A program made the translations under genes and the position numbers. A stretch of DNA of 64,000 bases from Thermoanaerobaculia bacterium (GTDB lineage: Bacteria > Acidobacteriota > Thermoanaerobaculia > Thermoanaerobaculales > Sulfomarinibacteraceae). The stretch spans positions 128,042 through 192,041 of the forward strand of contig JAMOWA010000018.1 of assembly GCA_027061805.1 (NCBI GenBank), read 5' to 3'. A model generated the notes under the pieces. It saw only the letters and a program-made list of their open reading frames with translations. It did not search any database and was not told where the DNA came from. Below are positions 1 through 64,000 of the stretch, piece after piece. Position 1 is the first letter of the stretch, and every line of letters starts with the position of its first letter.

Positions 1-770
1 CCTCGGCCGCGGGCGTCCTGGGGGCGGGCCTCCTGGGGATCCCCTGGGTGCTCCAGGAGCAGAACGCCGTCCCCGGCTGGACCAACCGGTCACTGGCGCC
101 CTGGGCGGACCTCGTCTGCTGTGGCTTCGCCGACGCCGTGGACGCCTTCCCCTCCCTCCACGCCGAATGGACCGGGAACCCGGTCCGCGCCCAGTTCTTC
201 GAGATCGGCCCGGTGGAACCCGCCACCCCCCGGCGCCTCCTGGTGCTGGGCGGCAGCCAGGGCTCCCTGTTCATCAACCGCATCGTCCCCAGGGCCCTGG
301 CACTGCTCCAGGGCACGGGCGTGGCACCCGTGGTTCGCCACCAGGCCGGTGTGCGGTGGGCCGAGGTGGTCCGGACCGCCTACTCGGACCTGGGCCTCGT
401 GGCCGAGGTGACGGCCTTCCTGGCGGAGCCCTGGACCGCCCTGGCCGAGGCCGACCTCGTGGTGGCACGCTCGGGCGCCCTCACCGTGGCGGAGCTGGCC
501 GCGGCGGGCCGGCCCTCCCTGCTGATCCCCTTCGCCGCCGCCGCCGGGAACCACCAGGAGCACAACGCCCGGGCCCTGGAGCGGGCGGGAGGCGCGATGG
601 TGCTCACCGAGGCCGAGGCGACACCCGACGCCGTCGCCCGCTCGCTGGAGTCGCTCCTCCGCGACCCCGGTCTCCTGGAGGAGATGGGGGCCAGGGCCCG
701 TACGGTGGGCCTGCCCGGCGCCGCGGGCCGCATCGCGCGGCGCGTGCTCGAGGTGGGGGGGTGCCCATGA
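1..770 (+). CDS. murG: MurG glycosyltransferase, C-terminal part (5' end lies outside the window)
   Basis: Frame 3 is open from the window edge. EQNAVPGWTNR, GGSQGS and AGNHQEHNARALERAGGA motifs match the MurG C-terminal half. Its stop overlaps the murC start (ATGA at 767-770). Confidence 0.85.
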   Translation, partial: SAAGVLGAGLLGIPWVLQEQNAVPGWTNRSLAPWADLVCCGFADAVDAFPSLHAEWTGNPVRAQFFEIGPVEPATPRRLLVLGGSQGSLFINRIVPRALALLQGTGVAPVVRHQAGVRWAEVVRTAYSDLGLVAEVTAFLAEPWTALAEADLVVARSGALTVAELAAAGRPSLLIPFAAAAGNHQEHNARALERAGGAMVLTEAEATPDAVARSLESLLRDPGLLEEMGARARTVGLPGAAGRIARRVLEVGGCP

Positions 771-2137
771 GGCTGGGACGCATCGAGCACCTCCACTTCA
801 TGGGTGTGGGCGGCGTGGGCATGTGCGCCCTGGCCGAGCTCCTCTCCGGCGAGGGGCGGACGGTGACGGGCTGCGACGTCCGGCCCTCGGAGCGGACGCG
901 GCTCCTCGCGGACCGGGGCGTGGAGGTCCACGAGGGCCACGACCCCCGGCACGTGGAGGACGCCCAGGCCCTGGTGATCACCGCCGCCGTGGACGGGAAC
1001 CACGCGGAGGTGGAGGCCGCCCGGCAGCGGGGGATCCCGGTGGTGCGGAGGGCCACCCTCCTGGCCGAGGTCATGCGCGGGCACATCGGGGTGGCCGTGG
1101 CCGGCACCCACGGCAAGACCACCACCACGTCCCTCCTGGGACACGCCCTGGCGGACTGCGGCCTGGACCCCACCGTGGTGGTGGGGGGGTTCGTCCCGGA
1201 CTTCGGCGGGCATGCCCGCCGCGGCGGCGGGGACCTGATGGTCTGCGAGGCCGACGAGTACGACCGGTCCTTCCTCGAGCTCGCCCCCGCCTGGCTGGTG
1301 GTGACCAACGTGGAGGCCGAGCACCTGGACACCTACGGCGACGCCTCGGAACTGGAGGCGGCCTTCATCGAGCTCGCCGGCCGTGTACCCTTCTACGGCG
1401 CGGTGGTGGCCTGCGCCGACGACCCCGGCGCACTCCGGGTCGCCCGGGCCTCCGGGCGGAGGGTGCTCACCTACGGCACCGGCGACGAGGCCTGGCTCCG
1501 CGCCGTGGACATCGACCCCGCAGGAGCCGGGAGCCGGGCGCGGGTGCTCGTGGGGGGCCGCGAGGTGGGCGAGATCACCGTGCCCATGCCGGGGGAGCAC
1601 AACGTCCGGAACGCTCTGGCCGTGGTGGCCATCGGCCTGGAGCTGGGATGTTCCTTCGCCGACCTGGCGGCCGCCGTGGGGAACTTCGGCGGGATCGAAC
1701 GGCGGTTCCAGGTCCTGGGCGAGCGCGACGGTGTCACCGTGGTGGACGACTACGCCCACCACCCCACCGAGGTGGAGGCGCTGCTGGCGGCCGCCCGCCA
1801 GCGGTTCCCGGGGCGCCGGCTCGTTGTGGTCTTCCAGCCCCACCTCTACACCCGGACCCGGCGGTTCGCCCGGGAGTTCGGCGCCGCGCTGGCTCTCGCG
1901 GACCGGGTCCTCGTGGCGCCCCTCTACCCCGCCAGGGAGACCGCCATCGTCGGCGTGGACGCCTCCCTGGTGGCCCGCGCCGTGGAGCAGGCCGGGGGCC
2001 GGGCGGAGGCGGCCGGAACCCTCGAGGCCGTGGTGGAGCGCCTCGACGGGATCCTCGGGGCCGGGGACGTGCTCCTGACGGTGGGGGCCGGGGACGTGGA
2101 CAGGGTGGGCCGGTGGTGGATTGGAGGTGGAGCGTGA
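767..2137 (+). CDS. murC: UDP-N-acetylmuramate--L-alanine ligase
   Basis: Uses the internal ATG at 767 of track ORF 167..2137. HFMGVGGVGM nucleotide-binding motif and GTHGKTTTTS Mur-ligase P-loop. Sits in dcw context. Confidence 0.9.
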   Translation: MRLGRIEHLHFMGVGGVGMCALAELLSGEGRTVTGCDVRPSERTRLLADRGVEVHEGHDPRHVEDAQALVITAAVDGNHAEVEAARQRGIPVVRRATLLAEVMRGHIGVAVAGTHGKTTTTSLLGHALADCGLDPTVVVGGFVPDFGGHARRGGGDLMVCEADEYDRSFLELAPAWLVVTNVEAEHLDTYGDASELEAAFIELAGRVPFYGAVVACADDPGALRVARASGRRVLTYGTGDEAWLRAVDIDPAGAGSRARVLVGGREVGEITVPMPGEHNVRNALAVVAIGLELGCSFADLAAAVGNFGGIERRFQVLGERDGVTVVDDYAHHPTEVEALLAAARQRFPGRRLVVVFQPHLYTRTRRFAREFGAALALADRVLVAPLYPARETAIVGVDASLVARAVEQAGGRAEAAGTLEAVVERLDGILGAGDVLLTVGAGDVDRVGRWWIGGGA

Positions 2138-2853
2138 GCAGCCTGCCGCCCCCGTTCCCCGCGCGCCTGCGGCCCACCCCCTCGCGCCGGCGGCGCGTGC
2201 GGCGCCGCGTGCTCCTGTTCCTCGGCGTCGTGGCGGCCGTGACGCTCCTCGCCCTCACGTGGCGGGTGGACCGGGTGGTGGTGGAGGCCTGCGACGCCGT
2301 GCCCACCGGTACCATCGTGTCGCTCCAGGCGCTCGAGGGCACGCCCGTGATCCTGCTGTCGCTCGAGAGGATCCGGAACATGCTGGAGATCTGGCCCGGT
2401 GTTGTGGCGGTGGAGGCCCGGCTCGTGCTCCCCGGGACCCTCCGGGTGACCGCCCGGCCCGCCGTCACCGCCGGCAGCCTCCGGTGGGCCCGCGGGTGGC
2501 GCTCCGTCGCCCCGGACGGCAGGGTCGGCGTCCGGCTGCCGGCCCCCGCGGCACCCGAGCTGCTGGGGTTCGAGGCCGAGCCGCAGGAGCTTCGCCTGGG
2601 ACTGGTGGTGGCCCAGCGCTTGGAACGGGCGACCGGGCTCGACGTCCGGAGCGTCCGGAGGATCCTGCCCGACGATCTGGAGGTGGTGTTCGCGGATGGA
2701 GACGAGCGTCCGGCCGGTGCGGTCCACGTGACCCCCGACGGCACCACGGCCGAGACATGGTGGACCGCCCGGCGGCGGGGGGGCACGGCCGCGATCGGCA
2801 CCTGGGCCGACCTCAGGGCCACGGACCGCGTGGTGGCGGGAGGCAGCCGATGA
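2134..2853 (+). CDS. ftsQ: cell division protein FtsQ (POTRA-type)
   Basis: GTG at 2134 overlaps the murC stop (GTGA). Arg-rich N-terminus, then one TM helix (LLFLGVVAAVTLLAL). Lies between murC and ftsA. Confidence 0.7.
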   Translation: MSSLPPPFPARLRPTPSRRRRVRRRVLLFLGVVAAVTLLALTWRVDRVVVEACDAVPTGTIVSLQALEGTPVILLSLERIRNMLEIWPGVVAVEARLVLPGTLRVTARPAVTAGSLRWARGWRSVAPDGRVGVRLPAPAAPELLGFEAEPQELRLGLVVAQRLERATGLDVRSVRRILPDDLEVVFADGDERPAGAVHVTPDGTTAETWWTARRRGGTAAIGTWADLRATDRVVAGGSR

Positions 2854-4094
2854 ACGAGCTGGTCACCCTGGTGGGGATCGACGTGGGCTCGTCCGGTGTC
2901 TCGGTCATCGTGGCCGTGGAGGACGACCAGGGCCGGCTCACCGTCCAGGGATGCGGCCAGGCGGCCCACGACGGCGCCCGGAAGGGCGTGATCTCCGACC
3001 TGGAGCAGGTGTCGTCGGCCGTGCGGCGGGCCGCCGAGGAGGCCGAGGCCATGTCCTCGCTGCCCGTGGAGATTGCCGTGGTTGGGATCGGCGGCACCCC
3101 CATCATGGGGATGCGCTCCACGGCGTCGGTGCCCATCACGGGCCGCGCCCACACCGTCACCGAGGAGGACCGCCGGCGGGCACTCACCGCCTGCGGCCGT
3201 GTGGCCATCCCCGACGACTACCGGGTGCTCGACATCATCCCCTCCGGCTTCGCCGTGGACGGCCAGGGTGGCCTCCAGCGCCCCGTGGGCATGCCCGGGA
3301 GCCGCCTCGACGCCTTCGCCTACGTGCTCTACACCCACATCACCCACGCCGAGACCGTGATCACCGCGGTGAACAGGGCCGCCGTGGAGGTGAGCTCGCT
3401 CGTGTACGAGCCCGTGGCGGCGGCCGAGGCCGTGCTGTCCGACGACGAGCGCGAGCTGGGGTGTCTCCTCCTGGACGTGGGGTACGGCTCCAGCGAGTGG
3501 ATCCTCTTCGCCGATGGTGCCGCGGTGGCCTCCGGTGCCACTCCGGTGGGAGGGCGGGTGTTCACCAGCGACGTGGCGGTGATGGTGAAGACCACCACCA
3601 CGGCGGCGGAACGGGTGAAGCGGGAGGTGGGCGCCGCCGAGGTCCGGCCCGGTGCACAGGGTGGCGGCGTGGAGGTCCCCGCCCTGGGCGACGAGGGCCA
3701 CCACCTGGTGGAACGGGCCTGGGTGGCGCAGATCCTCCGCGACCGGGCCCGGGACCTGTTCGTCAGGGTGCACCGGACGCTCGCCGACGAGGGGCTGGAG
3801 AAGGTGCCCCGCGCCGGCGTGGTGCTCACGGGCGGGGGCTCGCGCCTTGAGGGTATTGAGGAGATTGCACAGGAGATCTTCGGGCTGCGCGTGCGCACCG
3901 GTGCGCCGCGCGCCCTGGCCGGGCTCGTGGAGCCCGTTTCGGGCCCGGAGTGGTCGGTGGCCTGGGGGCTCGTCCTCCAGGAGCACCGGAAACGCCGGGA
4001 AGGTACCGTCATGGGTCCCGAAAACCAGCAGGGTATCGTAGGCTGGTTACGGAGGGCCCTCGGAGAGTTCTTCGAGATAGGAGGTGGATCGTGA
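2850..4094 (+). CDS. ftsA: cell division protein FtsA
   Basis: ATG at 2850 overlaps the ftsQ stop. Actin-like ATPase motifs [21 protein letters not shown] and [12 protein letters not shown]. Confidence 0.9.
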
Positions 4095-5290
4095 TCGAGT
4101 TCGACAGGAGAGCGACCAGGGGCGAGGAGGAGTCCGGCGCGGCCGAGGACCAGGGGATGATCCTCCTGGATGACATGACCTCGCCGGCCTGTATCAAGGT
4201 GATCGGCGTGGGTGGCGGAGGCTGCAACTCCATCGACCGCATGATGGCTGCGGGCCTCGGCGGCGTGGAGTTCATCGCCGCCAACACCGACGCCCAGGCG
4301 CTGGGACGGTGCACGGCACCGGTGAAGCTCCAGCTGGGCCCCGAGCTGACCAGGGGCCTGGGAGCCGGGGCGAACCCGGAGGTGGGGCGGAACGCCGCCC
4401 TGGAGGAGACCGGCCGCATCTACGACGTGCTCACGGGTGCGGACATGGTCTTCATCACCTGCGGCATGGGCGGGGGGACCGGGACCGGGGCCGCTCCGGT
4501 GATCGCCCAGATCGCCGCCGAGGTGGACGCCCTGACCGTGGCCGTGGTCACCAAGCCGTTCAGCTTCGAGGGGTCCCGCCGCCGCACCGTGGCCGAGCAA
4601 GGCATCACAGCGCTGGCCGAGCACGTGGACACCCTCATCACCATCCCCAACGACCGGCTGCTGAAGTTCGTGGACCGGACCACCAACTTCACCGAGGCCA
4701 TGCGCATCGCCGACGACGTGCTGCGCCAGGCGGTCCAGGGCATCGCCGACATCATCACGGTGCCCGGCCTGATCAACCGGGACTTCGCCGACGTGAAGAC
4801 GGTGATGAAGGGCATGGGCCACGCCATCATGGGCATCGGCACCGCCTCCGGCGAGCACCGGGCCGTGGAGGCGGCCCAGCAGGCCATCGCCTCGCCCCTC
4901 CTGGAGGAGACCTCCATCCAGGGTGCCCGCGGCGTGCTCATCAACATCACCGGCGGCGAGGAGATCACCCTCACCGAGATCAACGAGGCCGCCGAGATCA
5001 TCACCGAGGGCACCGACCCCAACGCCCAGATCCTCTTCGGCGCGGTGGTCGATCCCAACCTGGACCAGGAGATCAAGGTGACGGTCATCGCCACCGGCTT
5101 CACCACGGAGCAGGAGGGGTCGCAGATCCCCATCGAGGCCCCGGACCTGGGCGCCACGTCGGCCGAGCCGACGGAGCGCACGAGCTCCCGCAGCCGGTTC
5201 TTCGTGCCCGGCGGGCCCAACCCCGAGTACGGCATCAACGTGAGCGACGAGTACGAGATCCCCGCGATCCTGCGGAAGCAGATGGACTGA
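4091..5290 (+). CDS. ftsZ: cell division GTPase FtsZ
   Basis: GTG at 4091 overlaps the ftsA stop and follows GGAGGTGG; ATG 4157 is an alternative start. Tubulin signature [13 protein letters not shown], plus NTDAQAL. Confidence 0.93.
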
Positions 5291-5493
5291 GGGGGCGCCC
5301 GGCACCCGCCGGGCCTCCCGGGAGGAACGCCATGCCACGAACCGCGTCCACGCAGCGACGGGCCACGGGAGGGGCGGGGGTGACCCGCTGCCCCGGCCCG
5401 TACCGCGGCGTGGTGCGGTGCGCACCATTCCCTCACCCTCCGGCCGAAGGGAGCCACCTCTGACGGAACGCTGAGGGAACCGTTCTTCCATCC

Positions 5494-5543
5494 GGCGCCA
5501 GGACCGCCGATCCACCTCCCGGCGGCTCCGGCGCCACTTTTTT
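5494..5543 (+). terminator. rho-independent terminator, about 200 nt downstream of the ftsZ stop
   Basis: GGCGCC-agga-CCGCCG / loop atccacctcc / CGGCGG-ctcc-GGCGCC gives a stem of about 16 bp. It is followed by A-CTTTTTTG, the only T6 run after a GC stem in the window. Confidence 0.65.
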
Positions 5544-5547
5544 GTCG

Positions 5548-5721
5548 CCCGGGGCGTGGGGAGGGATCTGCTGCGCGGCGCGATCTCCCCGCCAGGGCCT
5601 TGCTCTTCGCTCTTCGGAGCCTGCGACGTACCCGGGGTACGCCTCGGCTCCTCATCGCTCGAGCTGGCAGCCCTGACGGGAACCTCCCACCGCTCGCGAC
5701 GATCCCTCCCCACCTCCCGGG
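5548..5721. repeat. long-stem hairpin element copy 1 (174 nt)
   Basis: cccggggcgtggggagggatc (5548-5568) pairs with gatccctccccacctcccggg (5701-5721): 21 bp with 1 mismatch and 1 G-T. Internal blocks tgctgcgcgGcgcgat, tgcgacgtaCccgggGtacgcctc and cgctcgcgac are shared with copy 2. Confidence 0.6.
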
Positions 5722-5852
5722 CTCCCATGGAACGCCGGAATGAGGGGGTCGCCCCCCTGGTCTCTCCCAGCGTCCGGGAGCCCCGGACGGCTTCGTCGCG
5801 AACGGCGCGGGATGCCGGGCATGGTGGCGTGCTCGCACCCTCAATTCCCATG

Positions 5853-6032
5853 CGTCCGGGACGGGCGGGAACTCCGTCGCGAGCGCAGCGAGACGGTGCC
5901 GGATTTGCCGGCCCACGCCGGCCGAGCGAGTGAGGCGTAGCCCGGCTACGTCGCAGCGAGCGAGGCCAAGGGGGCCGCAAAGACGGTGCCGTATCGCGGC
6001 GCGCAGCAGGAGGCTCCCGCCCGTCCCGGACG
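5853..6032. repeat. long-stem hairpin element copy 2 (180 nt), inverted relative to copy 1
   Basis: An 18 bp perfect inverted repeat (5853-5870 / 6015-6032) extends to about 23 bp. Read on the minus strand it has the same 53/24/56-nt block spacing and the same three conserved blocks as copy 1. Confidence 0.6.
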
Positions 6033-6036
6033 CCAA

Positions 6037-6164
6037 GGAGCCCGCCATGGAGCCCAGGCGACCTGCGGCACTCGCCGTGATCCTCCTGAGTGCTGCTCCC
6101 TTCCGGGCCTGACACGGTTCGGAGGGCGGCGATGCACAGGGCCCGGACTCCATGCCGGGCTCCC
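6037..6164 (-). ncRNA. ffs: signal recognition particle RNA (small 4.5S type)
   Basis: The minus strand reads GUGUCAGGCCC-GGAA-GGGAGCAGCAC, i.e. the domain IV consensus UCAGGyCC GGAA GGrAGCAGC. Flanks fold into one long hairpin (CCUCCGA/UC-A-GGAGG, UCGCCG/CGGCGA, and a terminal stem of about 23 bp with G-U pairs). Ends are approximate. Confidence 0.8.
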
Positions 6165-6198
6165 ACATCTCACCGGCTCGGCCGGTGTTCCGCGCTGA

Positions 6199-6288
<90 letters not shown>

Positions 6289-6303
6289 GGTCTTCAAGGA
6301 TCG

Positions 6304-6393
6304 TGGCGGAGAGGGTGGGATTCGAACCCACGGACCTCGTGAAAGGTCAACGGTTTTCGAGACCGCCCCGTTCGACCACTCCGGCACCTCTCC
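6304..6393 (-). tRNA. tRNA-Ser (anticodon CGA)
   Basis: 90 nt: GGAGAGG...CCUCUCCGCCA acceptor. Anticodon loop CUCGAAA. Long variable arm. T-arm GUGGGUUCGAAUCCCAC. Confidence 0.9.
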
Positions 6394-6410
6394 GCAACGG
6401 GACGCCGATT

Positions 6411-6893
6411 CTACGCATTTTTCCTCCGTTTGGCAAAGAAGGCGCGCAGCAGCTCCGAGCTCGCCTCCGCCAGGAGGCCTCCACGCTGCGCGAGAGGCGG
6501 GCCGAGACGGGGATCCTCCGCCAGGTCCGCCACGGTGCCGCAGGCCCCCAGCACCGGGTCGGGCGCACCCCACACCACCAGGTCCAGGCGGGCCTGCCGG
6601 CAGGCGGCCACGCACATGGGGCAGGGCTCCAGCGTCACGTAGAGGGTGCACCCCTCCAGGCGCCAGTCCCCCTGGTTCCGGGCCGCCTCCCGGAGGGCCA
6701 GGATCTCCGCGTGGCCTGCGGGGTCGGGCACGCTCTGCCGCCGGTTGCCCGCCCGGGCCACCTCTCGCCGATCGGCATCGACGACCACCGCCCCCACGGG
6801 CACCTCGCCCCGGGCGGCCGCCTCACGGGCCTCCTCGAGGGCGGCTTCCATGAAGCGCCGGTCCTCGTCGTCGAAGAGCCAGTCCTCCGTCAT
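6411..6893 (-). CDS. tadA: tRNA adenosine(34) deaminase
   Basis: ATG at 6893 (the track ORF runs on to 6989). CMP/dCMP-deaminase zinc motifs HAEILAL and PCPMC; 160 aa. Confidence 0.88.
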   Translation of the reverse strand: MTEDWLFDDEDRRFMEAALEEAREAAARGEVPVGAVVVDADRREVARAGNRRQSVPDPAGHAEILALREAARNQGDWRLEGCTLYVTLEPCPMCVAACRQARLDLVVWGAPDPVLGACGTVADLAEDPRLGPPLAQRGGLLAEASSELLRAFFAKRRKNA

Positions 6894-6943
6894 GCCCCCA
6901 GCATACAACCCGGTGGCCCGCCCGTCTGCGCTACCATGCCGGC

Positions 6944-8812
6944 ATGCGCCGTCTCTCCCGCACCCTCGCCGCCGCCCTGCTCCTTCCACTCGCCCTCCTC
7001 CCCGGGTGCCGCTCGGGAGGGCCCGAGGAGGCCGCAGTGCGGCACGCCCGGCGGGTGGTGCTGGTCTCCTACGACGGGGTGGGGGCGGACCTGGCGTGGA
7101 GCTGGCTCGAGGAGGGTGTTCTCTCCGAGCCCGGTGGCGTGGCCGGCATGGCTGCCGCGGGCACCTCGGCCCGGCGGGTCCGCATGGTGAACCCGACGCT
7201 CACCTCGGTGAACCACATCTCCCTGGCCACCGGCGCGCAGCCCGGCTCCACGGGCATCGTCAGCAACTACTTCCACCGGCCCGGACAGAAGATCACCAAC
7301 GGCGTCTCGGGCTTTTCCGCCTCCATCGGGGTCGAGACACTCTGGGAGGCCGTCCGCCGCCAGGGCCGGCGGGTGGGGGTGCTCACCTGGCCCGGCGCCG
7401 ACGGAGCGAACGAACGGCGGCGGGGGGACTTCGGGCTGATCTGGCCCGCCCGCCCCCTGGCGCGTTCGGAAATCCTCGTGCTCGATCCCCACGAGGCCGG
7501 GCACGGCGCGGTGCTGCCCTCCCACGACGAGCTCCCCCCGCTGGTCTGGACGGTCACCCTCCAGCTCGGCGGGGCCGAGCCCGCCGGTGCCCCGTTCACG
7601 GTGACGGTGGTGGACGGCAACCCCGACGGGGTCCGGGCCTACGACACGGTGGCGGTGACACCCCCCGGCGAGGCGTCGCCGACGATCCTCGGCCGGAACG
7701 GTTGGTTCCCCGTGAGCGTCCGGGCCACCGCACCGGGGGACGAGCGTCCCCACCCCTGGGGCGCCTGGTGCAAGGTGCTCCACCTCGACACCCACGCGGG
7801 GACGGTGCGGCTCTACCGGGGCGAGGTCCACCGCGTGCGGGCCTACCCGGACGCCTTCGAACGCCGCCTCGAGGAGGCGGTGGGTTTCTGGCCGGGACCC
7901 CCGGACCGCCACGGGCTCGGAGCGTGGTGGCTGGACGTGACCCGCGGCGTGGACCTGGACACCTTCCTGGAGCAGCTGGAACGGCTGGACCGGTACCTGG
8001 ACCGCGTGGCGGCCTTCGTGGTGGCCAACGAGGACTTCGACCTGCTCATGGCCTACCACCCCACCCCGGACGAGTACGAGCACATCGGCCTCATCGTGGA
8101 CCAGCGCCAGTGGGCCTGGAGCCCGGGCACGGCCCTGGCCGCCGCCGAGGGGCTCCGGCGGGTGGGGCGCTCCCTCGATCGCTCGGTGGCCTCGCTGTGG
8201 CAGGCGCTCGACCCGGAGAGGGACGCCCTGGTGGTGGTCTCGGACCACGGCCTGGTCCCCCTCCACGACGTGGTGAACGTGAACACGGTCCTCGCCGGGG
8301 CGGGCCTCGTGAAGGTGGACGATGGCGGAAAGCGGCCGCGGGCGGCGGCGGACACCCCCATGCTGGCCTTCGCCTCCGGGGGCTGTGCCCACCTCTACCT
8401 GAACCTGGAGGGCCGGGAGCCGGGCGGCGTGGTCCGGCCGGAGGAGGCGCCGGAGCTCCTCCGGCGGGCCGCGAAGGCCCTGGCCGACGTGGTGGTGGAC
8501 GGGGAGCCCGCCATCGAGAGGATCTTCACCCGGGACCAGGCGGTGGAGATCGGGCTCGGCAGCCCCAACGCAGGGGACCTGGTGGTCTTCGCCAGGCCCG
8601 GCTGGACCCTCTCCGGCCGGCTGGGCGGCAAGGCCGTGGAGCCCAGCCGCTACTATGGCCAGCACGGGTACCTGAACACCCACGACGCGCTCTGCGGCAT
8701 CCTCTTCGCCCGGGGAACGGGGGTCCTCCACCGGGAGCTGGGGGAGGTCCCGGCCACCTCCATCGCGCCCATGGTGGCCCACTGGCTCGGCATCGCCCCT
8801 CCGGGCCACTGA
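6944..8812 (+). CDS. lipoprotein of the alkaline phosphatase / nucleotide pyrophosphatase-phosphodiesterase family
   Basis: Lipobox LLPGC. VVLVSYDGVG and NPTLTSVNHISLATGAQPGSTGIVSNYF resemble the type I phosphodiesterase metal/nucleophile region. YGQHGY lies near the C-terminus. Confidence 0.75.
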   Translation: MRRLSRTLAAALLLPLALLPGCRSGGPEEAAVRHARRVVLVSYDGVGADLAWSWLEEGVLSEPGGVAGMAAAGTSARRVRMVNPTLTSVNHISLATGAQPGSTGIVSNYFHRPGQKITNGVSGFSASIGVETLWEAVRRQGRRVGVLTWPGADGANERRRGDFGLIWPARPLARSEILVLDPHEAGHGAVLPSHDELPPLVWTVTLQLGGAEPAGAPFTVTVVDGNPDGVRAYDTVAVTPPGEASPTILGRNGWFPVSVRATAPGDERPHPWGAWCKVLHLDTHAGTVRLYRGEVHRVRAYPDAFERRLEEAVGFWPGPPDRHGLGAWWLDVTRGVDLDTFLEQLERLDRYLDRVAAFVVANEDFDLLMAYHPTPDEYEHIGLIVDQRQWAWSPGTALAAAEGLRRVGRSLDRSVASLWQALDPERDALVVVSDHGLVPLHDVVNVNTVLAGAGLVKVDDGGKRPRAAADTPMLAFASGGCAHLYLNLEGREPGGVVRPEEAPELLRRAAKALADVVVDGEPAIERIFTRDQAVEIGLGSPNAGDLVVFARPGWTLSGRLGGKAVEPSRYYGQHGYLNTHDALCGILFARGTGVLHRELGEVPATSIAPMVAHWLGIAPPGH

Positions 8813-8828
8813 GGCGGCCGCCTCTCCC

Positions 8829-8850
8829 TTCACACCGCCTTTACACCTCC
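8829..8850 (+). promoter_or_regulatory. Pho-box-like pair of 11-nt direct repeats upstream of the porin gene
   Basis: TTCACAccgcc TTTACAcctcc: two hexamers exactly 11 nt apart, 58-79 nt upstream of ATG 8908. A PhoB-type regulator is encoded 1.7 kb downstream. Confidence 0.3.
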
Positions 8851-8907
8851 CTGCCATGGTCGGCTCGAGGCGGCTGCCGAGCCGTCCCCCGGAGGGAGGA
8901 ACGAGAC

Positions 8908-10233
8908 ATGCCACACGTGCGGAGAGGCCTCGCGGCCGCGTTCCTCGGGCTGCTGCTGGTCGCAGCCGGATCGGGCCTGGCCCGGGAGAGGGCCCCCATG
9001 GACCCGCTGCTGCGCCTGCTGGTGCGGAAGGGGGTGATCACCCAGGAGGAGGCCGTGGCGCTGCAGGCCGAGTACGAGGCCGCAAAGCACGCTGCCACCG
9101 AATCCGCACGCGGCTCCGGGACCACCGCCCCCGCTCCGGTGGCAGCGCCGGCACCGGCACCGGCACCGGCAGAGAAGGCTTCCTGGACCGATCGCTTCAC
9201 GGTCAAGGGCGACCTGCGGCTCCGGTACGAGGGGTTCTCCAAGGAGGGTGCCTACGACGGCGACCGCCGGGACCGCTTCAGGATCCGGCTCCGCGCCGGG
9301 TTCACGGCCACGGTCACCGACTGGATGCTCGTTGGCCTCCAGCTCCGCAACGGGGATCCCGCCGACCCCGTCTCCAACAACACCAGCTTCGACGGGGCGT
9401 TCCAGTTCAAGGATTTCAACCTGGCCGAGGGGTACCTCCAGATCCGCCTCTCCAGGGGGTTCGGCCTCGTGGCGGGCAAGTTCGACGCGAAGAAGTGGTG
9501 GACCGTCACGGACATGCAGTGGGACGACGACGTCACGGTGGAGGGGATCATGACCGACGTGGACCTCCTCCGCGGTGATGGGGCCTTCCGGAAGCTGGAC
9601 CTGGTGGCCTACGGCTTCCTGCTGGAGGAGCTCAAGGGTGGCCCCGACGCCAACCTCTACGGCGGCCAGCTCCGCACGGCCTTCGCGCTCGGCGGGCACA
9701 ACACCGTCCACGCCGGTGCGGGCTTCGACTGGTGGGACAACCCCCGGCAGGTGGCGGACCTGACCCTCTCCGGCACGATCAGGGGCAACCCCGTCACGAA
9801 TCTCCTCGATGAGAACGACCGGCTCGTCAGCGACTTCGAGATCCTCAACCTCTTCGTCACCTGGACCAACTCGGCGAGCGCCACGTGGCCCGTGAAGCTC
9901 AGGCTCTTCTACTACAGGAACACCGGCGCGAAGGGCCCCGGAGCCGATCAGGACACGGCCTTCTTCGGCCGGATCCAGGTGGGTGATTCCACGAAGAAGG
10001 GCCAGGTGGCATTCCGGTACTCCTACTACGACTCGGAGCCGGATGCCCTCTTCTACGTCTTCACCCAGTCGGACACCGGCCGCGGCTCCGACGTGAAGGC
10101 CCACCGCCTGGACCTGCGGATCGGCGCCTGGGCGAGGAGCTACTTCAATCTCACCTGGTACAACACCCGCCCGCGGTACCGGGAGGACACCACGCTGAAC
10201 CGCTGGCAGGTGGACTACATCGTCAGGTTCTGA
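8908..10233 (+). CDS. putative outer-membrane beta-barrel porin (OprO/P-like)
   Basis: ATG 8908 after GGAGGGAGG. Signal peptide, N-terminal helical region (LLRLLVRKGVITQEEAVALQAEYEAAK), alternating beta-strand pattern, and C-terminal ...VDYIVRF. Confidence 0.6.
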   Translation: MPHVRRGLAAAFLGLLLVAAGSGLARERAPMDPLLRLLVRKGVITQEEAVALQAEYEAAKHAATESARGSGTTAPAPVAAPAPAPAPAEKASWTDRFTVKGDLRLRYEGFSKEGAYDGDRRDRFRIRLRAGFTATVTDWMLVGLQLRNGDPADPVSNNTSFDGAFQFKDFNLAEGYLQIRLSRGFGLVAGKFDAKKWWTVTDMQWDDDVTVEGIMTDVDLLRGDGAFRKLDLVAYGFLLEELKGGPDANLYGGQLRTAFALGGHNTVHAGAGFDWWDNPRQVADLTLSGTIRGNPVTNLLDENDRLVSDFEILNLFVTWTNSASATWPVKLRLFYYRNTGAKGPGADQDTAFFGRIQVGDSTKKGQVAFRYSYYDSEPDALFYVFTQSDTGRGSDVKAHRLDLRIGAWARSYFNLTWYNTRPRYREDTTLNRWQVDYIVRF

Positions 10234-10486
10234 CGCCCCACACGGGGATCCCTCGACCGATCGGACGGAAGGAATCCGACCATGACCGCACGGGAGCTGT
10301 ACCCGGTCTGAACCCTTCCCTCCCGGCCTGGCGCCGGGCGGAGACAGGACACGGCAGCGGCGTCCGGCCATGGGAAACGGCGACGGAAGCGGGTGCTGGC
10401 CATCGAGCGTGCATGATTCTCCCCTCTCCCCTGCACCACTGCTTCCCTTCACCTCTTCCCCCCGGCTCCCTGGCGGAGGGGCGGGC

Positions 10487-10526
10487 TTCACTCCTTCACC
10501 TCTTCACCTCTTCACCTCTTCACCCC
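10487..10526. repeat. five tandem copies of an 8-bp unit TTCACCTC
   Basis: TTCA starts at 10487, 10495, 10503, 10511 and 10519 (TTCACTCC, TTCACCTC x3, TTCACCCC). One more copy sits at 10448. The array ends 19 nt before the response-regulator start. Confidence 0.75.
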
Positions 10527-10544
10527 GGATGCTACTGTTGAACC

Positions 10545-11237
10545 ATGAGCGGCGAGCGCATCCTCGTGATCGAGGACGACCGGGACCTGGCGGCGGCCCT
10601 GGTGCGGGCACTGACCCGCGAGGGCTACGCCGTGGAGCACGCCGTCACCGGCCTGCACGGTCTGAAGGTGCTCTTCGACGCGCCCCCGGACCTGGTGCTG
10701 CTGGACCTCAACCTCCCGGACATGGACGGCCTGGCCGTGTGCCGCGAGCTCCGGCAGACCCCCGCGGTCCGGGACCTTCCGGTCATCATGCTCACGGCCC
10801 GGGCCGCGGAGGCCGACCGCGTGGCCGGGCTCGACCTCGGCGCCGACGACTACGTGACCAAGCCCTTCTCCCTCCGTGAGCTCATGAGCCGCATCGGAGC
10901 GCAGCTCCGCAGGCGCCGCCTGGATCTCGGGGTGCCGGACGACGTCTACCGCGACGCCAGGCTGGAGATCCGCCGGGAGTCCGCCCGCGTGACGCTGGAC
11001 GGCTCTCCTGTCCAGCTGACCTCACGGGAACTGGACCTCCTGTGGCACCTGCTCACGCGGCGGCCCCGCGTGATCTCCCGGGAGCAGATCCTGGAGCGCG
11101 TGTGGGGGCTCTCGGCCGACGTGGAGACCCGGACCATCGACGTCCACGTCAGATCCCTCCGGAAGAAGCTCGGCAGCGGTGTGATCGAGACGGTGATCGG
11201 CCGGGGATACCGGTTCGCGGGCTACCCGGGACCATGA
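10545..11237 (+). CDS. OmpR/PhoB-family response regulator
   Basis: REC domain (ILVIEDD, LLDLNLPDMDG, YVTKPF) plus a winged-helix output (LTSRELDLLWHL, GRGYRF). Confidence 0.9.
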   Translation: MSGERILVIEDDRDLAAALVRALTREGYAVEHAVTGLHGLKVLFDAPPDLVLLDLNLPDMDGLAVCRELRQTPAVRDLPVIMLTARAAEADRVAGLDLGADDYVTKPFSLRELMSRIGAQLRRRRLDLGVPDDVYRDARLEIRRESARVTLDGSPVQLTSRELDLLWHLLTRRPRVISREQILERVWGLSADVETRTIDVHVRSLRKKLGSGVIETVIGRGYRFAGYPGP

Positions 11238-11485
11238 TCCGCAACCTGTTCGTGGTGGTGGCCGCATCCCTGCTGCTCCTGGTGGCGGTGGTGATGTCCA
11301 CCGCCGGGCATGGCCCCCGGGCGGTGGCCGGCGGGGTGCTGCTGTGGGCGCCGGGCATCGGCCTGGCCATCGTCAGGCACCTGGTCCAGCGGCTGGGGGG
11401 CACCGTGGACCTGGACTCGCGGGAGGGTGTGGGCACCCGGGCCCGGGTGGCCCTCCCCACGCCCAAGGGCGGGGACCCTCCTTGA
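11234..11485 (+). pseudogene. remnant of the cognate sensor histidine kinase (internal deletion)
   Basis: ATG overlaps the regulator stop (ATGA). The 83-aa product is one TM helix joined directly to the extreme C-terminus of an HATPase_c domain (GIGLAIVRHLVQRLGGTVDLDSREGVGTRARVALP). HisKA and most of the ATPase domain are absent. Confidence 0.55.
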
Positions 11486-11561
11486 GGCCATGGCCCGCCG
11501 CGGGATATCCTTCCTCCTGGCACCGTGACGGCGGGCCGGCCGTCACAGATGCGGGAGGACG

Positions 11562-13658
11562 ATGAGCCGGGACGAGGAACTCCGCTTCGAACCGGGCGGC
11601 GAGCGGCCCGCCGCCCTCGAGCCGCGGGAGTGGCTCCTCCTCGGCCTGGTGATGGCCTTCTACCTGGCCACCAGGCTGTGGAGGATCGAGCACTTCCCGG
11701 TGAGCTTCCTCTGCGACGAGGCCATCCAGCCGGTGCTGGCCCGCGACCTGGTGACCCACCACTTCCGGGATGCGGGGGGGACCCTGCTCCCGGCCTACTT
11801 CAAGAACTTCTTCAAGTGGAGCCTCGGCCTGTCGGTCTACCTCCATGCGGTGACCGTCTCACTCTTCGGCACGTCGGTCCTCGTGACCCGGGCCACCTCT
11901 GTGGCCGTGGGCGCCCTGGCACCCGCCGCCGTCGCGCTCACCCTCAGGGTGGTGTTCCGCTCCGCGCTCTGGTGGTCGGCCCCCCTGGTCATGGGCCTCC
12001 TCCCCGTGTGGTTCCTGCACTCGAGGATGGCCTACGAGGCCGTGATGGCCACGGGTTTCTGGGCGGTGTTCCTCCTGGCCTACCTGCTCTACAGGCTCGG
12101 CTCGCCGCGGTGGCTCCCCCTGGTGGTGGCCTCGGGCGCCGCCACGTTCGCCACCTACACCAACGGGCAGGGCCTCGTGGCGTTCTGCGGCCTCGTGCTC
12201 GCCGTGGTGGACTGGCGGTACCACCTGGGGGTCCTCCGGGAGCACCGCCGCGTGGCCGCGGGCGCGGTCCTGCTCGCGCTGGTGCTGGCCGTGCCCTACC
12301 TCCGCTTCCGCCTCGTCGACCACCCCGAGGCCTTCGAGGGCATGCTCCGGGACGTGCACTCCTACTGGATCGACGACATTCCGCTCGGGGAGAAGCTCCA
12401 CCGGTACACCGCCAACTACCTGGAGGCCCTGGGGCCCCGGTACTGGTTCGTGGACGACCCCGACCGCCTGCCACGCCACCGGATCCCCGGGTCGGGGCAT
12501 CTCCCCCTGTGGCTGGCGCCACTCGTGGCACTGGGCCTGGGGCTCTGCGCCTGGCGCTGGAGGTCGCCTCCCCACAGGACCGTCCTGGTGGCCACCCTGG
12601 CAGTCCCCTTCGCTCCCGCCGTCGCGGAGATCACGACGCCCCGCGTCCTGGCCATGGTGGTCCCCGCCACGCTCCTGGCCCTGCTGGGGGCCGACCTGGT
12701 CTGGCGCCATCTCCGCCGGCGGGTTCCGGAGGGCCTCCCCCGCCGGGTGCTGGCCGCGGCAGCCGCCGTGGCCCTGGCCGCGCCCACCGTGGCCCTGGCC
12801 CGCCGGGCCGTCAGGGAGGGCCCCACCTGGTGCTCCGACTACGGCCTGTACGGCCTGCAGTGGGGCGCCCGGGAGGTCTTCGGGGCCATCCGCGAGGAGC
12901 TCGAGGCCCGGCCCCGGGAGCGGATCCTCCTCTCCCACGGCTGGACCAACAACCCCGACGCCTTCGTCCGGTTCTTCCTGGATCCGTCGCTCCAGGGGCG
13001 GGTTCGCCTGGTGGGACCGGGTGACCACCTGCGGGACTTCATCCCCTTCGACAGCGGCGCCGTGTACGTGATCACCGGGGAGGAGTACGGGATGCTCCGG
13101 CGGGACCCCAGGATCGTGTGCTCCCCACCGCGGAGGATCGTCCCCCGCCCGGACGGCCGGCCGGGATTCGTCTTCCTCCACCTGGCCTATGCGCCCGATG
13201 CCCGGGAGATCTTCGCCAGGGAGGAGGCCGAGCGGCGGCGGCCCCGGAGGGACACCGTGACGGTGGGCGGGGAACGCTGGACCGTGGTCCACCCCTCCCT
13301 GGACATGGGCAACGCCGCGGCCCCCTTCGACGGCAACCCCGACACCGTGGCCCGGACCGACCGCACCGACCCCGCCGTCTGGACCATCGAGCTGCCCACC
13401 CCACGGCCTGTTGCGGGGGTTCGCCTGGGGCTGTTCATCAGGGAGTACGACATCCGGCTGGAGGTCCACGGAGAGGACGGGCGGACGGCGGAGGTCCGGC
13501 GATCCTTCCACGATCTGCCGGAGTTCCCCGTGGTCACCCTCCGCCTCCCCGAGGCCGTTCCCGACGCCGTGTGGATCCGCGTGACCATCGACCGGCTGGA
13601 CTGGGACGATCATGTCCACCTCAGGGAGCTGGAGCTCCTGGGACCGGAGGATCCGTGA
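11562..13658 (+). CDS. GT-C fold glycosyltransferase (family 39 / ArnT-PMT-like) with a C-terminal beta-sandwich domain
   Basis: GGGAGGA SD. About 10 TM helices; N-terminal loop FLCDEAIQP is DE-motif-like. The soluble C-terminal region carries FDGNPDT, reminiscent of discoidin domains. Confidence 0.7.
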
Positions 13659-13716
13659 GCGGGGAGGGGATGCTACCCTCGGCCATCGGGAGAACCCCTC
13701 AGGAGAGGACAGGCCC

Positions 13717-15366
<1,650 letters not shown>

Positions 15367-15719
15367 ACGGGACGGAGAAGGAGAGGGTGCACGGCCCGCT
15401 TCCCGGCACGGAAGAGGGACCCGGGACTCCGGCCTCCCCCTCTCCACGCCTCAACCTCGCCATGGAAGCCGCCACCATCGCACTGGCGCCGGCCCGTGCC
15501 GTTCCTCCACCGCTGAGGCCCACTGCCGACCAGCTGATCCGCGCTGTCAGCTTGGTGTCCGCCAACCTCGCCGACGGCCACGGCAGAACCGGAAGAGACC
15601 GTGACCACCACCGGCGCATCGCCTGCGCCTCCGCAAGGGAGGCCGACATCCACCCCCGTCGCCTCCTCCTCGGCGCCGCCCCAACGCCCGTCGGGGCAGG
15701 TCTCCAGCGGGGCCTTCGA

Positions 15720-15748
15720 TTGACAGCAGCGCCGCCATGTGCTAGAAC
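15720..15748 (+). promoter_or_regulatory. candidate sigma-70 promoter for rplU-rpmA
   Basis: TTGACA (15720-15725), a 17-nt spacer, then TAGAAC (15743-15748), 26 nt before ATG 15774. Confidence 0.35.
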
Positions 15749-15773
15749 ACGCGTTCCTGAGGAGAGGTGTGCG

Positions 15774-16097
15774 ATGAGCGATTATGCGATTGTGGAACAT
15801 GGCGGCAAGCAATACCGGGTGGCCCCCGGCGACGAGCTCCTGGTGGAACGGACCGAGCCCGACCTGAAGAACGGCGACAGCCTCCTCTTCGAGCGGGTGA
15901 TGGCCGTGAGCACCGGAGGCGACGTCCGGTTCGGGGACCCCGTGGTGGAGGGTGCGCTGGTGAAGGCCCACGTGGTGCGTCCCGAGCGGGGCGAGAAGGT
16001 GATCGTCTTCAAGAAGAAGCGGCGCAAGGGCTACAAGCGGACCCAGGGCCACCGGCAGAACTACTACCGCGTCCAGGTGGACGCCATCGAGGCCTAG
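15774..16097 (+). CDS. rplU: 50S ribosomal protein L21
   Basis: [16 protein letters not shown]... with [16 protein letters not shown]. Uses the internal ATG of track ORF 15387..16097. Confidence 0.95.
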
Positions 16098-16105
16098 GGG
16101 GGATC

Positions 16106-16363
16106 ATGGCACACAAGAAGGGACAGGGCTCCAGCCGGAACGGCAGGGACTCCCAGGCCAAGCGGCTCGGAACGAAGGTGGGCGATGGCCAGACGGTCAC
16201 CGCCGGTTCCATCCTCGTGCGCCAGCGGGGCACCCGCTTCAAGCCGGGGGTGAACGTGAAGCGTGCCGGCGACGACAGCCTCTTCGCCACGGTCGAGGGC
16301 ACCGTGAAGTTCGAGAACAGGGGCCGCCACGGCCGGTTCATCAGCGTCCATCCCGCCTCCTGA
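16106..16363 (+). CDS. rpmA: 50S ribosomal protein L27
   Basis: [24 protein letters not shown]...[15 protein letters not shown]. Confidence 0.95.
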
Positions 16364-16381
16364 GTCAGCCCGACCGGGTTC

Positions 16382-17401
16382 ATGTTCATCGACTCCGCGC
16401 GCATCACGGTCATCGCGGGCCGCGGGGGCAACGGGTGTGTCTCGTTCCGGCGTGAGAAGTACGTTCCCCGCGGCGGACCCAACGGGGGCGACGGGGGCCG
16501 TGGCGGCAGCGTGATCTTCCGGGTGGAGGAGGGCCACAACACCCTCCTCCACATCCATCACCGGAGGGTGGTCCGCGCCGGGCGCGGCCAGCATGGCCAG
16601 GGCTCCAACAAGACGGGCGCCAGCGGCAAGGACCTGGTGGTGCCCGTGCCGCCTGGAACCGTGGTCCGGAACGCCGCCACCGGCGAGGTGCTCGGCGACC
16701 TCGTGGAACCGGGCCAGGAGCTGGTGGTGGCCCGAGGGGGCCGCGGGGGACGGGGCAACGCGCGCTTCGCCACCTCCACCAACCGGGCCCCACGCCACGC
16801 CGAGGAGGGCGCCCCCGGCGAGGAGCTCGAGCTCGAGCTCGAGCTGAAGCTGCTGGCGGACGTGGGGCTGGTGGGGCTCCCCAACGCCGGGAAGTCCACG
16901 CTGCTCTCGCGGCTCTCGGCCGCCCGTCCCAAGGTGGCCTCCTACCCCTTCACCACGCTGGAGCCCCACCTCGGCGTGGTGCGGATCCCGGGCAGCTCCT
17001 TCGGAACGCTGGTGATGGCGGACATCCCCGGGCTCATCGAGGGCGCGCACCAGGGCGCGGGGCTGGGGCACCAGTTCCTCCGCCACGTGGAACGGTGCCG
17101 GGTGCTGGCCCACCTGGTGGACCTCTCGGACGAGCAGCCGATGGAGCGGCGGGTGGAGGCCATCCTCGGGGAGCTCGAGGCGTACGACCCGGAGCTCGCC
17201 CGGCGTTCCTGGATCCTCGTGGGGACCAAGGCGGACGCCGTGGATTCCGCCGCCCGTCGTGAGATCATGGAGGAGCTGGAGGCGCTCGCCCGGACCTGCG
17301 GTGTGGACTCCGTGACGATTTCCGCCGCCACGGGCGAGGGGCTCGATGAGCTCGTCCACCGGCTGGCCGGGATGGTCGAGGAGGAGAAGGGAAAGACCTG
17401 A
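16382..17401 (+). CDS. obg: GTPase Obg/CgtA
   Basis: Obg fold [27 protein letters not shown] and [15 protein letters not shown]-domain motifs GLPNAGKST and DIPGLIEGA. Confidence 0.95.
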
Positions 17402-18072
17402 TGGGCAGGATCGCCGTGTACGGAGGCAGCTTCGACCCGTTCCACCTGGGGCACCTCATCCCGACGGTCCGGGCGCTCGAGACCTTCCACTTCGACGCCG
17501 TCCACTTCGTCCCGGCCGGGCGTCCGCCGCACAAGGAGGACGAGCCCCTCACGCGGGTGACCCATCGGCTGGTGATGGTGGCCCTGGCCACGCTGCCCTA
17601 CGAGCGCTTCTTCGCCTCCGACCTCGAGGTGTTCTGCACGGGTCCGACCTACACGGTGGAGACGGTCCGCCACTTCCGCGACCGGTACCCCGACGACCAC
17701 ATGTACTTCCTGCTGGGCTCCGACTCCTTCTCGCAGATCGCCACATGGCATCGCTGGGAGGAGCTCGTGGAGCTGGCGAACCTGGTGGTCCTCCACCGGG
17801 CCCACATGTGGAACGACAACCTGCGGTCCAGGGTGCCCACCGAGCTCCTGCCGAGGATCCAGGTGGTCCCGCCCTTCGCCGAGGTGCCGGACCCCGAGGG
17901 TCCCACCATCTACCTCCTGGACCACGAACCCTTCCCCATCTCCGCCACCTCCATCCGGGAGCGTCAGCGGCTGGGCCTCCCCATCCGGGAGCTGGTGCCC
18001 CACGAGGTCTACACCTACATCGAGCGGTACGGGCTCTACCGCCGCGAGGAAGGACACCCCGGGACATGCTGA
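17401..18072 (+). CDS. nadD: nicotinate-nucleotide adenylyltransferase
   Basis: GGSFDPFHLGH and PPHK motifs. A 1-nt overlap with the obg stop (TGATG). Confidence 0.9.
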   Translation: MGRIAVYGGSFDPFHLGHLIPTVRALETFHFDAVHFVPAGRPPHKEDEPLTRVTHRLVMVALATLPYERFFASDLEVFCTGPTYTVETVRHFRDRYPDDHMYFLLGSDSFSQIATWHRWEELVELANLVVLHRAHMWNDNLRSRVPTELLPRIQVVPPFAEVPDPEGPTIYLLDHEPFPISATSIRERQRLGLPIRELVPHEVYTYIERYGLYRREEGHPGTC

Positions 18073-18449
18073 CCGACGACGTGACCACCCTGCTCCGCGA
18101 GGCCGCCGCCGCGGCCGTGGAGAAGAAGGCGTTCCAGGTGACGGCCCTGGACGTGACGCCCATGACCTCGCTGGCGGACTCCTTCCTCATCTGCTCGGGA
18201 GCCCACGAACGCCAGGTGGGCGCCATCGCCGATGCGGTGGTCCGCAGGCTGAGGGACGCCGGGTTCCGGCCGCTCCACGTGGAGGGCGAACGCCGGGCGG
18301 AGTGGATCCTCCTGGACTACGGCGACGTGGTGATCCACGTCTTCACCGAGGAGCGGCGGAGCTTCTACGCCATCGAGTCGCTGTGGGGCGAGGCGGAGCG
18401 GCTCCCGCCCGAGAGCCTCGGCCTCGAAGCGGCCGGCACCCCTGAATGA
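18066..18449 (+). CDS. rsfS: ribosome silencing factor RsfS
   Basis: ATG 18066. ADSFLICSGAHERQVGAIAD and WILLDYGDVVIHVF motifs. Conserved nadD-rsfS-rlmH order. Confidence 0.85.
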   Translation: MLTDDVTTLLREAAAAAVEKKAFQVTALDVTPMTSLADSFLICSGAHERQVGAIADAVVRRLRDAGFRPLHVEGERRAEWILLDYGDVVIHVFTEERRSFYAIESLWGEAERLPPESLGLEAAGTPE

Positions 18450-18928
18450 AGATCCGTGTGATCTGGTTCGGCCGCCCGGGGGCCAGCCCCCACGAGGAGC
18501 AGGTGGAGTCCTACAGGGTCCGGGTGTCCCGGCGCTGGCCCGCCGAGGATCTCCCGGTCCGCCCCGCGGCCGGCGGCCGTGGGGCCGACCCCCGGCGGAC
18601 CCTGCGCCGCGAGGCCAGGTCCGTTCTCGAGAGGATTCCCGCGAACTGGAAGATGGTGCTCCTGGACGAGCGGGGTGAACAGCTCGGAAGCGAGGCCCTG
18701 GCCGGGCTCCTGCAGGCCGAGGAGACCTCCGGAACCCCGGGGCTCGCGTTCGTGGTGGGAAGCGACCTCGGCCTCGACCCCTCCCTCGGCCGGAGGGCCT
18801 GGAAGAGAATATCCCTCGGTCCCCTGACGTTGCCCCATCTGCTGGCGCGCCTGGTGCTCTGGGAGCAGCTGTACCGTTCGGCCGACATCCTCGGGGGTGG
18901 GTCGTACCACCGGCGCAACGTACAATAG
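18446..18928 (+). CDS. rlmH: 23S rRNA (pseudouridine1915-N3)-methyltransferase RlmH
   Basis: SPOUT family: MVLLDERGEQLGSEALA, FVVGSDLGL and LTLPHLLARLVLWEQLYR. Confidence 0.85.
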   Translation: MKIRVIWFGRPGASPHEEQVESYRVRVSRRWPAEDLPVRPAAGGRGADPRRTLRREARSVLERIPANWKMVLLDERGEQLGSEALAGLLQAEETSGTPGLAFVVGSDLGLDPSLGRRAWKRISLGPLTLPHLLARLVLWEQLYRSADILGGGSYHRRNVQ

Positions 18929-18954
18929 GGGGGTGGCACCGGGAGGGCCATGAG

Positions 18955-19323
18955 ATGAACAAGAAACAGCTGAAACACTACCGCGGGCTGCTGGAGACCA
19001 AGCGCGGCGAGCTCGTGGATCGCGTCCGGGCGGCACGGAACACCGAGACCCAGGGGCCCGGCGAGGACGCGCCGGACCTGGGGGACAGGGCACTCACCAC
19101 CACCACACGGGAGATGTCGTACCGGCTCTCGGCCGAGGAACGGGTGATCCTGAAGAGGATCGACAAGGCGCTCCAGCGCATGGAATCGGGCACCTACGGA
19201 ACCTGCCTCAACTGCGGAGGGAAGATCCAGACCGGCCGGCTGGAGGCCGTGCCCTGGGCCCGGTACTGCATCGAATGCCAGGAGCTCCTCGACAGGGGGG
19301 AGATCCCCGACCTGGACCCGTGA
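18955..19323 (+). CDS. TraR/DksA-family zinc-finger protein
   Basis: Coiled-coil N-terminal region followed by CLNCGGKI...ARYCIECQ, a four-Cys zinc finger. Confidence 0.8.
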   Translation: MNKKQLKHYRGLLETKRGELVDRVRAARNTETQGPGEDAPDLGDRALTTTTREMSYRLSAEERVILKRIDKALQRMESGTYGTCLNCGGKIQTGRLEAVPWARYCIECQELLDRGEIPDLDP

Positions 19324-19380
19324 GCACCTTCCGTCCCGATCCCGCCCCCCCCTCTGGCGGAGCACCCCGGGTGGTGCGCC

Positions 19381-20583
19381 GTGACTGAGCAGAACCGGCT
19401 GGTCCTGCTGGCGTGCCGCGACGACTTCCTGCTGGACGAGGCCGTGGACGAGGCCGTGTCCGCGGCGGCCGACGCCCTCGGCGGCGCACCCACCGTGGAG
19501 CTGGGCGTGGACGTGACACCCGCCCGCACGGCCGGCGAGGTCCAGACCCCCTCTCTCTTCGATCCCGAGCGGGTCCTGGTGATCCGGGACGTCCGCCACT
19601 GGCTGGACACGACCCTCCCCCCCGGGGGGGATCCCGACCGGCCCCACGCCGACCCGGCCCCCCTGGTGGAGGTCCTGCGCTCCGGTCTGCCCCCCGGCGT
19701 CGCCCTGGTGATGGGGGCGTGGTGTGGCAGGGAGCCCCGGGGCCCCCTGGTGGACGCCGTGAAGGCCGCGGGACGCTACGAGTACGTGACCCTCCCGGCC
19801 ACCCCCAAGCCCTGGGAGGACGTGGCCGTCTCACGGGAGGAGGCGGCGGTGCTCCGGGGCATCCTCCGCCGCCGGGCCCCGGAGGTCCGCCTGGAGCGGG
19901 ACGCCGAGTCGCTGCTCTTCTCCCGGCTGGGCTTCTCGCCCCGCCTCCTGCTCGCCGAGGTCACCAAGCTTGCCACCGCCGCCGGGGACGGCCCCATCAC
20001 GGAGGACCTGGTCCGGCGCCTCAGCTTCCCCAGGGAGCGTTCCCTGGAGGTGGTCCGGGACGCCGTGGACGCCCGGGACCCCGCCCCCCTGGCCGATCTC
20101 CTGGAGGCCGCCGGCCGGGGGGTCCCCGTCCGCGACTGGCAGGGGCGCACCGTGGACGGGACCGGCGTGGCCATGGTGGTCACCGGCCTGGTGGCCGCCC
20201 GCCTCGCGGACCTGCTCCTCATCCGGCGCATGATGGTCCGGGCGGGCCTCGAGGAGGACCTGGACTCCCGGAGGAACCAGCACCGGGACTGGTACAACCG
20301 GAGCTTCAGGAAGGGGTCGGGTCCGCGCCTCCAGAAGCTGCTCGCCGCCAGCGGCGCCATGGGGGGACGCTCCCGGAAGATCCCCTCCCCGTGGGCCCTC
20401 GCGGGAATGGTCCGGGGAGCGTCACGGTACACCGAGCGGGAGCTGGTGACGGCTCTGGCCGGGCTGGGGCGCCTGGAGGTCCAGCTCCGCAGCAAGGCCG
20501 TCACCGAGGGTCTCGCGGCCTGGCTCGCCGCTCTCCTGTGTGCTCCCGGACACGCGGAGACCCGCCCCCCGGCAGGACGGTGA
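19381..20583 (+). CDS. holA: putative DNA polymerase III delta subunit
   Basis: GTG start. N-terminal LVLLACRDDFLLDEAVDEAV and SLFDPERVLVIRDV resemble HolA domain I. The assignment rests on weak motifs only. Confidence 0.55.
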   Translation: MTEQNRLVLLACRDDFLLDEAVDEAVSAAADALGGAPTVELGVDVTPARTAGEVQTPSLFDPERVLVIRDVRHWLDTTLPPGGDPDRPHADPAPLVEVLRSGLPPGVALVMGAWCGREPRGPLVDAVKAAGRYEYVTLPATPKPWEDVAVSREEAAVLRGILRRRAPEVRLERDAESLLFSRLGFSPRLLLAEVTKLATAAGDGPITEDLVRRLSFPRERSLEVVRDAVDARDPAPLADLLEAAGRGVPVRDWQGRTVDGTGVAMVVTGLVAARLADLLLIRRMMVRAGLEEDLDSRRNQHRDWYNRSFRKGSGPRLQKLLAASGAMGGRSRKIPSPWALAGMVRGASRYTERELVTALAGLGRLEVQLRSKAVTEGLAAWLAALLCAPGHAETRPPAGR

Positions 20584-20614
20584 TCCGGGCGCACGGATCC
20601 GGGTTACACTGGGA

Positions 20615-21991
20615 ATGAACAATCACGAAGGGAGCACGATGCCGCCAATGGCCGGACGTCCGGCGCTTTCCGACCACTCCGGGCCCACCTCCGAGGCGGA
20701 GCACCTCCGGAGACGGGTGGAGCGGCTCCAGGCGGTGGTGGAGGCCAGCGAGCTGGTCAACTCCACGCTGGACGTCCCCGAGATCGCCCGCCGCGTGGTG
20801 GAGCTGGCCACCTCCCTCATCGGGGCGGACCGCGGCAGCCTCTTCCTGGTGGACGGGGACGGCGAGACGCTGCACGCCCTGGTGGCCCACGGGGTGGAGG
20901 CCGGAACCCTCTCCGTCCGGCGGGGCGAGGGCATCGTGGGAACGGTGGCCGCCGAGGGCACCCCCATCCTGCTGGACGACCCCTACTCGGACCCCCGCTT
21001 CGATCCCGCCGTGGACCGCCGCACGGGGTACAGGACCCGGTCGCTCCTGACCGTTCCCGTGCGCGATCGCGAGCGGAACCTCGTGGCGGTGCTGCAGCTC
21101 CTGAACCACCACCGGGGCCATTTCGATGCCGAGGACGTGGAGTTCCTGGAGGAGCTCGCCGTGCCCTTCGCGCTGGGGCTCACCACCGCCCGCCTGCATC
21201 GTGAGATCGTGCGCCGGGAACGCATGGAGGAGGAGCTGCGGCTCGCGGGAGAGATCCAGCGCACCCTGAGGCCCCGTGAGCTCGGCGACGTGCCGGGCCT
21301 GGAGCTGGCCTCCTGGGACGTCCCCTGCCGCGAGGTGGGGGGTGACTACTACGACGTCATCCCGGCACGTGGCGGATCGCGCTGGTGGCTCGTCATGGCC
21401 GACATCTCGGGCAAGGGCGTCTCGGCGGGGCTCATCGCCTCCAACCTCCAGGCCTACCTGTGGAGCCGCCGGAACGACCGGCGCTCCCTCCGCAGGATCG
21501 TGGCGGAGAGCAACGACCTGCTCTGCCGCCTGGCCCGGGGCCACAAGTTCGCCACCCTGGTCCTCGCGGAATGGGACCCGGAGGACCGGACCCTGCGGTG
21601 GATCGGTGCCGGGCACCCTCCCATGCTGGTCCTGCGGGGCGAGGAGGTCCTGTCGCTCGAGAGCACCGGCTGCCCCGTGGGGCTCATCCCGGGCAGCACC
21701 TGGGAGGAGGGGTGTGTGACACTCCAGCAGGGCGACATGGTCCTCATGTACACCGACGGCGTTCCCGAGGCCGGCATGGGAGAGCTTGACGAGGAGTTCG
21801 GGCAGGAGAGACTGGTGGAGGCGGTCCGGGGCGCCACCAGCTGCTCCGAGGTGCTCCACCGGATGCGGAGGGCCGTGGAGGCGTTCCAGGGATCGGCCGA
21901 ATTCGACGACGACGTGACGGCGCTCTGCTTCAGCCCGAGGCCCTCCGGCCGGGATCCGGAGCTCGCCGATGGGGAGGGACGACGACCATGA
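20615..21991 (+). CDS. GAF domain - PP2C (SpoIIE-type) phosphatase
   Basis: ATG 20615. GAF region (GADRGSLFLVD...GIVGTVAAEG...DPYSDPRF). PP2C motifs GGDYYDV and ADISGKGVSAGL, with C-terminal DDVTAL. Confidence 0.85.
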   Translation: MNNHEGSTMPPMAGRPALSDHSGPTSEAEHLRRRVERLQAVVEASELVNSTLDVPEIARRVVELATSLIGADRGSLFLVDGDGETLHALVAHGVEAGTLSVRRGEGIVGTVAAEGTPILLDDPYSDPRFDPAVDRRTGYRTRSLLTVPVRDRERNLVAVLQLLNHHRGHFDAEDVEFLEELAVPFALGLTTARLHREIVRRERMEEELRLAGEIQRTLRPRELGDVPGLELASWDVPCREVGGDYYDVIPARGGSRWWLVMADISGKGVSAGLIASNLQAYLWSRRNDRRSLRRIVAESNDLLCRLARGHKFATLVLAEWDPEDRTLRWIGAGHPPMLVLRGEEVLSLESTGCPVGLIPGSTWEEGCVTLQQGDMVLMYTDGVPEAGMGELDEEFGQERLVEAVRGATSCSEVLHRMRRAVEAFQGSAEFDDDVTALCFSPRPSGRDPELADGEGRRP

Positions 21992-23343
21992 GTTCCGAGA
22001 AGGCCTTGATCTGGGTTGTGGACGACGATCCGGCGCTGCGTGAGCTGCTCAAGCACATCCTGAAGGGCGCGGGCTACCGGGTGGACCTCTTCGGTTCGGG
22101 CAAGGAGGCCCTCGCCGTGACCGGATCGGCGCCCGACGCCATGCTGCTCGACCTCATGATGCCGGAGATGGACGGCGTCCAGGTGCTCAAGGAGATCAGG
22201 AGGCTCCGTCCGGACGTTCCCGTGATCATCCTCACGGCCCTCAACGACGTCAGCCAGGCCGTGGAGGTCACCAAGCTCGGGGCCTACGACTACCTGGTGA
22301 AGCCCGTGGAGGAGGAGCGCCTCCTGTCCACACTCGAGCACGCCCTCTCCCACCACCGCCTGGAGCGGGAGGTGGAGCGTCTCCGGGGTGAGCTGGGCGA
22401 CCGGTACCACCTCCGGAACATCGTGGGGTCCTCCCGGGCCATGTGCCGGGTCTACGAGCAGATCGGCAAGGTGATCGAGTCGGACATCACGGTCTTCATC
22501 TCCGGGGCCAGCGGCACCGGCAAGGAGCTCGTGGCCAAGGCCATCCACTACGGGTCCCGCCGTGCCTCGGGACCCTTCGTGGACGTCAACTGCGCGGCCA
22601 TCCCCGAGAGCCTCCAGGAGAGCGAGATCTTCGGCCACGAGAGGGGCGCCTTCACCGGGGCCATCGCCGCCCATCCGGGCAAGTTCGAGCAGGCCCAGGG
22701 CGGCACCATCTTCCTGGACGAGGTGGGCGAGATGGCGCCCTCGGCCCAGGCCCGCCTGCTGCGGGTCCTCCAGGAGAAGACCGTGCAGCGCATCGGCGGC
22801 ACCAGGCGCCTCACCCTCGACGTCCGGGTGATCTCCGCCTCCAACAGGGACCTGGCGGAGATGGTCCGGGAGGGGTCGTTCCGGCAGGACCTCTACTACC
22901 GGCTCGTGGTCTTCCCCATCCACCTCCCCGCGCTCAAGGAGCGCCGCGAGGACATCCCTCTTCTGGTGGACCACTTCCTCCAGAAGTACGCCACCGACGC
23001 CGGCAGGGTCGTGGAGCGTGTGAACCCCAGGGCCATGGAGCGCCTGGTCCAGTACGACTGGCCGGGCAATGTCCGCGAGCTGGAGAACGTCGTGCACCGC
23101 CTGCTCCTGGTGGCCAGGAGCTCGGAGATCACCCCCGAGGACCTGCCCCCCGAGCTCGGTGGCGCCAACGTCAGCGAGCCCGAGGACGCCGACCCCGCGT
23201 ACCTGACGCTGGACCAGATCGAGGAGCGGGCCATCCGGCGGGTGGTGGACGCCTGCCACGGCAACCTCTCCGAGGCCGCCCGCCGGCTGGGCATCGGCCG
23301 GTCCACGCTCTACCGCAAGCTGGAGCAGTACGGCCTGAAGTGA
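21988..23343 (+). CDS. sigma-54-dependent response regulator (NtrC family)
   Basis: REC domain plus AAA+ (GASGTGKE, GAFTGA, FLDEVGEM) and a Fis-type HTH (AARRLGIGRSTLYRKL). An ATGA overlap with the upstream phosphatase gene. Confidence 0.92.
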   Translation: MSSEKALIWVVDDDPALRELLKHILKGAGYRVDLFGSGKEALAVTGSAPDAMLLDLMMPEMDGVQVLKEIRRLRPDVPVIILTALNDVSQAVEVTKLGAYDYLVKPVEEERLLSTLEHALSHHRLEREVERLRGELGDRYHLRNIVGSSRAMCRVYEQIGKVIESDITVFISGASGTGKELVAKAIHYGSRRASGPFVDVNCAAIPESLQESEIFGHERGAFTGAIAAHPGKFEQAQGGTIFLDEVGEMAPSAQARLLRVLQEKTVQRIGGTRRLTLDVRVISASNRDLAEMVREGSFRQDLYYRLVVFPIHLPALKERREDIPLLVDHFLQKYATDAGRVVERVNPRAMERLVQYDWPGNVRELENVVHRLLLVARSSEITPEDLPPELGGANVSEPEDADPAYLTLDQIEERAIRRVVDACHGNLSEAARRLGIGRSTLYRKLEQYGLK

Positions 23344-23452
23344 CCCCGGGACCCGCCCGCGGCACTTCACTTTCCGCGTCCCGTTCGCTATGGTGTCGCG
23401 GCCCGGCGGTTCCGGGCTGCCAGAACACGAGAAACGGTGGTTGGAGGTTTCC

Positions 23453-24640
23453 ATGACGCGGCGGACTGTGGTGATCATGCCCGGAGACGGGATCGGCAAC
23501 GTGGTGCTTCCCGAGGCCCTGCGGGTCCTGGAGGCGGCGGGCTTCGAGGCGGACTGGGTGGAGGCCGGCATCGGCTGGGACCACTGGGTGAACGAGGGCA
23601 ACCCCCTGCCCGAGCGGACCGTGGAGCTCATCGCCGAGCACAGGGTGGCCCTCTTCGGCGCCATCACCTCCAAGCCCAAGGACCTGGCCGCCAGTGAGCT
23701 GAAGCCGGAGCTCCGGGACAGGGGCTTCGTCTACTACTCCCCCATCGTGGCGCTCAGGCAGCGCTTCGACCTGGACATCTCCATCCGGCCGTGCATCGCC
23801 TTCCCCGGCAACCCGCTGAACTTCATCCGCCGGGGCCCGGGGGACACCATCGAGGAGCCCCCGGTGAACGCGGTGATCTTCCGGCAGAACACCGAGGGGC
23901 TCTACGGCGGCGTGGAGTGGACCGACCCGCCCCCAGAGGTCCGGGCCGCCCTGGCCACCCACCCCAAGTTTGCGCGCTTCGCCGAGGTGCCGGGGCCGGA
24001 CCTGGCCATCTCCACACGGATCTTCACCCGCCCCGCCTGCCGCCGCATCTGCGAGGAGGCCTTCGCCTACGCCGACGCCCACGGCTACTCGTCGGTGACC
24101 ATCTGCGAGAAGCCCAACGTGCTCCGGGAGACCTCCGGGATGATGGTGGAGGAGGGGCGCAAGGCGCAGGAGAGGTACCCCCACATCCAGCTCTGGGAGA
24201 CCAACATCGACGCCCAGATGATGTGGCTCACCAAGAACCCCGAGGACTACGGCGTGATCGTGGCGGGCAACATGTTCGGCGACATCATCTCCGACGGCTT
24301 CGCGGGCCTGGTGGGCGGCCTGGGCTTCGCCGCCTCGGCCAACATCGGCCGCGAGGTGGGCGTCTTCGAGCCCACCCACGGCTCCGCGCCCAAGTACGCC
24401 GAGCTGGACCCGCCCATCGTCAACCCCATCGCCATGATCCTCTCCGCCGTCATGATGCTGGACTGGCTGGGCGAGAAGGAGATGGCGGAGCGCATCCGCA
24501 CGGCCATCGCCGCGGTCATCGCCGAGGGGAAGGTCCGCACCTACGACATGCTCAAGCTCCGCGGCGGCCCCGAGGCCATCGCCCGGGGTGCGGCCACCAC
24601 CACACAGATGACCGACGCCATCATCGCGAAGCTGGGCTGA
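23453..24640 (+). CDS. isocitrate/isopropylmalate dehydrogenase family enzyme (probably isocitrate dehydrogenase)
   Basis: ATG 23453 after GGAGGT. MPGDGIGNVV, NMFGDIISDGFAGLVGGLGFAASAN and FEPTHGSAPKYA motifs. Confidence 0.85.
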   Translation: MTRRTVVIMPGDGIGNVVLPEALRVLEAAGFEADWVEAGIGWDHWVNEGNPLPERTVELIAEHRVALFGAITSKPKDLAASELKPELRDRGFVYYSPIVALRQRFDLDISIRPCIAFPGNPLNFIRRGPGDTIEEPPVNAVIFRQNTEGLYGGVEWTDPPPEVRAALATHPKFARFAEVPGPDLAISTRIFTRPACRRICEEAFAYADAHGYSSVTICEKPNVLRETSGMMVEEGRKAQERYPHIQLWETNIDAQMMWLTKNPEDYGVIVAGNMFGDIISDGFAGLVGGLGFAASANIGREVGVFEPTHGSAPKYAELDPPIVNPIAMILSAVMMLDWLGEKEMAERIRTAIAAVIAEGKVRTYDMLKLRGGPEAIARGAATTTQMTDAIIAKLG

Positions 24641-24665
24641 GCGCGCAGCGCGGACCGCAGGTACC

Positions 24666-24689
24666 GGGGCCGGCACGAGCCGGCCCCTT
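24666..24689 (+). terminator. hairpin terminator candidate after the dehydrogenase gene
   Basis: GGGGCCGGC-acga-GCCGGCCCC, a perfect 9-bp stem, followed by TTCGTCGT (a weak T tract). Confidence 0.4.
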
Positions 24690-24759
24690 CGTCGTCCGGT
24701 GGGGGCAACCGGTGGAAGGGACGGCGCCAGAGGCGTAGACTCGTGGACGGAGGTGTGCC

Positions 24760-25416
24760 ATGAACTCTGTGATCTTCCGTACCGTTCTCATGGGCCTGGG
24801 TCTCGTGCTGGCCGCCGTGGCGCTGGCCGGGGGATCCGTCACGTTCGACTTCGAGGACGTTCCAGCCGGGAAGCTGCCCGCCGGCTGGACGGTGGAGGCC
24901 ACCAGCCCGAGAGGGGAGCTGGCCTCCTGGAAGGTGGTCACCGAGGGGGAGAACCACGTCCTGGAGGTCGTCCCCCCCGAGGGCGCCTTCGGCGGGACCT
25001 ACAACCTCTGCTGGACGAAGGAGGTCCGCTTCGCCGACGGCGAGATCACCGTCCGCCTCAAGGCGGGCACCGGGGAGGAGGACCAGGGTGGCGGACCCAT
25101 GTGGCGGGTCCGGGACCGGAACAACTACTACGTGGCCCGCTACAACCCGCTGGAGCACAACTTCCGGGTCTACTTCGTGAAGGACGGCTCCCGGAAGATG
25201 CTGGCCAGCGCCCCCCGCATCCGGATCCCCTCCGGCCAGTGGTTCACCATCCGGATCGTGCAGCACGGTGACCACATCCAGGGCTTCCTGGACGGAAAGA
25301 AGCTCCTGGATGTCCACGACGCCACCTTCACGGAGCCGGGAGGCGTGGGGCTCTGGACCAAGGCCGATGCGGCCACCCGCTTCGACGACCTCGCGGTGCG
25401 TCCGGAGGCCGGGTGA
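24760..25416 (+). CDS. secreted DUF1080 / LamG-like (3-keto-disaccharide hydrolase fold) protein
   Basis: Signal/anchor helix. W..V..G......P and WFTIRIVQHGDHIQGFLDGKKL...GGVGLW...FDDLAV fit the concanavalin-like DUF1080 pattern. Confidence 0.55.
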   Translation: MNSVIFRTVLMGLGLVLAAVALAGGSVTFDFEDVPAGKLPAGWTVEATSPRGELASWKVVTEGENHVLEVVPPEGAFGGTYNLCWTKEVRFADGEITVRLKAGTGEEDQGGGPMWRVRDRNNYYVARYNPLEHNFRVYFVKDGSRKMLASAPRIRIPSGQWFTIRIVQHGDHIQGFLDGKKLLDVHDATFTEPGGVGLWTKADAATRFDDLAVRPEAG

Positions 25417-26444
25417 TGCGACGCTGCCTCGCCGCAATCCTCGGCCTGGGGGTCCTCCTCCTCCCGGCCTGCACCCGGCGGGCCACCCGACCCGGGGCGG
25501 GCACCGGGGAGGTGGTGGCCTACGTCTCCGAGGACCAGGTCTTCTCCCAGCCCGTGCTGGAGCGCTTCGAACGGGAGACGGGAATCCGGGTGCGCGCCGT
25601 CTACGACACGGAGGAGACCAAGAGCACCGGTGTCATGAACCGCCTCCTGGCGGAGAAGGACAACCCGCAGGCCGACCTCTACTGGGCCAACGAGCCCATC
25701 CGGGCCGAGGTGCTCCGCCAGCGGGGCGTTGCCGAGCCCTACCGTTCGCCCGCGGCGGAGGGGCTGCCGGAGACCTTCCGGGACCCGGAGTGGCACTGGA
25801 CGGGCTTCTCCGCCCGCCTGAGGGTGCTGGTGGTGCACACGCCCCTCAAGGGAGAGCCACCCGCCTCGGTGATGGACCTGGCGGACCCCCGGTGGAGAGG
25901 CAGGGTGGTGCTGGCCAACCCGCTCTTCGGCACCACAACCTCCCACGTGGCGGCGCTCTTCGTGGCCCTGGGCGACGAGGGGGCCCGGTCCTTCCTGGAG
26001 CGGCTGAAGGCCAACGGGGTCGTGCTGAGCACCTCCAACGGTGAGAGCGCGGACCAGGTGGCGGCGGGACAGGCGACCCTGTCCCTGGTGGACAGCGACG
26101 ACGCCATCAACAGGATCCGCAGGGGGGATGCCCTGCAGATGATCGTCCCCGACCAGGCACCGGGGGGCCTGGGTTGCTTCGTGGTGCCCAACGCCGTGGT
26201 CCTGGTGCGTGGGGGCCCCCACCCGGAGGCGGCCCGGAGGCTGGCCGACTTCCTCCTCTCCCCACAGACCGAGCGGCAGCTGGCGGAGGCCGACTGCGCC
26301 CAGATTCCGCTGCACGCCGGTGTGCCGGTGCCCCCGGACGTGCCGTCGCTCGCGACGCTCTCGGTGATGGAGGTCTCCTGGGCCGAGGTGGCGGCGAAGA
26401 TGATGGCCATCCAGCCCGAGCTCCAGGCCTGGGTGGGGTCCTGA
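25413..26444 (+). CDS. ABC transporter substrate-binding lipoprotein (Fe3+/thiamine-type family)
   Basis: Lipobox LLPAC (ATG at 25416 is an alternative start). VVAYVSEDQVFSQPVLERFERETGIRVR...DLYWANE matches the FbpA/AfuA-like N-lobe. Confidence 0.8.
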   Translation: MMRRCLAAILGLGVLLLPACTRRATRPGAGTGEVVAYVSEDQVFSQPVLERFERETGIRVRAVYDTEETKSTGVMNRLLAEKDNPQADLYWANEPIRAEVLRQRGVAEPYRSPAAEGLPETFRDPEWHWTGFSARLRVLVVHTPLKGEPPASVMDLADPRWRGRVVLANPLFGTTTSHVAALFVALGDEGARSFLERLKANGVVLSTSNGESADQVAAGQATLSLVDSDDAINRIRRGDALQMIVPDQAPGGLGCFVVPNAVVLVRGGPHPEAARRLADFLLSPQTERQLAEADCAQIPLHAGVPVPPDVPSLATLSVMEVSWAEVAAKMMAIQPELQAWVGS

Positions 26445-26469
26445 GGGTGGGCCTTCCCGCCGGGAACCC

Positions 26470-28071
26470 GTGACCGTGGCGCTGCGAAGGATCGTCCTGT
26501 CCCTGGCCGTGGTCCTGCTCCTGGTGGCGGGGGTATTGCCCGTGGCGGTGATGGCGGGCCGGAGCCTGGTGGTGGACGGGCGGCTCGGCCTCGCGGCCTA
26601 CCACGGCCTCCTGGCCTCCTCCCGCCAGTGGGAGCTCCTGGGCAACAGCCTGCGCCTCGCGGGCCTGGTGACCGTGGCGGCCGTGGCGCTCGGCGTCCCC
26701 GCCGGCCTGCTGCTGGGACGGACGGACCTGCCGGGACGGCGGGCCCTGGGAACTCTCCTGGCCCTGCCCCTGCTGCTGCCGCCCTCCGTGACGGCGGTGG
26801 CCTGGATGGGGGCCGCGGCGCCCTCGGGCCCCGTGGTCCGGCTGCTGGGAGCGGGGGCCTCGGCGGTGCTGTCCTCGTTCCTGTTCGGCCTCCCGGGTAC
26901 GGTCCTGGTCCTCGCCACGGCCTTTGCGCCGCTGGTGATGCTCCTGGTGGCGGCGGCCCTCCGCTCGGTCCCGCCCCGCATGGAGGAGGCGGGTCTCCTG
27001 GTGGCCCGGTGGCCCGCGGTCCTGCTCCGGGTCACCCTGCCCCTGGTGGCGCCGGGGGTCCTGCTCGCCGCGGCCCTGGTCTTCCTCATGGCCCTGGGGG
27101 AGGTGAGCGTGCCCCCCACGCTGCGGTACCCCGTCTTCGCGGTGGAGAGCCTCACGCGCTTCGCGGCCTTCTACGACCTGGCCGCCGCCACGGCGGCCGC
27201 CATGCCCCTGGTGGCGCTCACCGCCGCCGTGCTGGGTGCGGAGGCGCTCCTGGTGCGGCGGACCCGCGGGACCACGGGGATGGAGTCTCGCGGGGCGGGG
27301 CGGGCGCTCGTGGTGCCCCTGGGCCGGTGGCGCCGGCCCGCGGCCGTGGCGGCGTGGTCGCTGGCGGGGCTGCTGGTGGGGCTGCCCCTGGCGGTGCTCC
27401 TGGTCCGGGCCGGGGGGGCCGCCTCCTACGCCGAGGCCCTCGGGCGGGCCGGCGACGCCCTGGGGAGGAGCCTGCTCCTGGCCGCCCTGGGCGGTGCGCT
27501 GCTGGCCGTGGTGGGCTTCCTGCTGGCGGTGCTGGCGTGGGAGCGGCACGGGAGACTCTGGGCCGTCCCGGACGCTGTGGCGCTCTTCCTCTTCGCCGTT
27601 CCGGCCGCCGTGCTCGGGGTGGGGCTCATCGTCACCTGGAACCGCCCCTGGGCCAACGTGGTCTACGCCACGCCGCTCATCCTCCTGCTGGGGTACCTGG
27701 GCCACTTCACGGCGGTGTCGCTCCGCCTCTCCCGGGCCTCGCTGGAGCTCGTGCCGGCGGGGCTGGTGGAGGCCGCCCGGGTGGCGGGGGTGGGCTGGGG
27801 CCGGCGCCTCCTCTGGGTGGTGGCACCCGGGGCGTGGCGGGGGATCGCCGCGGCGGGCCTGGCGGGGGCGGCCTTCTGCCTGAGGGACGTGGGCATGACG
27901 CTCCTGGTCCATCCCCCCGGCTGGGACACCCTGCCGGTCCGGATCATGACCCTGGCGGCCAACGGGGCCCCCTCGCTCATCGCCGCCCTGTCCGTGATCC
28001 TGGTGGCCGCGACCCTGGTGCCGGTGGTGCTCCTGGGGGCCGTGCTCGGGCGGCGGGAGGTGCTCCCGTGA
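26470..28071 (+). CDS. ABC transporter permease, duplicated two-domain type
   Basis: About 12 TM helices with two MetI-like halves. GTG start. The stop overlaps the ATPase start. Confidence 0.8.
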   Translation: MTVALRRIVLSLAVVLLLVAGVLPVAVMAGRSLVVDGRLGLAAYHGLLASSRQWELLGNSLRLAGLVTVAAVALGVPAGLLLGRTDLPGRRALGTLLALPLLLPPSVTAVAWMGAAAPSGPVVRLLGAGASAVLSSFLFGLPGTVLVLATAFAPLVMLLVAAALRSVPPRMEEAGLLVARWPAVLLRVTLPLVAPGVLLAAALVFLMALGEVSVPPTLRYPVFAVESLTRFAAFYDLAAATAAAMPLVALTAAVLGAEALLVRRTRGTTGMESRGAGRALVVPLGRWRRPAAVAAWSLAGLLVGLPLAVLLVRAGGAASYAEALGRAGDALGRSLLLAALGGALLAVVGFLLAVLAWERHGRLWAVPDAVALFLFAVPAAVLGVGLIVTWNRPWANVVYATPLILLLGYLGHFTAVSLRLSRASLELVPAGLVEAARVAGVGWGRRLLWVVAPGAWRGIAAAGLAGAAFCLRDVGMTLLVHPPGWDTLPVRIMTLAANGAPSLIAALSVILVAATLVPVVLLGAVLGRREVLP

Positions 28072-28727
28072 GTCTCCTGGAGCTCGAGGCGGTCCGGGTG
28101 GTCCTCGGCGGCCGCCGAATCCTCGATGGCATCGACCTGGCCGTGGAGGAGGGCGAGCGGGTGGTGGTCCTGGGGCCCTCGGGCTCGGGCAAGACCACGG
28201 TGCTCCGGCTCCTGGCGGGCCTGGCCGTGCCCGCGGCGGGCCGGGTCCTGGTCGGTGGAAGGCCGGCCGCGGCCGACGGCCGGCTGCTGATCCCACCCGA
28301 GGAGCGGCAGGTGGGCATGGTGTTCCAGGACCTGGCCCTCTGGCCCCACCTCACCGTGGCCGGGAACCTGGAGCTGGGCCTGAGGGCGCGGGGTGTCCCC
28401 CGGACCGTGCGCCGGCAGCGCGTCGCGGAGATGCTCGAGCTCGTGGAGCTGGGCGACCGCGCCCGGGCACGGCCCGGCGAGCTCTCCGGCGGGGAGCAAC
28501 AGCGGGTGGCCCTGGCCAGGGCCCTGGTGCTCCGCCCCCGGGCGCTGCTCCTGGACGAGCCCCTGTCCAGCCTCGATCCTCCCCTGGCCCGGCGTCTGGT
28601 GGGGGTGATCCTCCGGCTCCAGGAGCGGCTCGGCCTCACCCTGGTCCACGTCACCCACGACCGCGAGGAGGCCCGTGCCCTGGCCACCCGAACCCTGTTC
28701 CTGGAGCGCGGCCGGCTCTCCGGCTAG
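28068..28727 (+). CDS. ABC transporter ATP-binding protein
   Basis: GTG 28068 (GTGA overlap). Walker A GPSGSGKT, signature LSGGEQQR, Walker B LLLDEP. Confidence 0.9.
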   Translation: MSLLELEAVRVVLGGRRILDGIDLAVEEGERVVVLGPSGSGKTTVLRLLAGLAVPAAGRVLVGGRPAAADGRLLIPPEERQVGMVFQDLALWPHLTVAGNLELGLRARGVPRTVRRQRVAEMLELVELGDRARARPGELSGGEQQRVALARALVLRPRALLLDEPLSSLDPPLARRLVGVILRLQERLGLTLVHVTHDREEARALATRTLFLERGRLSG

Positions 28728-29482
28728 GCCTCTCCGGGGTCGCCCATCACCTCCACGCGGTCGATGGGGACGGCGAGCTCCAGGGGATCGACGAGGACCT
28801 CCGAGGCCCTGGCCGGGTCGAGCTGGTACAGGCGGTCGTCGGGGGTGCGCACGGGCTCGCCGAGGGGGTCGAAGAGGTAGCACCCCGCCCCGGCGAAGCG
28901 CTCCCCGGGCCACTCCGAGGCCGCGATGCAGCACCCGGCCACCCAGACGGCGTTCTCCATGGCCCGCGCCCGGAGCAGGGTGCGCCACACCCAGTCCCGG
29001 CGCCACGGCCACCAGCCCACCACCACCAGCGCGTCGCAGCGGGCCGCAAGGCGCAGGGCCCGGGCCTGTTCCGGGAAGCGAAGGTCGTTGCAGTTGACGA
29101 GACCCACCCGCATCCCGTCCAGCTCCACGGCCACGTAGCGGTCGCCGGGCTCCCAGATCTCCAGCTCACCGTTGGGCGGGAAGAGGTGCACCTTGTCGTA
29201 GCGGGCCAGCTCCCGGCCGGCGCGCCAGACGGTCATGCGGTTGCGGCGCTCCTCGGTGAAGGAGCCTGCAAACAGCACCACGCCGGAATGGTCGGCCGAG
29301 ACCCGGGCCAGGGTCTCGCGGACCACGCCGGGTTCCACACGGCGCGTGTAGCCGTGGAGGAAGCTCTCGGGGTAGACCACCCAGTCGGCGCCTGCCGCGG
29401 CGGCCTCCGCCGTCTCCTCCACGAGGCGCCGCAGGTTGTCCTCCACGGCACCGCACACCCATCGGGACAGCCAGATCCTCAT
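28724..29482 (-). CDS. carbon-nitrogen hydrolase (nitrilase superfamily)
   Basis: VVYPESFLHGY (catalytic Glu), YDKVHLF (Lys) and GLVNCNDLRFPE (Cys) form the nitrilase triad motifs. Confidence 0.8.
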   Translation of the reverse strand: MRIWLSRWVCGAVEDNLRRLVEETAEAAAAGADWVVYPESFLHGYTRRVEPGVVRETLARVSADHSGVVLFAGSFTEERRNRMTVWRAGRELARYDKVHLFPPNGELEIWEPGDRYVAVELDGMRVGLVNCNDLRFPEQARALRLAARCDALVVVGWWPWRRDWVWRTLLRARAMENAVWVAGCCIAASEWPGERFAGAGCYLFDPLGEPVRTPDDRLYQLDPARASEVLVDPLELAVPIDRVEVMGDPGEA

Positions 29483-29808
29483 GGGACGAAACTAGCACGG
29501 ACCCCGGAATCCCACCCTGGCCGGAAAGCTCGGCCCCGCGGCGAGCGGTGCCTTCCGGCTGGTGGGCGGAGGGGCGGTCCAGGTCCTTGCCAACGGGCTG
29601 GTCCTGGTGGACCCCGTGACGCGGAGGGCGTTCCTCCTGCTCCGCTGAGCCCCCGGTACGGCGTGGACCCCCCTCAGGGCTCCGCGCGCCGCGCTGAAAA
29701 GCCCAGGTCCACGGGGCCGTCCGTGGAGGACCAGACCACCGAGACGAACAGCTCGCCGGAGGAGCCAGGTTCCGGTGGTGATGGGCCCGGGACCGTTCCC
29801 GGAGGCGC

Positions 29809-30807
29809 TCAGGGTGTCCATGGCGGGGTGTCTCCCTTCCGGAAGCGTGACAGGCCGCTGTCGGTCCCGAACCAGTAGCCCGTGTCGTCCTCGAGCATGA
29901 CCTTGACCTCCCTGCCGGCCAGGCCCCGGCCCGGCGGGATGCGGTGCCAGCTCCCGTCGGGCTCCAGGATGGCCATGCCGTGGTACTCGGACCCGAACCA
30001 CAGGCGCCCCCCGCGGTCGGGGAAGATGGAGCGGACCTTGGGCCCCGCAAGGCCGTCAGTTTCCCCGAGGAAGGACCAGTGTCCCCCGGAGAACCTGGCC
30101 GCTCCCCCGCGGCTGGCGAAGCCGGTTCCCACCCACAGGTCGCCGCGACCGTCGCGGACCACGGCATTCACCGAGGGGTGGGGGAGCTCCGCCCCCACGC
30201 TGCACCGGGTCCACGTGGTGCCGTCGAAGGCGACCAGGCCGCCCCGGGTGGGGTGGGAGCTGCCCAGCCAGAGGGTCCCGTCCCGGTCCACGAAGACCAG
30301 GTCGAAGGCCGGCAGGGTGGCTTCGGGCGGGATGGCGAGGCGCTGCCAGCCGGGCTCCGGTCCCACGGCCACACCGGCCTCGCCTCCCGCCAGGATCCGG
30401 CCCTCCGGGTCCTCCGCCAGTGCCAGCACCCGGCGCAGGCCGGGGAGTTCCCGGTGGCTCCAGAGCCCCTCCTCCCAGAGCTCGAGTCCCCCGTCGTGCC
30501 CCACCCACACGCGCCCCCTGCGGTCCGCGAGGATGGCCCAGACCCTGGGGAACTCCGGGGCGCCCTCCGGCACGGGTGCGGGATGGAGGGTGTGGCGGTC
30601 CACGAGCACCAGCCCGTCCCGTCCCCCGGTCCACAGGACCCCGTCCACCAGTGCGAGGGTGCACACCTCGGATGGGGGGCGGACGATGGTCCATCCGGGG
30701 TCCAGCCTGTGCCGCTCCACACCACGGGTGAGCATGGCGGTGAGCTGCCACAGCCCGGCGACCACGCCCAGTGCCGCGAGGAGCTGGAGAAGGGGTCGGA
30801 CCTTCAT
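29809..30807 (-). CDS. membrane-anchored beta-propeller protein (two-component-regulator propeller-like repeats)
   Basis: N-terminal TM helix, then repeated D..G.LW.G...GL units (VDGVLWTGGRDGL, RGRVWVGHDGGL, DGTLWLGSS, RGDLWVGTG, GGRLWFGSE, TGYWFGTDSGL). An ATGA overlap with the upstream ATPase gene. Confidence 0.55.
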   Translation of the reverse strand: MKVRPLLQLLAALGVVAGLWQLTAMLTRGVERHRLDPGWTIVRPPSEVCTLALVDGVLWTGGRDGLVLVDRHTLHPAPVPEGAPEFPRVWAILADRRGRVWVGHDGGLELWEEGLWSHRELPGLRRVLALAEDPEGRILAGGEAGVAVGPEPGWQRLAIPPEATLPAFDLVFVDRDGTLWLGSSHPTRGGLVAFDGTTWTRCSVGAELPHPSVNAVVRDGRGDLWVGTGFASRGGAARFSGGHWSFLGETDGLAGPKVRSIFPDRGGRLWFGSEYHGMAILEPDGSWHRIPPGRGLAGREVKVMLEDDTGYWFGTDSGLSRFRKGDTPPWTP

Positions 30808-31466
30808 GGTGCCTCCGCGGGAGCGGGCGGGAGCCGCCCCGCCTCGATCCGGACGACCCTGTGGGAAATCTCCCGGAGGTCCTCCGGCCGGTGGCTCACC
30901 AGCAGCACGGTCATGCCCTCCTCGCGGGCCGTGGTGACCACGTGGCCGAGGACCACGTCCCGGAGAGTGGGGTCCAGGTGGGCCAGCGGTTCGTCCAGCA
31001 GGAGGATCCTCGGCCCGGCCACGAGCGCCCGGGCAAGGGAGAGCCTGCGGGCCTCGCCTCCCGAGAGCTCGGCACCCCGCCGGTCCGCGAGGCCTGCGAG
31101 ACCCAGAGCGGCCAGGTGGATCTCCATCCGCTTCCGGGCCCCGGCTCCGGCCCGCGGCCCGGCCACGAACTCGAGGTGCTCCATGACGGTCATGTGGGGC
31201 CAGAGCGCGGGGTGCTGCATGGAGAGGCCCACGTCCCGACGGTGGGGCGGTACGAGCCGTCGCGGCGAGCTCACCAGCCGGCCGTCCAGCAGGATCTCCC
31301 CCGCATCGGGCCGCTCCAGGCCCGCCACCAGACGCAGGAGCGTGGTCTTGCCGGCCCCCGAGGGTCCGGTGACGGCCACGATCTCCCCTCGCGCCACCTC
31401 CAGCCGGACCTCCTCCAGCGCCGTGATCCGGCCGTGGAGTCTGTGAACGCCGCGGAGCACGATCAT
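30804..31466 (-). CDS. ABC transporter ATP-binding protein
   Basis: ATG 31466 (ATGA overlap with the permease stop). GPSGAGKT, LSGGEARR and LLLDEP motifs. Confidence 0.9.
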   Translation of the reverse strand: MIVLRGVHRLHGRITALEEVRLEVARGEIVAVTGPSGAGKTTLLRLVAGLERPDAGEILLDGRLVSSPRRLVPPHRRDVGLSMQHPALWPHMTVMEHLEFVAGPRAGAGARKRMEIHLAALGLAGLADRRGAELSGGEARRLSLARALVAGPRILLLDEPLAHLDPTLRDVVLGHVVTTAREEGMTVLLVSHRPEDLREISHRVVRIEAGRLPPAPAEAP

Positions 31467-33001
31467 GCCGCTGGCCTCCCGGCCGCCCCCCTGGAGACGA
31501 GCGCGGCCACCCCCAGCCCCGTCACGGTGGTGACCACCAGGAGGACGAGGCACAGGCCCCGCACGTCCTGGGCGGCCCCGTAGTGCAGGTAGTTGGAGAT
31601 CCGGATGGCCAGCGTCGAGCGCCCCGGCGGCAGCACCAGGAGGGTGGCGCCGAGCTCGCCCAGGCTCAGGGCGAAGACGAAGCCCGAGGCCGCCAGCACC
31701 GTGGGCGCCTCCAGATGGAGACGCACCCCCACCCATCCCGCCAGGGGGCCGGGCTGGAAGACCCGGACGGCGTCGATCCGGTCCCTCTGCCTCCGCCTCA
31801 GACCGGCCAGCAGCACGAAGGTGGCGAAGGGGGTGAACCGCAGCAGCGCGGCCAGCACCGGCAGGAGCGGGCTGTCCAGCAGCACCATGGGCAACACGGG
31901 GTTGAACACCGCAAGGAGGGCGATTCCCACCAGGGGTGCGGGAACGGCCAGGGGCACGAAGGCCAGGACCCACCACAAGGGGGAGCGGAGGCCCCGGGCG
32001 AGAGCAGAGGCGAGGGGGATCGCCAGGACCGCCGCGCTGGCCGCCACGATCAGGCTGAAGCCCAGCTCGGGGCCCGCCAGGGTCAGGCCGGAGACCACTC
32101 CCTTCCAGGAACCCGGCCGCGCAGCCAGGGAGACCACGGGAACGAGGAACTGGGCGGCGAGCACGGCCGCCACCACACCCTGGAGCCCCCGGAACCACGC
32201 GGGCCAGCGCCAGGCGATCCCCGCGAGACCGCCCGTCGTCCCGACCCTGGCCCGCCGGAGCGCCGGGATCACCAGGGCCAGCACCAGCACGGAGACCACG
32301 AGCGCGGGCAGGGCCAGGATCGTGGCCCGGGCCGCATCATGGCCCGCCGAGAACTCCGCGAAGATCTCCAGTGGGAAGGTGGTCACGGCATGGAGGGAGG
32401 GGACGTCGTGGGCAGTGGCCACCAGGAGGAAGGCGAGACCTGCGGAGGCGGCGAGGAAGGGGGCCGCCAGCGGAAGGACCACCCGGCCCAGTACCACCGG
32501 GTCGGCGCGGTGGAGGCGGGCCGCCTCCACGGAGGGCCGGGGGAGGTTCAGGATCCCCACGAGCCCCAGGGCCGTGGTGATGGGCAGTACCGCCATGGTC
32601 TCCACCCAGAGCACCATCCCCGGGCCGGAGGCGGGCGGGGGCGCACCACCCCCCGTGATCACCCCGGCCAGCCACCCCAGGGCGTCGTTCCAGGCCAGGG
32701 CATGAACGTAGGGCGGGAGGGGCGCCAGCAGCACGGGCAGCCAGCGGAGCAGCCGGTGGCGGCCGGCCCTTCCCGTGGCGAGCGTCAGGGCGCCCAGGAA
32801 GCCCAGGGCGGTGGCCACGACCGCGACACCACCCGCCAGGACCACGGTCGTGACGAGGAGAGTCCATCGCCGGCCGGTGGGCAGGGCCAGCGCCATGACC
32901 TCCGGCCGGGGCACTGCGAGGCGCAGTGCGGCGAGGACCAACGCACCCAGGGGAACCGTCACCAGCAGGAACCAGACGAGGCGGCCCGCGCGACCCGTCA
33001 T
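31463..33001 (-). CDS. ABC transporter permease, duplicated two-domain type
   Basis: 12 predicted TM helices. Paralogous to 26470..28071 in architecture. Confidence 0.8.
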   Translation of the reverse strand: MTGRAGRLVWFLLVTVPLGALVLAALRLAVPRPEVMALALPTGRRWTLLVTTVVLAGGVAVVATALGFLGALTLATGRAGRHRLLRWLPVLLAPLPPYVHALAWNDALGWLAGVITGGGAPPPASGPGMVLWVETMAVLPITTALGLVGILNLPRPSVEAARLHRADPVVLGRVVLPLAAPFLAASAGLAFLLVATAHDVPSLHAVTTFPLEIFAEFSAGHDAARATILALPALVVSVLVLALVIPALRRARVGTTGGLAGIAWRWPAWFRGLQGVVAAVLAAQFLVPVVSLAARPGSWKGVVSGLTLAGPELGFSLIVAASAAVLAIPLASALARGLRSPLWWVLAFVPLAVPAPLVGIALLAVFNPVLPMVLLDSPLLPVLAALLRFTPFATFVLLAGLRRRQRDRIDAVRVFQPGPLAGWVGVRLHLEAPTVLAASGFVFALSLGELGATLLVLPPGRSTLAIRISNYLHYGAAQDVRGLCLVLLVVTTVTGLGVAALVSRGAAGRPAA

Positions 33002-34062
33002 CGGGAGAAGATCTCGACCAGAGCCCGGCGGCTGTCCCCGATCCGGTCATGGATGGCGTCGAGCCCCAGCTCCATGACACGGATCGGCGCCGTTCCCAGG
33101 CAGGGAGCCCTGGGGCCACCGGGCCGGACCGAGAGCTGGACGCAGCCACTCTCGATCAGCCGCTGCTCCGTCCCGGCGTCCACCAGGTACTCCACGAGCT
33201 TCCTGGCCTCGCGGGGATGCGGCGCACCGGCGACCACCGCCACGGTTCCCGGGATGAGAAGCGTCCCCGCCCCCCCCTGGTCGGGAAGGACGATCCGCAC
33301 GGGCGCACCGGCCTCCACGGCCCGGCAGGCGTCGTCGGAGTCCGTGAGGCCCCAGTCCAGCCGGCCCGCCACCACCAGGTCCCGGACGCCGGCGTTCCCG
33401 TCGGCCACGTGGACCCCGCGGTCCGCGAGCGCCCGGAAGAAGCGCTCCGCCTCCGGAGGCCCCCACAGGGCGAAGAGGGCGGCCGCATGGGTCGCCGTGG
33501 TCCCGAAGAGCGGGTTGGCGAGGCCCACCCTCGAGGGCTCCGCGGTGAGGAGGTCCTCCACGGAGCGCGGCATGGCCTCCTCCGGCACCCTCCGGGTGTT
33601 CACCAGGAGGACACGGACCCTGCACCCCACCCCCGTCCAGAGATCCCGGGACGACCGCATGGTCCCGGGGACGTCTCCGGCCGTTGCCGGGCGGCAGGCC
33701 TCCAGGAGACCCCGGGCCGCGAGCAGGAGCGTCTGGGAGAACTCCGAGTTCCAGAAGACGTCGGCCCGGGGACGTCTTCTCTCGGCGATGATCCGCTGCA
33801 CCAGTCCCACGGTCTTGGCGGCCTCCACGTCGAAGACCGGACGCACGCGGATCCCCGTCCGCTCGGCGAACTCGCGCAGGATGGGCTCCGAGTAGACCTG
33901 GTCCACGGAGGTGTAGACCACCACGGTCCTGGAGGCCTCCCGGGAGCAGGCCAGAGTCACCAGTACCAGGCCGCACAGGAGGGTGGAGAGTGCGGGGGCT
34001 CCGCGCCCCCGGTGGTGCCCGGGCTCCGGTCGTCGTCGATGGGGATGCAACGGTGCTGACAT
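32998..34062 (-). CDS. ABC transporter substrate-binding lipoprotein (paralogue of 25413..26444)
   Basis: ATG 34062 inside track ORF 32998..35844. Lipobox LVTLAC. VVVYTSVDQVYSEPILREFAERTGIRVR...DVFWNSE parallels the other binding protein. Confidence 0.8.
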   Translation of the reverse strand: MSAPLHPHRRRPEPGHHRGRGAPALSTLLCGLVLVTLACSREASRTVVVYTSVDQVYSEPILREFAERTGIRVRPVFDVEAAKTVGLVQRIIAERRRPRADVFWNSEFSQTLLLAARGLLEACRPATAGDVPGTMRSSRDLWTGVGCRVRVLLVNTRRVPEEAMPRSVEDLLTAEPSRVGLANPLFGTTATHAAALFALWGPPEAERFFRALADRGVHVADGNAGVRDLVVAGRLDWGLTDSDDACRAVEAGAPVRIVLPDQGGAGTLLIPGTVAVVAGAPHPREARKLVEYLVDAGTEQRLIESGCVQLSVRPGGPRAPCLGTAPIRVMELGLDAIHDRIGDSRRALVEIFSR

Positions 34063-34194
34063 GGTGGCTGGCACGGATTGTTCCTCCCGCCATGGTACCA
34101 GCGTGCGGTGACCCTCGTCCCCACCGGCTGCGGGAAGCCCCGGGGCGTGCTCCGGAACCGTGGAGGGAGCACCGTGTTCTGGTAGCATCATGGG

Positions 34195-36000
34195 GTGGAT
34201 TTCCAGGAAGGATCCCGCCACTACACCACCCTCTGTGAGAAACGGGCCCGGGGGGAGCTCGACGATGCCGCCTTTGCCGCGGCGGTGGCCGCGATCCGGG
34301 TGACCGACGCCTCCGGCTACACCTGGACCCTCGACACGGGTGGCCGCTGGCTCTACTGGAACGGCTCCGCATGGGTGGCCCCTCCGGGTGGCCCTCCCGC
34401 CGCGGGAGCCGGTGCACCCCGGCCGGAGGCGGCGCCGGCGAAGGCCGCCGGGACCGCTGGGGGTACCGTGCCCGCCTCCGGTGCCGGCCAGGAGCTCGAG
34501 GCGTGGCTGCGCCGCGTCCTGCGGTGGTTCCCCATGATCCTCGGGACCCTGAGGGGACGCCTTCCCCCCACGTCGGTCTTTCTCCAGCAGATGCGGCACG
34601 TGCCGCTCCGGAAGCGGCCCCAGCCCTGGTGGGACATGCTGGCGATCCTGGGGGGAGCCGCCGCGGGCACGCTGTGGTTCCTGTACTCCTCCGTCCGGGG
34701 CCTGCCGCACTTCATCCCGCTCCAGCGGGAGTTCGAGAGCTCCGCGGATTTCATCCCGCCCCTGCTGCTCGGCGTCGGTGCGTTCCTCCTGTGGACCTTC
34801 CGGAGGCGGGTGGCCGGGGCCCTCCAGCCGCTCCTGGCCCCCCTGCGGAAGGTTCCCCTGCTGGGCCGCTTCGCCATGGGCGGCGGAGTGCTGTTGATCG
34901 GCTGGCTGATCCGCACCAGGAGCGGGCTCTTCCAGGACCGGGAGGGTATGGATCTCATCACGCCGCTCCTGATGGTGGCTCTCCCCGTGCTCATCGTGGT
35001 GTTCCGGGAGCCCCTGGATGCCATCCTTCGCCCCCTGGACCCCTGTCGCCGGAGGATCCCGAGAATCGTCCTGGTGATCCTGGGCCTCGCGGCACCCTAC
35101 TTCGTGGCCCACATCCTCTACCGGTGGTTCGGTCTCATCCAGTACCCCTTCCTCCGGGCCTCGGTGGTCTTCGGCACCATGATCTCCTACGCCATACTCA
35201 GGACGCCTGCGGGTGTCCCTCCGCGGGGCAGGGGCAGGGACCCTGCAGGGCGGGGCCGGGCGGCGCCGACCGGTGGGGCCACCCCACCCCCCCTCCCCGG
35301 CAACGCCGGTTCCGCCCTGAGCCGGCGGACGGCCTGGGTGGGGCTGGCGTGGATGATCGGCATCCACCTCCTCATGGTCACCCCGGCCCTGGCCGACGAC
35401 TTCCTCCGGGACCCCTTCAACGCCAACGACGGCCTCCGGACCCCCGGCGTGGCCGAGGCCATCGCGGGCACGGTCACGGTGATCGTGTCGGGCCTGGTCA
35501 ACGGGGCCGAGGTGGTCCGCACGGTCATCGAGGTCCGGGAGGAGTCCGGCGCGGCCGGTGGGGAGGGTGCGGGTGGGGCGGTGGGAACGCCGGCGGGTGC
35601 GGGTGGGGATGGGGGTGAGGAACAGGAGCCGCGACAGGTCCAGATCGTGGTCAACACCACGGATGCCAGCGGGTCCCCCGGAACCCGCCTGGAAACCGGG
35701 GTCAACGACGCCGTCTTCATCTATGCCTACGCCGTGGAGGTGGGGAAGGGAGGCCTCGACGGGGTCACCGGGAGCCTGGGCTTCCACCTGGAGTCGGGTC
35801 CTCCCTTCGTGTTCCTCACGGACCATGGCATGACCGGGGGACAACGCTGCGCCGGGGTGCAGTTCGAGTCGCCCCTTCCGGACGGGCCGCCACCGTCCTC
35901 CGTGGTGGCGAGGGTCTCCGCCGTGGTGGAGGGGAAGACCATCTCGGTCCCGGTGACCCTGGAGCTCGTGGTGGCACCGTATGTCGTTCGGTTCCGGTAG
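34195..36000 (+). CDS. polytopic membrane protein of unknown function
   Basis: Only start is GTG 34195, with no clear SD. N-terminal W-rich module (GYTWTLDTGGRWLYWNGSAWV), at least 7 hydrophobic helices, and a C-terminal beta-rich soluble domain. Confidence 0.6.
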   Translation: MDFQEGSRHYTTLCEKRARGELDDAAFAAAVAAIRVTDASGYTWTLDTGGRWLYWNGSAWVAPPGGPPAAGAGAPRPEAAPAKAAGTAGGTVPASGAGQELEAWLRRVLRWFPMILGTLRGRLPPTSVFLQQMRHVPLRKRPQPWWDMLAILGGAAAGTLWFLYSSVRGLPHFIPLQREFESSADFIPPLLLGVGAFLLWTFRRRVAGALQPLLAPLRKVPLLGRFAMGGGVLLIGWLIRTRSGLFQDREGMDLITPLLMVALPVLIVVFREPLDAILRPLDPCRRRIPRIVLVILGLAAPYFVAHILYRWFGLIQYPFLRASVVFGTMISYAILRTPAGVPPRGRGRDPAGRGRAAPTGGATPPPLPGNAGSALSRRTAWVGLAWMIGIHLLMVTPALADDFLRDPFNANDGLRTPGVAEAIAGTVTVIVSGLVNGAEVVRTVIEVREESGAAGGEGAGGAVGTPAGAGGDGGEEQEPRQVQIVVNTTDASGSPGTRLETGVNDAVFIYAYAVEVGKGGLDGVTGSLGFHLESGPPFVFLTDHGMTGGQRCAGVQFESPLPDGPPPSSVVARVSAVVEGKTISVPVTLELVVAPYVVRFR

Positions 36001-36035
36001 GGGGTGCGCGGACCTCGCAGGAGGGGAGCAGGAGG

Positions 36036-38504
36036 ATGGCTGAAAAGACGTACCGGCTTCCTTTCGACGCCGAGAGCGGACGCTACGAGAAGGAGACCAT
36101 CGTGGCCGACGTGGTCCGGAGGGGGCAGGAGGCGCCCTGTCCCCTGGAGCGGGCCGAGTTCCAGTTCCCGGAGGAGCTCTTCGAGCTCACGGTGGAGTTC
36201 GAGCCGGGCGCCGAGGAGGTCCGGGCGGAGGTGGCGCTCCGGGAGGAGGTCTACGAGGCCAGCGACTTCACCACCCTCGCCGAGAAGGATCACGAGCTCC
36301 TCCTGGAGGTGGTGCCCCGGGAGGGGACCGCGGATGGGGGCTTCAAGCCGGGGCCCGTCCTCAGGAAGTCCTGCCTGGTGCAGTGCGAGCCGGTGCGCCC
36401 CGCCATGGTCCTGAAGGAGCCGAGCGAGGAGGAGCTGCCGCTGCCCGCCGTGGGGGACGAGCAGACCACCTTGGTGCTCCAGGTGACCATGGGTGCCGGA
36501 GGGAGGCCCTGGAAGGGGCTGGAGCTCCGGTGGGAGCGGCTGGAGGGGGGCTGCTCCGTCCACGGCACCCTCGAGGGCGGTTCTGCCGTCACGGACGAGG
36601 CCGGGGAGATCCAGCTGAGCTACACCGCCCCCAGGCTCTGCTACAGGCCGGGGGAGAAGTACTTCGAGGAGTATCGCTTCCTCGGGACCGGTCCCCAGGA
36701 GCAGGAGCTCTTCCGGCTGAAGATCCCCCTGGCACCGCTGATCGTGTACCGGATGAAGGCGGAGAAGGTCCAGGAGCTGAATGACGGGGAATACGGCATC
36801 GAGGGGCCCCCGACCGAGGTGGTGGAGATCGATCCCCGCGACCGGGTGAAGGCCCTCGAGGGCACCTTGCTCCTCACGACCACGATCCGCGGCAGGGAGC
36901 AGCAGGACCCGGTGGCCGACATGGAGTGCTCCATCCTGCTGGGGGACGAGAACGGCGTTCCGGAGGATCAGGAGGGGATCAAGCTCACCACCGATGCCCA
37001 GGGCACGATCCGCTGGGAGGTCCCGGAGCTCGCCGCGGCCTTCGGGAACCGGGGGACCACCCGCCAGCTCTCCACGGAGCGGGGGGAGCTCCCCCGCCTG
37101 GAGCTCACCGAGGCCACACGGAAGGTGCTGGAGTTCTACGAATCGCGGTTCGACCACCAGAGCTTCCCCAGGGGTGTCTTCCAGGGCGGCCTGGAGGAGG
37201 AGCTCCGGTCGTACCGTCTCGTCCACAGCCGGCAGCTGGCCTCACGGGAGACCGCCGCCTACCAGAAGATCCGGGACACCCTGGAGATCCTCTCGATCGG
37301 GACGCGCTACGCGGGGTCCTTCCGCCGGTGCTTCACGGAGCAGTTCTCGCCGCTGCTGGGCGTCCTCGGCGACACCTTCTGGGAATACTTCAACTACATC
37401 TGGAACCTCAAGGACATGGCGGGGAAGATCATCGCCGGGCTGACCGGCGGCGCCTCGGCCATCGCCCGGGCCATCGCCAGCCGCTGCGAGGGCTCCGTCT
37501 CGTTCCTCCGGACCCTCCTGGCGCGGATCCGGCCTCTGCAGTGGGCCATCGACAGGGCCATGGGTTTCTTCGAGTGGCTGGTGACGAAGGTGGAGGGGCT
37601 CGCCGCCTTTGCCGGGAAGCTTGTGGGGAAGCTCCGCCAGACCGCCCTCGACCTGGCGAGGGAGGCCACGGAGCTCGTCGGCCTGATGGACCAGGTGGAA
37701 TCCAGGGGACTGAAGATCCTGGCGGTCCTCGCCGCCGGGATCAAGGGGCTCGTGGCCACCGTGGCACGGGGCATCGGTCACCTGCTCCAGGGGGCGGTGG
37801 GGGTGCTCGAGAGGTTCGCCTTCTGGCTCATGACCAACGCGGTGGTGGGCCTGCGCGTCTTCGAGCGGAGCTTCTTCGAGCACATGGAGGACCACACCGG
37901 CATGGAGGCCATCCACCGGGGGATCCAGTACTTCATGGAGGCCCTGGGGGCGCGCTGGCACGGGAAGCTCGCCGGGGAGGGGATCACGGTCCAGGTCGAG
38001 AACTACCTCCAGAGCCTCCTGGAGACCTTCTTCGGGAAGGGGGGGTGGGTCACCGGAGGGGCCTCCCGGGCGGTGTCGAACTTCGCCTCACTGAACCTCT
38101 TCGATCCGTCGGCCACGGTGGCCGTCCGGAGCCTCCACCGGGCGTGTTCGGACCTCAGGGCGGCCGATGATCCGGAGGAGAAGGTCGCAACCACCAGGGA
38201 GATGGCCTCCAGCGTGGCCCAGACCCAGCTCACCTACGAGAAGTCGTTCATCATGGGCGAGGCCATCAAGATGTTCGTGGACAGCATGAAGATCCCCGTC
38301 CAGGTGGCCCTGGCGGCGGTGGTGACACTGACCACCCTGGGAGGCGGGGCCGTGGCCGTGGGCAGCATCTGCACCAAGATGGAGGTCATCATCTCCACCC
38401 TCGCCATCTGCCTGCTCGACGTGCCCCACGCCGTCACCATCTTCCTGGGGGCCTACCTCATCCAGCAGGCCTACCTGACGGCCGTGGCCAACCTGGAGGC
38501 CTGA
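36036..38504 (+). CDS. 822-aa protein of unknown function: beta-rich N-terminal half, long amphipathic-helical half, C-terminal hydrophobic hairpin
   Basis: AGGAGGATGG context. Codon bias matches neighbouring genes. No signal peptide. I recognise no family motif. Confidence 0.7.
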   Translation: MAEKTYRLPFDAESGRYEKETIVADVVRRGQEAPCPLERAEFQFPEELFELTVEFEPGAEEVRAEVALREEVYEASDFTTLAEKDHELLLEVVPREGTADGGFKPGPVLRKSCLVQCEPVRPAMVLKEPSEEELPLPAVGDEQTTLVLQVTMGAGGRPWKGLELRWERLEGGCSVHGTLEGGSAVTDEAGEIQLSYTAPRLCYRPGEKYFEEYRFLGTGPQEQELFRLKIPLAPLIVYRMKAEKVQELNDGEYGIEGPPTEVVEIDPRDRVKALEGTLLLTTTIRGREQQDPVADMECSILLGDENGVPEDQEGIKLTTDAQGTIRWEVPELAAAFGNRGTTRQLSTERGELPRLELTEATRKVLEFYESRFDHQSFPRGVFQGGLEEELRSYRLVHSRQLASRETAAYQKIRDTLEILSIGTRYAGSFRRCFTEQFSPLLGVLGDTFWEYFNYIWNLKDMAGKIIAGLTGGASAIARAIASRCEGSVSFLRTLLARIRPLQWAIDRAMGFFEWLVTKVEGLAAFAGKLVGKLRQTALDLAREATELVGLMDQVESRGLKILAVLAAGIKGLVATVARGIGHLLQGAVGVLERFAFWLMTNAVVGLRVFERSFFEHMEDHTGMEAIHRGIQYFMEALGARWHGKLAGEGITVQVENYLQSLLETFFGKGGWVTGGASRAVSNFASLNLFDPSATVAVRSLHRACSDLRAADDPEEKVATTREMASSVAQTQLTYEKSFIMGEAIKMFVDSMKIPVQVALAAVVTLTTLGGGAVAVGSICTKMEVIISTLAICLLDVPHAVTIFLGAYLIQQAYLTAVANLEA

Positions 38505-39658
38505 TGTCCGGTGAACCGGTATTCGTGGATCCCGGCCCGCTGACGGTCCAGCTGGAGGCGGTGGCCGGCCTGCTCGCCGCCCCACCACCCGCCGCCGCGC
38601 TCCAGAGGAGCGTGGCCGAGCAGGCTCGGACCCTGTTGCAGAGCCTTGCCGCCCTGCCACGTACCGCCACGGAACCGGACTGGACCGGATGGACGGCGTA
38701 CTGCGAGGAGCGGAGCGTGGAGGTCTTCCGGGAGGGAGTGAGCATCTCGGGCATGCTGGGACCCTCGGGGGATCTCCTCTGGCTGGATGCCCACGTGGAG
38801 CCCGGGATCCACTGGCACGTGGTCTTCGAGGGGACCTTCTCCGGGACGGGCGCCCTGGAGGCCATGCTGGGGTCCGGCGGTGGGAGTGCGGCGCAGAACA
38901 CGCAGATGACCGTGGACGTCACCACGGAGCAGGGCCTGACCTCCTCGACGCAGTTCACCCTGGAGGGCCGGGAGGTGGACTGCCTGGACGTGGAGACCGG
39001 CATCGAGGAGGCCCTGGGACACCTCCGGGCCTCCCTGGGACACCTGAGCGGGGGTGGGGACGGGGACCTTCCGGTGGAGGGGGGCAGCGGTACCGTTCCC
39101 GATGCCGCGGCCGGACAGGTGCCGGGCGCGGACTCCGGACTGCCCGGCGGCGCCATGGCCGGGGCCGCCCTGGGGGCCGCCGCCGCGGGGATCGCCGGCA
39201 TGGCCGCCGCCGCCCTCCGCAGGCGGGGGCAGGGGGCCCCGCCGCCACCGGCCGCGGGCCCGGCGCCATCCCCCGCTCCGGTGGCGGAGTGGTACTACTC
39301 CACCGACGGCCGGTCCGTGGGCCCCTGCACCCTGGAGGACCTGAAGCGGCTCCTCGCGGCCGGGACCGTCACCGCGGAGACTCCCGTGTGGAGCCCGGAG
39401 CTCGGGGACTGGCGGCCGGCCTCCACGGTGCCCGCACTCCAGGCCGCCCCGCCGGCAGCGGGGAGGTCGGTGCCTCCCCCCCTGCCACAGCAGGCCGAAT
39501 GGTTCTTCGCCCTGGGGAACGAGCAGCGGGGCCCGGTGACCCTGATGGAGCTCAGGGCGCACCTGGCCGGGGGTGCCGTGTCCCCGCAGACCCTGGTCTG
39601 GAAGGCCGGCATGGACGGCTGGGTCCCGGCGTCCTCCATCCCCGAGCTCTGGGGCTGA
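38504..39658 (+). CDS. single-pass membrane protein with two C-terminal GYF_2 domains
   Basis: ATG overlaps the upstream stop by 1 nt (TGATG). Gly/Ala-rich TM helix GGAMAGAALGAAAAGIAGMAAAAL. Two repeats: EWYYSTDGRSVGPCTLEDL...WSPELGDWRPAS and EWFFALGNEQRGPVTLMEL...VWKAGMDGWVPAS. Confidence 0.7.
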   Translation: MSGEPVFVDPGPLTVQLEAVAGLLAAPPPAAALQRSVAEQARTLLQSLAALPRTATEPDWTGWTAYCEERSVEVFREGVSISGMLGPSGDLLWLDAHVEPGIHWHVVFEGTFSGTGALEAMLGSGGGSAAQNTQMTVDVTTEQGLTSSTQFTLEGREVDCLDVETGIEEALGHLRASLGHLSGGGDGDLPVEGGSGTVPDAAAGQVPGADSGLPGGAMAGAALGAAAAGIAGMAAAALRRRGQGAPPPPAAGPAPSPAPVAEWYYSTDGRSVGPCTLEDLKRLLAAGTVTAETPVWSPELGDWRPASTVPALQAAPPAAGRSVPPPLPQQAEWFFALGNEQRGPVTLMELRAHLAGGAVSPQTLVWKAGMDGWVPASSIPELWG

Positions 39659-39684
39659 GGATCCTCCGGCACACCCGGGGCGCC

Positions 39685-40089
39685 TCAGGACTTCCGGATG
39701 CTGTGGATCAGTGCTCGCAGGCCTCCGAACTCCTGGATCAGCGTCAGGAAGCGGTTGGGCACCGGCGCCAGGAGGACCGTCCCGGTCCCCCGGAAGGTGC
39801 TCACCAGGCCCTCGCCGGAGATCCAGCTGGAGAAGAGGCCCCTGGTGGCACGCTCCACGGCATACTCGAGGCCCGGCGTCCGGGCCACGGGGGACGCCGC
39901 GGGAGGGAGTGGCGCCGGGGCTTCCGCAGCCGGAACCACCTGCTCCACGGGCGTCCACTGGGCCAGCCCCTCGTACCGGCACAGGCTGCCGGGCGGCAGG
40001 CTTCCCCGGGCGAGCATCCGCGCCACCTGCTCCAGGGTGCAGGATCCCTGCTGGCTCCCGTTGACGGCAACGGAGAACTCCAGCCCCAT
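39685..40089 (-). CDS. small GYF_2-domain protein
   Basis: Preferred start is ATG 40089 after GGAGGAGGGAAG (the track ORF extends to 40161). VAVNGSQQGSCTLEQVARML...YEGLAQWTPVEQV. The tail GEGLVSTFRGTGTVLLAP resembles an AIM24-family C-terminus, weakly. Confidence 0.55.
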   Translation of the reverse strand: MGLEFSVAVNGSQQGSCTLEQVARMLARGSLPPGSLCRYEGLAQWTPVEQVVPAAEAPAPLPPAASPVARTPGLEYAVERATRGLFSSWISGEGLVSTFRGTGTVLLAPVPNRFLTLIQEFGGLRALIHSIRKS

Positions 40090-40205
40090 GGCTTCCCTCC
40101 TCCAGGCCATACCGGGCGGATCGTAGTACGATGCTCCTCCCCATCGGGCCGCGGGCTTCACAGCACCCCTGCCCCTGGGGTAGAGTTCGGGCGCCGGAGG
40201 TGGGC

Positions 40206-41414
40206 ATGACCACGACGATCACCAGGGCCACAGCGGGACCCTCGGGGGAGAAGATCAGGTCGGACCTGGTGGTGCGCTACGAGCCGGGGACGGAGCCCCT
40301 GGCCGTGACGGTTTCGAGCAAGGTGGACTACCTCTACGGTGAGGCCATCGAGGCCGCGGTGCGGCGGGTGGCCGCGGCCCTCGGCGTGGCCACCGGGACC
40401 CTCTCCGTGGAGGACTTCGGCGCCCTGGAGTGGGTGATCCTGGCGCGGGTGGAGGCCTGCCTGCGGCGGGCCGGCTTCGCGGGGGAGCCGGTGCTCCCGG
40501 AGCCCTCGCCGGGCCGGGTCCCGCCCCGGGAGCGCCACCGCCTCCGCCGGAGCCGGCTCTACGTGCCGGGGAGCCAGCCCAAGCTCATGCTCTCGGCGGG
40601 GCTCTACGGCGCCGACGGCATCATCCTGGACCTGGAGGACTCGGTGGCCCCCGCGGAGAAGGACGCGGCCCGGCTCCTCGTCCGGAACGCCCTGGTGGCC
40701 ATGGACTTCGGCGACTCCGAACGTATGGTTCGCGTCAACCAGGGAGAGGCCGGCCTGGCCGATCTGGAGGTGGTGGCCCCCCACGAGGTCCACACGGTGC
40801 TGCTGCCCAAGGTGGAGCGCCCGGAGGAGGTGGCGGAGGTGGCGGCCAGACTCCGCGAGCTCTGCGGGGAGGAGGCGCCCTTCCTGATGCCCATCCTGGA
40901 GTCGCCGCTCGGGATCCGGAACGCCTACGAGATCGCCGCCGCCGACCCCCTGGTGGTGGCACTGACCCTGGGGCTCGAGGACCTCTCGGCCGAGCTGGGC
41001 GCGCCCCGGACCCCCGAGGCCTGGGAGAGCTTCCTGGCCCGGCAGACCACCGTCTACGCCGCGCGGGCCGCGGGCGTGGCCCCCATCGCCTCGGTGTTTT
41101 CCGACGTGCGCGACGAGGCGGGCCTGGAGTCCTACGTGCGGCGGGAGCGGGCCCTGGGCTTCGACGGCATCGGCTGCATCCACCCCCGCCAGATCCCCGT
41201 GGTGCACCGGGCCATGGCCCCCACCGAGGCCGAGCTCGAGAAGGCGCTCAGGATCGTGGCCGCGGCCGAGGAGGCCGAGGCCCGGGGACTGGGGGTGGTG
41301 GCCCTGGGCTCCAAGATGGTGGACCCCCCCGTGGTCCACCAGGCCCGACGCACCGTGGAGCTCGCGCGGGCCGCCGGGATGCTCCCGGCGGAGGGGGGGA
41401 CGGAGGAGGACTGA
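40206..41414 (+). CDS. citrate lyase acyl carrier (CitD)-beta subunit (CitE) fusion protein
   Basis: ATG 40206 after GGAGGTGGG. The N-terminal ~95 aa are CitD-like (AGPSGE..., SVEDFGALEWVILARVEACLRRAG). The rest is CitE/HpcH-like (RRSRLYVPGSQPK, ILDLEDSVAPAEKDAAR). Confidence 0.8.
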   Translation: MTTTITRATAGPSGEKIRSDLVVRYEPGTEPLAVTVSSKVDYLYGEAIEAAVRRVAAALGVATGTLSVEDFGALEWVILARVEACLRRAGFAGEPVLPEPSPGRVPPRERHRLRRSRLYVPGSQPKLMLSAGLYGADGIILDLEDSVAPAEKDAARLLVRNALVAMDFGDSERMVRVNQGEAGLADLEVVAPHEVHTVLLPKVERPEEVAEVAARLRELCGEEAPFLMPILESPLGIRNAYEIAAADPLVVALTLGLEDLSAELGAPRTPEAWESFLARQTTVYAARAAGVAPIASVFSDVRDEAGLESYVRRERALGFDGIGCIHPRQIPVVHRAMAPTEAELEKALRIVAAAEEAEARGLGVVALGSKMVDPPVVHQARRTVELARAAGMLPAEGGTEED

Positions 41415-41447
41415 GCTCCCGTCCGGGCTCCCCGGCTTTCCCCCGCA

Positions 41448-42617
41448 TCACACCCCCGCGGCCTCGTCCCCCTCGTCCAGGCGGAAGCGGACACCCACCA
41501 CCTGCGTGATGCCCACCGGCCTGCCCTTCGCGTCCAGGGCCGGCTCGAAGGTCCAGTGGCGCACGGCCTCCACGGCCGCGTCGGTCAGACCGGCCGGCAG
41601 GCCCTCGAGGACGGTGACCTCCTTCACGCTCCCGTCGGCACCGATGGCCAGCTCCAGGCGGACGGTGCCCTGGAGGTGCCGGCGGCGAGCCTCCTCCGGG
41701 TAGGCCGGCGGCTGCGCATCCTTCACCCTCGGAGGTGTCCACCCCTCCGGGAGCCCGGCCCGCGAGGCAGACGAGGACGACGCCGGGTCGCCATCCAGGG
41801 CGAAGCGCACGGCCACCTTGAAGAGCACGGGAACGGCGTGGCCGTCGGCGTCCCGGGCCGGCTCGAAGGTCCACCGGCGCACGGCCTCCGCTGCAGCGTC
41901 GGCGAGCCCCTCCGGCAGGGGACGGAGCACCTGGACGAGGTTCTCCAGGCGCAGCCAGAGGACGTCGAGCCGTGCCACGTGGGCCAGCTCGTGGGCGAGG
42001 ATCGCCTCCATGCGTTCCCGCGGCCAGCCCGCGGCCTCCTCGGGCAGCGCGATGACCGGCCGGAGGAGCCCCATGGTGAAGGGGCCGGGAAGCCCCCGTG
42101 CCAGGAGCACCCGGACCCGCCGGCGGATGTGGAGGCGGCGGCGCCAGAGGCCCAGGAGCTCGTCCATCATGGGGTCGTCAGCGGGATATCCTCCATGGAG
42201 GAGTGCCCTGGTCCTCCACCACTGGGTCCCCAGGAGCCCAGCGACCAGGAGGGCCCCGGAAAGCCAGAGGCCGAGGAGGCCGGCCTGCATCCATGGGATC
42301 GCGGTGGGAACCCCGGACGCGGCGGAGCTCACCAGGTCCCCCGCGGGAAGCACGGTGGTGGAGGCCGTGGTCCCGCCCGGGAGCCAGTCCTGGAGGAGCG
42401 CCGCCAGGCTGAAGCGGAAGGCCGCGCCCGGTGGCAGGAGGAAGCGGAGGACCACCAGGGTCCAGAGGACGTGGTGCAGGGTGGTGGCCCGCCGCGGCCA
42501 GAGGTGCTGCACGGCGAGGGCCAGGACGAGGAGGATCCCCCCGTAGAGGCTCAGCCGCCCCAGGAGGCCGAGCCATGCCTGGAGAAGGGCCGGTGCGCTG
42601 GCGAGGACCTCAGGCAT
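41448..42617 (-). CDS. BlaR1-type M56 peptidase domain fused to TonB C-terminal domain(s)
   Basis: N-terminal TM helices, an HELAH zinc motif, and a C-terminal TonB_C domain (PPAYPEEARRRHLQGTVRLELAIGADGSV...). A partial TonB_C copy lies upstream of it. Overlaps blaI by 8 nt. Confidence 0.8.
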   Translation of the reverse strand: MPEVLASAPALLQAWLGLLGRLSLYGGILLVLALAVQHLWPRRATTLHHVLWTLVVLRFLLPPGAAFRFSLAALLQDWLPGGTTASTTVLPAGDLVSSAASGVPTAIPWMQAGLLGLWLSGALLVAGLLGTQWWRTRALLHGGYPADDPMMDELLGLWRRRLHIRRRVRVLLARGLPGPFTMGLLRPVIALPEEAAGWPRERMEAILAHELAHVARLDVLWLRLENLVQVLRPLPEGLADAAAEAVRRWTFEPARDADGHAVPVLFKVAVRFALDGDPASSSSASRAGLPEGWTPPRVKDAQPPAYPEEARRRHLQGTVRLELAIGADGSVKEVTVLEGLPAGLTDAAVEAVRHWTFEPALDAKGRPVGITQVVGVRFRLDEGDEAAGV

Positions 42618-43002
42618 CGTCGGAGCCCCCCCCGTCCCGGGCCAGGAGCCGCTCCACCTCCCGGATCTCCTCCTCGCTCAGCTCGGCGCCCCGGGTCAGC
42701 AGGGGTACCACGGCGGCGGCGTCGATCTCGAGCACCCGCTCGGCGAAGTCCCGGACCAGGGCCGCCAGGCCCGCCGCCCGCGGGATGGCCGGGATGTAGA
42801 GGTTCACGCCGTGGAAGCGCTCCCGGAGCACCGCGCCCTTCTGGACCATGCGTTCCAGGACCGTCCGCGTGGTGGAGAGGGCCCAGTTCCGCCGCGGGCC
42901 CACCCTTTCGTGGACCTCCCGGGCGCTCAGGCGCCCGTGGCGCCAGAGCACCTTCATGATCTCCATCTCCGATCTCGAGAGCTCGCGGATGTCGGTGGTC
43001 AT
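42610..43002 (-). CDS. blaI: BlaI/MecI/CopY-family transcriptional repressor
   Basis: LSRSEMEIMKVLWRHGRLSAREVHERV...STTRTVLERMVQKGAV, a winged helix of the penicillinase-repressor family. Confidence 0.9.
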   Translation of the reverse strand: MTTDIRELSRSEMEIMKVLWRHGRLSAREVHERVGPRRNWALSTTRTVLERMVQKGAVLRERFHGVNLYIPAIPRAAGLAALVRDFAERVLEIDAAAVVPLLTRGAELSEEEIREVERLLARDGGGSDDA

Positions 43003-43022
43003 GGGTACCTCCCCATCGCTGC

Positions 43023-43056
43023 GCTACAACTGTAGCATCTTCTTCACGGATGTCAA
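43023..43056 (-). promoter_or_regulatory. blaI promoter with overlapping TACAnnTGTA operator
   Basis: On the minus strand: TTGACA (43056-43051), a 16-nt spacer, then TACAGT (43034-43029). A perfect palindrome GCTACA-AC-TGTAGC (43023-43036) covers the -10. GGAGG lies 5 nt before the ATG. Confidence 0.55.
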
Positions 43057-43065
43057 CACCCTCGC

Positions 43066-43094
43066 TTGATGGGGCCGCGGGAAGCGGGTAGCAT
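43066..43094 (+). promoter_or_regulatory. candidate promoter for citF
   Basis: TTGATG, a 17-nt spacer, then TAGCAT, 45 nt upstream of ATG 43140. Confidence 0.3.
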
Positions 43095-43139
43095 CGCGGC
43101 GCGGACGGTGCCGGAGCACCGCCGCCCGGGGGTGGACGC

Positions 43140-44696
43140 ATGGCACGGCCGGAGCTCGTCGAAAACGCCGCGGGACGCCTGGTGCCCGCCGAGGTCAACG
43201 GCGCCGAACAGGTGCCCTTCCGTGGGGTCGGGGGCCACCGGCCCTCGGGCCGGAAGGCGGCCCCGCTGATCCGCACCTGCCTGGACTACCCCGAGGACGG
43301 GGACAAGCGGGTGGGCTCGCTCCGGGAGGCCCTGGAGCAGGTGGGGCTGGCCGACGGCATGGTGGTCTCCACGCACCACCACCTGCGCAACGGCGACGCT
43401 GTGGCCAACATGGTCTTCGAGGCGGCCGCCGAGATGGGCCGGAGGGACCTCATGTGGTTCCCCTCGGCCTCCTTCCCGGTGCACGAGCCGCAGATCGCCC
43501 ACATGGAGTCCGGGGTGATCCACCACATCGAGGGCTCCATGAACGGGCCCCTGGGGGACTACTGCACCGCCGGGAGGATGCGTGGCCTGGGCGTGCTGCG
43601 CTCCCACGGGGGCCGCTGGCAGGCCATCCAGGACGGGGAGGTCCACATCGACGTGGCGGTGATCGCCGCCCCCACGGCGGACCCCTTCGGCAACGCCAAC
43701 GCCCTCGACGGCCCCGCGGCCTGCGGGCTCCTGGGCTTCGCCCTGGCGGATTCCATCTACGCGGAGCGGGTCGTCGTGGTCACCGACAACCTGGTGCCCT
43801 TCCCCTGCCTTCCCTGGCAGATCCAGGGCAACAACGTGGACGTGGTGGTGGAGGTGCCCTCCATCGGGGACCCCGCGAAGATCGTGTCCGGGACAACCCG
43901 CATCACCCAGAGTCCGGACCGCCTCCGCATCGCCGAGCTGGCCGCCCGCTTCTGCGACGCGGCCGGCATCGTCCGGGACGGCTTCTCCTTCCAGGCGGGC
44001 GCCGGGGGCACCACCCTGGCCTTCGCCATCTTCCTGCGCGACATCATGCGCGAGCGCGGGGTGGCGGCCGCCTTCGCCCGGGGAGGGTCCACGAAGTACA
44101 TGGTGGAGATGCTCCGGGAGGGGCTCATCGGCTACATCCTGGACGGCCAGACCTTCGACCTGGACGGGGTGGCCTCCATGCGGGAGGACCCCCGCCACGT
44201 GGACACCTCTCCCTTCACCTCCTACAACTTCCACGGCAAGGGGAACTTCGCCTCCATGGTGGACGTGGCGGTGCTGGGCGCCACCGAAGTGGACGTGGAC
44301 TTCAACGCCAACGTGGTGACCCACTCGGACGGCCGGCTGCTCCACGGCATCGGCGGCTGGCAGAACTGCCTGGCCGCCCGGACCACCATGCTCCTGGTGC
44401 CCTCCTTCCGGGACCGGATCCCGGTGATCGTGGACGAGGTCACCACCCTCTGCGGTCCCGGCGAGCTCATCGACGTGGTGGTCACCGAGCGGGGGATCGC
44501 GGTGAACCCGCGCCGGCAGGACCTCCTGGACGCGGTGGCGGGCTCGGGGCTGCCCATCCGGGACATCCACGACCTCAAGGCGGAGCTGGACCGTCTCTGC
44601 GGGGCGCCACAGCGCATCCAGCGCAGCCGCGACCCGGTGGCCGTGGTGAAGTGGGTTGACGGCACGGTGCTGGACACCGTCTGGCGGATCGGGTAG
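43140..44696 (+). CDS. citF: citrate lyase alpha subunit (citrate CoA-transferase)
   Basis: STHHHLRNGD, SHGGR, DPFGNAN, FSFQAGAGGTTLA, DVAVLGATEVDVDFNANV and VTERGIAVNP follow the CitF pattern along the full length. Confidence 0.9.
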   Translation: MARPELVENAAGRLVPAEVNGAEQVPFRGVGGHRPSGRKAAPLIRTCLDYPEDGDKRVGSLREALEQVGLADGMVVSTHHHLRNGDAVANMVFEAAAEMGRRDLMWFPSASFPVHEPQIAHMESGVIHHIEGSMNGPLGDYCTAGRMRGLGVLRSHGGRWQAIQDGEVHIDVAVIAAPTADPFGNANALDGPAACGLLGFALADSIYAERVVVVTDNLVPFPCLPWQIQGNNVDVVVEVPSIGDPAKIVSGTTRITQSPDRLRIAELAARFCDAAGIVRDGFSFQAGAGGTTLAFAIFLRDIMRERGVAAAFARGGSTKYMVEMLREGLIGYILDGQTFDLDGVASMREDPRHVDTSPFTSYNFHGKGNFASMVDVAVLGATEVDVDFNANVVTHSDGRLLHGIGGWQNCLAARTTMLLVPSFRDRIPVIVDEVTTLCGPGELIDVVVTERGIAVNPRRQDLLDAVAGSGLPIRDIHDLKAELDRLCGAPQRIQRSRDPVAVVKWVDGTVLDTVWRIG

Positions 44697-44697
44697 G

Positions 44698-44736
44698 CCC
44701 GCAGCCCTCCCGGCACCGCAGCAGCCGGCCTGCGGG
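44698..44736. terminator. hairpin between convergent citF and sulP
   Basis: CCCGCAG...CTGCGGG outer stem with a CCGGC...GCCGG inner stem. No T tract. Confidence 0.3.
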
Positions 44737-44759
44737 GGCGGGAGGCGCGGGGCCCCGGT

Positions 44760-46976
44760 TCAGCCCCTCCGGCCCCCGTCCCCCGGCGGCCCCCGCAGGA
44801 TCTCGGGCCGCCGCCGCACCCCATCGGCCACCGCAAGGCCCCGGAACCGCACGGTGACCAGCGGACACTCCCCCTCGTCGCAGGCGAAGTGGGCGGGCTC
44901 CCAGATCTCCTCCAGCGCCGCCGCCACACTGGGGAACAGGTGCCGGGACCCGATGAGCTCGAGCATCCCCGTCCGCTCCAGCACCTGGAGCACGGTGTCG
45001 TTGAGGCCGCTCACCGAGAACTCGTAGCCCGCCTCCCGGAGCCGCTTCACCAGCCGGCGCAGGGCCTCCACCCCCGAGGCGTCGATCTCGTTGATCCCGT
45101 TGCCCACCAGGAGCACGTGCTCCAGGTCCGGCATGGAGGCCACCCGCTCCAGGACCTGGTCCTCCAGGTAGCTCACGTTGGAGAAGAAGAGCGAACCGTT
45201 GAACCGGATCACGGCGATCCGCCGGCACAGCTCCAGCCCGTGGCGGCGGGCGCTTCTGAAGGACCCGTCGGTGTAGAGGGAGAGCAGGTCCACGTCGGGC
45301 TTCATGGTCCGGAACAGGTAGAGGCCCAGCGACAGCGCGACGCCCAGGAAGATCCCCTTCTCCAGGTGGGGCGCCGCCAGCAGGGTCACCACAAAGGTGA
45401 CGCCGGCGATGAGGCCGTCGTGGGGCTGGGCCTGCCAGGCGTGGACCAGCGCCCGGAAGTCCACGAGCCCGATGACCGCCAGCATGATGATGGCGGCCAG
45501 AACCGCCTGGGGCAGGTGGTAGAGCAGCGGCGTCAGGAAGAGCAGCGTCACCAGGACCACCACGCTGGAGAACACGTTGGACAGGCCCGTGCGGGCCCCC
45601 GCCTGGAGGTTCACGGCGGAGCGGGAGAACGACCCCGACACGGGGTAGCTGGAGGCGAAGGATCCCACGATGTTGGCCAGTCCCTGCCCGATGAGCTCCT
45701 GGTTGGGGTCGATCCGCTGGCCCGTCCGGGCCGCCATGGCCTTGGCGATGGAGATGGCCTCCATGAAGCCCAGGATGGAGATGATCACCATCATGGGCAG
45801 CAGGGGCACGGCGACGGCCGGATCCACCACGGGGGCCCTCAGGCCGGGGAGGCCGCGGGGGATCGTGCCCACCACGGCGCCGCCGCCCACGAAGACGAGC
45901 CGCCCGGGATCGAGCCGGCCGTTGCCCACCTTCAGGCGCCAGACGGGGCCGCCCGGAGAGGTCCCCTCTCCGGGGAGCGGGCGAAGCTCGAGGCCCCCGC
46001 CGGCGGTCCGGACCCCCATGAACAGGCAGCGCCGGAGCTCCTCCCGGACCCTGGAGGCCTCCTCCCGCGCCACCGCCAGGCGGACCTCCAGGAGCTCGAG
46101 CTCGTGCTTCAACTGCAGGGTGCGGGGGTCCGTGGGCCCCGCCGTCCTTCGGGTCTCACGGTGGCGGGCTGCGGCCTCCCGACGGGCCGCAGCCAGCTCC
46201 TCGAGCCGCTCGCAGGCGGCGTTGTACCTGCGGACGAGCTCCACGGCCCGGGGGGAGGCCACGTGCCCCAGGGTGGTCTCGAGGTTGCGCTCGAAGCCCG
46301 TGGCCCACGAGATCACCGTGGCCAGGACCACGGCGATGAGCACGTTGGGAAGGCGGGGGTTGATCCGGCGCAGGGTCACCATGAGCACCAGCGCGCCCAC
46401 GCCCATGGCCAGGGTGGGCCAGTGGACCCAGTGGAGGGCCGCCCGGCAGACGTTGAGCACCGTCTCGTAGTGGTGCTCCCCCTTCTCGGCGGACACCCCC
46501 AGGAACTTCCCCAGCTGGGAGGAGGCGATGATGAGGGCGGCGGCGTTGGTGAAGCCGTTCACCACGGGGTGGGAGAGCAGGTTGATGATGACGCCCAGCC
46601 GCAGCAGGCCCAGGGCCAGCTGGAACAGCCCCACCATGAGTGCGAGCAGCAGGGCGTAGGCGATGAACTCGGGCCCCCCCGCCGAGGCCAGGGGCTCCAG
46701 GGCCGTGGCGGTCATGAGGGACACCACGGCCACGGGGCCCGTGGCCAGCTGGGCGCTCGAGCCGAAGAGGGCGGCGATCACCGGGGGGATGCACGCGGCG
46801 TAGAGGCCGTAGTAGGCGGGGAGCCCCGCCAGCTGGGCGTAGGCCATGGACTGGGGGATCAGCACCAGGGCCACGGTGAGGCCGGCCAGCAGGTCGGCCC
46901 GGGCCTCGCGCGACCCGTAGCGCCCGAGCTGCGCCGCGATGGGCAGCACCCGCCGCAGGGGAGCGGGGAGCTCCAC
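44760..46976 (-). CDS. SulP-family anion transporter with STAS domain and a large internal insertion
   Basis: LIPQSMAYAQLAGLP, the SulP core and a C-terminal STAS domain (IAVIRFNGSLFFSNV). A coiled-coil-like insert of about 135 aa precedes GTIPRGLPG. Confidence 0.9.
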   Translation of the reverse strand: MELPAPLRRVLPIAAQLGRYGSREARADLLAGLTVALVLIPQSMAYAQLAGLPAYYGLYAACIPPVIAALFGSSAQLATGPVAVVSLMTATALEPLASAGGPEFIAYALLLALMVGLFQLALGLLRLGVIINLLSHPVVNGFTNAAALIIASSQLGKFLGVSAEKGEHHYETVLNVCRAALHWVHWPTLAMGVGALVLMVTLRRINPRLPNVLIAVVLATVISWATGFERNLETTLGHVASPRAVELVRRYNAACERLEELAAARREAAARHRETRRTAGPTDPRTLQLKHELELLEVRLAVAREEASRVREELRRCLFMGVRTAGGGLELRPLPGEGTSPGGPVWRLKVGNGRLDPGRLVFVGGGAVVGTIPRGLPGLRAPVVDPAVAVPLLPMMVIISILGFMEAISIAKAMAARTGQRIDPNQELIGQGLANIVGSFASSYPVSGSFSRSAVNLQAGARTGLSNVFSSVVVLVTLLFLTPLLYHLPQAVLAAIIMLAVIGLVDFRALVHAWQAQPHDGLIAGVTFVVTLLAAPHLEKGIFLGVALSLGLYLFRTMKPDVDLLSLYTDGSFRSARRHGLELCRRIAVIRFNGSLFFSNVSYLEDQVLERVASMPDLEHVLLVGNGINEIDASGVEALRRLVKRLREAGYEFSVSGLNDTVLQVLERTGMLELIGSRHLFPSVAAALEEIWEPAHFACDEGECPLVTVRFRGLAVADGVRRRPEILRGPPGDGGRRG

Positions 46977-46986
46977 GGAGCCCCCG

Positions 46987-47511
46987 CTACGCCTCGCCGA
47001 GGAGGCCCGTGACGTGGTGGAGGACCTCCACCGTGCGGACCACGCCGGCCACGCTCCCCTCGCGGAGCACGGGCAGGAGCGCCACGTCGTGCTCCACCAG
47101 CTCCCGGGCCACCTTCAGGAGGGGGTCGTCCGCGGAGACGGTGGCCGTGATGGGGGTCATGGCGTCGGACACGGGACGCTCGGCGTGCTCCCGGAGGCGC
47201 CCCAGGATCTCCTCGTTCACCTCCTGCGGGGCGGCGGCATCCCTGCGGAAGAGCCTCCGGTGGCCCGCGCCGCGGCCCGACACGGTGTCCAGCTGGAGCG
47301 CGCGGAGCAGGTCCCTCCGCCGGGCCATCCCCAGGAGCTGGTAGCTCTCGTTGAACACGAGGACCACCCTGGGAAGCGAGCGGCGGCCACCCGACGTGGT
47401 GAGGGCCGCGTTCTCCAGCTCCACCAGGGCCTGCCGGATGGTGAACCAGTAGGGGATGTGGGGGTACTCCTCCAGCGGGATCATGATCTCTGCTGCGGTG
47501 GGGGTCTTCAT
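46987..47511 (-). CDS. CBS-pair domain protein
   Basis: Two CBS-like units (IMIP...RVVLVFNESYQLLGMARRRDLL and VSDAMTP...LPVLREGSVAGVVRTVEVL). Confidence 0.75.
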   Translation of the reverse strand: MKTPTAAEIMIPLEEYPHIPYWFTIRQALVELENAALTTSGGRRSLPRVVLVFNESYQLLGMARRRDLLRALQLDTVSGRGAGHRRLFRRDAAAPQEVNEEILGRLREHAERPVSDAMTPITATVSADDPLLKVARELVEHDVALLPVLREGSVAGVVRTVEVLHHVTGLLGEA

Positions 47512-48060
47512 GGCACCTCCGTGGGCTCGGGGTGGGGCCGTCCGCCGGCTCCCTCCCCCTCGTGGTGGACGTGGAGCCCCGAGCGGCGGGCCACGGCCTC
47601 ACCGTCGCCGCCGCACCGCTCCTCCAGGGCCCTCAGGTACTCCTTCCGGAAGGCCGCCTCGGCCTCCGCGTAGGGCTCCAGGCCCAGCAGCTCCTCCAGC
47701 AGCGCGGCACGGCCGCGGACCCGCTGCCAGCGCATGGCCCGCTCCACGCTGTAGAGGATCTGCTCCTTCTTGAAGGGCTTGGTGATGTAGTCGAAGACAC
47801 CGAGCTCCAGCGCCTCGAGCGTGCTCTCCATGGAGCCGAAGGCGGTGATGATGATCACCTCCTCATTCCGGTCCCGCTCCCGCAGCCATCGCAGGATGTC
47901 CAGCCCGTCCATGCCGGGCATCTTGAGATCCACGATCACCAGGTCGAAGGTCCGCTGCTCCAGGAGGCCCGGCACCTCCAGGGAGTTGGCGGTGCACACC
48001 ACCTCATGGGGCGTCCGCTCCTGGAGGATCCTCTCCAGGAGGCGGAGCATGTGGACCTCG

Positions 48061-50279
<2,219 letters not shown>

Positions 50280-50283
<4 letters not shown>

Positions 50284-52883
50284 CCCCGGTCCTCCCGGGG
50301 TGGTCCCTGCAGTCCGAGCTTGCGGGCCAGATCGCGTTCGTACCAGTCGGCGATGCGGTCGTTGGCCAGGGCCATGTCCAGCTGCTTGGTGAGGATCGTC
50401 AGGCGGCCGAGGGTGGTGAGCGTCTCCAGCACCCTCTCCCGTGGGACCCAGGTGAGCTGCGTGTCGAGGTAGTCCCCCGCGGAGGCGCTCTCGAAGCCCA
50501 GCTTCAGGAGCAGCGCCTCGATGAGTCGGATCCTGCGGACCCTCCGGTCGATGGAGGCCCCCCCGTCCTTGTACTGCATCCGCACCGAGTTCCTGGAGGG
50601 GTCGCCGGTACAGAGGGCCTCCACGGTGGTGAAGTGGTACCCCATGCGCAGGCTGAGGATCATGTAATCCCCGGTGACGATCGCAAAGCTGTCCTCCTGG
50701 AACCCGGACCCGGGGCCCCGCGTCATGCCTGCGGCCATCACCGACAGGAACCCGCGGGTGTCCGCCGCGGGCGGGCGGGGCCATCCCTCCCGTTCCACCC
50801 CGGCCCAGAACGCCTCGAAGGGCGGGCAGTCCAGCCGGTCCAGGTCCACCTGCCCCCGGTGCGCCACCGTCCGGAGGTCGCGCTCCAGGTGGACCACCGT
50901 GACCTGGAGCGGCACGCCCGTCCGGAGACGGACCCCTGCCCGCCTGCCCGAGCCGCCCGTCCGGACGGACCGGAACATCTCCTCCATGGCCCGCTGGTGG
51001 GCGAAGCGGGTCACGTCGTGGACCGTGCGACAGCTCGCGATCTGGAAATCAGGGGTGGAGGGGTGGATCAGGTTGAGGGGGGCGATCCGGCCCAGGACCG
51101 ACTGCAGCAGGTCGAAGATGGGCTCGCCCGTCAGGGGCTCGAACTCCCTCCGGCGCGCCGCCACGAGCCCGGGGAGAACACCCCGGTAGATCGTCTCTCC
51201 CGTGGCGTCCACCGTGACCTCCATGCCGGGCTCGAGAGGAGCCGTGTCCTCCACGCCCACCAGCGTGGGGACGCCGTGCTCGCGCGCCAGCGTGGCCATG
51301 TGGCTGGCGCTGCCCCCCACCTCGGCCACGATGGCGGCCACCCTACCCATCACGGCCACGAGGCCCGGAAACGGCCGCGGCGTGACCACCACCGCGCCCG
51401 CCGGGACGGACTCCAGGTCGGCGGCGGTCCCCACGCGGCACACGGGGCCCGCCCCGGCCCCGGGGGCCGCCGTCACGCCTCCACTGACCAGGACCGGAGC
51501 CCCAGCGAGGTCCACCTCGGCGAGCTCGCCGCTCCTGGAGAAGGTGCGGAGGGGCCGGCACTGGAGCAGCACCAGCCGGCCGCTGGCGTCCAGGGCCCAC
51601 TCGATGTCGCGCGGTCCGCCGTAGACCGCCTCGGCCCGCAGTGCGAGCTCGGCGAGCCGGTGGATCCGGTCCGCCGTGAGGGAGGGCAGGCCCCGCTCCT
51701 CCACGGGCACGGCGGTCTCCCGGACGCCGCCGCCGGGCTGGGCCACCAGCTGGACCGGCTTGGCGGCCACCCTGGACTCGAGGATGGACCGGTCGCTCCT
51801 CGAAACGCGGAAGACGTCGGGGCTCACCCGGCCGCCCACCAGGGTCGCACCCAGGCCCCGGACCGCCTGGATCACCAGGACGTCCTCCGCGGCGTCCACG
51901 GGGTCGCGGGTGTACACCACCCCTGCGGCCTCCGCGTCGATCATCTCCACGAAGCCCACGCTCATGGGGGTGTCCGCCTCCGCCAGGGAGTGGCTCAGGA
52001 GGTAGTAGATGGCGCCCGGTGTGAACTTCCCCGCCACCACACGCCGGTAGGCCTCCACGGCCCGTTTGAGGGGAACGTTGAGCTCCGACCGGTACTGGCC
52101 CGCGAAGCTCAGGGCGGAGTCCTCCCCCACGGCACTGGAGCGGACCGCCACGAAGCGGGCCCCCGTCCGCGCGGACAGGTCCGCGACGGCCGACCGGATG
52201 GCCTCCTCCAGCTCGGGAGGCAGCGGGGTCTCGAGCACGGCCCTGCGGATCTCCTCGCTGGCGGCCGCGAGCCCGGAGAAGGAGGACAGGTCCACGCCGT
52301 CCAGGATCCCGGCGATCCTCTCCTGGAGCCCTGCGGAATCCAGGAAGAGGCGGTAGGCCCACGCGGTCACCGCGAACCCGTCCGGCGTGGGCAGCGCCGC
52401 CCGCGAGGCCAGCTCGGCCAGGTGGGCGTTCTTGGCGCCCACCGACCAGGCGTCGGAGGAGTTCAGCTCGTTGAACGGCCGCACCAGCCGGTCCTCCCGG
52501 GCGGGCGCCCTTCCCTCCACGAGGATGGAGATCTCCCGGGCGATCTCCCGGACACGGTCCTCCAGGGGAAGGTACTCCGGCCCCCCGATGGCCACCAGGT
52601 CGCCGGCGAGCTCCTCCAGCGCCGTGGTGAGCTCGTCCACCGAGGCCTGGATGTAGGACCGGTCGAAGAGGTACTCCCCCCGCGCCTTCTCCTCCATGTC
52701 GGCGATGCGCTTGAGGATCAGGTTGTTCCGGTCCAGGAGGCGGCGGAAGAGGCGGAAGCGCTCCCGGGTTCCCTCGGGCACGGCCTCCACGGGCGGCTCC
52801 GCCGCCAGCAGGTTCGCGAGCCACGAGCGGACCCTCGCCAGCGTTCCCGCCGAACGTCCGCCGCTGCTGCCCGGCGCATCCAT
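50280..52883 (-). CDS. PEP/pyruvate-binding (PPDK_N) plus PEP-utilising mobile-domain protein with an uncharacterised C-terminal region
   Basis: VGAKNAHLAEL ATP-grasp start and phosphohistidine domain GGSASHMATLAREHGVPTLVG. ATG 52883 is preferred over 53024, because the extension would cover the AT-rich promoter/CRP-like site. Confidence 0.8.
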
Positions 52884-52991
52884 CGGCCGCCCTCCGCTCC
52901 CCCCGCCGGACCCACTCCCCCGGTGGCCCTCGCGGAAGGAACCCCCCCAAGGGCTTCCCGCGCGCTCCGGAGACCGGACCACCACCCCTAA

Positions 52992-53007
52992 TGTGAAATC
53001 TTTCACT
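52992..53007. promoter_or_regulatory. CRP/FNR-family-type binding site
   Basis: TGTGA-aatctt-TCACT matches TGTGA-N6-TCACA at 9 of 10 positions. It lies in the AT-richer divergent region between 52883 (-) and 53166 (+). Confidence 0.4.
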
Positions 53008-53165
53008 TGCCCTGTCAAGCCCATGAAAGGACAGGCGTATGGTCATGGCGTGGTGCACCGGCGGGTCGTTCACAGGGGGGCGCCCTGCGGCGTGCGGAGC
53101 GCGTCCTTCCGTTCCGGATCCGGAACATCCGATGGAGTCCCTCGTAGGAACGGATGGAGGATGTC

Positions 53166-53345
53166 ATGATCCGCGTGGAAGAGCATGACAACGTACGCCC
53201 TGTGTGCCCCCACTGCAACCAGCCCCTGGACCGCCTGACCCGGACCCCGATCCAGGTCACGCTCGGCAAGGCCTTCGCCTGGTCCTGCCCCCACTGCAGG
53301 AAGGTCCTCGGTGTCACCCACCGCAAGGGCTTCTGGATGGGGTGA
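53166..53345 (+). CDS. small zinc-ribbon protein (59 aa)
   Basis: GGAGGA lies 5 nt before ATG 53166 (the track start is 53154). CPHC-x29-CPHC. Confidence 0.45.
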   Translation: MIRVEEHDNVRPVCPHCNQPLDRLTRTPIQVTLGKAFAWSCPHCRKVLGVTHRKGFWMG

Positions 53346-53435
53346 GAGTCGCTCCGCGGGGAGGCAGGGGACCGGCCCGGAAGGCCGGAGCCCGTGCTAC
53401 CCTCGGCCGGAGATTCCCCCACGGAGGTCCAGACG

Positions 53436-53948
53436 ATGATCCGGCCGAGGCTCCCCCTCCTTCTCCTCGCGGTGCTGGCCGCGCTCCCGGTGCTCGCCGG
53501 GGATCCACCACCCCTCGACGACCCCTTCCTGGAGGCCCTGACCGGCTCCTGGACGCTCCGCGGGACGGTGCAGGGCGAGGCCGTGGTCACCACGGTGGAG
53601 GCCCGGTGGGTCCTCGGCCACCAGTTCCTCCGGCTCCACCTGGTGGACGCCGCCGAGCCGCCCTCCTACGAGGCCCTGATCTTCCTCGGCCGCGACGCCG
53701 GCACCGGCCGGTACCTCGCCCACTGGCTGGACGTCGCCGGAGCGGGTCCCTCGCGCACCCTGGGCACCGGGACCCGCACGGGCGACACCCTCGTCCTCCG
53801 CTTCGAGTACCCCGGCACCACCTTCCGGGACACCTTCACCCTCGACCGGGCGAAGGGCACCTGGACCCTCCTGATCGAGAGCGGTTCCGGGAACGGCCCC
53901 TGGTCCACCTTCGCCGCCTACACCGCGGTGCGTGGCACGCCGGACTGA
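53436..53948 (+). CDS. secreted DUF1579-like protein
   Basis: ATG 53436 after GGAGGT. Signal peptide LLLLAVLAALPVLAG. GSWTLRGTVQG...RWVLGHQFL pattern. Confidence 0.55.
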   Translation: MIRPRLPLLLLAVLAALPVLAGDPPPLDDPFLEALTGSWTLRGTVQGEAVVTTVEARWVLGHQFLRLHLVDAAEPPSYEALIFLGRDAGTGRYLAHWLDVAGAGPSRTLGTGTRTGDTLVLRFEYPGTTFRDTFTLDRAKGTWTLLIESGSGNGPWSTFAAYTAVRGTPD

Positions 53949-54023
53949 AGCCCCGGGTTCAGGAGAGCCCCGCCCTGGAGTGAGCCTTCAAGATCGAGAA
54001 AGCGATGGCACTCGAGATGTAGA

Positions 54024-54040
54024 ATGTCGGTAACCGACAT
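54024..54040. promoter_or_regulatory. perfect palindrome upstream of the trypco2-like ORF
   Basis: ATGTCGG-TAA-CCGACAT, 19 nt upstream of ATG 54059. Confidence 0.25.
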
Positions 54041-54058
54041 CGGGAGGGGGCCGTTGCC

Positions 54059-54220
54059 ATGGCACGAGATCTTGCCGAGGAGCTCGAGAGGAACATTCCC
54101 CTGTCCGAAATGATCCAGACCCTGCGCCGCGAGTTGCAGGTGTCCATGGCTGTCGCGAAAGATGAGGATCCACGCTTCAATGTTCCCGAGGTGGAGCTCG
54201 GGCCGAGGCGCGTGGCATGA
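54059..54220 (+). pseudogene. truncated trypco2-like (trypsin-co-occurring domain 2) fragment, 53 aa
   Basis: GGGAGGGGG SD. LSEMIQTLRRELQVSMAVAKDEDPRFNVPEVEL matches the N-terminal half of the trypco2 pattern as I recall it, then ends. The stop overlaps the next ATG (ATGA). Not in the ORF track (under 60 aa). Confidence 0.4.
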
Positions 54221-55397
54221 GCGAGAATCATCAGAGGGACCACAAATCGCTTCGATTGGTGACTGGCAGAACAGCCGATTGGCATGAGCTCGCCAAGGAT
54301 TGCGTGCGCTTCGCGAACGCCCGGGGCGGCGTGATCCTGATCGGCATCGAAGACGATGCCGACGAGCCGGCGGCTGACCAAGAGATTCCCGCAGGTCTGA
54401 CCGACAGGATCCGCAAGCGGGTCAAGGAGCTGACGGTCAACGTCGAAATCGCGGTCTCGGTGAACGTGGCGGAGAATGGCGGCCAGTACATGGAGTTACG
54501 AATTTCGCGTTCGTCGGCCCTGGCCTCGACCACGGATGGCCGCTACTACCTCCGGGTCGCAGACGACTGCAAGCCTCTCGTCGGCGAGGCAATCCAGCGC
54601 CTTCTGAACGAGCGGGGCATGCAGTCGTGGGAGATCCTGACGACCCTTGGAGTGCCTCAAGAAAATGCCGATCCTGCCGAGCTCGAACGCTACCCCTTGG
54701 CGTGACGCCGGAGAACATCCCCCACACAACGGTTCGGCGCAACGAGCACCTTGCCCGGGTCTTTCACGACCTCGGCCTGATGGAACGGGAGGGAAGCGGC
54801 TACGACAGAATGTACGAGGTCCTGCTCTCCCAGGGGAGGAGGCCTCCAGCTCTCCGGGAAGGACCTGACCGGATCGAGGTGACGGTAGAACGACGGGTCT
54901 TGAATGATGCAGTGATCGACTTCATCCGGAAGGCCGATGAAACCTTTCAACTGACACAGCGGGAGCGAATCACACTGGGTTTGCTGGCGCAGCACGACGG
55001 GCTGACGGCGCGGGATCTCGTGAAGGAGCTGCACCTCCCAGCTGTCGATGATCTCAAGCCATGGCTGGGCAAGTTGCTCGACCTGGAGCTCATTCGCCAG
55101 GCTGGCCGTACCAGGGGGACACGCTATTTCGTCGATGCCACGCTGATGCGAACCCTGGAGTTCTCCCACGGAACCACACTGGCTCGGATCGAGCCGCATC
55201 GACTGAGTGCACTGGTCGTGGAAGATCTACGTCGGCATCCCGGATCGGGCCGCGGTGAGATTCATACCCGTATCGGGAAGGAGATCCCGGTGAGCAGAAT
55301 TCAGCGAACCCTCAAGAAACTTGTTGATGAGGGAATTGTCGTCTATCAGGGGGAGCGAAGGTGGCGGCGGTACTGGCTCGAGGACTCGAGGCGGTGA
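54217..55397 (+). pseudogene. AlbA_2 (Schlafen-like) / HATPase_c_4 / wHTH putative regulator, internally deleted and frameshifted
   Basis: Two overlapping ORFs in different frames (54217..54705 and 54627..55397). The first holds the AlbA_2 domain (FANARGGVILIGIEDD). The second starts at the tail of the ATPase-like domain (LPLGVTPENI...RNEHLARVFHDLGLMEREGSGYDRM) and continues into wHTH regions. About 200 aa expected between them are missing. Confidence 0.65.
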
Positions 55398-55677
55398 GGC
55401 ATATGGTTCAACAACGCGCCTATCGGTTGACAATTGGCAACCCACCAGCGTCATAGGCCCTCCAACATACTGACACAACGTGTGTTGTATAAAACGCAAT
55501 CGCGTCCGATGCATCATAGAAACGTGTTACAAGGGAACGCCGGCCGTGGTATCCAGGTGCTCTACCCAAGACATACCGACGTAGCTGACGGCCACCAACC
55601 TCATTCCCGTTCAGAAACAGTGCTCACTCGCAATTCCGGTCCTGTCCGTGGCGGCGGCTCCAGGCAGGTCGCCGGCC

Positions 55678-58600
55678 TCAGTCAACCGTGACCACCCTCC
55701 CCGCCGCCAGGAACCACAGCTCGGTGCGGGGTGGCTCGGGGAGGGCGAGGGCTTCCTGGATGGCGCGGGCGTAGGCGGCGAGCTGGCTCCGGTAGGCCTG
55801 GGCGCGTTCGTCGAGGTGGGTGGGGTCGTCGGTCTTGTGATCGGCGACGACGAGGCGGCCGGTTCCGGGGTCGCGGTAGAGGAGGTCGATGACGCCCCGG
55901 CAGGCGCCGACGGGGTCGTCCTCGTACCGGGGCTCGTCGGGGGGCGGCAGGAGGACGGGGAGCTCGCGGGCCAGGACGTGGCCGGCGAGGCCGAGCCAGC
56001 GGTCCCAGAGCGGTCCCGAGCGGAAGGTGTCGAGGAGCTCGTCCAGGTGGGTGCGGGCCGCGGCCAGGCGGTCCGGGGCCACGGCGGTCTCGAGCCAGCG
56101 GGCGGCCTCCTGCCGGCAGCGGTCGAGCTCGGCGTCCGGATCGGGTGCTCGGTGGTCGAAGTGCTCCATCACGCGGTGGACGGCGGAGCCCGCGGCCGTG
56201 GCCACATCCCGCGGGACGCCGGCACGCGCCAGGGCGGCCCCCTCCTCGGGCGTCTCGGCGCCCTCCACGCCGGCGGCGACGGCCTCGGCCAGCTCCCGGT
56301 GCGCCTCGTGGGAGACCGCCTGGAGCCACGGCCGCCCCTGGCGGGCGGCGGCCCCGGCGCGGAGCCCGGCCAGGGTCTCGCGGTCGGCGAGGAAGGTGTC
56401 CACTCGGGGAACGGCGGCCGGTCCGGGCGGCGCGAGGGATGGCAGGGGACCCGGGGCGGGAAGCCGCCAGAGCGCTCCCTCCTCGAGCAGGGTGCCGTCG
56501 GGGTCCATCCGCCCGGCCAGCACCTCGGGGTCCAGGTGCCAGCCGCCCGTCCGGGCCGTCATCCTCGCCAGGAAGGTGCCCTCGGGCGCGATCCACGTGG
56601 CGCCCGCCTTCCGGTACTCGGGTGCGCCCACCGTGACGAGACGGTCCCTGGCGCGGGTCATGGCCACGTAGAGCAGCCGCAGCTCCTCGGCCTCGGCGAC
56701 CTCGGCTCTGGCCTCCTCGGCGTCCGCCCAGCGGGGCGTGGGGATCCCGGCGAGACGGATTTCCAGCGCGCCCGTCGCCGGATGCCGCTGCACCGCCGTC
56801 TCGCTGGCAGCGGGCGACCGGCGGCGGCCACCCCCGGCCGTCTGCACGATCCAGACGTGGGCAAACCCGAGCCCCTTGGCCCCGTGGACCGTCATCACCT
56901 GCACGCCGCCACCGTCCTGCCTCGGGCGGGCGCTGGCCTCGTCGGGCCGTTCACGGCCCACGCGCCGCAGCCATGCCAGCACGGGCTCCGCTCCCGAAGC
57001 GCGGGAGAGCTCGGAGGCGAAGTCGTCGAGGAACCGTTCCACGTTGGCCAGCCGGTAGCGGCCCGGGAACCGTGCCGCGGCCAGGGCCTCGGCCAGCGTC
57101 AGCTCCCGGAGCCTCTCGACGAAGCGGTCCGGTGGGTCCTCGGCGAGGGAGCGTCTGAGCCTGCCGAGATTGCCGAGGAATGCCACGAGGGCACCGGGCC
57201 ATCCTTCGAGCGGGTCCACGGGTGCATCGATGGAGTCGGCCGCCTTCTCGATGGCAGCGACCGTGTCCGGGGCGATCTCCGGCCCGTCCACGGCGGCGGC
57301 CAGCCGGGGCAGGCCGGCGTGCCACAGGGGCCGCAGGGCGGCGTCGGGGACGCCGACGTACGGGCTCCGGAGGACCGCGGTCAGCGCCAGCACGTCGTCC
57401 GGATCGAGGATCGTCCGGCACAGCGCCATGGCCTCGGCCACCTCGCGGGTACGGTAGAAGCTCCGGTCCTTGCCCACCTCGTAGGGGATACCGGCCTCCC
57501 GGAGCGCCTCGAGGAAGGGCTCCAGGTGGGTCGAGGCCCGCATCAGGATCGCCATGCCGCCGAAGGGCTGACCGTGATCCCTGTGGAGCGCCACCATGTC
57601 CGAGACCACCGCCCTGGCCTCGAGCCGTGCCGTGTCCTCCACCCTGGCGTTGTGGGACGGATCGCCGCTCGCCTCGTCCACTTTCACGGCGAGCCAGTGC
57701 TCCACGGGGTGACGGCCGCCCTCGGTGAAGCCGGGATCCGCCGCGCGCTCGGGGCAGGCGGACAGCGGCTCGAAGGGCGCCTGCACGCCGGGACGCTCCT
57801 TCATGGACGGAGCGACCACCCGTTCCACCTCCTCGAGGATGGCCGGAACCGAGCGGAAGTTGACCTCGAGCCTCCGCTGGACGCCGCCGGCCGAGCGGAT
57901 GGCCTGCACGAGCCGCTCGTAGGCGGCGAAGTCGGCGCCCCGGAAGGCGTAGATGGACTGCTTGGGATCGCCGACGAGGAAGAGACAGGGACCGGGACCC
58001 GGATCGTCGCCGAGCGCCAGCAGGCGGACGATCTCGGCCTGCTCGGGATCGGTGTCCTGCATCTCGTCCACCAGGAGCTGCCTGATCTCCGACCGCAGCT
58101 GGCGGCGGACGCCCGCCTCCCTCTCGAGCACCGTGCGGGCGAGACGCAGCAGGTCGTTGAAGCCCAGGATGCCCCGGGCCCGCTGGACCTCCTCGACCCG
58201 GCGCAGCACCGGGGCAAGGAGCGCCGCCACCTGCCGCCAGGTCTCGGGATCGAAGCGTTGGAGCATCTGCAGGCGGGGAACGGCCCTGGCAAGGTTGGCG
58301 GAGAAGTCCTCCGGATCGAGGGCCTCGGGTGTGGGCCTGTTGAGCTTGCCGCCAGCCCACTCCGCCAGCTTGTCCATGGCCTTCCTCCGGCCGGGATCGG
58401 ACACGAGCTCCGCCACGGCGCGGAGCCGTTCGAGCGCCGTGCCCTCGCCGTGCTCCAGCAGGTCGGCCAGCGCGACGAGCAGCCTGCCGCCTTCACCGAC
58501 GTTCTTCGGCTTGTCCGCGTACGCGGCGCCGTCCTGCCGGCAGGGCACGATCCACGAGGCCAGCCGCCCGAGCAGCTCCTCGAGCACCGGCCCGGCGAAG

Positions 58601-59292
58601 GGATCGTCCTCGAGCACCTCCGGCGTGACACCGGCGGCCACGAGGGTGGCGGCGGCGTCGCCCAGCTCGGCGGGGCCGAGGCCCACGGCGGCCAGGGCCA
58701 TGGCCCGGGGCTCTCCGTCGCGGAAGGCCGGCACGAGCATGGCCTGAACGGTCTCGTCCACGAGCTCGCGGACGGCCTCGCCGCTGGCATCCACGTCGAA
58801 ACCAGGCCGCACGCCGGCCTCGACGGGGAAGCGGGCCAGGATCGAACGGGCGAAGGCGTGGATGGTTCCCACGTGGAGGCGCTCGAGCTGGGTCAGCAAC
58901 GCGCCGGCACGCTTCCGGACGACGGCCTCGTCCGGCGGCAGGGCCGCCCGGTAGAGCCCCGTCACGACCGGGTCATCGGGGTCGGCCGGGAAGGGGTCGG
59001 TCTCCCGCAGGGTCACCAGGGCCTCGGCGGTCCGGGACGCCATCTCGGCCGCCGCCGCCTCGCTGAAGGTGATGGCCACCACGCCCTCGAGCACCCGGGC
59101 GGCCACGGTCTCGTCGTCGTCCCCGTTCCGGGCCGCCGCCTCCCAGCCCGGTCCCACGCTCCACGCCACGATGCGGGCCACCAGCGCCGCGGTCTTGCCG
59201 GTCCCGGCCCCGGCCTGGAGCGCCACGTGCCGGGAGAGCTCCGTCTGGGCCGCCAGGCGGGCCTCGAGATCGGCGATCCGGCCGGCGTTCAC
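55678..59292 (-). CDS. AddA/UvrD-like helicase with C-terminal PD-(D/E)XK nuclease domain
   Basis: GTG 59292 overlaps the upstream stop (GTGA); the track start is 59331. Walker A GAGTGKTAAL, LLVDEMQDTD, and nuclease motif GVIDLLYRDPGTGRLVVADHKTD...QLAAYARA. Confidence 0.85.
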   Translation of the reverse strand: MNAGRIADLEARLAAQTELSRHVALQAGAGTGKTAALVARIVAWSVGPGWEAAARNGDDDETVAARVLEGVVAITFSEAAAAEMASRTAEALVTLRETDPFPADPDDPVVTGLYRAALPPDEAVVRKRAGALLTQLERLHVGTIHAFARSILARFPVEAGVRPGFDVDASGEAVRELVDETVQAMLVPAFRDGEPRAMALAAVGLGPAELGDAAATLVAAGVTPEVLEDDPFAGPVLEELLGRLASWIVPCRQDGAAYADKPKNVGEGGRLLVALADLLEHGEGTALERLRAVAELVSDPGRRKAMDKLAEWAGGKLNRPTPEALDPEDFSANLARAVPRLQMLQRFDPETWRQVAALLAPVLRRVEEVQRARGILGFNDLLRLARTVLEREAGVRRQLRSEIRQLLVDEMQDTDPEQAEIVRLLALGDDPGPGPCLFLVGDPKQSIYAFRGADFAAYERLVQAIRSAGGVQRRLEVNFRSVPAILEEVERVVAPSMKERPGVQAPFEPLSACPERAADPGFTEGGRHPVEHWLAVKVDEASGDPSHNARVEDTARLEARAVVSDMVALHRDHGQPFGGMAILMRASTHLEPFLEALREAGIPYEVGKDRSFYRTREVAEAMALCRTILDPDDVLALTAVLRSPYVGVPDAALRPLWHAGLPRLAAAVDGPEIAPDTVAAIEKAADSIDAPVDPLEGWPGALVAFLGNLGRLRRSLAEDPPDRFVERLRELTLAEALAAARFPGRYRLANVERFLDDFASELSRASGAEPVLAWLRRVGRERPDEASARPRQDGGGVQVMTVHGAKGLGFAHVWIVQTAGGGRRRSPAASETAVQRHPATGALEIRLAGIPTPRWADAEEARAEVAEAEELRLLYVAMTRARDRLVTVGAPEYRKAGATWIAPEGTFLARMTARTGGWHLDPEVLAGRMDPDGTLLEEGALWRLPAPGPLPSLAPPGPAAVPRVDTFLADRETLAGLRAGAAARQGRPWLQAVSHEAHRELAEAVAAGVEGAETPEEGAALARAGVPRDVATAAGSAVHRVMEHFDHRAPDPDAELDRCRQEAARWLETAVAPDRLAAARTHLDELLDTFRSGPLWDRWLGLAGHVLARELPVLLPPPDEPRYEDDPVGACRGVIDLLYRDPGTGRLVVADHKTDDPTHLDERAQAYRSQLAAYARAIQEALALPEPPRTELWFLAAGRVVTVD

Positions 59293-62200
59293 GACGCCTC
59301 CTCCGGCATCTTCGCCCCCCGCTGCTCCCACAGCCGTCTGACGGGGTCGTCCTCCCCCAGCACGGCCATGGCGTCCACGAACCGGCGCCGGTAGGACGAG
59401 TCGTCCCGCAGGCAGGCGAGCCGCACGGCGCAGTGGTCACAGGGCGCCCCGGCCCCGTCGAGCCGCGGAAACATGGTTCCCGTGTCGAGGCACGCCAGGA
59501 TCTCCCCGACGGCCAGACCCGCCGCCGTCGCGATGGCGGCGTGGTCGGCGGTGCCATCGAGCTCCACCGTGCGCTCGGTGGGCGCGAGCCCCTCCTTGAG
59601 CGCCAGGTAGCGCCCCACGGCGCCGCCGGGGTTGGCGAGGGCGTAGACGGCACCCTGGAGCAGCCTGCCCTGCCGGGCGTACCGGATACGAGTCGATGCA
59701 TTGACGGCGTTGTCCACGGAGCCCGTCTTGTAGTCCGTCAGCACCAGGGTGCCGTCGTCCCGGTGGTCCACCCGGTCGGCCCGGAAACGCACCGTTGCCG
59801 TCTCCCGCCCGAGCGGGATCTCGGCGGCGCCCCGAAGCTCCGCGCCGAGGACACGGGGGCCGGACCCCTCCCAGTCGATCTCCCGTGTCCGTTCGAGGAA
59901 CCCCAGGGCACGCCGGGCAAGGGCCAGCGCCAGCGCCGGCCGGCCCTCCCGTGCGGCCACCCGCCGGGCCTCGCGGATGGCGAGCTCCTCGAGCTTCGGG
60001 GGCTCGGGCCACTCCACCTTTCGGGCGTCGTGCCGGCGGGCCACGTCGAGCTCCACGTCGGAGGGCAGCCCGTGTTCCCGGACCAGCGCCTCGAGGATCG
60101 CATGGACCACACTGCCGAGGAGGGCACCACCGAGACGGTCGAGACCGGCGCCGGCCTCGGGCGGGGCTTCGATGCCCAGATCGCGTTCGAGGAAGGCGCG
60201 GAAGGGGCAGCGGGAGACGGCCTCGAGCCGTGTCACCCAGAGCTCCCCGGGTGGTGGGGCCCCCACGGCACCGTCGAAGGGCCCGAGCACGGGCTCGGGC
60301 CGCCTCGGCGGATCGAGCAGGTCGAGCACCCTGGCCGCATGGCTTCCAACGGGCCCCGCAACGGCCTCGAACATGGAGCCCACCGTGTCGCGATCTCCCC
60401 GGAGCCCGGTCGCCACGAGGTGCTCGATTCCGGGCCGGACCGATCCACCGCGGCCGGGATCGAAGACGTCGGCCACCAGCGGGCAATCCTCGCCACGGAG
60501 CGGTGCCTCGAGGCGTCCTTCGAGGGAGAGCCGCTCCAGGAAGGCCGAGGGGTTCGTCGCCCGGCCGTCGTGGTCCGTGGCGGCCCAGGAGAGCGTCACG
60601 GATCGTGCCGAGCTCGACAGCTGGGCGAAGAGGTACCGCTCCTCCAGGGGTGAGCGGGCCGCCACCGGGATCTCGGCCAGCACGGCGCTCAGCTGGCGCC
60701 GTGCGATCTCGGGCAGCAGCGGGTCCTCCGGACGGCGGAAGGGGAAGACGCCGCGTCGGAGGTCGGCGAGAAAGAGGTGGTCGAAGGTTCTTCCGCGGGC
60801 CTCGGTGACGCCCAGGACGGCCACGCCGCCCCCCCGGCCGCCGGCCGGAGCGGTGGCGATGCTGGCCAGCCGGTCGGCCAGGACGGGGGCCAGGGCCTCC
60901 CACCGGAGCTCCCCGGAGGTCTCCAGAGATGTCAGGATCTCCCGGACCGCTCCCTCCGCATCGGTCACCGGCCGGCCGGCCAGGCCCAGGAGGCGAAACA
61001 GCCCGGCGAACCAGCCGGCAAGAGCGGCGGCATCCGCGCTCCGTGGTCGCCGGTCGAGGTGCCGCCGAAGCTTTCCTGCATCCTCGACGATTGCGGCGAC
61101 CAGAGGACGGGGCACCGTTCTCCTTCGCCGTCGCAATCGTCCGTCGTGCTCGTCGACGCCTTCCACCACCGGCAACCGGAGGCTCCCCTCCCCCGCACAG
61201 GCCGCCTGGCCGTCCCGGGCCGTGACATCCCGGATCGTGGCTGCGCCGACGGTGCGCAGCACGAGCCCGGCGAGCCGTGGCCCGCCGGGGATCGCCTCGG
61301 GACCGGCAGACTCGAGCCACGCGGCGGCGGGAGCGTCCGCACCCCGGAGGAGCAGCTCGGCCAGCGCTCTGGCACGGCGGGCCGGGGCCCCGGAAGGCAC
61401 GGAGGCGCCCTCGCCGGAGAACGGAATGCCGAGCCGCCCGAACTGGCGGCGCACGGCGGCCGTCAGCGTCTCGTCCAGGCGCCGCGCCACCAGGGCCACG
61501 GCCTCGGGGCGAACACCCGTGTCCAGCAGCCGCCGGATCCGGCCCGCGATCTCCCGGATCTCGGCCTCGGGTCCCGGCGCCACGAAGAACGCCGGACGGA
61601 CGTCGGGGCCGGACGGTGGCACCGCGGCCGCCCGGGCTGTCGCCCCCGCCCCCGCCAGCCGGTCGGCCAGGCGTTCCGCGAAGCGCCAGCCGGCGTCGCG
61701 CTCGGTGGGGCGGGCCGGGTCGGGGGGCAGGTCGACGATGACATGGGCGCCGTGGTGCCGGGCGAGGGCCTCCAGGAGGTCGCTCACGAGCCCGGTGGCC
61801 TCGGCGAAGCCGTGGATCAGGATCCCCCGGGCCGGAGACACCGCGCCCCCCGCGAGGAGCTCCACCGCCCGCCGCAGCAGGGACGAGCGGCCCGGGAGTC
61901 CACCCTCCATGGCCTCCAGCCAGGCGGCGGCCACCTCCACCACGGCCAGGCACCGCTCCCGCTGCCTGCCCGTGGTGCGTTCCTCCACGGCGTCGACGAC
62001 GGCCTCCGCGTTGGTGGCGTCGAGACCGGCGTCCACGAGGTCGCGCACCGCGGCGGCCACCGCCGCGTAGCCGTCCTCCAGGTCGCCGAGCGCCAGCCGG
62101 AGCGCGTCCTGCTCCGCGGCCAGCTGTCGCACCAGCACCTCCTGCACCGCCGAGCCGCCCGGGGACGGTGTCTCGCCCGCCCGCTCCAGCACCTCCCGGG

Positions 62201-62426
62201 CCAGGGCCCGGTGGGTCTGGACCACCACGCCGGCCAGGGCCCCGAGCTCCCGGGCCAGCACCGCGGTGAGGTGCCGCGCGAGGCTCCGCGACGGCACCAC
62301 GATCCGCACCGGCGGCCAGAGCGCCCCGGCATCCCGCGCCCGGCGCTCCAGGATCCAGTCCAGCACCCGCCGCTCGGCCTCGCGCGGCCCCGCGGCAGCG
62401 AGGATCGGTGAGAGGCTGTCGCTCAT
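59289..62426 (-). CDS. AddB-like helicase-nuclease subunit (no Walker A; C-terminal PD-(D/E)XK with Cys cluster)
   Basis: An ATGA overlap with the DUF5131 stop. Nuclease motif [11 protein letters not shown]. Terminal cysteines ILACLD...[13 protein letters not shown] are typical of the AddB-type Fe-S nuclease domain. Confidence 0.8.
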
Positions 62427-63172
62427 GCCATGACCAGTTGATCGTCCGACACATTCTGGGCCGACCGAGGCATTTCATCCCAGGTCGTGCCCTGAAGCTG
62501 TCTTCCGGCCCGTTTCTTGTTCTTTCCACCCCATTGTTTGAAGAAGAACGGGACCGAGGCAGCCCGGCACTGATCACGAATAGAAATGACCCAAGCTTCC
62601 TCCATGGGTCTGGCGCGCGGACCCGACTCGCCTCCGACGATCACCCAATCGATTCCTCGAAGATCCAGGTCAGGCAGCGGTCCGAGCAGCGGCTCCAGGG
62701 AGAGAAACTTGGTTGCCGCCGGCGCTCTTCTCAGATGATCGATCCTGCCGATATACTCGCGCGTCTCCACACTGACACCCATCCAGACGTTTGACGGCCA
62801 GGGCAGGGAGTGTGCAAGCTCCTCCAACCGTTGCGCACGTTTGGTGAGCACCTGGAACGTGTGCCAGTGAGCCTGTCGCATGACCTCGAAGACCCGCAGC
62901 ACGAAATCGAACGGTACATCCTCGTGAAAGAGATCACTCATGGAGTTGACGAAAATCATCTGAGGACGCTTCCATCGAAGGGGCGTTTCCAGCACGTGCT
63001 CGTGGACGGCCAACTGGAAACCACGGGCATAGTTGGGCTGTCCCATCGCCTGTAACCGCCGGGCCATTCGCTCCGCATAACAGTTGGCACACCCCGGACT
63101 GACCTTGGTGCAGCCGGTCACCGGGTTCCAGGTGGATTCGGTCCATTCGATTGCCGATCTCGCCATGGTCAC
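62423..63172 (-). CDS. DUF5131 (phage Gp37/Gp68 family) three-Cys-motif protein
   Basis: [26 protein letters not shown] (C-x6-C-x2-C), [27 protein letters not shown] and [11 protein letters not shown] 63172 overlaps the tcmP stop (ATG 63166 is an alternative start). Confidence 0.85.
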
Positions 63173-64000
63173 GCTCCCATCTGTCGATACTTGTCGAAGA
63201 TGTCTGTGACAATCTTCGCCGCCACCGGCTTGTGACTGGCAAAGAACAGGAAGTAGACCACCGCGTTACTCGAGTTTCGCATCGGCACAGGCTCGGGAAC
63301 GTACTGGAACCCAGCGACGTTTCTGAGACGCTCCGCAAATGCGGAAACGACTTTCTCGTTACTCGCCTTCTCGGGGGGAGTTTCCCCGAATAGACCCAGC
63401 TGGGGATTGTCTTCATAGGCAATGTCGCGCCACGACTCATCGCCCCAGAAACTTGTCATCCTGCGAATACCAGAAGGCCTGACATGTTCTGGGTTGCGCC
63501 ACAGTGCGTTCCGGTTCATGTCCATGATCGGAAAGTTGAGGAAAATTTCGATGGACCTCATCTTGCCCGCGGTTTCAATGACCTCCCAGTTCAGGTGCAA
63601 TCCGTAAGGATCCAGGAGACAGAGCGCTCTCCGGTAGTCCTCATAGCGCACACGTGGAAACACATCGCGAAGAAGCACATCGTTACAATCACCATGAAGG
63701 ATATGAACCCCGGTGCGTTCCCGCACCTCAGGAAAGCTCCTGAGCTGATCGACCTTGTCACCATCGAGATCGACGAGGAAGTACTCGTCGAACGGTGGAT
63801 CGACATTGAGGGCGTGGAGAGGGCTTCCCGGTACGAACCTGTGAGTGTCACGAGTCCAATGGACGCCTGTCCCTGCAAACCCGTCGATATACACATGGGA
63901 GAGCGGCCTCTGCCTCGCCAGAATCCTTGAATACGCACTGGCGTATTTCTTCACGATCTCCAACTTGATCTCGGACCAGTACCCGATTTCGTCGAAGATG
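63169..64000 (-). CDS. tcmP: three-Cys-motif partner protein TcmP (5' end lies outside the window)
   Basis: The frame stays open to the window edge (...[23 protein letters not shown]...), so the TTG at 63963 in the track is probably not the true start. YIDGFAGTG glycine loop. Adjacent to and overlapping DUF5131, the defining partner. Confidence 0.75.

Follow-up and report, generated by a model that had tools for sequence, protein, structure and literature searches.

Long hairpin repeats beside ftsZ and ffs belong to a dispersed palindromic family in Acidobacteriota and Methylomirabilota/Rokuibacteriota

Two inverted hairpins between ftsZ and ffs

The DNA analysed here, referred to as the window, is a 64-kb stretch with a G+C content of about 72%. 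Searches with FtsZ and TadA put it in an uncultured Acidobacteriota lineage, the nearest named hits being MAGs designated "Acidobacteria bacterium" and Thermoanaerobaculales MAGs; its source contig is ENA ERZ27262658 k141_29568. In the window, ftsZ ends at position 5290 and is followed by an intrinsic terminator, while two tRNA-Ser genes and ffs, encoding the small SRP RNA, form a unit on the opposite strand. The interval between the terminator and ffs holds two copies of a long hairpin element and a remnant of a third. The features are listed below in window coordinates.

5494-5543, plus strand: intrinsic terminator of ftsZ, with a long G+C hairpin (5494-5535) and a T6 run (5538-5543)
5547-5722, plus strand: copy 1 of the hairpin element, beginning 3-5 nt past the T-run of the ftsZ terminator, in forward orientation on this strand
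5568-5584, plus strand: 5' basal block of copy 1, CTGCTGCGCGGCGCGAT, which pairs with 5691-5701 via conserved bulges and one C·U opposition
5621-5645, plus strand: apex of copy 1, CTGCGACGTACCCGGGGTACGCCTC; its mini-hairpin has 6 bp and is flanked by A·C and C·U oppositions that are conserved
5691-5701, plus strand: 3' basal block of copy 1, CGCTCGCGACG
5770-5812, minus strand: third element in the spacer, of which only part of the 3' half is left (…CGTTCGCGACGAAGCCGTCCGGGGCTCCCGGACGC); it is oriented like copy 2 and was recognised from direct and inverted repeats
5852-6033, minus strand: copy 2 of the hairpin element, beginning 15 nt downstream of the ffs 3' end, in forward orientation on this strand
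5876-5886, minus strand: 3' basal block of copy 2, CGCTCGCGACG
5921-5967, plus strand (the complementary strand of copy 2): GAGCGAG direct repeats flanking the apex of copy 2; the tandem oppositions that result are G·A/A·G on this strand and C·U/U·C on the forward one
5932-5956, minus strand: apex of copy 2, CTGCGACGTAGCCGGGCTACGCCTC; the same 25-mer occurs in L004 (a Methylomirabilia MAG) and L005 (a metagenome contig)
5993-6009, minus strand: 5' basal block of copy 2, CTGCTGCGCGCCGCGAT
6049-6148, minus strand: ffs (small SRP RNA), last gene of the tRNA-Ser/tRNA-Ser/ffs unit
6199-6288, minus strand: tRNA-Ser
6304-6393, minus strand: tRNA-Ser
6436-6408, minus strand: promoter-like site for the tRNA-Ser/tRNA-Ser/ffs unit

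A preliminary description of this DNA had reported two homologous inverted hairpins at these places, copy 1 directly after the plus-strand terminator and copy 2 just downstream of ffs, and all of this was confirmed. The copies, each about 180 nt long, have 78% column identity when aligned. Folded as RNA, copy 1 reaches -106.1 kcal/mol (z = -6.35) and copy 2 -121.7 kcal/mol (z = -7.15), with none of 200 shuffles equally good in either case. Our covariance model R1 scored the forward strand of copy 1 at 139 bits and that of copy 2 at 150 bits, against 24 and 37 bits for the respective reverse strands. The three blocks singled out in the description are exact in both copies: the 5' basal block CTGCTGCGCGSCGCGAT at 5568-5584(+) and 5993-6009(-), the apex block TGCGACGTASCCGGGSTACGCCTC at 5621/2-5645(+) and 5932-5955/6(-), and the 3' basal block CGCTCGCGACG at 5691-5701(+) and 5876-5886(-). 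The replacement of a C-G pair by G-C in the mini-hairpin is also real. The difference between the closing stems, said to be complete, was overstated: roughly two thirds of their positions are identical and they have a CCGGG core in common. Wholly unrelated closing stems were found only among more distant members of the family, for example between L009 and L012.

The apex and the 5' basal block occur twice each in the 64 kb, where the chance expectation for the apex is about zero, and a scan of the window with the full covariance model and filters off returned no third full copy. With the hairpin model, G+C-rich hairpins at 46152-46210, 15362-15458 and 37037-37106 scored 10-15 bits on both strands; these are without the conserved blocks of the family and are probably terminators or unrelated palindromes. 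The ~200 nt from the ftsZ stop to the terminator (5291-5493) are conserved as DNA in relatives (86% to L008), and blocks such as CTGACGGAACGCTGAGGGAACCGTTCTTCC from this segment reappear in L013 and L023. The same segment has an ORF of 43 aa from position 5332, which was considered and rejected, as the protein is not conserved; the segment may be a conserved 3'-UTR RNA element.

A dispersed family with variable occupancy

Further copies were sought by two routes. Exact scans with the apex recovered full homologues in L002 (an Acidobacteria MAG) and L005, and shorter variants in L004 and in L001 (a Rokuibacteriota MAG), the latter carrying two within 3.9 kb. The genome contig collection gave four matches, three of them real, and the metagenome contig collection three, of which one was real. 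The strict apex pattern had no match in the viral contig collection, a looser pattern gave only short local R1 matches there (the one locus inspected, L027, was coding-like), and a plasmid BLAST search did not find the element. The loci of FtsZ and TadA relatives contributed L013, which carries an ortholog of copy 1 (90% identity), L012A, L014, L008-E', a divergent copy in L023, and a derivative in L009-L011 that is 147 nt long and without the apex. In total, 11 full or near-full copies at about 10 genomic sites were obtained from Acidobacteriota and Methylomirabilota/Rokuibacteriota MAGs, and the family spans an uncultured Acidobacteriota lineage and these latter phyla. The outcome is a defined repeat family and a usable covariance model for phyla of soil and sediment that have been little studied.

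The asymmetric apex hairpin and the bulged basal block are conserved across copies, whereas the arms and the outer stem are variable but self-complementary. The 25-nt apex is identical across two phyla, whereas the arms have diverged beyond simple alignment. In addition to the window copies 3' of ftsZ and ffs, copies were found 3' of rpsA (L002), of a DUF5916 gene (L005), of relA/spoT (L004) and of two methyltransferase genes (L001), between hycI and a phosphodiesterase gene (L023), and within ftsQ (L009-L011). The majority lie 1-26 nt past a stop codon or terminator, a location that fits a 3'-UTR role and tolerated insertion sites equally well. Orientation relative to the abutting gene is mixed (five co-directional, three opposite), and the notion that all copies follow the direction of the upstream gene was overturned by the rpsA (L002), L001a and ftsQ copies. 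No common flanking motif or tetranucleotide was found at the copy sites. Outside the ftsZ/ffs hotspot, the sampled density was roughly one copy per 100 kb (~400 kb of scattered loci). In L023, the divergent copy (7832-8015; apex CTGCCACGTGCCTTCGATCACGCCTC; 56.6 bits) and hycI as annotated overlap at the 3' end of the gene, whose final ~30 codons and stop may come from the element.

A hairpin element adjoins the ftsZ terminator in the window and in L008, L009, L012, L013 and L014, and its state differs among these relatives. In L008 (98% identity in FtsZ), a different family member stands in place of copy 1 and is followed by the 3' half of copy 1, and on contig L022 of this MAG copy 2 is reduced to a 3'-half fragment behind ffs. 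Just a 5' piece remains past the ftsZ terminator in L009. Neither window copy is present in L023, where the post-terminator site is empty, and the element is absent from L015-L018. Remnants tend to be 3' halves, of which there are four, with a single 5' half. In the second copy of L012 (11543-11760), an inverted divergent copy is nested at the apex. Separately, two copies of AAAGAGTGTCCCTTTTTCGTGT at L012 11950-12060 adjoin a gene for a XerC/D-like tyrosine recombinase (12277-13188), and in L013 the element and half-copy are followed by long low-complexity repeats of CCGG(T/C)(T/C)CCGG type (3020-3380) that run to the contig end.

The copy within ftsQ allows filled and empty sites to be compared. 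In L009 it lengthens FtsQ by 48 aa in frame, and L012 and L008 have no copy at this site. FtsQ is annotated with 288 aa (L009 7900-8766; also L010 and L011) instead of 239-240 aa because the apex-less 147-nt copy lies in frame after codon ~5; in-frame TTG/GTG codons just downstream of the insertion could serve as alternative starts. Comparison of the filled and empty ftsQ sites revealed no target-site duplication. It had also been considered that the outer stems are palindromes already present at the target; at ftsQ this does not hold, as the empty site is free of palindromes. Repeats of this kind break assemblies, mark rearrangement hotspots such as the ftsZ-ffs gap, and can lengthen proteins such as FtsQ.

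Covariation and the strand under constraint

Pairing was assessed in eight full-length copies aligned to the covariance model. Changes on both sides were found in 35 of 52 pairs. Standard pairs filled 89.6% of cells, compared to 66.8% after column shuffling and ~42% with slid partners, and none of 500 shuffles reached any of the observed pairing measures; unfitted MAFFT alignments gave the same picture. Between L012A and L014, which are 85% identical, eight pairs are doubly compensated, two are changed on one side but kept, and one is broken. Within the mini-hairpin the covariants are GUAGC/GCUAC, GUACC/GGUAC and GUGGC/GCCAC. The earlier observation that structure is kept while sequence diverges therefore holds, and it extends with strong covariation to the relatives. 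In all, the family occupies multiple sites, varies in occupancy among close relatives, decays to half-copies, contains a nested copy and keeps its pairing by double substitutions.

The preliminary description had read the structure-preserving divergence as pointing to a selected RNA or cruciform structure and away from a MITE. Compensatory changes are reported to be common in REPINs as well (PMC3116915), so covariation cannot separate an RNA from mobile hairpin DNA, and the case shows that covariation alone is insufficient to tell RNA genes from mobile DNA of the hairpin type.

A discriminator was found in the mismatches. We aligned the 5' arm of each of the 11 copies against its own 3' arm and counted the oppositions: 655 were Watson-Crick, 32 G·T, 40.5 A·C, 98.5 C·T and 6 A·G. 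The C·T oppositions are mostly tandem and flanked by G-C pairs, and they occur both at conserved sites (CTCGCTC, in both arms beside the apex) and at copy-specific ones. On the complementary strand the C·T tandems read 5'-CGAG-3'/3'-GAGC-5'. In the CGAG/GAGC context, tandem sheared G·A pairs are stable in DNA and RNA alike, and the complementary strand therefore folds more stably, which was the case for 11 of 11 copies with RNA parameters and for 11 of 11 with DNA parameters.

Such a spectrum bears directly on the form in which the element is constrained. A cruciform, or any constraint on double-stranded DNA, is symmetric and cannot yield the bias of C·T over A·G; the cruciform reading is thus excluded by the strand-asymmetric non-Watson-Crick positions. 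The near balance of G·T and A·C is unlike the wobble tolerance of RNA, for which G·U would be expected far above A·C on its own strand. Taken together, the strand asymmetry and the wobble balance are best fitted by a single-stranded DNA hairpin of one fixed strand, the complementary one. We infer that the form under selection would be this hairpin, with its tandem G·A pairs. Hairpins of this sort are what HUH/Y1 enzymes act on. The arm mismatch spectrum offers a cheap discriminator, in which C·T/A·G asymmetry combined with G·T/A·C balance points to single-stranded DNA and not to RNA or cruciform.

The step from hairpin to RNA or cruciform was rejected because the family is dispersed and unstable, with presence/absence differences, remnants, a nested copy and an in-frame copy in ftsQ, because REPINs offer a precedent, and because of the strand asymmetry and the G·T/A·C balance. 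The sign that had been named for a mobile element, many identical copies with target-site duplications, was not seen literally, as the copies are divergent and no duplications were found.

Probable mobile hairpin DNA and the alternative readings

In our best reading the family is a dispersed palindromic repeat of REPIN/MITE type that had not been catalogued before, and not a single-copy RNA gene. For copies 1 and 2 in particular, we consider membership in a REPIN-like family of non-autonomous mobile single-stranded DNA hairpins the leading explanation, with a probability of roughly 0.6. The unit would be a non-autonomous element of ~120-185 bp made of one long imperfect palindrome, presumably moved by an enzyme specific for structured single-stranded DNA, most plausibly a HUH/Y1 transposase of RAYT/TIRYT type. 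From their positions, copies that land just past stop codons or terminators are predicted to be co-transcribed and to form long RNA hairpins; copy 2 may join the 3' end of the tRNA-Ser/ffs transcript, and copy 1 may join read-through from ftsZ. It is likely that copies are transcribed as part of the RNAs of adjacent genes, and a role of such copies at the RNA level is possible.

REPINs resemble the element in several respects. They too are non-autonomous single long hairpins, located outside genes and mostly just downstream of coding regions, in which the hairpin is preserved by compensatory change. They decay to singlets or half-copies, form clusters and inverted pairs, leave no target-site duplications and imply recognition of a single strand; moreover, a RAYT-family gene adjoins one cluster of the element (L008). 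REP dimers also form large hairpins within genes and after coding regions (PMC3733652). The architecture is different. In a REPIN, two inverted REPs make up the conserved part, each an imperfect palindrome of 20-40 nt bearing a GTAG or CGTC tag that stays unpaired, and the spacer or loop is variable. In the element the pattern is reversed, with apex and base conserved and the arms variable, and its length is about twice that of a REPIN. GTAG sits within the apex stem (GTAC in copy 1) and is not unpaired, and the arms are not self-folding REPs save by chance in copy 1. Membership among REPINs proper thus fails on architecture, because there is neither a REP doublet nor an unpaired GTAG/CGTC tag. 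In addition, REPs flank their cognate RAYT while no intact RAYT flanked by copies of the element was found, and REPIN families are usually lineage-specific whereas the apex 25-mer is common to two phyla. REPINs also number tens to hundreds in a genome, with an excess outside genes, against the low density of about one copy per 100 kb in the loci sampled here.

ERIC/IRU, the Correia elements of Neisseria and other full-length palindromic MITEs are imperfect palindromes of 100-200 bp that are co-transcribed with their neighbours and form RNA hairpins. All of these have conserved terminal inverted repeats, and Correia also TA duplications, whereas the termini are the most variable part of the element and are without duplication. 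The test for a classical (DDE-type) MITE fails for the same two reasons. Rickettsia palindromic elements and intragenic REPs insert in frame and keep the reading frame open, like the ftsQ copy in L009 (PMC3733652); here there is a single intragenic case, near the 5' end, where a downstream start could rescue the gene.

The main rival is a structured RNA family with a benefit for the host, acting either in cis as a hairpin for 3'-end stabilisation, processing or termination, as proposed for REP and ERIC, or as a protein-binding small RNA. We consider it unlikely. Copies do lie directly past stop codons, a terminator or ffs, but with respect to flanking transcription they face either way, those behind rpsA and within ftsQ being antisense. 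The copy behind the ftsZ terminator persists across relatives with 82-98% FtsZ identity, but copies are lost, replaced or halved in close relatives while the neighbouring genes stay. The interval between ffs and copy 2 has no terminator, so copy 2 is probably transcribed; the element itself is without a promoter-like or terminator-like signal of its own. Covariation is strong, but G·U is not above A·C on either strand. A check for a known RNA family, which had been suggested along with the search for further copies, gave nothing in Rfam at gathering scores and only chance-level matches (<= 21 bits) at E <= 10 for positions 5400-6100, which also speaks against this reading. The apex, bulges and internal loops that are kept across phyla remain in its favour: an apex shared between phyla, together with conserved mismatches and bulges, would also fit a host-beneficial function in binding protein or RNA.

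It is tempting to speculate that the element belongs to a new class of strand-specific folded modules, characterised by a universal apex of 25 nt, a basal block with bulges, and sheared G·A pairs in tandem. Such a module might be kept in Acidobacteriota/Methylomirabilota through a conserved host factor, possibly a domesticated and catalytically dead Y1/DnaA-C protein, and might serve the chromosome at the 3' ends of genes or mark a recombination hotspot, its arms being renewed by a hairpin-templated mechanism that gives instant "compensation". We regard this as improbable.

Little credit can be given to inert palindromic DNA, in which the arms would be matched by template switching or arm-to-arm gene conversion and the copies spread by recombination only, with no selected structure or dedicated mobility. 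The many transversion flips (GC to CG, UA to AU), the mirrored patches, the few G·U intermediates and a near-perfect stem of ~70 bp in L005 speak for this reading, as does the rearrangement hotspot at the locus. However, homogenisation should erase mismatches, and the same bulges and C·T oppositions are found in all copies. New oppositions are almost only C·T on the same strand, which a symmetric DNA process cannot bring about; a neutral palindrome kept by template switching is excluded on this ground, being unable to create strand bias. The ftsQ insertion, at a site free of palindromes, also requires some mechanism of insertion.

ssoA and attC are long strand-specific DNA hairpins with conserved motifs at base and apex, variable arms and extrahelical bases. 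The CS-6/RSB motifs of ssoA and the R and L boxes of attC are absent from the element, as is any plasmid, phage or integron context. That the copies are folded single-strand recombination sites of the integron attC or Xer/dif kind, capturing DNA between ftsZ and ffs, is very improbable: the conserved extrahelical bases, the strand-specific hairpin, the gene cargo that differs among relatives between ftsZ and ffs, and the tyrosine recombinase nearby in L012 would suit it, but the attC core sites (RYYYAAC … GTTRRRY) are absent from the element ends, which are GC-rich stems of CCGGG type, no IntI or other integrase lies near the window copies, and copies elsewhere are mostly singletons after housekeeping genes, without cassette-like cargo. 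Architecture or context also spoke against each of the other candidates considered, namely 6S RNA, retron msd, attC, sso and bridge RNA, and they were rejected.

To return to the REPIN-like mobile hairpin, a lead on the mobilising enzyme came from L008. The first gene beyond its element cluster (12001-13113) lies 365 nt away, exactly where synteny with the window breaks. It was initially found as a weak match by tblastn with an approximate E. coli RAYT query, and against NCBIfam NF047646 (REP-associated tyrosine transposase) it matches the full profile with E = 1.8e-16 and 60 bits, below the cut-off of 80 bits. The nearest homologues of the protein carry Y1_Tnp (PF01797) and Bac_DnaA_C (PF08299), a layout that corresponds to Y1 subclass 2.1/TIRYT (PMC6006769, PMC3733652). 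Acidobacteria have a TIRYT group of their own (PMC3733652), and the phylum of that group matches that of the element's hosts. The protein encoded beside the L008 cluster shares this domain arrangement (Y1 with a DnaA_C-like tail), a link that comes from a single locus, and it is catalytically degenerate: its HUH motif is lost (DHFH to DEYN), as is the catalytic Tyr. The gene does not have copies of the element on both sides, no transposase linked to the element was found in the window, and no RAYT-like gene either there or at the other loci. The published TIR consensus of TIRYTs, GGGG[AT][CG]A[CG], can be placed in the closing stems only if a mismatch is allowed. We take the gene as a lead on the mobilising enzyme, not as proof of it. 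Confirmation of a Y1 partner would widen the REPIN-like systems by a new architecture and new phyla.

An intact homologue with Y1_Tnp and DnaA_C was seen on L019, an unrelated contig of lower G+C, in a region rich in toxin-antitoxin genes. It is bracketed by direct repeats of ~100 nt (9795-9898 and 11423-11527; 84-90% identical) and by AACCAGATCAAC-type inverted repeats; these flanking repeats are unrelated to the hairpin element, which is absent from that locus. In the MAG of L008, the ftsZ and ffs neighbourhoods are on different contigs (L008 11760-19580; L022 10930-11453). The island between the two positions comprises a leader of lower G+C, the degenerate RAYT-like/DnaA-C gene, B12-binding and SPASM radical-SAM genes, an ABC transporter and a hydrophobic precursor-like peptide of 65 aa, and it looks like a RiPP cluster inserted between the two hairpin elements.

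Follow-up and report, generated by a model that had tools for sequence, protein, structure and literature searches.

Three co-directional open reading frames, here called g1, g2 and g3, lie at positions 34195-36000, 36036-38504 and 38504-39658 on the plus strand of the window, the 64,000-nucleotide stretch of a Thermoanaerobaculia bacterium contig that was analyzed. g1 ends with a TAG codon at 35998-36000, and after a gap of 35 nt g2 begins with an ATG at 36036 that is preceded by GGAGGGGAGCAGGAGG. The stop codon of g2 and the start codon of g3 have one base in common (cTGATGt at 38502-38506). An initial annotation of the locus had given these coordinates, the gap and the 1-nt TGATG overlap correctly, and in-frame GC3 is 0.84-0.98 across all three genes. 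The start codon of g1 is a GTG, a call supported by orthologues that start with MDF or MSF at the same position. g1, g2 and g3 are real genes coupled in an operon-like manner, and none of the three proteins has an N-terminal signal peptide, as had been noted. The window also contains genes for FtsZ, methylmalonyl-CoA mutase, isocitrate dehydrogenase, citrate lyase and an AddA-like helicase, which indicates that it is part of the core chromosome and not an island.

An ABC importer (30804-34062, minus strand; identified with Pfam and NCBIfam) is oriented divergently from g1. It is made up of a lipoprotein SBP (32998-34062), a fused double permease (31463-33001) and a short ATPase (30804 to about 31466), all on the minus strand. 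The 132 bp that separate the SBP gene from g1 (34063-34194, delimited by the sequence and the start codons) presumably hold promoters for both directions. A promoter and terminator scan of this region, uninformative in DNA of 72% GC, did not find a sigma-70-like consensus, and an Rfam scan near the locus did not find a riboswitch or other RNA. The nearest PDB matches of the SBP are the ferric-binding proteins HitA/FbpA (E 4e-16), and the importer shares with FbpABC/HitABC the layout of an SBP, a fused double permease of ~510 aa and an ATPase. However, the Tyr-Tyr iron ligands of HitA/TtFbpA align to Asp-Asp in the SBP, and the NCBIfam scores of the importer are all far below their cut-offs. 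Beyond the ATPase, also on the minus strand, is a gene for a signal-anchored periplasmic β-propeller of 332 aa (29809-30807) with Reg_prop repeats (PF07494, E 3.5e-26) and an N-terminal hydrophobic anchor. Canonical Fbp operons are not known to be associated with a propeller or with a trio of this kind.

In searches of Pfam, NCBIfam, PADLOC and PHROGs, the sole family recognized in the trio is GYF_2, present in two copies in g3, in agreement with the earlier view that it is the one identifiable motif. None of the three proteins has a family in PADLOC-DB 2.0 at E<=1 or a match in PHROGs, and a scan of IMG/VR returned no relative. When every family member was scanned singly, matches to SHOCT, DUF2510, Big_1 and apolipoproteins appeared, all of them sub-threshold. 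PDB sequence searches, both single-sequence and profile, gave no match for g1 and compositional matches only for g2, and literature searches on GYF/FHA/zinc-ribbon and GYF_2/DUF4339 returned no account of the gene cluster. The trio matches no known family or system beyond generic Ig-like and GYF domains, and no known system fits it as a conserved membrane gene set. The statement that known families do not explain this block is supported.

A gene for the N-terminal domain of g3 lies directly downstream of g2 in all 12 loci with downstream sequence, where the two genes overlap by up to 4 nt or lie up to 9 nt apart; four of these loci (L012, L013, L014 and L018) are outside the set used to build the profile. 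A g1-like gene is found upstream of g2 in 10 of the 12, and thus the co-occurrence on which the initial annotation had made its reading depend extends beyond this genome. Gene order and spacing are kept across the 12 loci down to ~20% identity, which excludes chance adjacency of unrelated open reading frames. The evolutionary core, g2 plus the g3 N-domain, is smaller than the three-gene operon. The family comprises 57 clusters among 1.84 billion representatives, and the trio is found in a few dozen bacterial lineages, mostly uncultured. For a family this rare and patchy, an accessory function fits better than a housekeeping one.

The importer and propeller operon belongs to the conserved neighborhood of the trio. 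Importer orthologues adjoin the trio in L002, L003, L007 and L013 and propeller orthologues in L001, L003, L005, L007 and L013 (E 1e-148 to 1e-172); the propeller and/or an FbpA-like importer is beside the trio in seven of eight close-family loci, in three different arrangements. The unit in relatives comprises up to seven genes: in L013 the trio, the importer and the propeller form one contiguous, same-strand, overlapping cluster in which propeller and g1 overlap by 4 nt. The idea of a three-gene unit is thus right as to its operon-like organization and wrong as to a free-standing trio. Importer and propeller are missing around the distant members L009, L011, L014 and L018 and around L004, which makes coupling to transport lineage-specific at best and not the core function.

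g1 encodes a 601-aa polytopic inner-membrane protein (open reading frame and GC3; AF2 mean pLDDT 68) with 18 homologues. At least seven transmembrane (TM) helices, a W-rich N-terminal module and a β-rich C-terminal domain had been predicted, and the AF2 model contains eight helices and both modules. The N-module (residues 1-61; 34195-34377) consists of two helices and a W-rich three-stranded β unit (pLDDT 81-91) and is followed by a Pro-rich linker (residues 62-100). It resembles SHOCT (PF09851) and DUF2510 (PF10708), a resemblance that stays below the gathering score: SHOCT matches 2 of 19 family members (E 0.17) and DUF2510 matches one (E 0.31), and the g1 of the window matches neither. The N-module is missing from L007 and L013, and in L011 it is encoded apart from g1, in a small protein that also has a Pro-rich segment and zinc ribbons. 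The membrane domain (residues 143-444; 34621-35526) has eight TM helices by AF2 secondary structure and an N-in/C-in topology by the K+R count (23 inside versus 5 outside). Its periplasmic loops include invariant LFQxREGxDxITP and ADDFxRDPFNxNDGLRT motifs, and its cytoplasmic loop 336-372 is Arg/Pro-rich and contains PPPLP.

The C-terminal domain of g1 is an Ig-like β-sandwich (residues 480-595; 35632-35979; pLDDT 82-89) with weak Foldseek matches to the Ig-like folds of SbsC and the GAE/adaptin ear; all listed Foldseek matches of g1 align this β-sandwich alone. We infer that the domain is cytoplasmic. In distant members g1 is split, or is replaced by a bitopic protein in which just its final TM helix remains, together with the Ig-like domain. 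In these bitopic proteins a signal peptide and an exported domain precede a TM helix with K/R on its flanks and the g1-type Ig-like domain, and the true signal peptides independently put the Ig-like domain behind an out-to-in TM helix. An hhalign comparison detected no relation of the C-domain of g1 to the Ig domains of g2. A 1031-aa g1-like protein in L005 was considered as a g1-g2 fusion and ruled out (hhalign of its 490-aa extension against g2 was empty).

The membrane domain of g1 is the best-conserved part of the trio (53-83% identity) and has many invariant charged or polar residues in or near the membrane (R249, E250, D253, R271, D275, N436, E439 and the DDFxRDPFNxNDG loop). These properties, and the operon that g1 shares with importer and propeller, would suit a new machine for transport or biogenesis, with the eight-TM domain as its catalytic subunit or channel and g2 and g3 as structural or regulatory accessories. 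Such a machine might be an exporter, a flippase or a lipid- or glycan-modifying enzyme that acts on whatever the ABC system and propeller handle. This is quite unlikely, however, as the split and bitopic forms of g1 in distant members make the polytopic domain dispensable and the trio is devoid of an energy-coupling domain. In addition, Foldseek against the PDB gave no transporter or enzyme fold for the TM domain of g1 and no match at E<=1e-3, with a model of medium confidence (TM helices pLDDT 60-87).

g2 encodes a protein of 822 aa whose orthologues are 822-823 aa throughout at 44-94% identity; long-form relatives have one additional inserted domain of ~120 aa. The N-terminal residues 1-375 (36036-37160, plus strand) form an array of tandem Ig-like β-sandwiches in a confident model (pLDDT ~87), in keeping with the β-sandwich segments noted before. 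Foldseek against the PDB matches this array to intimin D00-D0, the filamin rod, FdeC and NUP210 (E 1e-6 to 1e-7, probability 1.0). Big_1 matches occur in three family members and are sub-threshold (the best, in a relative, 17.6 bits versus a Pfam cut-off of 34.9). The bacterial Big arrays known so far belong to exported adhesins that have a signal peptide or an autotransporter anchor. The g2 array shares its tandem β-sandwiches with Big, intimin/invasin and filamin arrays but differs in that it has no signal peptide, would lie in the cytoplasm, continues into a helical membrane domain and stays under the Pfam Big_1 threshold.

The helical domain of g2 (residues 376-745; 37161-38270, plus strand) is about half of the protein and consists of very long amphipathic helices. 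It is all-helical in AF2 at a pLDDT of only 30-45, so its architecture is poorly modelled. A conserved motif, QFSPLLGVLGDTFWDFFNYIWN, lies inside it. The helices had been described as amphipathic with small-xxx-small repeats: the hydrophobic moment of 1.2-1.7 across residues 412-590 is strongly amphipathic, whereas [GAS]xxx[GAS] is not enriched (33 observed in residues 416-822 versus 31.6±4.1 in shuffles). The hydrophobic C-terminus (residues 746-822; 38271-38504, plus strand), which the annotation had also recognized, has two to three hydrophobic helices by hydropathy here and in all relatives and contains invariant polar residues (K752, C779, E783, S787 and P797-H798).

Long, Ala/Leu/Gly-rich amphipathic helices with terminal hydrophobic helices are a likeness of g2 to tape-measure proteins, apolipoproteins and α-pore-forming toxins, a likeness that is compositional only, with no specific family match and no phage or secretion context. 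The helical region has weak profile matches to PDB tape-measure proteins (E ~1e-6) and to 'phage-related protein' and PF20155-bearing proteins, as a phage-tail or tape-measure remnant might. However, the latter matches span only 4-9% of the query, and methyl-accepting chemotaxis proteins (MCPs), designed helical bundles and apolipoproteins match the domain equally well, from which it follows that the tape-measure signal is compositional. No tail genes are nearby, and the IMG/VR and PHROG negatives together with the 12-locus conservation effectively refute both a phage remnant and a chance set of neighbors without joint function; either is extremely improbable.

The N-domain of g3 (residues 1-200; 38504-39103, plus strand) is family-specific and has no Pfam match. 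It is followed by a conserved Gly/Ala-rich helix, PGGAMAGAALGAAAAGIAGMAAAAL (39140-39217, plus strand), whose TM status is uncertain (Kyte-Doolittle 1.69): the segment carries Arg in the orthologues of L001 and L004 and is under the hydrophobicity threshold in five of nine aligned g3-like proteins. The earlier description of g3 as TM-anchored is thus not established, while its Pro-rich linker and two GYF_2 modules are confirmed. The two GYF_2 domains (~residues 263-312 and 333-382; 39290-39649, plus strand; PF14237, E 1.1e-39) score 134.4 bits versus a Pfam cut-off of 25.8, the best stretch being residues 333-382, and Pro-rich linkers (PPPLP) precede and separate them. In orthologues these modules are swapped for, or joined by, FHA domains and zinc ribbons; all three are cytoplasmic peptide-binding module types. 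At 9 of 11 loci the g1 N-module with its Pro-rich linker is present or absent in step with GYF_2 in g3. Near the trio there is no conserved kinase, phosphatase or response regulator that could serve as an FHA partner.

The pairing of g2 with a small partner could indicate a regulated membrane-permeabilizing effector, that is, a conflict, abortive-infection or stress-suicide module in which the amphipathic helices and hydrophobic C-terminal hairpin of g2 insert and form pores or disrupt membranes. The g3 N-domain would then be a tightly coupled inhibitor or chaperone in the style of an immunity protein, the GYF, FHA and zinc-ribbon modules sensors that free g2 upon a signal, and the g1-like proteins transmembrane receptors. 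This proposal is unlikely. The amphipathic and terminal hydrophobic helices of g2 are kept across the family and resemble membrane-active helical proteins in composition, the partner gene invariably follows g2 with overlapping or adjacent codons, and modules are exchanged between loci both at the C-terminal end of g3 and in the extracytoplasmic region of g1-like proteins. The distribution is rare and patchy over hosts of 50-77% GC, and toxin-antitoxin (TA) genes (MazE/PIN, TumE and PIN) and a TPR-CHAT protein are found near some distant members. On the other hand, the trio is within the core chromosome, is tightly fused in operons to importer and propeller in several lineages and has no counterpart in PADLOC, PHROGs or IMG/VR. 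In PDB sequence and Foldseek searches no link to α-pore-forming toxins, colicins or gasdermins is evident, and the best-conserved part is the g1 membrane domain rather than the putative toxin. The length of g2 is strictly conserved and the g3 N-domain has an evolutionary rate no higher than that of g2, which favors a stable complex over an arms race.

The GYF domains of g3 invite comparison with GltJ (NF033761), whose architecture is ZnR-GYF-TM-periplasmic TPR in a glt/agl gene context. g3 has instead a family-specific N-domain and two GYF copies, is devoid of a TPR or periplasmic part and of glt/agl neighbors, and its likeness to GltJ is confined to the GYF region (58.2 bits, where the equivalog cut-off is 450). 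GltJ, which belongs to the Agl-Glt gliding system of Myxococcus xanthus (PMC11135422), nonetheless resembles g3 in being membrane-associated with a cytoplasmic GYF, and some g3 orthologues also have zinc ribbons. The bacterial GYF domain of GltJ was shown by experiment to bind a proline-rich sequence of AglZ (PMC11135422), and g3 may use a similar GYF/proline-rich partner logic.

Essentially all soluble domains of the trio (the g1 N-module and C-terminal Ig-like domain, the g2 array and the g3 adaptors) are placed in the cytoplasm, which points to a cytoplasm-facing and not an envelope-spanning assembly. The membrane-embedded assembly envisaged by the annotation is accordingly retained in its membrane association, without the g3 TM anchor. 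Our tentative proposal is that the trio is a cytoplasm-facing inner-membrane scaffold or signaling complex of an undescribed kind, coupled to the importer. g1 would be the transmembrane component, with eight helices, short invariant acidic periplasmic loops and, on the cytoplasmic side, its N-module, Arg/Pro-rich loop and Ig-like domain. g2 would act in the cytoplasm as a large scaffold or effector whose rigid Ig-like array sits on an amphipathic long-helix domain on or in the membrane, anchored by the hydrophobic C-terminus with its conserved polar residues. g3 is predicted to bind g2 through its N-domain, and its exchangeable modules, which are GYF_2 in this genome and FHA and zinc ribbons in others, may recruit proline-rich or phospho-threonine partners; candidate GYF_2 ligands include Pro-rich stretches in g1 and within g3. 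Working alongside the adjacent FbpA-like importer and periplasmic β-propeller, the complex of this lineage might sense their state and substrate or control them.

A broader and more doubtful possibility is that g2 and the g3 N-domain, with g1-type partners, define a new class of bacterial machine on the cytoplasmic face of the membrane: a rigid intracellular Ig array on amphipathic or membrane-inserting helices, functionally fused to an importer in Thermoanaerobaculia-like lineages. g1 would connect this machine to the periplasm, and eukaryote-like proline-rich/GYF, WW-like and FHA recognition would connect it to partners in the cytoplasm. If so, solute uptake would be coupled to protein-scaffold signaling or membrane remodelling in an unrecognized way, by a conserved multi-protein membrane module without a described relative in poorly studied, mostly uncultured bacteria. 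Bacterial Ig-like arrays would gain a new intracellular role, the g3 N-domain would be a new obligate partner domain, and the trio would be the second independent case, after GltJ, of bacterial GYF/proline-rich recognition organizing a membrane complex. The fusion to an importer and a periplasmic propeller is a concrete experimental handle, and the domain boundaries, topology, invariant residues and co-occurrence rules already provide a target set for structural and genetic work. Low-complexity candidates dominated a protein-database search that used a diverse profile, and scans of genome, metagenome and viral collections returned nothing viral, one locus already known and one new locus (L012) in a Thermoanaerobaculales MAG.

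The trio occupies three plus-strand open reading frames: g1 (34195-36000, 601 aa, GTG start), which encodes a polytopic membrane protein, g2 (36036-38504, 822 aa, ATG start), and g3 (38504-39658, 384 aa), which encodes the GYF_2 protein. The TAG of g1 at 36000 is followed by 35 nt including GGAGGGGAGCAGGAGG and then by the ATG of g2, and g2 and g3 have one base in common in TGATG at 38502-38506, just as the initial annotation described. The GTG start of g1 is supported because orthologues start with MDF or MSF at the same position. GC content is 70-76% nearly throughout the window and in-frame GC3 across the trio is 0.84-0.98, which is the coding signature of this genome and agrees with the normal codon bias reported earlier. 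A 132-bp intergenic region (34063-34194) separates g1 from the divergent minus-strand gene for a lipoprotein solute-binding protein (SBP; start at 34062), and the downstream gene is convergent (stop codon at 39685-39687). On its strand, the trio thus makes up a complete transcription unit by itself. The convergent gene (39685-40089, minus strand) encodes GYF_2 together with an AIM24 domain of which just the final ~67 aa are left. At L003 (loci L001-L018 carry relatives of trio genes elsewhere) its orthologue is 304 aa long, with about 170 more residues between GYF_2 and the AIM24 C terminus; the retained C terminus is 97% identical and the GYF part 62%, and the gene in the window is an in-frame internal deletion variant.

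The two GYF_2 domains of g3 (134 bits) are the sole family recognized in the trio by Pfam, NCBIfam, PADLOC, and PHROGs, and represent its only membership of a functional family; g1 and g2 match no family in these collections. A sub-threshold match of g3 to the GltJ model arises because of the same GYF_2 domains, and the GYF logic is all that GltJ and the trio have in common. Scanned one by one, members of the g1 family (n=19) give only sub-threshold SHOCT/DUF2510 matches, in the N-module, and members of the g2 family (n=35) only sub-threshold Big_1/apolipoprotein matches. PDB sequence searches with single sequences and family profiles return no match for g1. For g2 they return tape-measure proteins, chemoreceptors, designed helical bundles, and apolipoproteins at similar E-values, matches that reflect composition only; amphipathic-helix proteins likewise share composition alone with g2. 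The weak tape-measure matches could point to a phage remnant, but that signal is one of composition, and chance adjacency is contradicted by a gene order kept across 12 loci, making either origin of the trio highly improbable. No relatives of the trio were found in IMG/VR. The earlier view that nothing besides GYF_2 is recognizable is upheld by the family collections and the PDB profile searches. The trio is accommodated by no known family or system, and it is "new" in that sense only.

Homologues of g2 number 7 among 5.8 billion clustered proteins, all of 822-823 aa and 44-94% identity. When 1.84 billion representatives were searched exhaustively with a HMMER profile, 57 clusters matched at E≤1e-3 (12 at E≤1e-30); the majority are longer proteins (930-1000 aa) in which an additional ~120-aa domain is inserted behind the first β-domain. 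There are 18 homologues of g1. The host contigs of trio relatives range from 50 to 77% GC, and a relative is also present in a Thermoanaerobaculales (Acidobacteriota) MAG. Gene order was compared at 12 distinct loci with sequence downstream of g2. In all 12, the gene right after g2 encodes g3N, the family-specific N-terminal domain of g3, the two genes overlapping by up to 4 nt or lying up to 9 nt apart. Four of the 12 did not contribute to the g3N profile, and they match it at E 1e-17 to 1e-70. A g1-related gene lies upstream of g2 in 10 of the 12. The three genes thus co-occur beyond this genome and form a conserved module, as had been supposed.

In distant family members g1 is reduced. At L014 it is split into a protein with the N-module and three transmembrane (TM) helices and another with the last TM helix and the Ig domain, and at L009 a bitopic protein stands in its place, made up of a true signal peptide, an exported β-rich domain, a single TM helix, and the conserved C-terminal Ig-like domain. 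L011 encodes, by sequence reading, a similar bitopic protein that the g1 profile missed, the profile match being limited to a separate N-module protein. At L018 (6287-14920) the gene after a distant g2 (822 aa) encodes g3N alone (210 aa), and the next one a 739-aa protein with ankyrin repeats and a TM helix in its center. The gene order across loci therefore identifies g2 and g3N as the evolutionary core, and the usual third member is a transmembrane partner with a cytoplasmic Ig-like domain at its end. Upstream of the L018 genes, a divergent gene encodes a TPR-CHAT protein, and the context there differs from that of importer-linked loci. L005 (8001-11096; also L006) is without g2 and encodes a 1031-aa g1-like protein with a 490-aa C-terminal extension, followed by a GYF_2 protein without g3N; relatedness of the extension to g2 was rejected (hhalign probability 0.2%).

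An AF2 model of g2 from an 8-sequence alignment and one of g1 from 19 sequences (mean pLDDT 68) largely reproduce the architecture first proposed. Residues 1-375 of g2 form tandem β-sandwiches (pLDDT about 87) with Foldseek matches to generic Ig-like arrays (intimin D00-D0, filamin rod, FdeC, NUP210); Big/intimin arrays share this fold but are exported, that is, in the opposite compartment. Residues 416-822 are predicted to form very long helices of 55-76 residues at a pLDDT of only 30-45, so their tertiary arrangement is not given by the model. The small-xxx-small enrichment proposed for g2 did not hold (33 observed versus 31.6±4.1 in shuffles). Hydrophobic moments are high (1.2-1.7) in helices 412-590, hydrophobic segments near 560-600 and at 750-820 are kept in all relatives, and K752, C779, E783, S787, and P797-H798 are invariant in the C-terminal region. 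As claimed, g2 and g3 are without signal peptides. Such amphipathic and hydrophobic helices would suit a regulated membrane-permeabilizing effector with g3N as inhibitor, as would the tight large-small gene pair, the shuffled modules, the patchy distribution, and the TA/CHAT neighbors at some loci. However, PADLOC, PHROG, and viral links are all absent, and the core-chromosome context, length conservation, and operon fusion with an importer also argue against an effector, which is an unlikely identity for the trio.

In g1, an N-module of two helices and a W-rich β unit (pLDDT 81-91) precedes a disordered Pro-rich linker, eight TM helices (at least seven had been predicted), and a C-terminal β-sandwich (pLDDT 82-89). 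Foldseek found no PDB fold match for the membrane part. Since loops assigned inside contain 23 K/R and those assigned outside 5, g1 is predicted to be oriented N-in/C-in, and the distant bitopic relatives independently agree because of their domain order (signal peptide, exported domain, TM helix, K/R cluster, Ig-like domain). The short periplasmic loops carry the most striking motifs of the family, the invariant LFQxREGxDxITP and ADDFxRDPFNxNDGLRT. The membrane domain is the most conserved part of the trio (53-83% identity, five orthologues). The Ig and helical regions of g2 have diverged in step with g3N (for example 46, 42, and 44%, respectively, versus L002), and identity comparison with orthologues gave no signature of accelerated evolution in g3N. 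This conservation and the many invariant polar residues could indicate that g1 is a new transporter or enzyme with g2 and g3 as accessories, an improbable arrangement given that the polytopic domain is dispensable in distant members.

The TM anchor proposed for g3 is doubtful: the Gly/Ala helix is conserved, but Arg lies within it in L001 and L004, and 5 of 9 aligned g3-like proteins fall below the threshold there. It is taken here as a conserved helix of small residues whose membrane insertion is uncertain. Toward its C terminus, g3 differs between loci, with two GYF_2 domains (window, L002, L003), one (L009), GYF_2 with FHA and zinc ribbons (L001, L004), GYF_2 with FHA (L014), FHA with a zinc ribbon (L007, L013), a zinc ribbon only (L011), or nothing beyond g3N (L018). 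GYF_2, FHA, and zinc ribbons are cytoplasmic module types. Both g1 and g3 have Pro-rich segments, PPPLP among them: those of g1 lie behind the N-module and in the cytoplasmic loop 336-372, that of g3 in its linker. In GltJ-AglZ, a bacterial GYF domain binds a proline-rich sequence (PMC11135422). The g1 N-module with its linker and GYF_2 are present or absent together in 9 of 11 phylogenetically non-independent loci, a pattern suggestive of an adaptor role for g3.

Divergent from the trio, a minus-strand operon encodes SBP (32998-34062), a fused double permease (31463-33001), a short ATPase (30804-about 31466), and a β-propeller that has Reg_prop repeats and a signal anchor (29809-30807). In 7 of 8 close-family loci the trio is flanked by orthologues of the propeller (E 1e-148 to 1e-172), of the importer, or of both, a link that the initial annotation did not mention. 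These genes take one of three positions relative to the trio: adjacent and divergent (window, L003), on the opposite strand downstream of it (L002), or upstream on its own strand (L007, L013); at L001 and L005 only the propeller is present. At L013 all seven genes follow one another on the same strand, with a 4-nt overlap between the propeller gene and g1. The link was not found at L004 or at distant loci, whose contigs are mostly short. Tentatively, the trio is best read as a cytoplasm-facing inner-membrane scaffold or signaling complex that, in this lineage, would act together with the neighboring importer and propeller. Uncharacterized operons are common; the finding first reported here is real and was largely correctly described, and the trio is a clean, conserved, domain-resolved case whose Ig array, predicted to be intracellular, is unusual and whose link to an importer can be tested.

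The likeness to FbpABC importers is confined to the neighboring genes. SBP most resembles the ferric-binding proteins HitA/FbpA (E 4e-16), but it has Asp-Asp where HitA/TtFbpA have the two tyrosines that ligate iron, so it probably does not bind Fe3+ canonically. A second, paralogous FbpA-like ABC importer (25272-28724, plus strand; SBP, fused permease, and ATPase) is convergent with the propeller/importer operon, placing two copies within 9 kb; the two SBPs match at E 3e-63.

Elsewhere in the window, plus-strand citrate-lyase genes (40131-41414, an ACP and β-subunit fusion; 43140-44696, CitF) enclose an opposite-strand pair (41448-43002, minus strand) of a BlaR1-type M56 peptidase fused to two TonB_C domains and a BlaI-like repressor. 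In a low-GC islet at 54217-55397 (plus strand; 63% versus about 72%), a Schlafen AlbA_2 ORF is overlapped in a different frame by a HATPase_c_4/HTH ORF, and together they resemble a single RecG-like transcriptional-regulator gene that a frameshift has divided. A second islet at 62423-63963 (minus strand; 61% GC), likely horizontally acquired, encodes a DUF5131 protein (E 1e-106) and then a 264-aa partner without a Pfam match, which resembles the DUF5131/TcmP pair. Plus-strand ORFs at 11529-13658 (709 aa) and 19324-20583 (419 aa) have a good coding signature and no Pfam family. A small SRP RNA adjoins two tRNA-Ser genes with anticodons GGA and CGA (6049-6393, minus strand), near ftsZ (3860-5290).
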